A DNA stretch of 64,000 nucleotides from Macrostomum lignano (Eukaryota): contig NIVC01000342.1 of assembly GCA_002269645.1 (NCBI GenBank), positions 248,001 to 312,000 of the forward strand, written 5' to 3'. The position numbers were made by a program, and so were the translations under genes. The notes below the pieces were generated by a model. The model did no database searches, was not told where the DNA came from, and was given only the letters and a program-made list of their open reading frames with translations. Below, in pieces: positions 1 to 64,000 of this stretch (positions within the stretch are counted from its first letter, which is position 1; every line of letters starts with the position of its first letter).

Positions 1-1149
1 TTGGCGATCAATTAATTGTATACAAGAGCCAAGAGAAGGAGAGAAAGTAGACAAAGAGGGCAAATAGCGAATGCACACATGGACTATGAAGAGAACCCGA
101 CGGGGTGATGACGGATAACTTGGCTTGCATAAGAGCGAAGCGTTGGCAATCAGCAGCCCCTCAACAGACGCAACTGTCCCCACACGCAAAGAATACGATC
201 TCAAATGATTACAAAGCCTCATCTCTCAATCCAGCCCGCAGCTGCCGGCCCTGTTGTTGTTGCTTGCTGTCAAAAATTAACGGTTTCGGTTGAGTTGTCG
301 TTTAAAAAACTGGGGGGGGGAGGGGCGCTGCTCAAACACGCCCGCACCCGATGTGCAGCTGGGTAGAATAGCTGCAGACCGCATGCACAGCACGCCACCT
401 TGCCAATGGTGCGGAGGAGGGGGTCTGGCGGTAGCCAAGCCCAACGGGTCCGACAGCTAATATAGCCCCGAGCGATTACGTAATAACTCGATGTTGCGAG
501 GCCTGCATGCAGTGGCGGGGTGGCTGTCTTTGCATGCTGTTTTGGCGCTTTGGCGTTTGGTGCGGGCTCGGAGCGATCCGGGCGGCATGGCGTCCGCGCT
601 TGAATTCCCTTTGCCACATGGCCCTCCTCGAGTCCCCGCCCTCACGCATGAGTGACGGGCTTGTGACTGAACTAAAAGAAGAAGCCTGCCAGCCAGAAGC
701 AATTTGCAGGCCGGAGCAAGACTTTAGAACCGAATTTCAATTCTTTCGAAGCGGCGCGAGAAAACCCAGCCAATTTCCGCGGCGATCCCGCCACTGCCGG
801 CAACAAACAAATCAACGCGCTCGATTGGATATTGCAGTAGCCGCTGTGACAGCTGCTCTGACGGCTTAATAACCAATTTAAAAGCCATTGAGCAGCGCCG
901 GAATGGTGATGTAACCGAGTGAAGACCAGCCTATTATTTCATTTGGTGTCTGTTGACCGACAGATCGCTCCTAATAAACACAGAAACAGCAAAGACCGGA
1001 TAATTCCGTTATTTTCAGTTCAACCCCTGTTTGCTCAGTAGCTTCAGCTATGCTGGTATTTATCGATCTGGAATGTGAAAAATCAATATTATCCTGCATC
1101 AATTTGATAATTGAAAATTGTATCAGAAAATTCATCAGAAACATGAATT

Positions 1150-3903
1150 CTCATTCCACCCTTCCTACGTGCTTCAGGCTGCCTCATTCCACCTCCACCC
1201 CATACTTCAGACTGAATCATTCCGCCTCCACCCCATGCTTCAGGCTGAATCATTCCACCTCCACCCCATGCTTCAGACTGAATCATTCCGCCTCCACCCC
1301 ATGCTTCAGACTGAATCATTCCACCTCCACCCCATGCTTCAGGCTGCCTCATTCCGCCTCCGCCCCATGCTTCAGGCTGCCTCATTCCACCTCCACCCCA
1401 TGCTTCAGACTGAATCATTCCACCTCCACCCCATGCTTCAGACTGAATCATTCCGCCTCCACCCCATGCTTCAGACTGAATCATTCCACCTCCACCCCAT
1501 GCTTCAGGCTGCCTCATTCCGCCTCCAACCCATGCTTCAGGCTGCCTCATTCCGCCTCCAACCCATGCTTCAGGCTGCCTCATTCCGCCTCCACCACATG
1601 CTTCAGACTGAATCATTCCGCCTCCGCCCCATGCCTCAGACTGAATCATTCCGCCTCCACCACATGCTTCAGACTGAATCATTCCGCCTCCGCCCCATGC
1701 CTCAGACTGAATCATTCCGCCTCCGCCCCATACTTCAGACTGAATCATTCCGCCTCCGCCCCATGCCTCAGACTGAATCATTCCGCCTCCGCCCCATGCC
1801 TCAGACTGAATCATTCCGCCTCCGCCCCATGCTTCAGACTGAATCATTCCGCCTCCGCCCCATGCCTCAGACTGAATCATTCCGCCTCCAACCCATGCTT
1901 CAGACTGAATCATTCCGCCTCCACCCCCATGCTTCAGGCTGCCTCATTCCGCCTCCAACCCATGCTTCAGACTGAATCATTCCGCCTCCGCCCCATGCCT
2001 CAGACTGAATCATTCCGCCTCCGCCCCATGCTTCAGACTGAATCATTCCGCCTCCACCCCCATGCTTCAGGCTGCCTCATTCCGCCTCCAACCCATGCTT
2101 CAGACTGAATCATTCCGCCTCCGCCCCATGCTTCAGACTGAATCATTCCGCCTCCGTCCCATGCTTCAGACTGAATCATTCCGCCTCCGCCCCATGCCTC
2201 AGACTGAATCATTCCGCCTCCGCCCCATGCTTCAGACTGAATCATTCCGCCTCCGCCCCATGCCTCAGACTGAATCATTCCGCCTCCGCCCCATGCTTCA
2301 GGCTGCCTCATTCCGCCTCCACCCCATGCTTCAGGCTGCCTCATTCCGCCTCCACCCCATGCTTCAGACTGAATCATTCCGCCTCCACCCCCATGCTTCA
2401 GGCTGCCTCATTCCGCCTCCAACCCATGCTTCAGACTGAATCATTCCGCCTCCACCCCCATACTTCAGACTGAATCATTCCGCCTCCACCCCATGCTTCA
2501 GGCTGAATCATTCCGCCTCCACCCCATGCTTCAGGCTGCCTCATTCCACCTCCAACCCATGCCTCAGACTGAATCATTCCGCCTCCGCCCCATACTTCAG
2601 ACTGAATCATTCCGCCTCCGCCCCATGCCTCAGACTGAATCATTCCGCCTCCGCCCCATGCTTCAGACTGAATCATTCCGCCTCCACCCCATGCTTCAGA
2701 CTGAATCATTCCGCCTCCGCCCCATGCTTCAGGCTGCCTCATTCCGCCTCCAACCCATGCTTCAGACTGAATCATTCCGCCTCCACCCCCATGCTTCAGG
2801 CTGCCTCATTCCGCCTCCAACCCATGCTTCAGACTGAATCATTCCGCCTCCACCCCCATGCTTCAGGCTGCCTCATTCCGCCTCCAACCCATGCTTCAGA
2901 CTGAATCATTCCGCCTCCACCCCATGCTTCAGGCTGCCTCATTCCGCCTCCAACCCATGCTTCAGACTGAATCATTCCGCCTCCACCCCCATGCTTCAGG
3001 CTGCCTCATTCCGCCTCCACCCCATGCTTCAGACTGAATCATTCCGCCTCCACCCCCATGCTTCAGGCTGCCTCATTCCGCCTCCACCCCCATGCTTCAG
3101 ACTGAATCATTCCGCCTCCACCCCCATGCTTCAGGCTGCCTCATTCCGCCTCCAACCCATGCTTCAGACTGAATCATTCCGCCTCCACCCCCATGCTTCA
3201 GGCTGCCTCATTCCGCCTCCACCCCCATGCTTCAGACTGAATCATTCCGCCTCCACCCCCATGCTTCAGGCTGCCTCATTCCGCCTCCAACCCATGCTTC
3301 AGACTGAATCATTCCGCCTCCACCCCCATGCTTCAGGCTGCCTCATTCCGCCTCCACCCCATGCTTCAGGCTGCCTCATTCCGCCTTCAACCCATGCTTC
3401 AGACTGAATCATTCCGCCTCCACCCCCATGCTTCAGGCTGCCTCATTCCGCCTCCAACCCATGCTTCAGACTGAATCATTCCGCCTCCGCCCCATGCTTC
3501 AGACTGAATCATTCCGCCTCCGCCCCATGCTTCAGACTGAATCATTCCGCCTCCACCCCCATGCTTCAGGCTGCCTCATTCCGCCTCTAACCCATGCTTC
3601 AGACTGAATCATTCCGCCTCCACCCCATGCTTCAGACTGAATCATTCCGCCTCCACCCCCATGCTTCATGCTGCCTCATTCCGCCTCCACCCCCATGCTT
3701 CAGACTGAATCATTCCGCCTCCACCCCATGCTTCAGACTGAATCATTCCGCCTCCACCCCATGCTTCAGGCTGCCTCATTCCGCCTCCAACCCATGCTTC
3801 AGGCTGCCTCATTCCGCCTCCAACCCCCATGCTTCAGACTGAATCATTCCGCCTCCAACCCATGCTTCAGACTGAATCATTCCGCCTCCACCCCAAGCTT
3901 CAG
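1150..3903. repeat. 33/34-bp minisatellite, roughly 80 units (CCCCATGCTTCAGACTGAATCATTCCGCCTCCA and variant ..CAGGCTGCCTCATTCC..)
   Basis: Seen directly; it explains all repetitive ORFs at 1050-4015. Confidence 0.97.
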
Positions 3904-4099
3904 ACGGCTAATCCTACCAACTTCGTGTAACATGCAAAGCTTTCATGTTTTAATTCAATCTTTTCTTTTCCACGCACAGTGCGCCACATTTTGCACGAGT
4001 TTCTTCTGGCACTAGCTGCTCAAATTAGTCCTTTGCAGCAAGACTTTCACGCATGAGAAGGTCATCAACTGTAATGCTGCACCTAAGAAGCAATGTGCT

Positions 4100-4350
4100 C
4101 AGCGACCCCATCCTACTGGCAATGCGCACTCAAGCATGACGTGTACACCGTCGTCTGGAAATATTGCTCTTTTAATTCTCAGACGCCTTCTAACGTGTCG
4201 CACAAGCAAGCGTGGAATCAGTACCCGCGACTTCAGCACTCTCGCCGCCTGTAGCAACTGTTGCTCAATACTGCTTGCCGCGAAGCAGAATTTAAGTGCC
4301 GAGAATTGCAACTCAGTGGGGGGTGGCGGCGTGGCTTTGGATTTTGGTTA
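4100..4350 (-). pseudogene. Possible decayed hAT transposase C-terminal dimerisation fragment
   Basis: Minus frame ALKFCFAASSIEQQLLQAARVLKSRVLIP loosely resembles hAT LAxKYLxxPASSxxVERxFSxAGxxxxxxRxxLxP; weak, by-eye match. Confidence 0.25.
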
Positions 4351-5639
4351 CTGGCCAAAACAAGGCCTTGTTGGTGTGGATGGATGACTCATTTCTGACT
4401 CGCCTCTTTGCCCCTCAATTCTCGTGTAATTGAGAGATTGAGAGAGCGAGAGAGCGCGTCAGACTCTCCTATGTGTAGGCATCGGTGCCCGGAATCTTTC
4501 TCATGATTGCCTCCGCCCGCGACGGACTCCCCCGCTGTTTTCTCTTTAACCCGGGGCCTCGTTACGAGCCGCTGCCGGCTTGACAACTCGGCTAAAATGA
4601 TGACGATGAGGCGTGTCGCCTCTCGGCTCCAGCTGTCCCCTGTCTTTCTCTCTTTCTCTCTCTTGTTCCCCTTTTTATACTTTTTTATTCCGTTCTCATC
4701 TCAACATCTCTTGTATTGCGACAGCTATTGTTTCGATGCACCCATACTTGATTAGAGGTTTCTGGCTTCGGGTTGTCAGCCGAGCGCATGTGGAGGTGAC
4801 AGACCCAGACCAAGTAGAGCGAGTCGCACACAATGAACGAGAGAGAAAAAATCAACTGTGCTCTTAACTTGTGCCAAACTATAATATAACAAAGAGACAT
4901 GTTCGTGTTTTTATTTGTTAGAAGATTAGAAGACAGCGGGCAACAATATCCAAGAGAATAAGGCTCTGCAATAAAGCAGCTCGACAGCTCTCGGAGTTCT
5001 CCTATAGTTGATCCGAGCTGGGCACGCTCGGGCCAGCATAAAGATTGCTGCAGCTAGACAGGAGACAAGTAGAATACAATTTCTGGTCAAACGATGCCGC
5101 TTGCCCAGATGCTTTAATTAGCTGCAGTTTGTTTTCAAACTAACTCAAAGCTTTGATGAGCCAGGCACCGCCACTGAAGTCAACTGGTTTTCGGGTGTTT
5201 TTATTTCTTGTCTTCCCCTACCAGACGATAAAAACTGTAAGGAATAAAAACACAAAGTAAAAAATCAGAATAGTAAATTCTCATAGAATGCTTTTAATTT
5301 CCTGGTGCATTTTTGCTTACAGATTGCTGTCAAAGGCCAATTTGTATTTCCTGCAACAGTAATTGTGAACGCTTTCACAAGCAGTCAAAGTCAACAATGC
5401 CCACTATCAAAGATTCTTCCATTGTTCGATTCCCTGAAGCAACTTTGCATCGTTAAGGTAGCAGGCGTCTTCTTTGACAATGAATTGACGTCTTAATTTC
5501 AAATCCCATACGATGGCCAACAGAGCTGGCCTGCGTTTCTCGGTCAAGTTCCGGCCTCAATGCGGTACAGTGACCCAGATGGACAGATCCACGCGCTCCG
5601 CCGAGCCATCGGGCCTATCGGGTCCCACAGCAGCTGATC

Positions 5640-6370
5640 GATGCCATCATGTCGTTGTACCGGTACCGAGACACATTATATGCTGTTGCGACAACGGACA
5701 ACGGAGTCTGGTGTTCTGCAGGGCGACCTGGCACCGTTTCTCTTTGCGCTGCGTGCTACGGAACGCTCTTCTCGACTGACGACGATTCTGACGATTAGCC
5801 TTGTGCTTAGCTACGCCGACGACATCTCCCTCCTGTCATCAACTGTTGAAGGCGCCCAGCGCCTATTGCCAGCCTTGCGGTTAATGTGCTTAAGACCGAG
5901 GTCCCAGCAGAACATACCGCGGCGCAGACAGACGGTTCATCTACGAGTACCTCGGCGGTCTGGTGCCCCACGCCGGAGGAGGACATCCGGCGGCGCGGAG
6001 GACTCGCCTGGGCGGCCTACTGATTCATTCAGGCCGTCCTTCAGTCCGAAGCGCTGCCCGACCGCCAGAGGGCTCAGCTGTGGCAGGCGGTGGTCGAGAC
6101 CGCCCTGCTGCATAACACCGAGACGTGGACGCTGACGGCCACGCTGGAGCGGAAGCTGGTCTCGGCGCACTCGGGGCTGCTCCATGCGACCTTTCGAGCT
6201 GACCAGAGCGTCTTGACGGAGACCCTGTACCAGAAGGATCAGCTGCAATGCCTGTCCACCACCTGCCCGTCCATCACTTCAACTGGCGGGCCACGTGATC
6301 CGGGCTGAGAGCTCCTGCCCCCAGCCTCTACAGGACATCCTGCTGTTCAACTTGCAGGGCCCATTTGGGT
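5640..6370 (+). mobile_element. Decayed non-LTR retrotransposon (RTE-like) reverse transcriptase and thumb fragment
   Basis: GVLQGD-LAPFLF and SYADDI RT motifs, then RRRGGLAWAAY and VETALLHNTETWTLTATLERKL typical of RTE C-terminal RT; frameshifts and stops. Confidence 0.85.
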
Positions 6371-8429
6371 GATGGTTACTGGGCTGCGTCTTTTGCTGTT
6401 GAATTTGATGGCAGAGTGAGCAAGCCCTGATTTCTTGATGATGGGTGTCAGAGTCGAACCAATATTGCTCTCATGTCCGCCGGACCCTGCCTAAAATTTG
6501 CGCCTCTGCCAGAGCGCGCTTGTGCCGGTGCGCGCATCTCTTTCAGATCAACTCTCCTAAATTTCCTACACTAAAACAAAGTAGAACTCTTTAAGCGATC
6601 AGTTTTAATTATCGGTTCTGAAATTGTTCCGGGATCATACATGTAGTTCTTTTTTACAGGCCTGAGAAGGAACCTGTTAAATCCTGTTAATAAATGACAG
6701 CAGTCTCCAAATATTAAATTAAATAAGCATCAAGACAAAACACACCCAATGTAACTGGATCAAGCCACAATTTGTCATTTTCGCAAGCGCAACAAAGACT
6801 AAATGAGCATCCCCCTGCTTTAAAAAATCTGCTTGAATAATTGCATTCTGCAATCCACGCTGTTCTGTATCCCCAGAGCAGAGACCCAGGTTAATTAATA
6901 GATGAAGTAACAATGCAGCTTTAAAGAAGCAGAAAAATCACAACTTTATACAAGGTACGGAAAAAGCACAGCAGGTGGCTGCTTAAGGGCGCAAAAAAAG
7001 CAGGATGAGACAGACTTGTGGCCACGGGGTTTCGTCTGGCGGAGAAGACAATGGAGACCATCGAGATCTTTGAGCCCCAGCACCTGTCAGGCAGTTCTAA
7101 GCCGGTCCTGTATCAGCAAGCAGGACTTCCGCCCTGATTTTTTCCTCCCCGATTCGCATTCTCTTTTTCTTTCTTTTGTGCCTCACGCAGCGCACCAGAG
7201 GGCCACTTCTGTTGATCCCATTCTATTATTTTTAGCTCTGACCCCTTATAAACCTGCTCAACTCAAAACTTGCCCCCCCCCCACCCTAGGGCGTTCAACT
7301 CCCGATACTTTAATGAAACATTCACAAAGAATGCGCTCTCCAATTGTGACAACTTCCTGAGTCTCTTCTAGGAGAGAGGGCACAAAGGAATGGCATAGCA
7401 GCATGGCCTTCAATCATTTACGGCTGCCTGATTCTGCTAGGTTTATAAAGCTGGAGGTCCAGATTATTGTCACTACACAGGGGCTGAGCACATATGCAGT
7501 TGGCGATTCTGTGAATAGACTCACTCAGTTGCGAGTCCGCTTCGGAGGTGTCTTTTTATGATTGCGGATCAACCATGCACGGCTCAAGCATCCTTGATTC
7601 AGCTCTGAATGTACGCTCCCAAGTCTCAGTCAGTGATTGAACGTCTCTCAGTGCTCCAGCTGTCCAACTGTCGCACACAAAGCTTCTGAAAAAGTCTTCA
7701 ATCTTAACAACATTGAAACCCGCTGTATTTTAATTGAAGATAAATTTCCAATACCAACTGGCGCTTAAATCTGCCGCTTAAGGGGGGATTTAACTGTGTA
7801 CAGGGAGATGGGGAAGGCAGGGTGAATGCGTACTGGATAGGTGAGGGGGGCTGCAGAAGATTTAGCGGCCCGTGACTCACAGATTCATCCCACCCGCAGG
7901 GCATGTTCACTGCAGACAGCTTATATCTGCGGCAGCCATCTATATTATTGGGGTCAGTTTCAAGTTTCGCCGCCAATATCATATTAATAAGCGGATTTGC
8001 GCCGGGTAAGATCAACGGCGTTAAGCCCAGACTATTGCTTAGCTATCGCCTACACCAAACGGGGCGGATTTCGCTGGCGGGTGGTTATTAAGACCCTATC
8101 GTAAAACAGGAGAGAAGAAGGAAGAGAAAGATTACAGTGGCACTTCTGTCTGAGGGCCAATTGATCAGCCCTACTTGTTGGGATGTCCCGGGTGAAGTAA
8201 GCGACTGACGCGAGGGACACGGGAGAAAATTGCCAGTTCAAACAGAATGATGGGTTGCTACATTCTTTTGGGGAAACAGAGACTAGATTGATTAATGATT
8301 GAGATGGCGAGACTGGCTAGACAACAGTGAGATGAGATATATGTATGATTAGACAGAGATCAGTGTGACATGATGCAAGTATCTGCACGATGAGATATTC
8401 GTGCAAAGATACCGGTGGGATCAGATCTT

Positions 8430-10366
8430 TCGTGATGAGATATGCGAGTAATGAGATATCGATGTGATGAGATGTCGAAGTGATGAGATATCGGTTATCG
8501 GTGTGTAGAGATATCGGTGTGCTCAGATATCGGTGTGATCATATCTTTCGTGATGAGATATCGGTGCTGAGATATCGGTGTGATGAGATATCGGTGTGAT
8601 GAGATATCGATGTGCTCAGATATCGGTGTGATGAGATATCGGTGTGATGAGTTATCTGTGGGATGAGATATCGGTGTGATGACATATCGGTTTGATGAGA
8701 TATCGATGTGCTCAGATATCAGTGTGATGAGATATCGGTGTGATGAGATATCGGTGTGATGAGATATCCGTGTGATGAGATATCTGTGGGATGAGATATC
8801 GGTGGGATGAGATATCGGTGTGCTCAGATATCGGTGGGATGAGTTATCGGTGTGATGAGATATCGGTGTGATGAGATATCGGTGTGATGAGATATCGGTG
8901 TGCTCAGATATCAGTGTGATGAGATATCGGTGTGATGAGATATCGGTGTGATGAGATATCCGTGTGATGAGATATCTGTGGGATGAGATATCGGTGGGAT
9001 GAGATATCGGTGTGCTCAGATATCGGTGGGATGAGTTATCGGTGTGATGAGATATCGGTGTGATGAGATATCGGTGTGATGAGATATCGGTGTGCTCAGA
9101 TATCCGTGTGATGAGATATCCGTGTGATGAGATATCGGAGAGATGAGATATCGGAGAGATGAGATATCGGTGTGCTCAGATATCGGTGTGATGAGATATC
9201 CGTGTGATGAGATATTGGTGTGATGAGATATCGGTGTGATGAGATATCCGTGTGATCGGATCTTTTGTGATGAGATATCCGTGTGATGAGATATCCGTGT
9301 GATGAGATATCCGTGTGATGAGATATCCGTGTGATGAGATATCCGTGTGATGAGATATCCGTGTGATGAGATATCTGTAGGATGAGATATCGGTGTGATG
9401 AGATATCGGTGTGATGAGATATCCGTGTGATCGGATCTTTTGTGATGAGATATCCGTGTGATGAGATATCCGTGTGATGAGATATCCGTGTGATGAGATA
9501 TCCGTGTGATGAGATATCCGTGTGATGAGATATCCGTGTGATGAGATATCCGTGTGATGAGATATCCGTGTGATGAGATATCCATGTGATGAGATATCCG
9601 TGTGATGAGATATCTGTAGGATGAGATATCGGTGTGATGAGATATCGGTGTGATGAGATATCGGTGTGATCGGATCTTTTGTGATGAGATATCCGTGTGA
9701 TGAGATATCCGTGTGATGAGATATCCGTGTGATGAGATATCCGTGTGATGAGATATCCGTGTGATGAGATATCCGTGTGATGAGATATCCGTGTGATGAG
9801 ATATCCGTGTGATGAGATATCCGTGTGATGAGATATCTGTGGGATGAGATATCCATGTGATGAGATATCTGTAGGATGAGATATCGGTGGGATGAGATAT
9901 CGGAGCGATGAGATATCGGTGAGATGAGATATCGGATCGATGAGATATCGGTGAGATGAGATATCGGAGAGATGAGATATCGGAGAGATGAGATATCGGA
10001 GAGATGAGATATCGGTGAGATGAGATATCGGAGAGATGAGATATCGGAGAGATGAGATATCGGAGAGATGAGATATCGGTGAGATGAGATATCGGAGAGA
10101 TGAGATATCGGTGAGATGAGATATCGGAGCGATGAGATATCGGAGAGATGAGATATCGGAGAGATGAGATATCGGTGAGATGAGATATCGGAGAGATGAG
10201 ATATCGGTGAGATGAGATATCGGAGCGATGAGATATCGGAGAGATGAGATATCGGAGAGATGAGATATCGGTGAGATGAGATATCGGAGCGATGAGATAT
10301 CGGAGAGATGAGATATCGGAGAGATGAGATATCGGTGAGATGAGATATCGGAGCGATGAGATATCC
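8430..10366. repeat. 16-bp minisatellite (GATGAGATATC + GGTGT / CGTGT / GGAGA), about 120 units
   Basis: Seen directly; GATATC core; variant blocks change along the array. Confidence 0.97.
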
Positions 10367-10956
10367 AACGATGTCAAAGTATCAGCAGTCGAAGAAACAA
10401 AATGGCCAAGCAGGACCGACATGAACTCGAACGAGATCCTGCAGTGCAGATGGCTGGCCCCCATATGCACATACTGGCAGGTTTCTGCAGCAGCTCATCT
10501 GCATCTCAGCTAGTCAATTGACTCTCCCAGTCAATGCAATTACCTTCTTCAACTCCTCTTCTCCCCGCCCCGGCTCTCTGACAGCAGTTCCTCTCTGTGC
10601 TCCCGTTGGGAAAAAAATATTCTATATTTTGACGGGCGATCTTGGTGAGCTGGGTTGGGCGAATTTGCATTCTCGCTCAGACCAGACCAGACCAGACTAA
10701 AGGCTGGCTGAAAGTCCGTCATTTGCATAAATGTGCAATGCAAGTCAGGAAAAGATTATTTCGTTTGTTCCGACGAGGGGTGCAACACTGGCTGGCTGAA
10801 ACGTGTTGAATGTTTGTCAACTGTTAGCTCTTTTGCATTTGAAATTCAGTTTTATATCGGTTGAGCACCACCAATGGCGTTAATGGGCGTCTGTCAGAAA
10901 ATCAGGACTTTACTTAGTGAACAGCTGACAAAGATAAAATAGTATATATACGCTCC

Positions 10957-11732
10957 CAGGGGCGTCGCCATGGATTTCATGGTGGGGGGGACAAAGCCAA
11001 TAATTCAACATGTACATGTACATGACTAAATTCCTACATTTCCATTATTTTGAGAATCTTGTTGTCAGCGCTCATTTTGGCGCCGCAGGCACTTATTTTG
11101 GCGCCGTAGGCACTGATTTTGGCGCCGCAGGCACTCATTTTGGGCGCCGTAGGCACTCATTTTGGGCGCCGTAGGCACTCATTTTAGCGCCGTAGGCACT
11201 CATTTTAGCGCCGTAGGCACTCATTTTGAGCGCCGTAGGCACTCATTTTTGCGCCGCAGGCACTCATTTTGGGCGCCGTAGGCACTCATTTTGGGCGCCG
11301 TAGGCACTCATTTTGGGCGCCGTAGGCACTCATTTTAGCGCCGTAGGCACTCATTTTGGCGCCAAAGGCACTCATTTTGGGCGCCGTAGGCACTCATTTT
11401 GGCGCCAAAGGCACTCATTTTGGCGCCAAAGGCACTCATTTTAGCGCCGTAGGCACTCATTTTGGCGCCAAAGGCACTCATTTTAGCGCCAAAGGTACTC
11501 ATTTTGGGCGCCGTAGGCACTCATTTTGGGCGCCGTAGGCACTCATTTTGGCGCCAAAGGCACTCATTTTAGCGCCGAAAGCACTCATTTTAGCGCATTG
11601 AAGAAAAATTACTGATTACCACCACAACGAGTCACAAGATGGGGTGAAGGACAAAGCATTGGCATGTCCCCCATAGCATTTACTGGGGGGGCATGTCCTC
11701 CCTGTCCCCCCCCCCCGGTGGCGACGCGCCTG
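10957..11732. mobile_element. Non-autonomous hAT-type DNA transposon (MITE-like) with an internal 22/23-bp array
   Basis: Imperfect TIRs CAGGGGCGTCGCCA / TGGCGACGCGCCTG; perfect 8-bp TSD TACGCTCC at 10949-10956 and 11733-11740; internal (GGCACTCATTTTGGCGCCGTAG)n at about 11072-11597. Confidence 0.88.
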
Positions 11733-14700
11733 TACGCTCCTAGTAGGTAATTCAATTCGAATATTCGCCCATTGTCACCATAGTACTTCTGCATCCTAAA
11801 GACAACTGGCTAAGGTTCTCATACTCGTCAACAGTGCAGCAGTGAGTAGAGGAACCTTTGCTAATAGCGTACGCTCCTCTATAGGTCTAGGATTAGGGGG
11901 GTTGAGCACAGATGAATCAATCGATTTTTTCGGTGAGCAATTGAAAACAGAATTGCCAGCGAAACAAGACAGGGGAAGGGGGACAGCGGGACCATAGCGG
12001 CTTTTTGCCTTGCGTGCGGGATTATAATGAGCGCTTAGGGAGGGCAGGGCAGTTGAGGCAGAGCTGCATTGCTACTCCAGAAGCCAAAGTGGCAATATTT
12101 GACTCAATATAGCTTGTACATATAGTATTTCGTCAATGACACGAACAGGGCAATGAGACAGTGCTGCAGTCCTCAATAGCCCCGCCCAATCTCTTCTTTA
12201 TTTCTCTCCTATATGTTCTTAACTTCAAGGGAAGAGAAGAGTGGCAGCGGTGCACAGTTAAATGTCAATATAAACACCTAATAGAAAAATTAGCATTAAT
12301 CAACCTCCCTACCGATGCAGTGCAGCTAAAAAGGAAGTGCATTCATGTGTTATACTAATCTGTATTCAAATCCAAGACCAACTGGTCACTTCTTAACGCT
12401 GTTCCGAACTTCAAGGTGCTGTCCGACTACATAAATATTTCACATGGCAAGTTTTGCAACTAGTTATTTGGTCCTACTAGTATATTTCTGCAATGTCTTC
12501 TCTTTTTTCCGCGAGAAACTTAATTGACAGAAAAATTGAAAAATGATGAAAAGATTCGACGTGCGCCCAGCCCAGTGCAAAATATAGAATACTGGTATGC
12601 ACAGGGCAGTAGTCATTCGCAGAGCTTGCATACGCATCAGGTCACACAGAATCGGCGGCCTCTCTTCTCTTTTCCAGCCGCTGTACTCACGAATACTCGG
12701 TGCCGGGCGGGCACGTGAAACAATTATGCTTTTTCATTTATATTCGTTCTATTGAATAATTGTATCGCCTATTGTGTCGACTGGAAAATGGTTGCCTCAC
12801 CCCCTCCCCTGCAGCCCTGTCCACTAGACTAGTGTTGCTGGGGGGTAGAGGGCAGAAGCAGAGGCTCTCTGTAGTGGCCTGCCATACCGTAGCACACTTC
12901 GTCCTTCCAGCAAAGCACCATCCAGTGCAGACAATGCGTTGGCCCAATCAACTTCGCGGGCCAATGAAGCGCGGCCGCTTTAGCCCCAGACTCCGTCACA
13001 GCCCCCAGCCTGCCGCGCCCAACCCTCCGGAGGGGAGAGGGGCCAGTTTTATAATGAATGGACTCCAAAATAGAAGGGGAAGGCCTCTCTCTCCTCAGTT
13101 CGCAGCTCGGCTGGTGTCTGTTCTCTCACCCTCTCTTTATTACTCCCTTTACCTTTTGCACCCACAGCGGGGCAGGCAGGCCGAACCAAATACGGCTTTG
13201 AATTGCCGGCCTCTAACAGACAGAGACTGTAACCAAAATAGTTTCTAACTAAATCTTCTCCGTTGTGCATTCCTATTTAGTCCTGCCGCGAGAGTAGTGA
13301 TCCACCCCTCTACAGATTCATTATTTCCTGGCGCCGCTGTCTGCTGCTGTCTGAAGCAGACAAAGAAGCTGTTATTTGCATAAGGAATCGACTTTTGGCT
13401 GCGATTTACTAAAAGGTAATTTCGATTTTTTAGCTCTTGCTTTTTTCGCACTTTTGCCTCAAGCTTTTGCGCCATAGACATAAGCGTATCCAAAAATAGA
13501 TTCTCTCTCCCTCTCGCTGTTGGCGGCTCGTCCCCGGCCATAGACTATATAATTCAACTAGCTTTGGGCCGGACCGAAGTCTTGCCAATTAGGGCTTTTA
13601 TTGTGCCATTTTCTCTTCACTCAATTGGCCTCGGCTTCCCCTCTCCCTTCATCGCTTTCTATCTTTTCTCCACTGATGAAGTCTTTCCGCCAGACCAAAA
13701 CTGAGTCACCCCGAAGCGGGGCTCCAAGCTTCCGTGCTGGAACAGTCCGTAATAAAGGCAGCGGAGAGACTGAGAATAAATTCTGAATGAAATATATTAA
13801 GAGAAAGATTTAGGGGCAAAGAGACTTCGACAGTGATTTGTTTTCGACTGCCAGCCTGCGGGAGGCGTATATTAAGGAACTGAGGGTAAGTGAGGGGAAG
13901 GAAAAGGCTGGGCAAGCCCTCTAAATTGACTCACGCCTCTTTCATTTCTCGCATGGCCCTCGCCCCAGTTCAGCTCCCTAGCTTCCCCACTGAACTTCTT
14001 CATCAGTTTTTTTCTCTCACTCGCTGGCGCTTTGCAACCCTCCCTTTCTCAACTCATTCAACCCCATCTATAGCCTCATCTACTCAATCTTCTTCCACTT
14101 GAAAATCTGATTTTCCACGAGATGCGTCCGTGCCAGCGGCCTGTGAGGCATCGGGGCCGGACTGCAGGAGGCGGGGAGCTTAGGGATCCGGGGACTGGGT
14201 TATGCCCCTCAGCTCCCAAATCCCATATATAAATATATATATATACATACACACATATACCCGCCTGTTCTGTGCTGCACAGGTCGTCCCCTCCTCCTCC
14301 GGGCCCATTCGAATTCCCAAACGCCTCATCCGGTCGGTAAGTCGGACTTGCGGACTAAAGTAGACTAATCTAAGCCTATCTCACCGTTTCCAATCTGAGT
14401 GATCATAAAACTCACCGGGGACGCCAAGCCGAGAAGAGACATGAACGAATTCTTAGAAACTACCCTACTATGCCTACTCTCTGCCCCCCCCCTTGTCAAG
14501 ACAGAAGGAAAAGAAAAACTAAATTACAAAAAAGTTCCCGCTCACCTCGTCTCAGTTCGGCTTTAGGATTTCAGGAATTTAAGCTGCTCGCGCACCCGTC
14601 TTTTCAACTGAAGCCCTTGGCTTGTTACTGAGCATCCCGCTAAGTCCCGCTAAGGCCTTGGCCACACGCAACCCGGGGCTAAACCTCCCGGAGACGTGAA

Positions 14701-15712
14701 AAAATGGCCGAAACATTTGCCTTTTTTCATCAACTACATGTTAGTCCGTCCACTGCTTGACTCTTGCTTGAGTTGCCTAATGCCTCTCCAGCTATGTGGG
14801 AAGTTCTTGCATAAAATATGATAATGTGCTGTTGGCTGGTAATACTGAGAGAGAGGCAAATGATTGATGATGTCTTTCGTGCCCCAGCTGTTGCTCTAAA
14901 CTAACTAATACCGCAGTTAAGATTTGCCCGGGAATTTTCTACTCTCATAGACTGCACTATATGCTACCGCCTCGCTTCCTAGGGGTGGTGGATAATTCTC
15001 CCAATAAGCCGGCCTGCACTCAGTTTCTGGGGGGGGGGGGGTTGAGCATTGCTATAGTCGTTGGCATGAGTTTATTTGCTTCCCGGCACCCTAATTCGCG
15101 CGCTTGTATTAGTCCAAGGTCTTTTCCTATGCCGGCACGGCCTCCCCAACCCTTGCGGGAGGACATGAAATTAGTTAGAGCAGCCAATATATCACTTGCT
15201 CCCAGGCCATCCCAGCCCCCTACATCCTCCATGATGCGACTATGCTGCAGTGCATTGCTTGCTTATATTGCCACTGACGCTAATCCGATGCTAACTTTTC
15301 AGTTTGGCAATATTAGCTGGCTACTAGAGGCTTTACCGATCTGAGCACTCACTCGGGCTATAGGAGAGGAGTAGAGCTAGACAGCTTCCGCCATGGCTAT
15401 GATGCAGCGCCCGCCGAGCAGTCATGGATCAGAATCCCGATCAGGATGATGCCTCTCTCTGCCAGTCTGCCCCACCCCATCTCTCCCTTCCTGGCATTCT
15501 AATTAATCACTCGAAATATTTCGGTTTCCATTTCTCTGTGAAGCTCGTTCGATATCCCCCCTCTCTCTTGATCTTTTTATTACTCGCCTGTCTTGCCGAC
15601 TGATTGAGAAGATTAGTATTTGCATCGTCAGCTAATAAGTTCAATCAGCGAAGTAGATCTATGCATGCACGCGATGTAAAACCAGCTAGTTTACAATTGA
15701 TACTGGAACGAA

Positions 15713-16035
15713 GGCCGTAGCCCAGTGGTCTGGCGCGGCGCTCTGACGTGCCAGCGGCCCAGGCTCGATTCCAAGTGCAGTCACATTAATTTGGGGCTAA
15801 ATTGGAATCTCAGCTTGGCTCTGCTCGTGCAATTAACGGCCTAGAAGGCCAACCCCCAAGGCACAGTGAAGTGTACATGCCTAACGATAAAAAGTTAGGT
15901 CCGCTGTACCTGAGTGTGTGCCTGTGCGTATGACTGCGTACGTATCTACTCGCTTGTGTGCCTGCTCAGGGGAGTCGGCGGAATGGGCAGCAATGCCTCT
16001 CGCCGGTTGTGTGACAATGTCGCTTAAAGTGCGCC
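15713..16035 (+). mobile_element. tRNA-derived SINE, family B (most complete copy)
   Basis: A-box-like TAGCCCAGTGG and B-box-like GGCTCGATTCC; body motifs CACATTAATTTGG, CCCAAGGCACAG and AAGTGTACATG recur at about 24800, 38795 and 50231. Confidence 0.6.
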
Positions 16036-16775
16036 AGGGTGCTCACAGCCCCTGTCTCTAGGAGCGCATTCCTCTATGCAATGACCGCTGCTCAAGACTT
16101 CCTTTGAGAAAAACTATTGAAAAAAAGCACACAAAAAAGTGAAAGCAATGAGCTCTGCTTCAATTCTTCCTTCTTGGCTTAGTTAATCTGACCGACTTTG
16201 GACTTAGCCGAAGTGACAGCTAATCTAGATCTGCCGGCAGCTAATTTCCATTGCTGCGCGCAGACAGCCAGCGGATCTGCTTCTCTTTCTCATCGTGCAG
16301 CTTTGCTGGACAGATTTGCAGATTTCCCCTCTTTCCATACCTCTGCCAGCTGTTGCTAATTTTGTCCAGAAGACGTCTCCAAGCCGTGTATAGGGGGTGA
16401 GGCAGCACCATGCTGATTGAGCCCTGCCCTAGCATTCTTGCAAAGTACACACTTGCATTTAGAGAGTAAAAATTAACATAGCGCTTGTAATGCTTGCGTC
16501 ATCTTTTAAGTCAGCCACTGTGTAAGAGCGGAATGGCAAATTAAACTGAGAGCTCCAGGGCTCGCCCTGCTGTGATAGGGTAGCAGCTGCAGTAGAAATA
16601 CAGAGTACGGTGGGGGGCTGCGACCCAGCACCCAGTCTCAGCACTGTACAGTTAGTCACCCTGCAACGTATCTCTAGCTCTAGCTTAAACTTAAAGTACA
16701 CACGAGCTTGACTTCAACTCAATGTTTGAATTCTTTCAGCCTACGAAATCAGACGGACGAACCTCGAGTGACGCG

Positions 16776-19700
16776 ATGAAGCACCGCTGGCAGCTGGCAG
16801 CCACTATCCTAGCCTTTCCGCTGGTGCAGCTGCTGCTCAATGTTGACAGCTCCTTTGCCAACATCAGCAATTGCGGAATGTGCGTCTGCGACCGGTACAC
16901 CCTGACATGCGACTTTGAAAAGGCTCAGGACAAGCTGACGGGCAGTGTGCACCTGGGGAAGCTGATTCCCACGCAGTCGGAGCTGGAGGCCCTGAATCTG
17001 CAGTCCAACAGTTTCGAGGAGCTCTACGTGAACTGCAAGAACACTCCGAAGATGACTGAGCAGCGGCTCAGCCGTGACCTCTTAGCTCGCTTCTCCAACC
17101 TGAAGAAGGTCATCATTGTGCGCTGCGACCTGCGGACAATCGATCCGGACGCTTTGGAGGGCCTGAGCCGGCTGGAGGAGTTCGACGCCAGCGACAACAG
17201 CCTGCGCCAGCTGCCGGATCGAATGTTCGGCCGGTTGACGATGAAGCAGGTGAAGCTGAGCGAGAATCGCGAATTGCAGCTCAATAATTCGCTGGCGTTC
17301 GAAGGCGTCACCCTGCGGCAGCTCATCCTGTCCAAGTGTCAGCTGACCGAGTTTCCCACCTTTGCTCTGCTCAAAATCCAAGGCTTGAAGGAGTTGACTC
17401 TCTCAGAGAATCAGATTAGTCTGGTGCCCAGTGCTGCTCAACCGCTCGTCACCAGACTGACCGTGTTCTACCTGGACGGCAATCCGCTGCAATGCACCTG
17501 CGCCAACCGATGGCTGCGCGAATCAGTCAGCTGGGAGTTGGTGTCCCCGGCGGCCATGCGGGTAATTTCATTTGTGATCAACTTGTTTAATACTCACCCA
17601 TGGGTTCCTTCCCATAGAGGCCTTCCATCCCACGAGGGCCAGCCCCCGCCTGAGGGGGGTTGTAGCCAGAGGGGATTGTAGCCAGAGGGGGTTGTAGCCT
17701 AGTCGTTAGAGCGTCAGACTTACGAATGAAAAGGTCGGGGGTTCGATTCTCGACCCACTTGGAACAAATTGTGTCCTTGAGCAAGACACTTAACTCTGCA
17801 TTGCTTCAATTCACCCAGCTGTTAAATGGGTGCCAGCATTAGCTGGGGTATTTGAGGGTGCGTGTGGCGACCCCCCAGTCCTTGGACTGAACAGCCGTAC
17901 GCAGCCTTCAGATGCGGCGCGCAATAGCTGCGGCTGAGCTGTCGGCTGCACATCTGGCTATTGGGGCAGGTGTAATTAATTATTGTTATTATTATTATCA
18001 CCATTATTACTGCCTGACGATTCGAAAGACAGGGCCGCTGTACACTTTGTGTGAGCGTGTGCGGCGGAGGGCCTGACTGCTTGCAGCAGTTTCCCGAATC
18101 CCCGGTGCAAAACCAACTACCCGTGGTGGCCTGATGCTGATCACACGCGTTTTCATGAACACAATTAGTGACTCAAAAACTCCCTCTTCTACCTGCAGAG
18201 TTTTGCAGCTCCTAGACATTGACACTCTTGACCTAAGCCCCCTCTTCGCCATGCACAAACATGCATTACGCTCGTACCTTTGTAAAAACTAGCAAGTCAG
18301 TCAGGTGGACCCAGAAGCTGGACAGATTCACGAAACCCACAGCTACCCATATCCCAGCTTCTTTGTTCGCGATTGAGAGCTTCTGAGTGCTCATCTGACC
18401 TTGCCATGTAAATTCTCTCACCAATTTGATGGAGTCAACGAGCTTTTGCCTCCAGTTGCTTCTTTTCTTTGTTCTTATTGAGCCTCAGCTTCATCAACTC
18501 AACCTGCGTCCAGATTCCGGGTCAGAGTGGTCTCATCTCATCCACATCTGCTCTCTCAATATACTCAGGGTGTGCAAAAAACTGGAGGGCGGCAAAATCT
18601 TTATTACGCTCGTAGACTCGTAGGATTTGGTCGGCTTGTTATTTTTTATCTAGGAAATAAGTAGATTACAGTTTTTTTATCTGAACACGCATCCGTCATC
18701 CACCTGAGCCTGCGAGACGTGAACACAGTAAACTAGGAGTAGTTTGTGAGCATGCACAGTCCGAGTGTGGTGAATTCAGAGTCTAAATACTGTCCGAGTC
18801 TATATAGTCTCCGAGTCTATATAGTGTCCGAGTCTAGAGTGCCCAAGTCTATATGGTGTCCGAGTCTATATAGTGTCCGATTCTAGTGTCCGAGTCTATA
18901 TAGTGTCCGAGTCTATATAGTGTCCGAATCTAGGTGTCCGAGTCTATATAGTGTACGAATCTAGAGTGTCCGAGTCTAAAGTGTCCGAGTCTAAAGTGTC
19001 CGAGTCTAAGATTGTCCGGGTCTATATAGTGTCCAAGTCTAAGAGTGTCTGAGTCTATAGAGTGCCCGAGTCTAGTGTCTGAGTCCATTGTGTCCGAGTA
19101 TAGGGAAGCTGAGTCTTTAGAGTGTCCAAGTCTAGAGTTTCTGAGGTCTAGATTGTCTGAGTCTATATAGTGTCCGAGTCTGTCCGATTCCTGGGTTTTC
19201 AGATCTTAATTTGTGTGCCCTTCATATTAACTGCATCTCAGAGTCTATAAAAGCTTACTAACATCCACATCTACAGAAGTCGAAGCTGCCCACCTGCAAG
19301 TCACCTTTCAATCTGATGGACATCGAGCTCACTAAGATCGAGCCGTCCCGCTTTCTCTGCCCGCCGCCGCGCATCGCCAGCGTCGACCTGCAGCTCGGCC
19401 AGGACTCGGCCAGCCTCAGCTGCCTGGCCGACAGACGCGAGGACGGCAGCCCCCTGGACTGGTTCTTCGACTCCAGCCGACTGCCAATTCACAGCGGCTT
19501 CGCTTTCCAACGCCTTGTTCGTCGAGTCGCCAACCTGGACAGCCAACGACTCGCTGTCCGGGTGGCCGACTCTGCCGGACAGTCGGCCCAGCTCAACCTG
19601 ACGATCATCTGGCCGCCGCCGCAACCGCCGCAGCCGCCACAGCCGCCACTGCCGACGTTGCCGCTGCCGGGCGAGGCGCCGAGCGGTGGCGACGCGGCGA

Positions 19701-20194
19701 TACCGGAGAAGCCGACTGGGCGGCGAGGCGGCAGCGCCGCGGCGAGCGACAATGACAAGCAGTTCACCCTGCTGGAGATGATCATAGCCGTGATTGGAAC
19801 CTTCATGTCCACCAGCCTGATCTTCATGCTCTCCTGCCAGTTCGTGCGCTGGTATAAGCGGCGCGACAAGAAACTGTGGGCAACCTACGTCCACCAGCAC
19901 CAGCTGCCCCACCCGCAGCAGCACCAGCCGCTGCCGCAGCACCCGCACCAGGCGCCGTACTCGGCAACCTACAGCTACAACACTCACCAGCCTTCGTCGC
20001 ACGAGTACGACGTGCCAAGAATTGACCAGCCCTGCCTGCCAAAGCCGCCGCCGCCTTCGCAGACGCTGCCGTCGGGCATGGGCGTTGGCGGCAACGGCGT
20101 CGGCGGCGGCAGCGGCTGCGGCGGCAGCAGCATGAGCAGCAGCGACAGAGAATTCCTCGACTTCAACAATCCCAGATTGATGTACAATGTCTGA
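16776..20194 (+). CDS. LRR + Ig-like single-pass transmembrane protein (LIG / Kekkon / LINGO / LRIT-like architecture), about 567 aa; exons 16776-17561 and 19277-20194
   Basis: Signal peptide MKHRWQLAATILAFPLVQLLL; LRRNT CGMCVC; LxxLxLxxN repeats; LRRCT GNPLQCTC..W completed across a phase-0 GT-AG intron by KSKLPTCKSP..FLCPPP; Ig-like region, Pro stalk, TM LLEMIIAVIGTFMSTSLIFML, RWYKRR stop-transfer, Tyr/Pro-rich tail. Confidence 0.9.
17687..18005 (+). mobile_element. tRNA-derived SINE, family A (CORE/Meta-like central domain), intronic
   Basis: A box TAGCCTAGTCG, B box GGTTCGATTC, GTGTCCTTGAGCAAGACACTTAAC..CCCAGCTGTTAAATGGG central domain, (ATT)n tail; four more copies in the window. Confidence 0.92.
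18790..19185. repeat. Degenerate ~17-bp minisatellite (GTCCGAGTCTATATAGT) in the LRR gene intron
   Basis: Seen directly. Confidence 0.9.
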
Positions 20195-21789
20195 CAGCGT
20201 TCCCACTGATTGTGCATTGGCTCGACTTGAGTTTTCTCATTCATGCTTGTAGTCTTGCCCGATCGAACAGCCTGATTTAGATTCTACAGTGTATTCGTAT
20301 TTCAGAATTGTTAACTTTGGTCAGCTTTGTTGTTACAAAGACGCTTTTTGTATCGATTGCTTCTGCTGTGCTTTCGGACTGGCAAAACTTTCATTCAGAA
20401 GCAGAGACAGCTTGAACTCCTGCCTGCCCATCAGCAGAGGTCTCGCTTATTGAATTGGGTTCCCACCGCGATGGGGAAGTGAAAAAAATGTCTCCAGCAT
20501 CCCCAGTCTGCGCCAGATAAGAATCAGCTGGTCCTCCGGAGAAGCAGTGGGGGGGCAGTTCTTCAAACCAGCAAGAGCTCCCATCAATCCATGCATCTTT
20601 AATGATCCGCCTCCCTCCGGGATGCCTATCGTGCCTTTTTCGCTCAGCTTCAGGACCCATCGCGCCTATCAACGGCGCTTAGATGGAACAAAGACTAGTA
20701 AGAAAGTTAGTCTCTGTCCCGCAGTATCTTAGCAGGTTGATTGACTGATGCCTGTCCGCCAGCAGAGGCAGCGAGTCTTTATATAACTTTTCAATTTTCC
20801 TTTCCGTTTGCGCAGTTGGCTTGCCTAATTCTTGCTTCTATAAATAGTCTGCTCTCTGTCGTTTTTATTAGAAACAAAACGCGCTGGGGCCGCTTTTTTG
20901 TTATTATTTTTCCAACCGTTTAGTTTTTGGAATTTTTGTTATTGTGTTGACGCCCCTCCGCCCCGCTACCCTGGAGTCGCTTTCATCAAAATCTTGATTG
21001 CTGTGCGCGAGAATTGTTCAAGTTCGCCAGTTCGCTCACCTTTGCTTCTATTCGCGTCCTGTCACCAAGCCTGTGTTTCGTTTTGCTTGCCTCTGCCCCG
21101 ATGCAGCTCTTGCATCAGCTTTGAAGTATTGCTTATATATGACCCCCTTCCATCCTGTTTGTTTAATTAATACCTGGACTTGTGACCTGTCCGTCTGTCT
21201 TAACGGTTAACCACAGTCTGGAGTTACCAAAGTCTCCCTAAACAAGCCTCATCTGTCATACGCTTAAAGTTGTTCAATTTGCACACTAACTAGGCTGACG
21301 TGTGCACCTCCTTTGGTCTGGTCTTGCCCGTTTAAAAGAATGAATTCACGAAAACTCTAGCGAGTCTGTCCCCTCCTCCAAGTTTTGATTGATATATTTT
21401 GATGACAAAACTTTGTAAATTGTAATTTTTTACGCGTCCTACTTGTAGCTTTAAAGTTGCTACTGACTGTTATTGCATTGGAATTTGTAATGCAGTTGAT
21501 CTATATTGATTGTACAGAACAAAGTAATATATTAGCAAGAAAAAAGTATTCCTGCACACGAATATGCGTGAGATTTTCCATACATTGTGAACCTTCTTAC
21601 AGACGTGCTCTCTCTCTTGTTTGTATCTTTTTTTGCCAGCTGAAAAAATGGTACACAGTCGGGATATTTCACTAACACTGACTGCAGCCTGCAGGTGCTA
21701 TTTTCGATTGGCGGTGCGCAACACACTAAGAGAATTGTTTACAGATTACTTCACACGGGTGTTGTTCACAACGATATCTAAATTTTGTG

Positions 21790-23010
21790 AGGCGAGTGTA
21801 GATTCTAGGACCGGTGAGGCGAGTGTACATTCTATTACCTGTGAGGAGAGTGTACATTCTAGGACCGGTGAGGAGACAGTACATTCTAGGACCTGTGAGG
21901 AGACAGTACATTCTAGGACTGGTGAGGGGGCTGTACATTCTAGGACCAGTGATGAGAGTGTACATTCTAGGATCGGTGAGGAGAGTGTACATTCTAGGAC
22001 CGGTTAGGCGAGTGTACTTTCTAGGACCGGTTAGGCGAGTGTACATTCTAGGACCGGTGATGAGAGTGTACATTCTAGGATCGGTGAGGAGAGTGTACAT
22101 TCTAGGACCGGTTAGGCGAGTGTACTTTCTAGGACCGGTTAGGCAAGTGTACATTCTAGGACCGGTGATGAGAGTGTACATTCTAGGACCGGTGAGGCGA
22201 GTGTACTTTCTAGGACCGGTGAGGCGAGTGTACATTCTAGGACCGGTGAGGAGAGTGCACATTCTTAGGACCGGTGAGGAGAGTGCACATTCTAGGACCG
22301 GTGAGGAGAGTGCACATTCTAGGATCGGTGAGGAGAGTGTACATTCTATAACCGGTGAGGAGAGTGCACATCCTAGGACCGGTGAGGAGAGTGTACATTC
22401 TATAACCGGTGAGGAGAGTGTACATTCTATAACCGGTGAGGAGAGTGTACATTCTATAACCGGTGAGGAGAGTGTACATTCTAGGACCGGTTAGGCGAGT
22501 GTACATTCTAGGACCGGTGATGAGAGTGTACATTCTAGGACCGGTGAGGCGAGTGTACTTTCTAGGACCGGTGAGGAGAGTGTACATTCTAGGACCGGTG
22601 ATGAGAGTGTACATTTTAGGACCGGTGAGACGAGTGTACATTTTAGGACCGGTGAGGAGAGTGTACATTCTAGGACCGGTGAGGCGAGTGTACTTTCTAG
22701 GACCGGTTAGGCGAGTGTACATTCTAGGACCGGTGAGGCGAGTGTACATTCTAGGACCGGTGAGGAGAGTGCACATTCTTAGGACCGGTGAGGAGAGTGC
22801 ACATTCTAGGACCGGTGAGGAGAGTGCACATCCTAGGACCGGTGAGGAGAGTGTACATTCTAGGACCGGTGAGGAGAGTGTACATTCTAGGACCGGTGAG
22901 GAGAGTGCACATTCTAGGATCGGTGAGGAGAGTGTACATTCTAGGACCGGTGAGGAGAGTGTACATTCTAGGACCGGTGAGGAGAGTGTACATTCTAGGA
23001 CCGGTGAGGA
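21790..23010. repeat. 27-bp minisatellite (GAGGAGAGTGTACATTCTAGGACCGGT), about 45 units
   Basis: Seen directly. Confidence 0.97.
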
Positions 23011-23830
23011 GATTGTAGTCACCACAAGCTGTGAAGCTGTTGTACAATCTAGAACCCACTGGGCCACTGCAAACTATTATGTTCATCTACAAGTCAATGC
23101 GAAGGCTGCATGACAGGCCCTTGTACGTGCAGCATATTAAGGGATTGCGGAAAACCAGCTAGACTAGAAAATGGACAAGACTGAGGAACAGAAAAAACTC
23201 AAACGGAAAAATGTTCCTCACGCTCCTGCCTTGCGTTGTAGAAATTTCAAGCCTGGCCTCTCCTAGTCTAGTCCGGCAAATCCCAAAGTCTGATCTGAGG
23301 AATTCCGACAGATTCTTACCCATTAATCTTCCCTAGGAATCCCAACGGTGCAGCCTCTTTTATTCTCCATCACCTTCGGCCTAAGAAATTCTGACCGCGT
23401 CAGTTTTGTGGCGTTCAGCGGCCGGAATCTCCGCGAAACACGACGGACCAGATGCCGCCTGCCAGTCTCCTCCGCTCGCCGATCTTTCCTCCCGATCGGC
23501 AACATCCGGTAGGTAAGGGGAGCGCGAACAGCTAGGGGAGGGGATTAACTTCCTACGGACAATTATCCGCTAGGAATGCCGCAGACCCGGCCGAGGGGTG
23601 CGCGAAAATGTTTATGTGCCAAACTTGCAAGCGTCAGTTGGCGTGCGAGATTTCAATAGAAGAAGTGCCACAGGAGATCATGCGAGATGCTCGGCATTTA
23701 TATAGGCGCGTATCGGTTTAAGAGCGCCTCGAACTGGAACTGGCCGCGCACTTTTATAAGCTGTGGCATCAAGAGCTTCCATATAATGGAAGGTTACGAG
23801 CGTAATATGAAGCGAGAATTTCGAGACCAT

Positions 23831-24023
23831 GGGCCGTATGCAGAAAGCTCTGTCTAGGGTAGTCCGGTCTTGAAAAGCTAGTCTGGACTTGGATTTGGTA
23901 TGCAGAAACGCAAGTTAGACCGGTCTACTATAGACAGAACTAGGGTAGCTAGACCATAGACTATAGACTGAACTACCCAAGTCCGGACTAGCTAGTCTGG
24001 ACTAAGCTTTCTGCATACGGCCC
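23831..24023. mobile_element. PIF/Harbinger-like MITE, 193 bp
   Basis: Perfect 19-bp TIR GGGCCGTATGCAGAAAGCT; 3-bp TSD CAT at 23828-23830 and 24024-24026. Confidence 0.8.
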
Positions 24024-24794
24024 CATATGGCCATTGATTGAATTGTCTATGGCCGAAACAAACTGGGAAGAAAATGACAATGCGTACACTTCATGTCAAT
24101 GGCCAGTCCCATAGAATGCATTGGTCAAGCAGTTGTCTATGGCCAAAATTGGAGGAAAGACCCCAATTTGCCCTGCAAGAAACTTTCCAAAATTTGAGAA
24201 GTTCGGAGTTGGACTTTGTTTCTGCCACTTCTGCAACCGATCGTCATGACGACGAGTTCGCGGCCTTCTTGAAGTTTATTCAAGAGCCTCCTTTAGGAGA
24301 CTAGCAGTTTGTCATGGCTAGAAGATTAGCCGACACTAGAAAGCAAATGTTCCAGTTTGGACAACGCTTCTAGGAGTTCATGAAGACCGAGAAACAATAA
24401 AATTAGTTATTTCATAATGCGCACCTGTGCGAGGCGCTCCTATGCGGTCATAAAATTGGCAACTGTAAGGATCAAGCCCTTGTCACATTCCAACCGTGCT
24501 CTCAGTCCGGCCTCCCTTCTCTCCGACTCCCTTTCTCTACCTTGCCGAGTCATTCGTGACTCGAGCAAAAGGAAAATCTAAGGCCCTAACTGAAAAAGCC
24601 CTCGAAAAAGCCACACAAAGAGTCAAAGCGATTCGGGACGGGCAAAAAACGATGCAGTGTAGAATCTTTTGCCCAGTGGCCGATGGAACAAAAAGAGAGC
24701 AGAGGGCGAGCAGCTTAATGAGCGGCGCTGGTCCGATGCGCAATGAATGACAGGGTTTGGGAGGAGAAGCCAAGGACACCTGGGGCTAGAATCT

Positions 24795-25010
24795 GGAGCA
24801 CGGCCCCTGGTTCGATTCCGTTCGCGGCCACATTTACGAGTATTTGAGTCTTTTGCACAGAAATTGGCCGGCGGGTTGTCGTGTGATTGACGCCCAAGGC
24901 ACAGAGTCTATTCGTACATATCTGAAGATTAGAAAGTCAGCGACGACGATGTACACCCTGTGTGAGCGTGTCTATGAGTGCGTGCCTGCGTACAGTATCC
25001 CTTAACACTG
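24795..25010 (+). mobile_element. SINE family B, diverged copy
   Basis: B box GGTTCGATTCC; CCCAAGGCACAG and TGTACACCCTGTGTGAGCGTG shared with other copies. Confidence 0.5.
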
Positions 25011-25201
25011 ATCGTGGGATGATGCAACCCTCCTGCTATTTATTCTACCTATTAAAGGCGCTTTTCTGCATCGTCTTAAAAATTACAAACAGGTGAAAAA
25101 GAAAGAAAGAATTGATGAGGCTGACTGAGGATCTGGCACTCCAAATTCTAGTTCAGGCCCCCTTTAACAAAGCTTGGTGAATCCCAAGCCGCCGAGCATA
25201 G

Positions 25202-25237
<36 letters not shown>

Positions 25238-26369
25238 GTCTCTCTCTGTCTACCATCTGGGAAGCGGAAATCAACTTTGACCGAAATTCGACAAGAATCG
25301 CCGTCACAGCAAACCACGCCGTCTCTGTCGATGAGTCTGGCGCTGTCTCAGCGGATATCTGATGCAGCACGCAGAGGCACCTAAAACTCAAGGCCTGGGC
25401 AGAGCAAATTTTGACAGGTCGCATGTCTCAAGCAGTTCCCGGACGTTATTTTATGAAAATCCACTTTGCCACTTAATTTTTTATGTATCAGGTGGCAGGC
25501 GTGGAGGAGAGAGGGACCTTACGTAATAGCTGTACCGGGCCCTTGGACTGTCCCAGACTTCTCCGCAAGCCTGCATACCGTCCGCACCCGCTTGCCTAGA
25601 AATTGGCTATTGGAAATGCTTGAAGACAGTGGACGGCACCTCAGTGTTTCCCTATTAAAAAGTTAGTTTTGAATCGATACTTGGAGTAGGATTGACTCGC
25701 TGATCACAGTGAAGCTAGGGACGCTTCATGGACAAAGCGAATAGCCAGACAGGAAAGACATCAATAAAGGAGGATCGCGGAAGCTAGTTTTACTCCTCGA
25801 GCCGAAATAAAGCCAAGGCGCAAGGAGGAAGAGCATCGTAATAATAAATATAGCTTAGCTCTTTGTTCCGCGAGGCCGATATCCGAGCAGAAAATTGATC
25901 AGCAGATTTTGGGGCACCAGTCTTGGGTAAGAGGGGCAGGATGGAGGAAATCAAGATTGCTGGCGTAAGGGGCAAAGCCAAGCCGCTAATAAAAAGCCAG
26001 ATTATTATGACGGGGGGGGGGGCAATCGGCAAGGTGATACTGATGAGGCGGCTATCAGGAGACTGGGGTGGGGCGCTGGGGTTGAAGGTGGCAATAGAAA
26101 CTGAAATCCTTATCTGCCTTTTCACTCTTACCTCACTGTCTGCCTCCTTTCACTATCCAGGGTTGTGGGGGCCGTTTGGAATTGAAAATTCTCCCTGAAA
26201 CTTCTGCCCTGTAGCTGGCGGCTCCAAAACCTCTTCGCTTCAGTCAAGGACACCTTGAACCAGAATCTGGAATACCGACTCTTCTAACCATCGTATTCAA
26301 GACACGATGTGGCGGAAGTATAGTAAATTTTGCTTGCCTAAAACAATATAATAATAACTATTTATTAAT

Positions 26370-26872
26370 CGACGTTGGGTACGTCGTGTACGTTGGGTAC
26401 GTTGGGTACGTTGGGTACGTCGGGTGCGTCCGGGTATGTTGAGTACGTTGGGTACGTCCGGGTACGTTGGGTACGTCCGGGTATGTTGAGTACGTTGGGT
26501 ACGTCCGGGTATGTTGAGTACGTCGGGTACGTCCGGGTACGTTGGGTACGTCCGGGTACGTTAGGTACGTCCGGGTATGTTGAGTACGTTGGGTACGTCC
26601 GGGTATGTTGAGTACGTCGGGTACTTCCGGGTACGTTGAGTACGTCCGGGTATGTTGAGTACGTCGGGTACGTCCGGGTACGTCCGGGTACGTTGGGTAC
26701 GTCCGGGTATGTTGAGTACGTCGGGTACGTCCGGGTACGTCCGGGTACGTTGGGTACGTCCGGGTATGTTGAGTACGTCGGGTACGTCCGGGTACGTCCG
26801 GGTACGTTGGGTACGTCCGGGTATGTTGAGTACGTCGGGTACGTCCGGGTACGTTGGGTACGCCGGTGGACG
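26370..26872. repeat. 9/10-bp GGGTACGTY(C) satellite with a ~57-bp higher-order unit
   Basis: Seen directly. Confidence 0.95.
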
Positions 26873-27489
26873 TCGGTGGCCATCGGAATATTGCACGGGT
26901 TTGTTAAACCGCCTGCTTGGTAGACTTGATTGATAGACTGAAGGTTTGAAAGCAGAAAAATGTCTACACCAGTGGGAAATGTTGAGCAAAGGGAGAAAGT
27001 GCCGCTCCAGATTTCGGTTCCGAAACCTCTTTGGTTCAGTAACCGAAAGCGTGGCGGTAAACCCTAGTAGGATATATAAAACCTACTGCAATACTTTCTT
27101 CAAGGCATCTCCTTCCATCCAGAGCCTCTTCGCGCACTCCTTGCTGGCCTTTCTTCTGCTGCCCGCGCAGCCACGCTAATGGGGAGGCTCCGGTAAAAGA
27201 AATTGTAGAAAGAAGCGATGAATTCTGGAATTCTTACTTTCTAGCTTCGCTTCTGGCCAAAGCTGCATTTTCCTATTTCAGTTGGTCAGCCTTCAGCTTT
27301 CAGCCCTTCAACTTATAAGTTGGCCTTCATTTTGGCTTGCTTCCATTCAACCAGCTAGAACGGATAACTGCTGGGTTCTGCACTTTCTATCAGGGTTTCA
27401 TAATTCAGGGGCTGTTCTTGATGCTCTTAAATAAGTGTTACGCTTCCAGAATGTTTTTTATTCAGCAGGTGTTTGTCCCCTCCCTTCCT

Positions 27490-27830
27490 TATCTCTCTCC
27501 CTCTCTCACCCTCTCTCTCCCTCTCTCTCCCTCTCTCTCCCTCTGTTTCCACCTCTCTCTCCATCTCTCCCTCTTTCTCAATCTCTCACCCTCTCTCACC
27601 ATCACTGCCTTTCTCTCCATCTCTCTCCATCTCTCTCCCTCTCTCTCCCTCTCTCTCCCTCTCTCTCCCTCTCTCTCCCTCTCTCTCCCTCTCTCTCCCT
27701 CTCTCTCCATCTCTCTCCATCTTTCTTCAGATCTGTCTCTCTCTCTCTCTCTCCAAATCTCTCTGTCTCTCTCCCTCTCTCTCCATCTCTCTGTCTCTCT
27801 CCCTCTCTCTCCATCGCTCTCCCACTCTCT
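27490..27830. repeat. Pyrimidine (CTCTCTCCCT)n low-complexity tract
   Basis: Seen directly. Confidence 0.95.
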
Positions 27831-29099
27831 TTCTTACGTCTGTCTCTGCCTTCCGTAGAAGCAGCATAAAGGTATGTTTCTCGCTAAAACCTGGCCTAAT
27901 ATTTTATATTTCGTATTTCACGCCATTCAGATTTGTTTCACCAGCTCCAAAACAGATGCGCGCAATTTTGGCCCTACGCCAGTCCCCCTGGAGGCTTCGC
28001 AGGTGGCGATTTCCGGAATTGCCTGGTAGGATTTTGCTCCAGGATCTCTGGGATAAATCTCCCATCCTATGCTATTCAAATTGGTGGTGAATCTGATGCA
28101 ATGGGCACCAGCTTCCTTCCTCTTCTCCACGTGAAGTCATTAAGTCATCCTTTCTCTGATTCTTCCCACAGAAACCTTGCGATGACAAAGTGGATTCTTT
28201 CATCAGCAGCTTCTTTCCCCAATTATTTGTTCTGCCACGCTGAGAAATCCCAGGCAGCCCTCAACACGCCAGCGCTTCCCTCCCAGCGGTTGGTCGCTAC
28301 TCGCTTTATCTCGAGAGCTTCTTTCTCTGCATGTGCCTTTTTTCACTAAGATTCCATCCTAGTATATCGCATATCCCCCTGGCAACTCCGTAGCAACACA
28401 GGCGGGCTAACAAGCCAGACCCTGTCGTATCGTGCGATTCGGTTTCGGCTCTATGAAATCGCGGGTTTGGATAGCCAGAAAAAACCTTGCAACTCCTCAG
28501 AGTGATTCATAGCCCGGGACCTTCCCAGGAGATCGGAACAGGTGATGACGCCGTCTGCAATATATCTTCCAGCTTCCTACCGTTATCCAGCCTCCTTATT
28601 TCCTGCACGATGATGAAGAGGAAACAAATGAACAGACACGGAACAGCGTGGAAGATCTCTTGGCCTGCCTGCAGAGGAGCTGAGAGGCCGGCCAGGGTCC
28701 CGCGAGGATCCCCCAGTTTTGACCGGGGGACTGCCAGCTACAGGGTGATGGAGTTGAAGGACAGGCTGAGGCGCCGACAAAGCTCCGGGGTTGGGTTAGT
28801 GTTTTTGGCCAATTTATCTCAATTTCTGGGATTCCAGTCTGCAGGTGAAGCAGCGCATCCGCATGCTTATTTGGCTGGATCCGCTTTTAGTTAGACAAAT
28901 CTGCTGAACTGGTTGGTAATATATTAGGAATGACGAGCTTCTTTAGTAGTATTATTAACCTGTTCCTTATTAGAGAAGAGGCATAGCATAGTCATGCATG
29001 GAAGTGGGATATTGACCGAATATTTACCATCGCTTCCCTGTTAATCTTAATCCCTTTTCATTTCCAATTTTGTTTTCTACCAGTATATATGAACAAGTA

Positions 29100-29320
29100 A
29101 CTGACTCAGGCCTGTGAGCACACACTGAAGCGGACTCTTACCTCAGACACTGACTCATACTCAGGCCTGTACGCACACACTGAAGCGGACTCTTACCTCA
29201 GACACTGACTCAGACTCAGGCCTGTGCGCACACACTGAAGCGGACTCTTACCTCAGACACTGACTCAGACTCAGGCCTGTGCGCACACACTGAAGCGGAC
29301 TCTTACCTCAGACACTGACT
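29100..29320. repeat. 55-bp tandem repeat, about 4 copies
   Basis: TCAGGCCTG recurs at 29106, 29161, 29216 and 29271. Confidence 0.92.
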
Positions 29321-30354
29321 AGGAATTGTGATCTATAAAAGCGACTCAAACCGATAGCTAGTACATTCAATAATAGAAAGATTTTTGCTGTGCCCTCGAC
29401 TGCTTAATCCTTGCCAGCTTGCAACCAAAGCAACTCAGATTAGCGGAATGACAGAAGAAGTTGCGGATTAGCAATCCAATTGTAGAAAGGTTTGTTTACT
29501 ACAGACCCGGGTTCAAATGAAATATTTTTGCTCTGATCTGTGGGCTGCCTCCCCTCGCTCGTAGCAATCGACCCGGCACTGACCTCCTCTTATCAGCCTG
29601 GACTCAGGCGCTCCTCTGACGCGGAACAACTTGCACTGACCTCTCCCGGGGCTCTCTGTCGGCCTCCGATCCTCTCCATCTTCTCCATCTACGCCACTCT
29701 CCGTCTAAACTCCCGTGGGATCCCAGCATCCCACAGCAAGATTTGTTTCTTTTGGGCCCCCCCCCCTCTACTGGACTGCAGCAGGCTGATATTAATAACA
29801 CGGAGAGTTCTCTGATCTAGCAGGCGCAGTGGTGCAACTAACGGATGCTTGATTCAGTTCTCCAATGATTAAAATAGCCAATTATAGATGATGCAGGCCA
29901 TCTAAGACGGTTATTTAGGGAAGCAGTTGCCATGTGCTCTGCAGGGAAGACATGGCCCAGAGACTGAGTCAGTTTCCGGTCTACTCACATCTTCAGTATT
30001 CAGTATTCGGCCTCTCAGTATTTTCACGGAAGAGTCAGTCGCGATAACCGCTGCCCGTCCTGCTTCTAATTTCATAAGTGAATGAAGTTCCACGCAAGCT
30101 GTATACACAGGCCCTTTGAAAGATCTTAAAATGATTGACTAGGCTGACAAAATTCAGTCAAAGCTCGCACGCACTGGCCATGGATCTGATAGCTGCAGTC
30201 AATTCTTCAAACTGAAACAAATTATCGTAAACATTTAATATCATCAAGATAAATGTTTTAAATATAAAGGTTTGCACTTTTTTTAGAAATTCAAACTTCA
30301 GTTTGATGCCTTGCCAGTTTTAATACTGTACTGTCACGAGAATTTCAGTTCAAG

Positions 30355-31175
30355 CTAGCAATCGGCGCCCTCTGTTAGGGAGCCAACAAAGAATGGAATA
30401 AAATTTTTTAATACACTACATGTAGCTTCTGTCTTATCAGCCTTGACATCTCAGCAATTCCCCCCGTAAGCCTTGACATCTCAGCAATTCCCCCCCGTAA
30501 GCCTTGACATCTCAGCAATTCCCCCGTAAGCCTTGACATCTCAGCAATTCCCCCCGTAAGCCTTGACATCTCAGCAATTCCCCGTAAGCCTTGACATCTC
30601 AGCAATTCCCCCGTAAGCCTTGACATCTCAGCAATCCCCCCCCGTAAGCCTTGACATCTCAGCAATTCCCCCCGTAAGCCTTGACATCTCAGCAATTCCC
30701 CCGTAAGCCTTGACATCTCAGCAATTCCCCCCGCAAGCCTCGACATCTCAGAAATCCCCCGTAAGCCTTGACATCTCAGCAATTCCCCCCACAAGCTTCG
30801 ACATCTCAGAAATCCCCCGTAAGCCTCGACATCTCAGAAATCCCCCGTAAGCCTCGACATCTCAGAAATCCCCCGTAAGCCTCGACATCTCAGAAATCCT
30901 CCGTAAGCCTCGACATCTCAGAAATCCTCCGTAAGCCTCGACATCTCAGAAATCCCCCGTAAGCCTCGACATCTCAGAAATCCCCGTAAGCCTCGACATC
31001 TCAGAAATCCCCCGTAAGCCTCGACATCTCAGAAATCCCCCGTAAGCCTCGACATCTCAGAAATCCCCCGTAAGCCTCGACATCTCAGAAATCCTCCGTA
31101 AGCCTCGACATCTCAGAAACCCCCCGTAAGCCTCGACATCTCAGAAATCCCCCGTAAGCCTCGACATTTCATAAG
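30355..31175 (-). mobile_element. Non-autonomous Helitron-like element carrying a ~30-bp tandem array (GCCTTGACATCTCAGCAATTCCCCCGTAA), about 24 units
   Basis: Minus-strand 3' end: GC hairpin about 8-11 nt before terminal CTAG (30355-30358); homologous end and unit at 39839; 5' end not defined. Confidence 0.65.
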
Positions 31176-34100
31176 CCTCATAAGTCAAATAGCAGCGGCA
31201 GGTAAAACCAGATTCTTTTGCCATAGGGATTCGAGTTCAGGTCCTTTGTTGCATGAAGGTCAGTATTGTTTCTAAAGAACAGTGAAAACTCAATAGAGAA
31301 GACTTCAGACCGCAGTTAGCACTGAGATGGAGAGACAGGAATCGCATCAGCCGAAGTTCTGTTGAGAAATCCCTCAACCCTAATAGCTTGCGACAGCAGT
31401 GAATTGCGACCGCTGTCCCAACTGGGACAAAAATGAATTCAGCAATTTCGAAACTTGTCAAGGCTAAGAGAATTGCCGACAGCTCAACACCAACCCGCCC
31501 CCACCCCGGTCTAATTTTCAGCGGCCTACAGATGCCTCGATCTTCATCCAATATTCGCTGGGATTCCCCAGCTCGAGCTATATCCCGAGATTTATTCAGA
31601 ATCCGCGCAGATGAGAAATTATCGCATTCAAAGTGACTTCAGCCAGCCATCCAGGCCCTGTCCATCTCTCTCTCAATGCGGCCAGAGAGTATGACGCAAC
31701 CTCGTGCCAATAGCTATAAAGTATACAATAGCCTGCGGGGAGTTACGCTATACGCCTCCCAAGACCCAATTGGGATTTTCAAATCCCCAAGCGAATGGCT
31801 AACCCTGTTAGGAAAGGGCCAAGCTGCGAGGCAGCGGGAGCAGAAGAAAAAGAAATTGAATGCTTCATCCCCTTCCGCCTCTTCTCCCATCCGCTCCTCA
31901 AGCTGCAGCAGCAGCATTCGGGGAGCCCTCAAAATTCTATGCGCAATAACGAGTTCGCTCTCCAAAGAATCCAACAGAGCTTCCTTAAATCGCAGCACCT
32001 CCGCCAGAGACAGGCAAAATTTGAACATCGAAGGCACGCGAAATTGTGTTGTGCAACCGGAGTCTGAGTAAAAACACACACAGCAGCGACACGCGCAGTC
32101 ACAACAGACCGGGACGAAAAAAATGAAGTCAAAACGATAAAGAATTTTTTTAGCTATCCCCTTCATGGCTGCACACGCTGGACCGCCAATGTCAGCTGTC
32201 AGCTCGCCCCCCCCTCAGTGACAATTCCAAGTCAGCTGCCGACCGCCGACCTCCCAGAAGTCGCTAGGGGGGATTCGGGCTTAGCAGCTGGCTTTTAAGA
32301 GCCTCACCCGCCCCAAGTCAGCCAAGGTCAGCCGCAGGCCGGGGACCTCGTGTGCAGCAACCCCCGCCAGTCCAACAGAATCAGCGGACTTGATGGTGGC
32401 GGGTTGGCCATGAAATTCGTAAGCGTCAATTTCCAGCAGAGGGACTTACAGAATTGCAAATTTCCGAGAACTGCAGCCTCCGGGACACCCTGAAATAAGG
32501 GAGGCCAAACACTGGCCTCGGCTGCGTGACTTTCCGTGTTGACACGGACTCTCGAAGCCGCAGTCAAATCAGGAACCGCTGTCTGTTCCTGCCTGTTTTT
32601 AAACAGTTAAAAATCCTTCGAATCTAGCATTGTACTGCTGCATCTCACTCGCTAGAGTGGCTGATGCTGGCATTTCAAGGAGGCTAATTTTTCAACTTCA
32701 CATTCATTTGGCCGTCTTGCGATTCACAAGTATGAGTGCGTATTGGCGCTTTTGTATGCGATTGTAGGAATGGGCAGAATTGGCAGAATTGCCGTCAGCG
32801 CTGGTTGCGGGACCATGTGTCGCCAAAAGGCGTTGCGCCAGGGTGCCCACAACCTTGCTATGAATATCTATTTATTAGGGGTGGTATAGCCGTGTTCTTG
32901 GCTGGTACCGGTTTGAGAAAGTGGAGAAAGTCAATCCAATTCGAGAACAGGATGAAGCAGTGCAATATTTGCTCACTGCTCTGCAACAGAATCAGGACTT
33001 CACTTCATGATCAGCATTTCATTCATAATAGCCGGCCATTTCGGACAATTTGTCAACAGCAAAACAGTCAGTTTTGGGGGCGGGCAGCAGAGATGCAGTT
33101 TGATTGCAGCGGTGTCCTAAAACCAACCCCAGTGTGTTGAGTCATCCGAAATGCATTCTCAAGGTCAACTTCACTAGGGTAGCAAATATAGTACGCGCAG
33201 ACAGATGGGATTGGGGTGCGAAAGTGACCGATGGAGCCAGCAGCTCCCGCACTAGACTGTTTGAGAGCACTAGAACATTTCGACTTAGCCACGGCACATA
33301 CTAGAGGAGGGAGAGAGACAGAGTCCAATTTCAACTCAATAAGAAGGCCGAACTAGTGAGAAAGATGGTACCAGCGACCAGAAGTGCACGCATTGCTGAG
33401 ACAGTCAGTCCCACTGTTGCCGCGTATTAGTGGGCTCACATATTGAACTGGAACGAAATTAACTGCATATGCAGGTACGTACGAACTAGGAATCAAAGCA
33501 AATACAAAAAGATATCTATTTTGTGAGGATCAAAATGCGCAACGGCTGATAGGGGATGAGGCTAGGAGGCGGGGTGGTTCGGCCCTGCATTAATGTGTCG
33601 CAGAGGGCTGAGAGCGCTGCGGCAGTAACAATAACACAGAGCCAGCATCCATCCCCATCATGTGTGCCGCAGCGGATGAATCATTGATGCGGCTGGGGAA
33701 CCGACCGACCCTCTCTTCCCAGGCGGCCGTGCTCAGAACCAAGGAGGCCTAGAAACAGAAACTGGAGTTGCAGACAACTGTAGGCTGGACCGATGCTTGT
33801 AAGCTTAATCCGGTCAATCGGTCAAGGATTAACGTGAACAAAAAATTGTAGAAGTCTTAAAAATGAGAAAATTATTAAAACTGCAGTCCAGCCTAAAGTT
33901 GTCTATAAATGAGGGGGGTTTGGCCTCCTTGTCGGGAACCCACGCCCCGCTGTGACTCGCTGGGATCTCTAAAGCCAAGGGGGAAGCGAGTGGGCTTGCT
34001 AGTCTAATTTTGGCGGCGCAGGGGCTAGCAAAAAGTGTCTGAGCACAATGAAATGCGGTTTTTTTTCTACTCTTGGCTTTGAACAGGGCAATGCAGCGTT

Positions 34101-35164
34101 GGCAGCAGAAACCTGGGTAGTGCTCAGGGTGGAGGGTAGGGGATTTTCTGGGGACAAGGAACAAAGACCAGTTCCAGACAGAGGGGTGGGAGATCGGAAA
34201 GCGCCTGAAGTTGAGGAGCAGAGCGATAAAATCTCCCAGCAAAGTAAAAAATCCCCACGTGCCAGCCGGGCCTGAAACTGTCTGGTCCCAAATGGGAGAA
34301 TGCTGATGAGCGATGACTCATTGGGGACAGGATAAAGAGTTGGAGCATGGTTGCGGTGGGGAGTCCTGCCCAACCCGTATGTTGCTTTGTTGTTCTGAGT
34401 GGCATCGCTCCTAGTTGTCAGCAACTCTGTTAGACAAGTACAACTGCTCTCTGCATAGTAGTTAGTCCTAATTTTAAAATATCCCACGAAATGGGATCTG
34501 CTCCGACTAACTACCAGAGTCCTCAGTAAGCAGGGAGCTGAACTGCTCATTTACTGCGCAGTGTTCAGGCTGAGCTGAAGCTGAGCTTGACGACCCCAGG
34601 GAGCTAAAGCCAGGCGCCAGATGAGAAACGAGCTGAGCAGTCAAGGACGCGTATCGTGCTCTGTCGGCTTATAGGGCCGAAGCCTTTCTTTCACTCTTAA
34701 ACAGCGGCGAGGCAGCCAGGCTGATTCCATGCATAGATTTATTTACATATTCTATTTCGAATTGTGTACGTACAAGTTGGAATGAAAGTCCATTGCAGGA
34801 TAGTTTGTACCAGATGCGAGCCGTACATGTTATACTCGTAGCAACTTAGAACTACAAGTACAAATTAGACACAGAAATAAGCATCAACTGGGTTAATCCG
34901 TACATTAAAAAGTGGCCGCTTTAATCCAAGAGCCATAGATCTCCACTCTCTCACCACCAGTCTAAGCTGCGGCCTTGTAACGCAAATTGCATCGCCCACA
35001 GTTGAGACGCGAACCGCGGATTGCGTCACTTGGGACTGAGCTCTGGGAAAATTTGACCACCGGTTTCGGTGGAAACTTTAACATATTACTGAGTATATAT
35101 TTCATTAAATATTGATGTTTAACATGCGCTACATACTACTGCTAATTTTCTTAAGTAGTTCCTA

Positions 35165-35488
35165 GGGGGTTGTAGCTTCGTGGTTTGAGCGTCCGACTCA
35201 CGACTTGAAGGTCGGGGGTTCGATTTTCTATTCTACTGGAACAATTTGTGTCCTTGAACAAGACACTCATTGTCTTTGCTTCAGTTCACCCAGCTGTAAA
35301 ATGGGTGCCAGCATTAGCTGGGGTAATTGAGGGTGTGTGTGGCGACCCCCAGTTCTTGGACTGAACAGCCGTACGCAGCCTTCAGATGCGCCATGCAATA
35401 GCTGCGGCTGAGCTGTCGGTTGCACATCTGAGTAATTGGGGCAGGTAAAATCAATCAGTATTATTATTGTTGTTGTTATTATTAATAT
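35165..35488 (+). mobile_element. SINE family A, full length
   Basis: Same tRNA head, central domain and ATT/GTT tail as 17687. Confidence 0.92.
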
Positions 35489-35941
35489 TAACCTCCTGTT
35501 TTGAACAAGCTCACTTTCATATTAAACAGAACCTCTTCAATTAAGTCGGAGCCAAAGTGTCTATGGGCAAACCTACATGTTCCAAACTGATTTACTCAAA
35601 AAGAAAACCCTGTGCTAAGAGGATCTGTGCTATAAAGAAGAAGACCAAAAGAGACAGATCTTTTCAAGTCAAACAAAGGCTGAGGCCGGGAATGAAGACA
35701 AAGGAAGAAGTGCAAGACGAACCTTAACGATGGCATTTTGCACTGAACCGGCGTCCGATTGAGACCAATACTTCAGGGCTGAAATTAAAGGACATCTCGA
35801 ACAGTAACAGGGTGTTCTTGATCCTAAAACAGCGAACGAAAAAATGGGAAAACGAGGGGATTCTAACAATCATTTTTAGCATTGGACCTCAAAAAGGACT
35901 TCCTCTTCTTGGACAATCGTGACAACTGGCTGATAGTAAAT

Positions 35942-36017
35942 TAATACCCATGCTTTAAGGGCGTTAATGGTAAAATCAGAGCCGCCGTTAAAGCATGCCC
36001 TTAAAGCATGGGTATTA
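35942..36017. other. Perfect 21-bp inverted repeat with a 34-nt spacer
   Basis: TAATACCCATGCTTTAAGGGC (35942-35962) / GCCCTTAAAGCATGGGTATTA (35997-36017). Confidence 0.9.
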
Positions 36018-36254
36018 CTTTTATTGTGCCATAGACATTTGTCCTTGACAAAGTGGGTACAATGCTTTTTTGTAGCATCGAAGATTTAAACTGCGGCAGG
36101 AAATTCCTTCCACACTGGCACTTGTGAAGCACCAGAAGTTCGTCTCGCTCTATGCAGCGAGCCAGAATCCCTTTGACAGAATCCCTCTCAGAATCCCGCA
36201 GGACTGGTGCAGATGAAGAAGCTTGTTCTAAGTTTTAAAAAAAAAATTAATTAC

Positions 36255-36566
36255 NNNNNNNNNNNNNNNNNNNNNNNNNNNNNNNNNNNNNNNNNNNNNN
36301 NNNNNNNNNNNNNNNNNNNNNNNNNNNNNNNNNNNNNNNNNNNNNNNNNNNNNNNNNNNNNNNNNNNNNNNNNNNNNNNNNNNNNNNNNNNNNNNNNNNN
36401 NNNNNNNNNNNNNNNNNNNNNNNNNNNNNNNNNNNNNNNNNNNNNNNNNNNNNNNNNNNNNNNNNNNNNNNNNNNNNNNNNNNNNNNNNNNNNNNNNNNN
36501 NNNNNNNNNNNNNNNNNNNNNNNNNNNNNNNNNNNNNNNNNNNNNNNNNNNNNNNNNNNNNNNNNN
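36255..36566. other. Assembly gap (312 N)
   Basis: N run. Confidence 1.
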
Positions 36567-36729
36567 ATCGACCCTTGTAACAGTAGGCCTGCGGGATTAA
36601 TCAGTAGAGCAGGTAGGTGCTTAAGGAAGTTCATTGTTCACCAAATTGAGTTGATTCAATTCAATTCAATTCAATCAATCAATCAAAGTAATCAAGATCT
36701 TTGATTCCAGCCATAGAGATACTACGAGC

Positions 36730-37625
36730 TACATAGATATATGATTCGAGCCATGGAGATACTATATAGATATATGATTCAAGCCATGGAGATACTATAT
36801 AGATATATGATTCAAGCCATGGAGATACTACATAGATATATGATTCAAGCCATGGAGATACTATATAGATATATGATTCAAGCCATGGAGATACTATATA
36901 GATATATGATTCAAGCCATGGAGATACTACATAGATATATGATTCAAGCCATGGAGATACTATATAGATATATGATTCAAGCCATGGAGATACTACATAG
37001 ATATATGATTCAAGCCATGGAGATACTACATAGATATATGATTCAAGCCATGGAGATACTACATAGATATATGATTCAAGCCATGGAGATACTACATAGA
37101 TATATGATTCAAGCCATGGAGATACTATATAGATATATGATTCAAGCCATGGAGATACTACATAGATATATGATTCAAGCCATGGAGATACTACATAGAT
37201 ATATGATTCAAGCCATGGAGATACTACATAGATATATGATTCAAGCCATGGAGATACTACATAGATATATGATTCAAGCCATGGAGATACTATATAGATA
37301 TATGATTCAAGCCATGGAGATACTACATAGATATATGATTCAAGCCATGGAGATACTACATAGATATATGATTCAAGCCATGGAGATACTACATAGATAT
37401 ATGATTCAAGCCATGGAGATACTACATAGATATATGATTCAAGCCATGGAGATACTACATAGATATATGATTCAAGCCATGGAGATACTATATAGATATA
37501 TGATTCAAGCCATGGAGATACTACATAGATATATGATTCAAGCCATGGAGATACTACATAGATATATGATTCAAGCCATGGAGATACTACATAGATATAT
37601 GATTCAAGCCATGGAGATACAATAT
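36730..37625. repeat. 33-bp minisatellite (ATGATTCAAGCCATGGAGATACTACATAGATAT), about 27 near-identical units
   Basis: Seen directly; the 312-aa MIQAMEILHRY ORF is a by-product. Confidence 0.97.
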
Positions 37626-37687
37626 AGACACTGTCCGATGGTAATAATAAATGCCCAGTTTCACTCAGAGAATTCTTAAACGCGTAC

Positions 37688-45078
<7,391 letters not shown>

Positions 45079-45564
45079 TGCCTCACCGATGTTCTCACTC
45101 TCGAGCCTCTGCTGGCTGAAGGAGGGGAGGAACGTGAAGGAAGCACTGGGAAATGGAGCAGGAAAATGACTAAAGCAGCTGGGTTGCCAGTTGCTCAGGG
45201 TAGATATACTCGGCCGTGAGAGCGGACTGTGTGAGCGATGGGGGGGGTCCGGGCCAGGTACTGCACGGCGGCAATGCGCCATTGGACAATGCAGAAGCAG
45301 AATGGGTAGTGAGGGAGAGAGAGAGAACTGAAGGGGGTGGCGGGCTCGAAATGTTGACTTGTTTCAGGAGGCGGGTGCGTTGTCTGGGCTGTGAGCAGTA
45401 AAACTGGTTTAATGCCACTCCCTCATCGGCTGCCAGCAGCTGGTTCTGGCTTTGTTGAAGTGGGACTGAACTTTTAAAATATGCAGATAGCGTTGCTCAG
45501 TTAGAGGACAGCTACTTAGTAGCTAGAGCGGAGAGGGCAGGAGAGGAAAGAACAGAAGATGTAA

Positions 45565-46150
45565 TGAGATTAGATTAAAAATTAGATAAGATTGGATGAG
45601 ATGAGATGAGATTGTAGATGAGATTGGTTGAGATAGGATGATATGAGATGAGATTGAATGGGATGAGATTGGATGAGATGAGATGAGATTGGATGAGATG
45701 AGATTGGATGAAATAAGATGAGATTGGATGAGATGAGATGAGATTGGATGGGATGAGATCGGATGAAATGAGATGAGATTGGATGATATGAGATGAGATT
45801 GAATGGGATGAGATTGGATGAAATGAGATGAGATTGGATGAGATGAGATGAGATTGTAGATGAGATTGGTTGAGATTGGATGAGATGAGATTGGATGAAA
45901 TGAGATGAGATTGGATGAGATGAGATGAGATTGGATGAGATGAGATTGGATGAAATGAGATGAGATTGGATGAGATGAGATGAGATTGGATGAGATGAGA
46001 TGGGATGAAAGGAGATGAGATTGGATGAGATGAGATGAGATTGGATGAGATGAGATGAAATGAGATTAGATTAGATGAGACGAGATTAGAGGAAATTAGA
46101 TGAAAACAAGGTGAGACGAGATGAGACGAGATGAGGTGAGATTAAATGAG
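45565..46150. repeat. (GATGA/GATTG)n pentamer-based satellite
   Basis: Seen directly. Confidence 0.95.
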
Positions 46151-46578
46151 AGGAGAGGAGGAGAGACTACGAGCTAGAGCAGAAAGTTGGATATTGCCCA
46201 TGTCACACTCATGTGGATACAGCATACCCAGACTTAGATATCCCTGCACTCCACTAAGCAGAGAGGATTCAAGCAGGTATAGAGCGCACAGGACTAAGGC
46301 TGTAAACTTGATGAGCTCACGGGTGTACAGGAGATCCGGTTTGAACTGGATTTTTATTGCAATAATTTTGCCAATTCAAACAAAACTTCCGTTTATAATC
46401 CAATAAAGTCTAGTTAGAGCTTGATATTTTAATTGGAATTTTTATTGAGTCCTTGACTACGCTATGGCTGAAGAAGGCGAGCTGGCAGAGGCCAGCTACT
46501 ATTTTTAGAATTGAAGTGCACCTTAGCATCCATCCGATACACGAACGGTCACTCTGTACTTAACCAACAACAATAAAG

Positions 46579-47774
46579 CAGGGGTGTCACCATGGATTTG
46601 ATGCTGGAGGGGGAACGAAGTCAGGAATTCTTCATGTACATGACTAAATTCCTACATGTACATGAATAAATTCCTACAGGTACATGACTAAATTCCTACA
46701 TGTACATGAATAAATTCCTACAGGTACATGACTAAATTCCTACATGTACATGACTAAATTCCTACATGTACATGATTAAATTACTACATGTACATGACTA
46801 AATTCCTACATGTACATGATTAAATTCCTACATGTACATGATTAAATTCCTACATGTACATGATTAAATTCCTACATGTACATGATTAAATTCCTACATG
46901 TACATGATTAAATTCCTACATGTACATGATTAAATTCCTACATGTACATGACTAAATTCCTACATGTACATTATTAAATTCCTACATGTACATGATTAAA
47001 TTCCTACATGTACATGACTAAATTCCTACATGTACATTATTAAATTCCTACATGTACATGATTAAATTCCTACATGTACATGATTAAATTCCTACATGTA
47101 CATGACTAAATTCCTACATGTACATTATTAAATTCCTACATGTACATGATTAAATTCCTACATGTACATGATTAAATTCCTACATGTACATGATTAAATT
47201 CCTACATGTACATGATTAAATTCCTACATGTACATGACTAAATTCCTACATGTACATGACTAAATTCCTACATGTACATGACTAAATTCCTACATGTACA
47301 TGACTAAATTCCTACATGTACATGACTAAATTCCTACATGTACATGACTAAATTCCTTATTTTGGCGCCGCAGACACTCATTTTGGCGCAGCAGGCACTC
47401 ATTTTGGCGCCGCAGACACTCATTTTGGCGCCGCAGACACTCATTTTGGCGCAGCAGGCACTCATTTTGGCGCAGCAGGCACTCATTTTGGCGCCGCAGA
47501 CACTCATTTTGGCGCCGCAGACACTCATTTTGGCGCCGCAGAACACTCATTTTGGCGCCGCAGGCACTCATTTTGGCGCCGCAGGCACTCATTTTGGCGC
47601 CGCAGGCACTCATTTTGGCGCCGCAGGCTATAATTTTCAGCGCCCTGAAGCAAAATTATTGATTTCCATATCGGGTCCTGAGGTGAGGTGGGGGAAAGCA
47701 TTAACATATCCCCCCCCAAAGCTTTTACGGGGGGGGCACATGTCCTGCCTGTCCCTCTGGTGGCGACGGCCCTG
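46579..47774. mobile_element. Second copy of the hAT-type MITE, with two internal 22-bp arrays
   Basis: TIRs CAGGGGTGTCACCA / TGGCGACGGCCCTG; near-TSD ACAATAAAG (46570-46578) vs ACAATAAG (47775-47782); (ATGTACATGAYTAAATTCCTAC) about 33 units at 46634-47357, then (GCACTCATTTTGGCGCCGCAGG) about 12 units. Confidence 0.85.
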
Positions 47775-48130
47775 ACAATAAGCATAAGTAGGTATATAGT
47801 AAATCTTTTAATACCTGTCTGACAAATTCAACTGTGAAAGGTGAAAGTGAGACACGAACTCTTGAGTCATGCACTTCAGTGATGGGAATTCCAGTTCGAT
47901 CAGGAATGCAGGAGAGAGTACGCTGCTCAGAGGGGGGGGCGAGTGAGTCGCACGGGATAGAAAGAGAATAGATGGATGGATTGAGAGGAATGGGAAAGCA
48001 AGCAATCACCATGGTGACTGGGAAAAATAAACACACGCTTTTCCTCCCCTGCCCACATGTTCCCACCCCCCCCCCCCAATACTCACACCTCAGCCTCCTG
48101 CATGCTTTCCCCATTGATGAGGACCTAAAC

Positions 48131-48484
48131 CAGGGGTCGGCAAACATTCCAGCTCAAGACTGCTAGCCTGATGAGAGTGGAAATGCAGGAGAAAAGAATA
48201 TGAGAGATGAGACAGGAAAGGAGAGGCGAGGGATCGATGAGAGAAGAGATAAAAGAGAAGTTAGCACTCGTATGAGGATAGATGAGGGGAGAGAGGGGAG
48301 AGAAGAGGAGGGGAAAGAGGGGAGAGAAGAGAGAGGGGAGAGAGATGAGAAAAGAGATTAGAGAGTAGATTAGAGAGAAGAGAGCTGAGAGGAGACACAA
48401 AACTTGAGCAGGCCGGATTGCTATTGTGAAGTTTCAAAGGCCCAGATAGAGAGGCTTCGCGGGCCGGAGGTTGCCGACCCCATG
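48131..48484. mobile_element. hAT/Charlie-like MITE with a purine-rich interior
   Basis: TIRs CAGGGGTCGGCAA / TTGCCGACCCCATG; perfect 8-bp TSD ACCTAAAC at 48123-48130 and 48485-48492; subterminal GCGGGCCG. Confidence 0.85.
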
Positions 48485-48978
48485 ACCTAAACTTAATACC
48501 CTCCCTAAGCAGATAAGAAGGGTCGTAAAAAGGAATACAATTTGCTACTGTAGCAGGGACTTACATGCACTGACGCAAAGGTGACCAGGATGGAGAGTCC
48601 ACCACCGCCCGCCAGCCAGCATAGCTAGCACCGCTTTTGCCTCCGGCCCTGCACCCAGGTGGTCTCCAACATGCAAATATGAAGCGATTATGCTTTATGC
48701 ATTACAATAATCTGCCTTTCGTTGCATTATCATATTTAAGGAGTTTCCGCTTTCTACCAATAAGGACCGAGTGTCTATGGCCATTCTCATGGAATCTCTT
48801 ACTGAGTTTTTCAAAACTATTATATTAAATTCAGCCTCAGGAACAATCAAAAGTTCCACCCTCCAAGTGAGATGAATTGTTTTTCTTCTTTATTGCGACA
48901 AATTCTCACTCACAATTCAACCCTCAAGTTACGCAACAAAGCCGCCCCGAGAAAGGGAAAGTTGATTGAATCAATAAT

Positions 48979-49113
48979 GATCCCCCTCGCATGCGGAAGT
49001 GCAGCGACTCTGCGGTGCATCCCCAGGATGAGGCGGTGCAGAAAGTCCTGGGGAGGCTGCTGCCAAGCGTTTTCAATGGCATGACGCAGCTCCGTAACAG
49101 TCTGTGGTGGATT
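48979..49113 (-). pseudogene. Tc1/mariner transposase C-terminal remnant
   Basis: NPPQTVTELRHAIENAWQQPPQDFLHRLILGMHRRVAALPHARG matches the Tc1 PxTxxELxxAxxxxWxxIPxxxxxxLxxSMxRRxxAxIxAxG ending; no DDE core seen. Confidence 0.75.
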
Positions 49114-49739
49114 CTCTTTTCAAATGTTGCGTTTTAGGAAGTCATCCTGGACAACCCCCAAGTGGCAATACGCTTATCGAATGCGTAAGCTGCGTCACTC
49201 GCAAAGTGAGAAAAAATAATCTCGCTTGTAGTTTGGAACTTATGACTGTTGCTGAGTATATTTGAGCTCATTGAAATTATGCTTTTAAATACGAGCTGTG
49301 ACACCCATCTCACACTACATGTACGTGCGCTCCTTGACACCTTGGCACTTGGCACCAGGGGCCAATTTTACGAAGCCTTCACTGCGTGGGACTTTCCTTG
49401 TCCCCCACCCCACCGAAACTGCGAAGCACTGCGGATTGGTACAAACAATGCCGCACTGCATATGCATTTTCCTCTCTAACGAACCAAGCCCAGCAATTCC
49501 GCAGATGGACACAGAGAGTGTGTAAACTAAAAAAAGTAACAGGAAAAGTCGGTTAATACTTAGTACAAAATCTTTTTATGAAGCTTCTGCGTCATTAATT
49601 ATAAAAGGGTTTCGTGAGAAAGTTCCCATCAAAATTGCTAAAATAAATGAAAGTTGTAAAAATTTAATTGGAGTTGCTCATGGGTCATTTTTATTGATCT
49701 CCTTAGATCATGAGTTGGCAAACTTTTTACCTTAGGGCC

Positions 49740-50224
49740 AGGAGAGAGGAGAGAAGGGAGAGGAGAGAAGGGAGAGGAGAGAAAGGAGAGGAGAGAAGGG
49801 AGAGGAGAGAAGGGAGAGGAGAGAAGGGAGAGGAGAGAAGGGAGAGGAGAGAAGGGAGAGGAGAGAAGGGAGAGGAGAGAAGGGAGAGGAGAGAAGGGAG
49901 AGGAGAGAAGGGAGAGGAGAGAAGGGAGAGGAGAGATGGGAGATGAGAGAAGGGAGAGGAGAGATGGGAGAGGAGAGAAGGGAGAGGAGAGAAGGGAGAG
50001 GAGAGAAGGGAGAGGAGAGAAGGGAGAGGAGAGAAGGGAGAGGAGAGAAGGGAGAGGAGAGAAGGGAGAGGAGAGAAGGGAGAGGAGAGAAGGGAGAGGA
50101 GAGAAGGGAGAGGAGAGAAGGGAGAGGAGAGAAGGGAGAGGAGAGAAGGGAGAGGAGAGAAGGGAGAGGAGAGAAGGGAGAGGAGAGAAGGGAGAGGAGA
50201 GAAGGGAGAGGAGAGAAGGGAGAG
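49740..50224. repeat. 15-bp purine repeat (GAGAGGAGAGAAGGG), about 32 units
   Basis: Seen directly. Confidence 0.97.
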
Positions 50225-50230
50225 CGCGGC

Positions 50231-50400
50231 CACATTAATTTGGAGCTTGTGTGCAGGAAAGTGAATCGTGCAAAGACGAATCATGCGATTCACAGCCATG
50301 AGGCACAGAAAGTGTACATGGCGGTCGATTACATGCCTGTAGAAAGTCAGGGCCATTGTACACCCCGTGTGAGCGTGCGTCCGCAGCCATGCCCTGCGAA
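50231..50400 (+). mobile_element. SINE family B, 5'-truncated copy
   Basis: CACATTAATTTGG, GGCACAGAAAGTGTACATG and TGTACACCCCGTGTGAGCGTG shared with 15713 and 24795. Confidence 0.5.
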
Positions 50401-51358
50401 TATTGATGAGAAGGCAGTGATCTCTGACAGATCACAGAACCGGACATTAAACTGGATGCACCCGTAGAGATTCCTATGCGCTTGGCATTCCAGAATTCCA
50501 ATCTGTGCTTCGCCTAAAACTGGCCCAGTGCTTTTTACCGTTGTTTTTGTTAAAAGAGCTTACTAGTTTCTGGCTTGATAGAAAAATTAAATTAGTTTCC
50601 ACTACTAATAGTAGCAAGTTTAAAAAGTAGAATAGTGAAATTCGAATGTCTGTTTGTATCTTTCTAAACAATAAATTGCCCCAAGTCAATAAAAAGTTGA
50701 AATTCGAACTAAATGGTCATATTTTCGTTCTAAATACTTTCATATATATTTAATGGTCATTTATTAATTTACAATTTAGTTTTCTGCGGTAAGTTTTGTT
50801 TTAATCATGCTTCTAAAAATAGAAACAGCATTAGGCCTGAATTCAGTTCCGGGCATTTATGTAACTACACAAGGACCACTTGGTAGTTGAAGGAAGAAGC
50901 AACACTTTTAAAATTAAAATACCCCAAAATTCTTAAATTTGAGTTACTTACATTCACTACCCAGTGGATCCTTGAAACTACTGCAAAAATGATTTCAATA
51001 GTTAGGCTAGATCTACAGTTGCTCTATACAAGAAATTATAATGCTGCTCAAGCAACAAGGTCAATATGGGATTAATGGAATTATTTGCCACGAATGCAGC
51101 AGCCGATATCATCATATAGCTACTAGCTGAAGTGCGAACCATGTTCAAGGATTCTGCCAGCTTATAAACACAAATAACATGAACTGTTGAAACTTAAAAG
51201 CATACCGAATTATAGTAACAATGTTGCATATATAGTTAGTAATGTGAGTTAGAGAACCCGGCTCATTGGAGCCCATGGGTCATCCGCATTGGTCAGAGGC
51301 TAATTCATTTAGCAGCAATAAATACAGTTAGACATTGCGGAATTCCAGCCTTCAAAAC

Positions 51359-52881
51359 TCAGCGCTCAGCTCTCGGCCGCCGCGGTTTAGCTGCGTCCGT
51401 CCGCCTGCGGTTCTTCCTCCTCCGGCCGCCGCCACCTTTGCGCCGATTCCTGCGCGCCTGCCGACGTCTAGCCGCGTCGCCGCCGTCGGTCTTCAGGCCC
51501 AGAAGCGACGCGCCGCCGCTGCAGAGGCTGCCGCCGCTGTCCCGGCGCTTCCGTCTGTCCCGGCGGATGCTGCGCAGAGCCCGGCGAAATGTCGGCTGGC
51601 GATTGTTCCACTCCGTCATGAACTTCACGTCCAGGGCGTCGCCGCCAGCCGCCAGCGAGCCCATCAGCAGGTAGCGCCGCTTGGGATGGGCCGCGGCCGC
51701 TTCAAGCAGCGGGCAGTCCGCGGCCAGCGTGCAGTTGGCGATTTGGCCACCGCCGGGCAGCCGAAGCGAAACGCCACGGCTCCCGCTTTTTCGACGTCGG
51801 CCTCCGACATTCCGGCGTCTCTGCCGTTGACGCTGCCGCTTGCGCCGCGGCCTCGGCGGTTCTTCAGCAGACGACGACTCCAGCTGGCGAGGCACCGAGA
51901 AAAATCTCAGCCGGCCTTTGAATTGAAACTGTCGGCCAGCCGCTCCGGTGGTCACGTGATCGATGCGCGCTTTCAGCACTGTGGAATTGTAGAGGAATCG
52001 TGTAGTGACTAAGCAGATTTTACAGAGCAAAGGGGCATCGAAATGAATTGTTTTAACCCCATACATTCTTTATGATTGGGCAACGATACTCACCAATATC
52101 GTTCATGCAGTAGCCGCTGACCAAATACTCGTAGCTGGGCTCTTGAACGCACGCCTGGCACTGGGCTGTGGAGATTTTCGGAGTCAGTTTATAATCAGAT
52201 AACCACTCAATGCGCACCTGGCCCACCACTTCTGTAAGAATGTTAATAAAACTCACCTGATCGTACAGCCACATCAGTTTCTGAAATCGGATGTCGTTAA
52301 GAGAGATTTTACAAACAAATTGGTCTGTGTTAACAACTGTCCTTCATCAGACTTTGCGGGAACTCACGCGTAGCGGACCGCTTGATGCACATGAGATTGT
52401 TCTCCGGCGGGAACTGAGTACAGTTGAGCATGTCAGGCCAGCCGAAGCCGAACTTCTCCATGATGGCCAGGCAGGAGGACTTCACAGACTCGCATAGGCT
52501 CCGGCAGGGCTGGATGCTCTTCTCTAATAAGTGCTCAATGCACACCGGAGCGTAGATTGAGCACAGCAGCACTCGGATCTCCGGATGGCAGTTAGTATTC
52601 ACCAGAGCCTGCCAATGCTTAGTCTGCTCCTCAACCTCCTTGGCGCTCTCGTGGTTCAGCATGTTCGGCAGGCGCATCTCCGGGTAGCCGATGCCGTAGC
52701 ACAGCCCCATAGTGCTGGGGATCGGCCAGCAGCGATGACTGCCGGGCACCGCCGAGCCCCAGGCGGCCGCTCCGGGCTGCGGCAGATTCCATTCTGGAGG
52801 AAGCGCCGCGACGTAAGACGCCGCAACGATGACAATGACCGCCAGGCGGCCAACAGAAAAGAGCAGCGGCAGGCGGAGCAT
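51359..52881 (-). CDS. sFRP: Secreted frizzled-related protein (Fz CRD + NTR domain), about 409-431 aa; exons 52881-52368, microexon 52280-52257, 52165-52094 (alternatives possible), 51978-51359
   Basis: Signal peptide; 10-Cys CRD (CWPIP..LCYGIGYPEMRLPNML.H..CHPEIRVLLCSIYAPVC..PCRSLCESVKSSC..FGFGWPDMLNC..C); CQAC..YC then NTR with C..C..RYLLMG; no TM segment. Confidence 0.93.
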
Positions 52882-53134
52882 TTTGCAATTGAGGCTGCTT
52901 CAGCTCCTCCCTCTTGTTGCGCGCCAAGCCAAGTCTGGCTCCTATATTCCAGTTTTCCTCCGCGCGGGGGATGCTGTCTTGTCAGGCAGACGGGGAGAGG
53001 GACGACTGAAATTGATGAACGGCGAGGCGCTGGGCGAGGCGCTGGGCGAGGCACGCAGAGAAACAGGAGTGGAGGTTGTTGTTTGACGGCGATGCGCGTC
53101 TGTGTGTGTGGGAAAAATTTTGTTGCGGTCGGCG

Positions 53135-53190
53135 AGATCAAAGGTGGGGCTCCGCCTTTTTAAATACCGAACCGCCGCCGCCGCCGCCGT
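53135..53190. promoter_or_regulatory. Optimal TCF/LEF HMG site AGATCAAAGG (53135-53144) plus GCCGCCG helper-like repeats (53171-53190) upstream of sFRP
   Basis: Exact match to the consensus TCF site about 250 bp upstream of the sFRP ATG; TATTTAAA on the minus strand between the two motifs. Confidence 0.45.
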
Positions 53191-54054
53191 ATCGACCCGG
53201 TTACAGACCAATGCCGGCTTGTCTGCCACTAGCAAAGATGAAGTGCGGGCGTACAGCGAAGAAGAGGGAGAGAGTGGCGCAAGGCGAGGCTGCAAATCCT
53301 AGTCTATAATATTTTTATTCTTCTTTTTATCCATTCCGCTTATGATTCATCATCAATCAGTGGCAGGGATGGGCTGGAAAGAGGAATGTCAGGCTCACCC
53401 CCCCCCCTGTTCAGCCAGCAAGCAATGGATCTGTGGATCTGCTGCGGTAGACAATCCCAGACGGGCAGCTGGAAACCGCAGCACTGGCTTGCCCCAAGTC
53501 TATTCCTAGCTGTAGTGGAGCGAATTCCATGGCAGCAAAGGGCGGCAAAAAACCACAGCAGAATCAACACTGCGTGCCGCTTCATCAACGCCGATGCTGG
53601 ACTATCGCATTTATGAATTATGAAAATAAAAATAGCAGAATCCGGCACAGAGTTAGCTAAACTTGAAGCAACTGCATCATGTGCGCAGTTGGCCATTCAG
53701 TTCACATTTTTTCTGCCGGGCCGTCGTTTGGAGGAGAGCGGAAGGAACAACCCTTTCATGAGAGCGAAAATGCAAGCTTCATCATAGGAATGGCAGCGTC
53801 CATAGCTCTCGATTAATGTGCTAAATATATGTACCACAAGTTCTAGTCATTTATGTTCTTTCCAGCTATAATGTACTGAAGCTCGCAAAGTTTTTCGCAA
53901 TCCTGACGACGGTTAATTTTAAGTCATTATCTTAGCCACAGATATTAATATAGGCCTAAAGGTCCTTCAAGCCGATGATGAACAAGAGAAGTCTATTGGA
54001 GTCAATACTCAATCAAGATCTCAACCAGCTATGCTTTTAAATTTAAATTCTATA

Positions 54055-54515
54055 AAGCGTACAAGCCACGGACAGCTGCACATGACACACACGAGAGCGT
54101 ACAAGCTACGTACAGCTGCACATGACACACACGAGAGCGTACAAGCTACGGACAGCTGCACATGACACACACGAGAGCGTACAAGCTACGGACAGCTGCA
54201 CATGACACACACGAGAGCGTACAAGCTACGGACAGCTGCACATGACACACACGAGAGCGTACAAGCCACGGACAGCTGCACATGACACACACGAGAGCGT
54301 ACAAGCTACGGACAGCTGCACATGATGCACACGAGAGCATACAAGCTACGGACAGCTGCACATGATGCACACGAGAGCATACAAGCTATGGACAGCTGCA
54401 CATGACACACACGAGAGCATACAAGCTATGGACAGCTGCACATGATGCACACGAGAGCGTACAAGCTACGGACAGCTGCACATGACACACACGAGAGCAT
54501 ACAAGCCACGGACAA
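54055..54515. repeat. 40-bp minisatellite (ACAAGCTACGGACAGCTGCACATGACACACACGAGAGCGT), about 11 units
   Basis: Seen directly. Confidence 0.96.
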
Positions 54516-54630
54516 GTATGTTAGAGACGAGAATGCTCGCACATGTTGCAGATGAGTGCGTACACCAAAAATGAATATATATTTCTATCCATAAGGTGTG
54601 CAGTTATTTTCACAAGCAACCGTGCACCAG

Positions 54631-56752
54631 TCAGTGGCACCAGTCAGGGCAACCAGACGGCGATAGCAGAGCGGCCGCCAGAGCGTTAGCAAAATTGTGA
54701 CAGTTGTTGCACAACAAGGTATAATTGCCATGCACCTGCTTGTAGCTCTGGGCGCAACGTCGGGCGCAGGCTAAACCACCAGGCGCGTCGGGTCTGGCGC
54801 CGGCGCCAAGACTGCGCAGAATACCGTTAGAGCATCGGTCGGAGGCGAACGGCCGGTCGTGCACCATCACGGAGCTTGATTGACTGTCGCCGATGAATTC
54901 GAATACAAGATTGGCGTAGCGGATCCAGCTGTGCCGGAACGGGTTCCAAGGGAAGGCGTACCAGTGCTGGTGAAAGATCCAGCATTTGTTGGCGCCAATG
55001 GATGACGGGCGTTGCGTGATGCTGTTGCCAAGGCAACTTGCTGGCCAGGTGCCGCCTAGAAAGACATTGTTGTCATCCGCTGGTCCAACCTGAGCAGAGG
55101 AGTGAGAAGATTAGCTGAATATTAGCCTATTAGCTGAGTATAGGAGAGTGAGTAGATCAATGAGTTGAGTAAAGGAGAGTGAGCAGATCAATCAGTTGGG
55201 TATAGGAAAGTGAGTAGATCAATCAGTTGAGTATAGGAGAGTGAGTAGATCAATCAGTTGAGTATAGGAGAGTGAGCAGATCAATCAGTTGAGTATAGGA
55301 GAGTGAGTAGATCAATCAGTTGGGTATAGGAGAGTGAGTAGATCAATCAGTTGAGTATAGGAGAGTGAGTAGATCAATCAGTTGAGTAAAGGAGAGTGAG
55401 TAGATCAATCAGTTGAGTATAGGAGAGTGAGTAGATCAATCAGTTGAGTAAAGGAGAGTGAGTAGATCAATCAGTTGAGTAAAGGAGAGTGAGTAGATCA
55501 ATCAGCTATTAGAATAGGAGAGTGAGTAGATCAATCAGCTATGAGTATAGGAGAGTGAGTAGATCAATCAGCTATTAGAATAGAAGAGTGAGTAGATCAA
55601 TAAGCTATTAGAATAGGAGAGTGAGTAGATCAATCAGCTATTAGAATAGAAGAGTGAGTAGATCAATACGCTATTAGAATAGGAGAGTGAGTAGAACAAT
55701 CAGCTATTAGAATAGAAGAGTGAGTAGATCAATAAGCTATTAGAATAGGAGAGTCGGTAGATCAATCAACTATGAGTATAGGAGAGTGAGTAGATCAATC
55801 AGCTATTAGAATAAGGAGAGTGAGTAGATCAATCAGCTATTAGAATAAGGAGAGTGAGTAGATCAATCAGCTATTAGAATAAGGAGAGTGAGTAGATCAA
55901 TCAGCTATTAGAATAAGGAGAGTGAGTAGATCAATCAGCTATTAGAATAGGAGAGTGAGTAGATCAATCAGCTATTAGTATAGGAGAGTGAGTAGATCAA
56001 TCAGCTATTAGTATAGGAGAGTGAGCAGATCAATCAGCTATTAGTATAGGAGAGTGAGTAGATCAATCAGCTATTAGAATAGGAGAGTGAGTAGATCAAT
56101 CAGCTATTAGAATAGGAGAGTGAGTAGATCAATCAGTTGAGTATAGGAGAGTGAGTAGATCAATCAGCTATTAGTATAGGAGAGTGAGTAGATCAATCAG
56201 CTATGAGTATAGGAGAGTGAGCAGATCAATCAGCTATGAGTATAGGAGAGTGAGCAGATCAATCAGCTATGAGTATAGGAGAGTGAGCAGATCAATCAGC
56301 TATTAGAATAGGAGAGTGAGTAGATCAATCAGCTATGAGTATAGGAGAGTGAGTAGATCAATCAGCTATGAGTATAGGAGAGTGAGTAGATCAATCAGCT
56401 ATGAGTATAGGAGAGTGAGCAGATCAATCAGCTATTAGTATAGGAGAGTGAGCAGATCAATCAGCTATTAGTATAGGAGAGTGAGTAGATCAATCAGCTA
56501 TTAGAATAGGAGAGTGAGTAGATCAATCAGCTATTAGTATAGGAGAGTGAGTAGATCAATCAGCTATTAGTATAGGAGAGTGAGTAGATTATGACTAAAG
56601 TAGGACAATAACGTGAGCAAATAAGAAAAAAATTGCAGCAACCGAAGCAATGCTGCACCAACCAGTAAACCTTGTTCAAGCGACAGGCCAGCCGAGGCAA
56701 CAGCTGACAAAATGATTAGTGTTGGAACTGAGAGCTGACTCAGAGTCGCCAT
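54631..56752 (-). CDS. PPPDE/DeSI-like permuted papain-fold (His-Cys dyad) protein with a predicted signal peptide, about 176 aa; exons 56752-56671 and 55079-54631 (alternative acceptor 55089)
   Basis: Stop-free 150-codon frame with FRHSWIRYANLVFEFIG and NYTLLCNNCHNFANAL (PPPDE HxxVxVxGxEYxFG / YxLxxxNCNxF motifs). Upstream exon MATLSQLSVPTLIILSAVASA joins in phase. The exon-1 link is less certain than the catalytic exon. Confidence 0.75.
55120..56590. repeat. 29-32-bp minisatellite (AGGAGAGTGAGTAGATCAATCAG + TTGAGTAT / CTATTAGAAT) filling the PPPDE-like gene intron
   Basis: Seen directly, about 48 units. Confidence 0.97.
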
Positions 56753-56939
56753 TTGGAGCGCAGAGTATATGAATTCTGATTATAATTCGTGCATGAATTT
56801 GCAGTTTATAATACCCAGTTGAGATATGAGAATAATCTTATCAGCCAATGTCGTCGCACTGCGTTGAGTTGAGTTTGAGTTCGACTCTGAGAACCATGCC
56901 GCTCTGCCCCCCCCCATATTTCAGGTTAGGGTAAAGTGT

Positions 56940-57165
56940 TAAGACTCACAACTAAAAGGTCGGGGGTTCGATTCACGACCCACTCGGAACAATTTGTGTC
57001 TTTGAGCGAGACAATTAACTCTGCATTGCTGCAGTTCACCCAGCTGTAAGATGGGTGCCAGCATTAGCTGGGGTAATTGAGGCTGTGTGGCGACCCCCCA
57101 GTCCTTGGACTGAACAGCCGTACGCAGCCCATTAAGGCAGGTGAAATCAATTATTATTATTATTA
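56940..57165 (+). mobile_element. SINE family A, 5'-truncated, with an internal deletion in the 3' body
   Basis: B box, central domain and ATT tail present; the TTCAGATGC...CACATCTGG segment is missing. Confidence 0.88.
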
Positions 57166-58234
57166 AAACAAAAGACCCACGATAGAAGTCGTTAGTAGTG
57201 AACTGATTTCTGATTAACCAGCCAGATATAGACATAGCGCTTAGAAAAGCACAATTATAATTTTATAGAAGCAATTGTTTGCATTGTGAAAACGTAAGCC
57301 TTAGGCATGGATTCCAATTACAAATTAATAACTACACCAATTAATTACAGCGGAATCAGAGTAAAGTACAGCAAAATACTCGTGTGACTATTGGTAATAA
57401 TACGAGACAATGTCACTGACACAAGCGGGACTATACGAACGAACGAACAAAATAACAAGTGTTACGGATAGTATAAAACACTTAATTAAAATGTAAGGAC
57501 AATAGAGAGTGACCAGCTGCAGCATGAGGCGTTAACACAATTACTGAAGTAACAAGAAAGAGAAGCATGGGTAGACACCAACGCAGCCCGGTGAAAACGG
57601 TTACCCAGGCCAAGAAGCGTCCCAAAGCCACTTGCGTCGTCCCAGAATCGTTTCAGAGTCGTTGCAGCTAAGGCAGGTAAAATAGGAAAGAACTGACTCT
57701 GGACGACTTTGAAACGACGAGATGTCTCGGTCGTCAAGTCGCCAAAAAATCTATTTGAGGCGTTTTATTGTCTGCGACTCTGAAATGACTATGGGGCCCC
57801 AAGAGTTGTATCTGAGGCGAGCTGAAGTGGCTGAAGAATCACCGAGTTTCGTCTAAAGTGCACAAGAGTCGCCACCACAGTCGCTAGAGCCACTAGTAAG
57901 CCACTAGTAAGCTACTGCAGAGACTTTTTAGCAATTCTTGTCACGGTAACGCTTTCAAACGACAGGCTGCACCGAATTCAATGCCCATTGAATTTGGTCG
58001 GACAGAATTTCAGGACAAAACTAATGAGATCATGCAACCAATGCGTGACTAACTGAAATTGAGCACACCATGCACTGTAGACTTTACCAATTTACAATGA
58101 CAAAAGAGGAGAGAACCAACAAACACAAGAGAACGAATGATTGGTCAAAGACAACAGAAAGCGCTTCTGAAGGCCAGCAGGACGCACTTTAAAATAATCA
58201 CGGACGCAGAGAACTGGCGATAGAGCTGGGATGT

Positions 58235-60296
58235 CTACGCTTTGCTCAGCTTCTCAAAAATATTTCCACTTGACTGTCGTTCTGACGCCAGAGGCGGATC
58301 TTCTCTACAAGGCGAAGCTGCTTCTTCCTCCTCGCCATTTTCATCAGCGTCGACATCCGTGTCGGCCATCGGTGGCGGTGTCGGCGTCGGTTCGCCATTG
58401 CCGTCGTCATCGTCCGGGTCGGCATCTGGATCCGCCTCCATAGGCGTATTCGCGTCATCGAATGCCTCCGTTGCTGCGCAATTATTTGCGTCCACATCCG
58501 GTTCCACTTGCGGGTCCGCATCCGGTTCCACTTCTGAGTCCGCATCCGGTTCCACTTCCAGGTCAGCATCCGCTTCCGCATCCAGTTCCACTTCCGGGTC
58601 CGCACCCACCTGCTTATGATTATAGATATTTTCTTCCAGCAAAGCACTCTTCCGGGCACAAGAGCTCGCGGAGACCGAACCGTCTTGACTTTCTGAACCG
58701 TTCATATCAACCCGATGCTTGCTCACTTCGTCGGCAACATCATCGTCTTCGTCTGACGAAGACGGACAATCGGCAACCAGACTGTTGAACATCGGATCGC
58801 GCAGGCCCGCGCGAAGTTGTCGCCGAATGGTCTCGGCCACTCGCAGCGCCCTGGCCGGCAGCTGTCGGAGTGCGCGAGTCGCTTCGGCAACAGCCTCAGC
58901 CAACGAATTAGTCGAGTCCGCCGTGGCGATGCCATCGGCATCCGTTCGCCTACGTCGCCGACGTCGAGCCACTTGACGCCGCTGCTGGGTCGGGGCGGGC
59001 GCCGATGATCCCAAATCGATCAGCGTTGCCGCGGCCGCCTCGCCGTCGCCAGCGGCTGTAGCCAGCAGGCCACCGTCGCGCAACTCCCGGCCCAGACGCC
59101 GGTAGTCGCCGTCTGTGAGGCAGATCTCGCTGGGATCGAGGCAGCCGGGTGCCAACGGCTGAGCAGCTGGCGACTCGTCCAGCTGTGGAGCTTCGTCGAA
59201 CTGGTCAGCGGCAGCGGGCTTGGACGGCCTCTGCGAGTCTCGCTGCTGTTCAGCTGGCTGAAGCAGCGACCGGAGCAGCTGTTGATTCTCGTAGAACGAC
59301 GGGCCGATGTGAGCGTCGGTCAGGAGGCGCCAGTCCTCCGGCTGCAGTCGGCGCAGTGATTTATTCTTGCGAGTCGGCTTCAACTGAACAGCGGAGATTC
59401 GCTCCCCAGTTGACAATAAAGATCGTTTTAATTTCTCGCGCCGGACAATCAGATAGCAGAGATTGCGCACGCGTTCCATGTCGTGGCGCAGGCACACGAA
59501 CATCTGGGCTCGCTCCTGCAGCCGGCGCTCCTCCGTGTTCACCGGCCGCAGAGACTGGTCGTCTGGCTGCTCCATCAGTGGCCGGCATCCGTTGGCCTGT
59601 TGGTTAGCAAAAAAGCAACGGTTTAAACTGAGCCACAGGACACTCACTGGCAGGTTAATTGTAAACGAGTACTGAAAGCACCTACCGTTCTCTTCAGCTT
59701 CCAGTAGTCCAGCAGAAGCGACAGGGCGAGCGCGTCAACCTTGACGGGAGCCATCTTAGCGATGAGCTCCTCTTTGCTGAACAGGGTGTAGAAATTCGCC
59801 TCCAGCTCTTTCAACCTGCGGGAGGTGTGGCTTGACTTTTAATCTTATTGTCTCGACTCGACTCGAGAAATGAGTTTGTCTGTTTGTCTGTGTCAGTCTG
59901 TCTCTCTGTCATAGTGTCTTAGTGTCTGCCTGTCTCTCTGTCTTAGTGTCTGAGTGTCTCTGTCTTAGTGTCTTAGTGTCTCTGTCTTAGTGTCTTAGTG
60001 TCTGTATGTCTCTCTGTCTTATTGTCTGTATGTCTCTCTGTCTTAGTGTCTGTATGTCTCTCTGTCTTATTGTCTGTATGTCTCTCTGTCTTAGTGTCTG
60101 TATGTCTCTCTGTCTTATTGTCTGTATGTCTCTCTGTCTTAGTGTCTGTATGTCTCTCTGTCTTATTGTCTGTATGTCTCTCTGTCTTAGTGTCTGTATG
60201 TCTCTCTGTCTTAGTGTCTGTATGTCTCTCTGTCTTAGTGTCTGTATGTCTCTCTGTCTTATTGTCTGAGTGTCTCTGTCTTAGTGTCTTAGTGAC

Positions 60297-60369
<73 letters not shown>

Positions 60370-63300
60370 TAGTGTCTCTTTGTCTGTCTGCCTGTCTGTT
60401 TTTCCGTTCTTAAATATTTCCAAACAAATCTATCTAAAATCAATTATTAACAATCTACCAAGTCCCTATTTGTAAATCAAATTGTCCAAAAACCTTACAG
60501 CTGATTTCGCTGATTCTCCTGACCGTCCGGATCGTCGCCAGGATCAGCAGCGGTGGCGGCGGCTCTCACAGCAGCTGCCAGAGGGTCATCTTCAACCTGA
60601 GCCTCCTTGGCTTCCGAATCCGGCCGAGGCTGCAGCTCGGACTCGAAGCCACCATCCTCGCTAGGCAGCTCGGGTTTCAGCTCAGCAGCGCCATCTCCGT
60701 CAGGAGTCTCAGATTTGACCGCAGTCGACGAATCGATGGCATCTTCAAACATGACGTCTTCATCAAGCCGCGGCCGCTTCGCATCCAGCAGCGAATCCTG
60801 GCTGGCGTCCGGGTCCGCCTCCGCTTCCGCGTCTTCGTCCGCGACTTCCGCCGCAAGCTTTGCCCGGGCGGCTGATGGCGGCCGGCCTCGCTTCCGACCG
60901 CGGCCCCGGCCTCGGCCAGCCCCGGCTGCGCCGCCAGCACCACCGCCGCCGCCTCCGCTGACGCCTTTGTACTTCGGCCTGGCTTTGGTAGGCGAGCTGT
61001 GCGGAGTGACGCCCGTCTGCCTGAACTTGTCACCGTGCCGCTCGCAGTAGGCCAGGTTGCGGACGTCACCGCCTGATAACACCTGAGTTACGGCGGCAGG
61101 GATGTAGAGCTTGGTTGCTGAGTGCTTGGGATAAAAGCTGGCTATGGGATAACTGACTTGGGATTTGGCTATGGGATAACTGATTTTGGATTTGGTTATG
61201 AGATAACTGATTTTGGATTTGGCTATAGGTTAACTGATTTGGGATATATTTGTCAATGGGATATCTAGTTTGGAATCAAGCAAGAGCACAATCGGGATAA
61301 AAGCGCAGCAACTGTTCACCTGTCTCATGACCAGCTTGTGCCTGAAAGCGCAGGTAACGTGAAAAGCCACTTTGCACTGCTTCACGCAGCACTGAATGCA
61401 GGCACCGACTTTCTCGCGGCACAGCCGGCACACCAGATTCCATCTGCCAGTTGGAATCTCATTCAGCCTAGTGATTGGCTCCATTCGCTCAGGATCGGCA
61501 AATCCAACCTCTGGGATCCACAGGGCGCAGGACACGTGACACCAGGTGGCGCCGTCTCTCGTAGATTTCATAGCGCCGCCGCTGCTTGAGCACAGGGCGC
61601 AGATTGGTCGGACGCCCAGGCTGCAGGGCCGGCACAGCCAGCTGCCGCTGGGCACCGAGGCCACACCGTAGCAGGCCTGGTGCACCGGGGTGTCGCAACC
61701 GTCGCAGAACAGAATCTCGTTGTCCTCTTCGACTTCGAGCGACTGGCAGACACTACAAGGCACCGTGGTGTCGTACTCGATGCCCAGGCCGGCCACGGTG
61801 CGGAGACGGTCCAGCATGCGCTCGTGCGCCAGTGACTCCGCGGCGGTGAACACGGCTTCCAGACTGTCCAGCGACACCGAAGCCGAGCCGGACGTCGCGT
61901 CGATCCAGCGTCGGTCGAGCTCGTCGGAGCAGTAGAGCCGGCACCGGGGCTCCGGTTCCCCTGGTCGAATAGCGACAGGCCCGGTGGAGGTCTCCTGGGT
62001 GTCCGGGTCAAACGTGTAGTCGTCAAGGCTGGTGAGCAACTTCTTCGGCAGGCGCCACTTAGGCGTCGGCGTCAATTCGACGTCCACGCTGTCGCATTCG
62101 ACTAAGCAGTCGTCGGCATCCAGATAGCGGACAGACGGCTTTGGTTGCTCCTGCCTGGCGAGGACGGGCACCTGAACTCCGCGCTGCCATTCGTGACGCC
62201 AGGGATCTGACACCTGGGGATCGAGGCCGGATACTATGCACTTCTGTGTTTTAGGGATAGCTAGGAGTGGGATGGCCGCTTTGTGGGGTAGCTAGGAGTG
62301 GGATGGCCGCTTTGTGGGGTAGCTAGGAGTGGGATGGCCGCTTTGTGGGGTAGCTAGGAGTGGGATGGCCGCTTTGTGGGGTAGCTAGGAGTGGGATGGC
62401 CGCTTTGTAGGGTAGCTAGGAGTGGGATGGCCGCTTTGTGGGGTAGCTAGGAGTGGGATGGCCGCTTTGTGGGGTAGCTAGGAGTGGGATGGCCGCTTTG
62501 TGGGGTAGCTAGGAGTGGGATGGCCGCTTTGTGGGGTAGCTAGGAGTGGGATGGCCGCTTTGTAGGGTAGCTAGGAGTGGGATGGCCGCTTTGTGGGGTA
62601 GCTAGGAGTGGGATGGCCGCTTTGTGGGGTAGCTAGGAGTGGGATGGCCGCTTTGTGGGGTAGCTAGGAGTGGGATGGCCGCTTTGTAGGGTAGCTAGGA
62701 GTGGGATGGCCGCTTTGTGGGGTAGCTAGGAGTGGGATGGCCGCTTTGTGGGGTAGCTAGGAGTGGGATGGCCGCTTTGTGGGGTAGCTAGGAGTGGGAT
62801 GGCCGCTTTGTGGGGTAGCTAGGAGTGGGATGGCCGCTTTGTGGGGTAGCTAGGAGTGGGATGGCCGCTTTGTGGGGTAGCTAGGAGTGGGATGGCCGCT
62901 TTGTAGGGTAGCTAGGAGTGGGATGGCCGCTTTGTGGGGTAGCTAGGAGTGGGATGGCCGCTTTGTGGGGTAGCTAGGAGTGGGATGGCCGCTTTGTGGG
63001 GTAGCTAGGAGTGGGATGGCCGCTTTGTGGGGTAGCTAGGAGTGGGATGGCCGCTTTGTGGGATAGCTAAGAGTGGGATGGCCGCTTTGTGGGGTAGCTA
63101 GGAGTGGGATGGCCGCTTTGTAGGGTAGCTAGGAGTGGAATGGCCGCTTTGTAGGGTAGCTAGGAGTGGGATGGCCGCTTTGTGGGGTAGCTAGGAGTGG
63201 AATGGCCGCTTTGTAGGGTAGCTAGGAGTGGGATGGCCGCTTTGTGGGGTAGCTAGGAGTGGGATGGCCGCTTTGTGGGGTAGCTAGGAGTGGGATGGCC

Positions 63301-63885
63301 GCTTTGTGGGATAGCTAGGAGTGGGATGGCCGCTTTGTAGGGTAGCTAGGAGTGGGATGGCCGCTTTGTGGGGTAGCTAGGAGTGGGATGGCCGCTTTGT
63401 GGGGTAGCTAGGAGTGGGATGGCCGCTTTGTGGGATAGCTAGGAGTGGGATGGCCGCTTTGTGGGATAGCTGCTTGGTGGGGTAGCTTGGAGTGGGGTAG
63501 CTAGGAGTTCTTTGTGGGGTAGCTAGGAGTGGGATGGCCGCTTTTCAAGGTGGCTTGACTAGAAATAAGATAGTAGCCTTAATATTAGTGCTTAAAAACA
63601 AGAAATGATTGTGGGACTCTGCCCAAGTCTTCATCCAGGTACAGTAAGGGGTGGCCACAATACATCATATTCATTAGTAAAACAAACCTTTAACGGCCGC
63701 TTAGTAGGCAGCTGCTCAATGTCGGCCACCTTCATCCGGCTCACGTAAGCTGCATCGAAGCATTCCGCCACCGAGGATTGGCTCTCAGTGTCGAATTCGC
63801 GCCAACGGCGCAGGCGCGCCTGCCATAAAGCCAGTTGGCGCTCCCCGCTAGCGCCAGTTGGACTGCCTCTGGCGTTATTGTTCAT
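58235..63885 (-). CDS. JADE: JADE/PHF15-17 (rhinoceros)-type EPC-N + PZP (PHD-Zn knuckle-PHD) protein, about 1055 aa; exons 63885-63688, 62213-61320, 61082-60499, 59815-59686, 59596-58235
   Basis: In-frame GT-AG joins; [14 protein letters not shown]; PHD1 [28 protein letters not shown]; [22 protein letters not shown]; [24 protein letters not shown]; YWKLKR; [22 protein letters not shown]; no bromodomain or PWWP, which argues against BRPF. Confidence 0.93.
59878..60395. repeat. Compound (TGTC)n / TTAGTGTC / ~22-bp TCTGTATGTCTCTCTGTCTTAG(TG) array in a JADE intron
   Basis: Seen directly. Confidence 0.95.
61130..61245. repeat. 27-bp repeat (GGCTATGGGATAACTGATTTTGGATTT), about 4 copies
   Basis: Seen directly. 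Confidence 0.85.
62255..63545. repeat. 31-bp minisatellite (GGGTAGCTAGGAGTGGGATGGCCGCTTTGTG), about 41 units, JADE intron 1
   Basis: Seen directly. Confidence 0.97.
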
Positions 63886-64000
63886 TTTTTAAATTACTTG
63901 AACAGAAACCTCACTTATGCTACTATTAAGTAGTTTAACCAGCTACAGCCCTGTTGATAATTCAAAAAAGTGATTAGAAATTCCGCCGCGAAGCTACGAA

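Follow-up and report, generated by a model that had tools for sequence, protein, structure and literature searches.

The window, a stretch of 64,000 nucleotides of Macrostomum lignano DNA (assembly GCA_002269645.1, contig NIVC01000342.1, positions 248,001 to 312,000), carries on its minus strand a reading frame that is open from 55110 to a TGA stop at 54633-54631 and reads ...PFRHSWIRY...HGNYTLLCNNCHNFANALAAALLSPSGCPDWCH. Within this frame the putative catalytic histidine (His50, in RHSW) precedes the putative catalytic cysteine (Cys127, in NNCHNF), just as the original prediction had it, and the encoded segment additionally contains an NYT sequon and eight more cysteines, which makes nine in exon 2 and agrees with the count given there. 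It is also correct that the list of open reading frames covers the last 79 amino acids only (54631-54870, from a GTG start). Exon 2 offers no in-frame ATG ahead of the domain. Further upstream, an ATG at 56752 opens MATLSQLSVPTLIILSAVASAGLSLEQ, and a GT at 56670 would delimit an 82-nt exon ending in phase 1. When the exon end at 56671 is joined to the acceptor at 55079 (AG at 55081-55080), an unbroken frame of 531 nt and 176 amino acids results. The junction originally proposed is in phase, as stated there. The start codon context, which had been called good, is moderate (C at -3, G at +4). The features of the gene are compiled in Table 1.

Table 1. Features of the proposed gene, in the order of transcription.
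Feature	Position	Strand	Basis or remark
TATAAA box, 33 nt upstream of the initiator-like TCAGAA	56805..56810	-	read from sequence
Initiator-like TCAGAA; putative start A at 56777, 5' UTR about 25 nt	56774..56779	-	presumed start site
Coding exon 1, 82 nt, ends in phase 1; MATLSQLSVPTLIILSAVASAGLSLEQ plus first base of the Ala28 codon	56671..56752	-	proposed; weak donor
Signal peptide, residues 1-21, cleavage probably after A-S-A (ASA/GL)	56690..56752	-	predicted
Intron, 1591 nt, phase 1, nearly all 33-bp minisatellite	55080..56670	-	sequence and Tandem Repeats Finder
33-bp tandem repeat, 44.6 copies, 94% identity, intronic	55137..56589		Tandem Repeats Finder
Coding exon 2, precursor residues 28-176, entire PPPDE-like domain plus TGA (54633-54631)	54631..55079	-	family HMM, E=2.2e-33
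N-terminal beta-strand NVFLGGTWPASC, mature residues 5-16, family PYYFGxTxLxC, ends at invariant Cys16	55033..55068	-	alignments
Catalytic His50 codon (RHSW)	54931..54933	-	predicted; His in 37/41 members, start of model strand 50-55
Glu61 codon (FEF), near-invariant	54898..54900	-	Glu in 38/41 members
Tyr120 codon, inside the NYT sequon (54726-54718)	54721..54723	-	hhalign match to PPPDE1 Tyr101
Catalytic Cys127 codon (NNCHNF)	54700..54702	-	predicted; Cys in 41/41 members, N-terminus of model helix 127-139
C-terminal CPDWCH, invariant family CPxWC ending	54634..54651	-	alignments

The predicted signal peptide has a hydrophobic core (TLIILSAVA) and small residues at positions -3 and -1, and the exon starting at 56752 is the sole upstream ATG exon that passes crude signal-peptide and phase-1 criteria. 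Since about 27-32% of shuffled upstream regions also give a comparable signal-like first exon, its occurrence by itself goes only weakly beyond chance. The donor of exon 1 (AAG/GTTTAC) is poor and departs from the GTRAGT-like donors of the neighbouring genes; an alternative phase-1 donor (TTG/GTGCAG) would put the end of the exon at 56659. On the acceptor side, a stronger-looking site lies 10 nt upstream (AG at 55091-55090) and requires a phase-0 donor. The acceptor at 55079 is favoured because a phase-1 intron is present at a nearly identical place in three bivalve genes of the same family (C. virginica, O. edulis and M. arenaria), where it precedes the residue aligned to the proline of the PYYFG motif by four codons as compared with five in the window gene. 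An in-frame splice from CTG/GTTGGT (phase-0 donor, exon end at 56663) to an acceptor at 55089 was set aside, as the bivalve genes are in phase 1 here. The hydrophobic first exons that could begin at 57568, 57525 and 57235 were judged less likely, having worse donors or lying inside a tRNA-derived repeat.

Upstream of exon 1, the TATAAA box and the TCAGAA at suitable spacing support the presence of a promoter but do not prove it; TATAAA is met in the window about 0.24 times per kb and strand. Neither AATAAA nor ATTAAA occurs within 630 nt of the stop codon. In GC content the exons are like neighbouring coding exons and unlike the flanks, and GC3 of the gene amounts to 0.64, compared with 0.75-0.79 in neighbouring genes. 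A scan with the family HMM detected the domain nowhere else in the window, and the collections searched held neither a transcript nor an identical protein of this gene from the source organism.

The protein family is uncharacterised and known so far mainly from bivalve molluscs, and we found no literature on it or on the names of its loci. A word-indexed search with the 176-residue query returned nothing, and relatives came to light only in an exhaustive HMMER search, which yielded 40 matches. Among these, 38 are real relatives, with phmmer E-values down to 3e-26, and all of the named ones are bivalve proteins. The two bacterial matches are spurious repeat proteins, and this search did not reveal any bacterial homologues. 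The profile used in Table 1 was built here from the family. Its members are small and share an N-terminal signal peptide, which is hydrophobic and present in all full-length relatives, a strand of the form PYYFG-x-T-x-L-C, in most cases a dibasic site, and the motifs HRWIYY-G-YFEFG and Y-x-L-x2-NNCHxF-N...CPxWC. Like the window protein, the relatives terminate 0-3 residues from CPxWC. Oysters possess tandem paralogues (a second copy lies 4.4 kb away; P0042 and P0044 reside on one contig), and multi-domain versions exist (P0001, P0032 and P0036).

The window protein retains all family-invariant residues, namely Cys16, His50, Glu61, Cys83, Cys105, Cys109, Tyr120, Asn126, Cys127, Cys144, Pro145, Trp147 and Cys148, and Asn126 is found in 40 of the 41 members. 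Annotated full-length members have nine cysteines, that is eight plus the presumed catalytic one. In most members the loop that connects strand 1 to the His strand contains a dibasic RxKR-type site, and a KR/RR-type loop site occurs in nearly all members with a PYYFG-type motif (all 41 apart from P0002). The site suggests that most members may be cleaved by proprotein convertases into two disulfide-linked chains. It is absent from the window protein and from P0002, its closest relative, whose signal peptide and domain are encoded within a single exon and whose number of non-catalytic cysteines is odd. Both proteins also lack the pre-motif cysteine and Cys139, which are replaced in the window protein by Cys32 and Cys124. 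The window protein belongs to a divergent subgroup. The NYT sequon (at Asn119), put forward in the original prediction, is indeed present. As it is found in only 5 of 41 relatives and harbors the tyrosine of the active centre, it argues only weakly for secretion.

The fold class, judged from the family as a whole, is that of PPPDE proteins, a circularly permuted version of the papain and NlpC-P60 fold. The identification as PPPDE/DeSI-like holds and is based on matches to PF05903, on the similarity of an oyster model to the structures 3ebq and 2wp7, on the preserved His-Tyr-Cys centre with its Tyr-Cys spacing and on the shared phase-1 intron. PF05903 corresponds to MEROPS family C97, human PPPDE1 and PPPDE2 are DESI2 and DESI1, and 3ebq and 2wp7 are PDB entries of this group. 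Among Pfam families, PF05903 ranks first with the window protein and with 22 of 25 relatives (E<1). The match of the window protein (17.0 bits, E 0.0054) is limited to residues 146-174, the Cys block, and stays below the gathering threshold of 29.2 bits, which is exceeded by P0026 (33.0 bits) and P0007 (29.4 bits). By these scores the family lies at the edge of PF05903, with the window protein among its divergent members. The LRAT/PLAAT family PF04970 is matched weakly by 16 of 25 members (best E 0.0022, about 18 bits, threshold 24.3 bits) and not by the window protein, and Pfam searches gave no match to NlpC/P60 (PF00877) for the window protein or its relatives. CLN5 (PF15014) was not recovered in Pfam, in searches of PDB sequences or with Foldseek against the PDB. 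Searching PDB sequences with phmmer returned nothing, and the family profile matched only PLAAT/LRAT and PPPDE chains there (E 0.2-0.9).

The AlphaFold2 model of the window protein (pLDDT 81, pTM 0.80) consists of a beta-sheet followed by helices. Its N-terminal strand comprises residues 5-12, and the permuted order is kept, with His50 at the start of a strand and Cys127 at the N-terminus of a helix. The structural comparison envisaged in the original prediction had a divided outcome. For the window model itself, the best Foldseek match in the PDB is PLAAT3 (7zom), which is not significant (E=1.1; TM 0.38 by query and 0.51 by target length), and no PPPDE structure is among the top 50 PDB matches. 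In the viral library, picornavirus polyproteins rank on top with non-significant E-values; the matched region is presumably that of the 2A H-box/NC proteins. Taken together, the matches (PLAAT3, picornavirus polyproteins and a Pandoravirus PPPDE protein) are coherent though weak. The model of the oyster homologue P0041, on the other hand, matches the solved PPPDE structures 3ebq (E 0.033, probability 0.99, TM 0.56 over all 144 target residues) and 2wp7 (probability 0.98) and nothing else closely. Furthermore, hhalign equates Tyr120 and Cys127 of the window protein with Tyr101 and Cys108 of PPPDE1 (P=8e-5), and Cys127 is also aligned to Cys113 of PLAAT3. When compared with single PPPDE1 and PLAAT3 sequences, each 100% identical to its PDB chain, the Tyr-to-Cys block alone was aligned and the His strand fell outside. 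The active centre of PPPDE1 consists of His38, Tyr101 and Cys108 (PMC9012467).

With PPPDE/DeSI proteins the family has in common the fold, as judged from the oyster model, the order of motifs (beta-1, His, an F-G glycine 13 residues on, Y-x-L-x3-N-C-x-x-F-x-N), the spacing of 7 residues between Tyr and Cys and a similar distance between His and Cys (66-77 residues in the family vs 70). It differs by the signal peptide, the eight conserved structural cysteines and the CPxWC C-terminus, by a long and usually dibasic loop inserted between beta-1 and the His strand and by a conserved glutamate that comes two residues later than in the PPPDE1 sequence compared. DeSI proteins reside in the cytosol or nucleus, and their substrates are SUMO and ubiquitin conjugates or palmitoyl thioesters. 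LRAT/PLAAT proteins (H-rev107, HRASLS; PF04970), which likewise face the cytosol, and the picornavirus 2A H-box/NC proteins share the permuted NlpC/P60 core, the order His before Cys and the NC-x-H-F motif. Unlike LRAT/PLAAT proteins, the family has no second conserved histidine 12 residues after the first and keeps Glu61 11 residues after it instead, and the window protein ends in CPDWCH, lacking a hydrophobic tail or C-terminal membrane anchor. Secreted NlpC/P60 hydrolases, including domesticated amidase effectors, resemble the family as secreted thiol hydrolases and act on extracellular amide bonds. However, they have the canonical, unpermuted order Cys before His and are of bacterial origin, whereas the family has His before Cys and no such homologues were found with HMMER.

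CLN5, which is also the BMP synthase, is similar to the family in its PPPDE-like core and His-Tyr-Cys centre and is active in the secretory/endolysosomal lumen. With three domains in its roughly 300 modelled residues it is a far larger protein, has a cysteine pattern of its own and starts out as a type II membrane precursor. CLN5 is N-glycosylated and disulfide-bonded, and its N-terminal strand is pinned by disulfides (PMC9012467). The original statement that characterised PPPDE and LRAT enzymes are intracellular is incomplete and overlooks this luminal enzyme (PMC9012467). Thioesterase activity has been reported for CLN5, PPPDE1 and PPPDE2 alike (PMC9012467; PMC13015511). The latter two are isopeptidases and S-depalmitoylases, and CLN5 acts as a depalmitoylase and transacylase. 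CLN5 shows that a PPPDE-like fold can be active on lipid substrates and in places other than the cytosol.

We regard it as reasonably probable that the locus harbors a real two-exon gene for a secreted precursor of about 176 residues that gives rise to a PPPDE-type thiol enzyme. Export of the protein, as originally proposed, is likely, given the signal peptides of the relatives, the eight conserved non-catalytic cysteines, the usual RxKR-type site and the matching intron phase. A cleavable signal peptide would direct the precursor into the secretory pathway, and the mature protein of about 155 residues would form a PPPDE-type domain held together by probably about four disulfides. These may link Cys105 to Cys148 and Cys109 to Cys144, as a twin CX3C pair, Cys16 to Cys83 and, in the window protein, Cys32 to Cys124. 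Cys127 would remain free at the N-terminus of its helix and would be activated by His50 on the adjacent beta-strand, with Tyr120 completing a PPPDE-type centre. Glu61, Asn125 and Asn126 are likewise conserved near this centre, and Glu61 may orient the catalytic histidine. Catalysis would proceed via a covalent thioacyl-enzyme intermediate on a luminal or extracellular substrate. From the activities tested for the nearest folds, this substrate would be expected to contain an acyl (thio)ester or an (iso)peptide/amide bond.

Other readings of the locus have to be weighed against the secreted PPPDE-type enzyme. The protein could be an antibacterial cell-wall hydrolase that attacks stem peptides or amide bonds of peptidoglycan as an immune or digestive effector. 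A fold of the NlpC/P60 superfamily in a secretory architecture, the lineage-specific expansion with tandem paralogues in oysters, the multi-domain members and the location of the M. arenaria copy beside an IIGP-type immune GTPase gene are all consistent with such a role, for which the domestication of bacterial amidases in eukaryotes, including tick amidase effectors, provides a precedent (PMC10318531). We nonetheless consider it unlikely: the nearest proteins by sequence and fold are eukaryotic PPPDE proteins and not bacterial peptidoglycan hydrolases, the HMMER search brought up no bacterial homologues, and expression or infection data were not found in the literature. A secreted protein devoid of enzymatic activity, a ligand, toxin-like precursor or matrix component that merely uses the PPPDE scaffold and in which Cys127 may be disulfide-bonded, seems still less probable to us. 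Full pairing is arithmetically possible, as the conserved core comprises eight cysteines including Cys127 and the mature part of P0002 contains eight, and the dibasic sites of the family recall those at which precursors of hormones and toxins are typically processed. Yet His50, Tyr120, Asn126 and Cys127 are conserved like the structural cysteines (Table 1), which would be unexpected in a dead enzyme. In addition, the nine cysteines of full-length annotated members leave one unpaired, and the position of Cys127 at the N-terminus of a helix is that of papain-like nucleophiles.

It is just as improbable, in our estimation, that no working secreted gene exists at all, be it that exon 2 is unexpressed or decaying or that the true first exon lacks a signal peptide and the product is intracellular and DeSI-like. 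The weak donor with its competing acceptor, the chance level of signal-like exons (about 30% of shuffles), the C at -3 of the ATG, the poly(A) signal not found within 630 nt of the stop, the lower GC3 and the lack of a transcript in the collections searched would all fit this explanation. They are opposed by a frame that has stayed intact for 160 codons with all family-invariant residues kept, by nine cysteines in the family pattern that would be hard to keep in the cytosol, by the signal peptides of all full-length relatives and by the intron phase conserved with the bivalve genes. Sequence data leave us with a gene that is probably real and that probably encodes a secreted thiol hydrolase.

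As originally stated, the gene lies directly upstream of an sFRP gene. On the same strand, 1.75 kb further downstream, there is an exon for a signal peptide and a Frizzled cysteine-rich domain at 52881-52330 (Pfam Fz, E=2.4e-30); a Pfam NTR domain was not detected in the second sFRP exon. A Jade gene is also among the neighbours. The accompanying idea of an activity on Wnt, for which this adjacency is the sole ground, found no support: an sFRP neighbour is present at none of the five homologous loci examined (C. virginica, O. edulis, M. arenaria, M. coruscus and P0002). The C. virginica and O. edulis homologues are situated inside an LRP/LDLR-like gene, that of M. coruscus has a B-box gene as its neighbour and P0002 adjoins a globin-like open reading frame. 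An extracellular Wnt deacylase that partners the neighbouring sFRP and removes the palmitoleate ester in the manner of Notum would be in line with the closeness of the Frizzled-domain gene and with the ability of PPPDE-fold enzymes to hydrolyse fatty-acyl thioesters (PMC9012467). We hold this to be very improbable, as the adjacency is not conserved, the protein has no Wnt-directed sequence feature and the activities tested in relatives concern thioesters and isopeptides but not serine O-esters. A wider version, which we would rate as quite doubtful too, sees in the family a hitherto overlooked class of extracellular animal thiol enzymes, mostly convertase-activated, that would edit post-translational marks, perhaps by removing fatty acyl groups from lipidated secreted proteins such as Wnt, Hedgehog or peptide hormones or by reversing transglutaminase-type isopeptide cross-links in matrix, byssus or clot. 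In that case the sFRP-adjacent gene might encode a regulator of Wnt that resembles Notum but has a different fold.

PPPDE/DeSI enzymes have been studied as cytosolic and nuclear deSUMOylases and deubiquitinases and lately as depalmitoylases, and to our knowledge the sole characterised relative outside the cytosol is CLN5 of the lysosome, whose gene is linked to neurodegeneration in humans. Should the signal peptide or the activity fail, the protein would be a divergent PPPDE paralogue of little interest. If the secreted PPPDE-type enzyme is real, a compact, disulfide-stabilised branch with signal peptides, spanning several bivalves and at least one distant animal lineage, would mean that animals export PPPDE chemistry with the full His-Tyr-Cys centre kept. 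The family would then provide small and stable proteins with which cleavage targets could be sought among lipid esters, isopeptides and bacterial cell-wall bonds.

The catalytic part of the candidate gene lies on the minus strand in a frame that is open from 55110 down to a TGA stop codon at 54633-54631 and reads ...NVFLGGTWPASC...PFRHSWIRYANLVFEFIG...DRC...LACARRCAQSYKQVHGNYTLLCNNCHNFANALAAALLSPSGCPDWCH*. Since this frame (55110-54631) contains no in-frame ATG 5' of the conserved domain, the mechanical ORF list holds only a GTG-started tail of 79 amino acids (54631-54870), just as originally reported. The histidine of RHSW precedes the cysteine in NNCHNF by 77 residues, which bears out the permuted order put forward in the original prediction; the nine cysteines (eight plus the catalytic one) and the single NYT sequon described there are also present in the frame.

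A word-indexed homologue search with the window protein returned no matches. The suggested survey of homologues was provided by an HMMER search run exhaustively over 1.84 billion cluster representatives, which yielded 40 matches at E≤1e-3 (best 3e-26). Two of these were spurious bacterial repeat proteins and were set aside. The remaining 38 are small proteins, mostly of 140-220 amino acids, and all named ones stem from bivalves (Crassostrea virginica, Magallana gigas, Saccostrea echinata, Ostrea edulis, Tegillarca granosa, Mytilus coruscus and Mya arenaria). Their database names are 'uncharacterized' or the automatically assigned 'PPPDE domain-containing' and 'LRAT domain-containing'; a literature search on the PYYFG...NNCHxF...CPxWC family found no paper. 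The common plan consists of a hydrophobic N-terminal signal peptide, often followed by one cysteine, a strand PYYFG-x-T-x-L-C, a variable loop nearly always containing a KR/RxKR-type site, HRWIYY-x-G-x-YFEFG followed by one cysteine, PAGYS-x-L-S-x-x-C-x3-C, Y-x3-x-G-x-Y-x-L-x2-NNCHxF-x-N followed by ILC, and CPxWC at or very close to the C-terminus. All invariant or near-invariant positions are kept in the window protein, and a profile built from the family finds its exon with E=2.2e-33. Judged by sequence, the window protein thus belongs to a genuine protein family. Its closest relative in layout is P0002, from a sequencing-run assembly, with which it shares the lack of the dibasic site, the pre-motif cysteine and Cys139 (mature-protein numbering here and below). 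In three predicted bivalve proteins (P0001, P0032, P0036) the whole domain occurs two or three times in tandem, and seven members (P0018, P0019, P0023, P0025, P0035, P0037, P0040) carry a cysteine-containing tail beyond CPxWC (...WCLGSCNHA...). An identical (self) match was found for none of the window's proteins in the collections searched. The best database identity of the neighbouring Jade gene is only 46-48% at full coverage. The source animal is accordingly none of the bivalves in the collections, and no protein collected there comes from a close relative of it.

Several family features argue for export. Annotated full-length members possess classical signal peptides, a dibasic site is present in almost every member with a recognised PYYFG-type motif, and the mature parts of the annotated full-length members contain nine cysteines, a number that fits four disulfides and one free thiol. 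In P0002, signal peptide and domain are encoded within one exon. The window protein lacks the pre-motif cysteine together with Cys139 and has Cys32 and Cys124 in addition, such that the total is again nine; this pattern suggests that one disulfide may have been swapped for another. The NYT sequon is weak evidence for export, because its tyrosine is that of the active centre and a sequon occurs at this position in just 5 of 41 members.

For the window protein itself, export depends on the first exon. The ATG at 56752 begins MATLSQLSVPTLIILSAVASAGLSLEQ, and a GT at 56670 delimits an exon of 82 nt ending in phase 1 that, joined to the AG at 55081-55080, yields the predicted uninterrupted reading frame (176 codons) across an intron of 1.6 kb nearly filled by minisatellite. 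It is the sole upstream candidate that combines a hydrophobic core, small residues at -3/-1 and a phase-1 GT. A signal exon is further supported by the inability of exon 2 to initiate translation alone, and a TATAAA box and a TCAGAA element lie upstream at distances that speak for the gene model. In C. virginica, O. edulis and M. arenaria the gene is interrupted by a phase-1 intron, which splits the codon four residues ahead of the P of PYYFG; the window junction is also in phase 1, five residues ahead of the aligned position. On the other hand, the donor AAG/GTTTAC is poor compared with CAG/GTGAAC of the Jade gene and CGC/GTGAGT, which probably follows the Fz exon of the sFRP-like gene, a comparable signal-like exon arises in 27-32% of shuffled upstream regions, and position -3 of the ATG context is C. 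An acceptor that looks better than the one at 55079 lies 10 nt upstream of it and requires a phase-0 donor; such a donor (CTG/GTTGGT) is present and also gives an in-frame product, and with either splice the signal peptide and the complete domain are retained. Downstream of the stop codon, no canonical poly(A) signal was found. Taken together, we regard the two-exon gene model with a signal peptide as likely. The originally proposed export of the enzyme is favoured by the family's signal peptides, dibasic sites and cysteines and, for the window copy, by the intron phase; the poor donor and the chance rate weaken the case for the window copy and the sequon adds little.

PF05903 (PPPDE) is the top Pfam match of the window protein, with 17 bits against a threshold of 29.2 and restricted to the Cys block. 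It matches 22 of 25 family members, two of which pass the curated threshold (P0026, 33.0 bits; P0007, 29.4 bits); matches to the LRAT model are weaker and occur in 16 of 25. Against all PDB sequences the family profile retrieves PLAAT/HRASLS/LRAT and PPPDE chains only (E 0.2-0.9). The AlphaFold2 model of the mature window protein is confident (pLDDT 81, pTM 0.80), apart from the low-confidence loop 18-49, and comprises strands 5-12, 50-55, 58-64, 69-74 and 84-93, followed by helices 102-117 and 127-139. His50 opens a strand and Cys127 a helix, a placement which in the model corresponds to that of papain-like enzymes, with the order of the two residues permuted. In Foldseek, this model gave coherent but non-significant matches, with PLAAT3 first in the PDB (E 1.1) and picornavirus polyproteins, a hypovirus polyprotein and a Pandoravirus PPPDE protein at the top of a viral library (E 0.09-0.5). 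For the oyster protein P0041, the model (pLDDT 81) has only two real matches in the PDB, the PPPDE structures 3ebq (E 0.033, probability 0.99, TM 0.56 over all 144 target residues) and 2wp7 (probability 0.98), and as far as prediction goes it settles the PPPDE fold for the family. The original PPPDE/DeSI-like assignment is thereby upheld at family level, with the window copy sub-threshold and its own structural matches non-significant. The PPPDE active centre consists of His38, Tyr101 and Cys108 (Luebben et al., PMC9012467). Hhalign places Tyr120 and Cys127 of the window protein onto Tyr101 and Cys108 of PPPDE1, and direct reading locates the Gly of an F-G pair 13 residues after the catalytic His in PPPDE1 and the family consensus alike.

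The precursor would enter the ER, be relieved of its signal peptide by a cleavage that probably follows ASA at residue 21 (precursor numbering), and fold into a disulfide-braced PPPDE domain. The free thiol of Cys127, activated by His50 with Tyr120 nearby, would attack a carbonyl, and the resulting thioacyl-enzyme would be resolved by hydrolysis or transfer. In most family members, not in the window protein, a convertase may cleave within the loop that joins strand 1 to the His strand, giving two disulfide-joined chains, possibly as an activation step. PPPDE1/2 are weak isopeptidases and strong palmitoyl-thioesterases, CLN5 acts as a depalmitoylase and as a transacylase that forms BMP (PMC9012467, PMC13015511), and enzymes of the wider superfamily cleave peptidoglycan as well as lipid amides (PMC10318531). 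Because of these activities, we favour by analogy a hydrolase of acyl-(thio)ester or isopeptide/amide bonds that would act outside the cell or in the lumen. The main specific alternative is a cell-wall-directed role in immunity, with which tandem paralogues in oysters and the immune GTPase gene (IIGP) adjoining the Mya homologue would agree. Action on Wnt had been suggested, as a speculative idea, from the adjacent sFRP, and a signal peptide/Frizzled-CRD exon indeed lies 1.75 kb downstream on the same strand. However, none of the homologous loci examined (C. virginica, O. edulis, Mya, Mytilus, P0002) has an sFRP-type neighbour and no sequence feature of the window protein points to Wnt, so that this substrate is very improbable. 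The Mytilus homologue adjoins a B-box gene and P0002 a globin-like ORF.

Features of the window and homologous loci (window positions unless a locus is named)
Feature	Position	Strand	Remarks
TATAAA box	56810	minus	upstream of 56752 exon
TCAGAA element	56779	minus	upstream of 56752 exon
Minisatellite	55137-56589		33-bp unit, 44.6 copies, 94% identity; fills intron, flanks exon 2
Minisatellite	54056-54514		40-bp unit, 11.5 copies, 95% identity; starts ~120 nt past stop codon, flanks exon 2
Further tandem-repeat blocks	1050-4015, 9016-10470, 21621-23113, 26365-26989, 36741-37679, 40902-41435, 47326-47775, 49727-50467, 59998-60372		long repetitive ORFs, both strands
sFRP-like gene	52881-51359	minus	signal peptide and Frizzled CRD in one exon; Pfam Fz E=2.4e-30
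Jade/PHD finger protein rhinoceros orthologue	62348-58235	minus	PHD and zf-HC5HC2H domains
Probable ADAM/reprolysin-type metalloprotease exons	37964-38593, 40403-40891, 41456-41887	minus	disintegrin-like motif in 37964-38593; weak Reprolysin match in 40403-40891 (E 0.0062, below Pfam threshold)
LRR ORF	16722-17681	plus	signal-peptide-like N-terminus; LRR_8 E=2.2e-15
tRNA match	38823-38892	plus	34.2 bits
tRNA-derived-looking, SINE-like segments	56940-57000, 38635-38910	minus	translate ...GRESNPRP...
N run (assembly gap)	~36250-36560		X-filled ORFs
C. virginica homologous locus	L002 10001-16209	opposite to host gene	inside intron of large LRP/LDLR-like gene
O. edulis homologous locus	L003 10001-13515	opposite to host gene	inside intron of large LRP/LDLR-like gene

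A large part of the window consists of minisatellites; the one past the stop codon appears in the mechanical ORF list as stacked Cys-rich pseudo-ORFs, and in 40902-41435 a short GACA/CAGA-type unit is repeated at length. One SINE-like segment lies ~200 nt upstream of the proposed promoter. The ORF downstream of the Frizzled exon (...CPLLE...RRYLLMG...VKFMTEWN...) resembles the sFRP netrin-type module by eye and has no Pfam match. In C. virginica a second paralogue (58% identical) follows 4.4 kb downstream. On the contig carrying P0002 (L001 1435-2505), the P0002 ATG lies 3 nt past the stop codon of a same-strand globin-domain ORF (...GAG TAG CCA ATG...), which itself starts just past an acceptor-like site; the two may form an operon-like or bicistronic unit, or the genes may simply be packed very tightly.

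Membership in other groups was considered and rejected: LRAT/PLAAT because of the sub-threshold score and the lack of a second His and a membrane anchor, CLN5 because no match was found, and canonical NlpC/P60 because the residue order is wrong. By fold and motifs the window protein is PPPDE-type, its own Pfam score being below threshold. Unlike characterised PPPDE/DeSI proteins, the family has a signal peptide, eight structural cysteines, a CPxWC end and an inserted, usually cleavable loop. The literature searched yielded no description of a compact secreted PPPDE clade in animals distinct from CLN5. The statement that all characterised relatives are intracellular overlooked CLN5, which is active in the lysosomal lumen, glycosylated and disulfide-bonded (PMC9012467). 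CLN5 is large and lysosomal, whereas the family described here is compact and predicted to be secreted. Gene status and fold of the window protein are well supported, and with CLN5 as a luminal enzyme, an exported PPPDE-like enzyme is less unprecedented than had been claimed.
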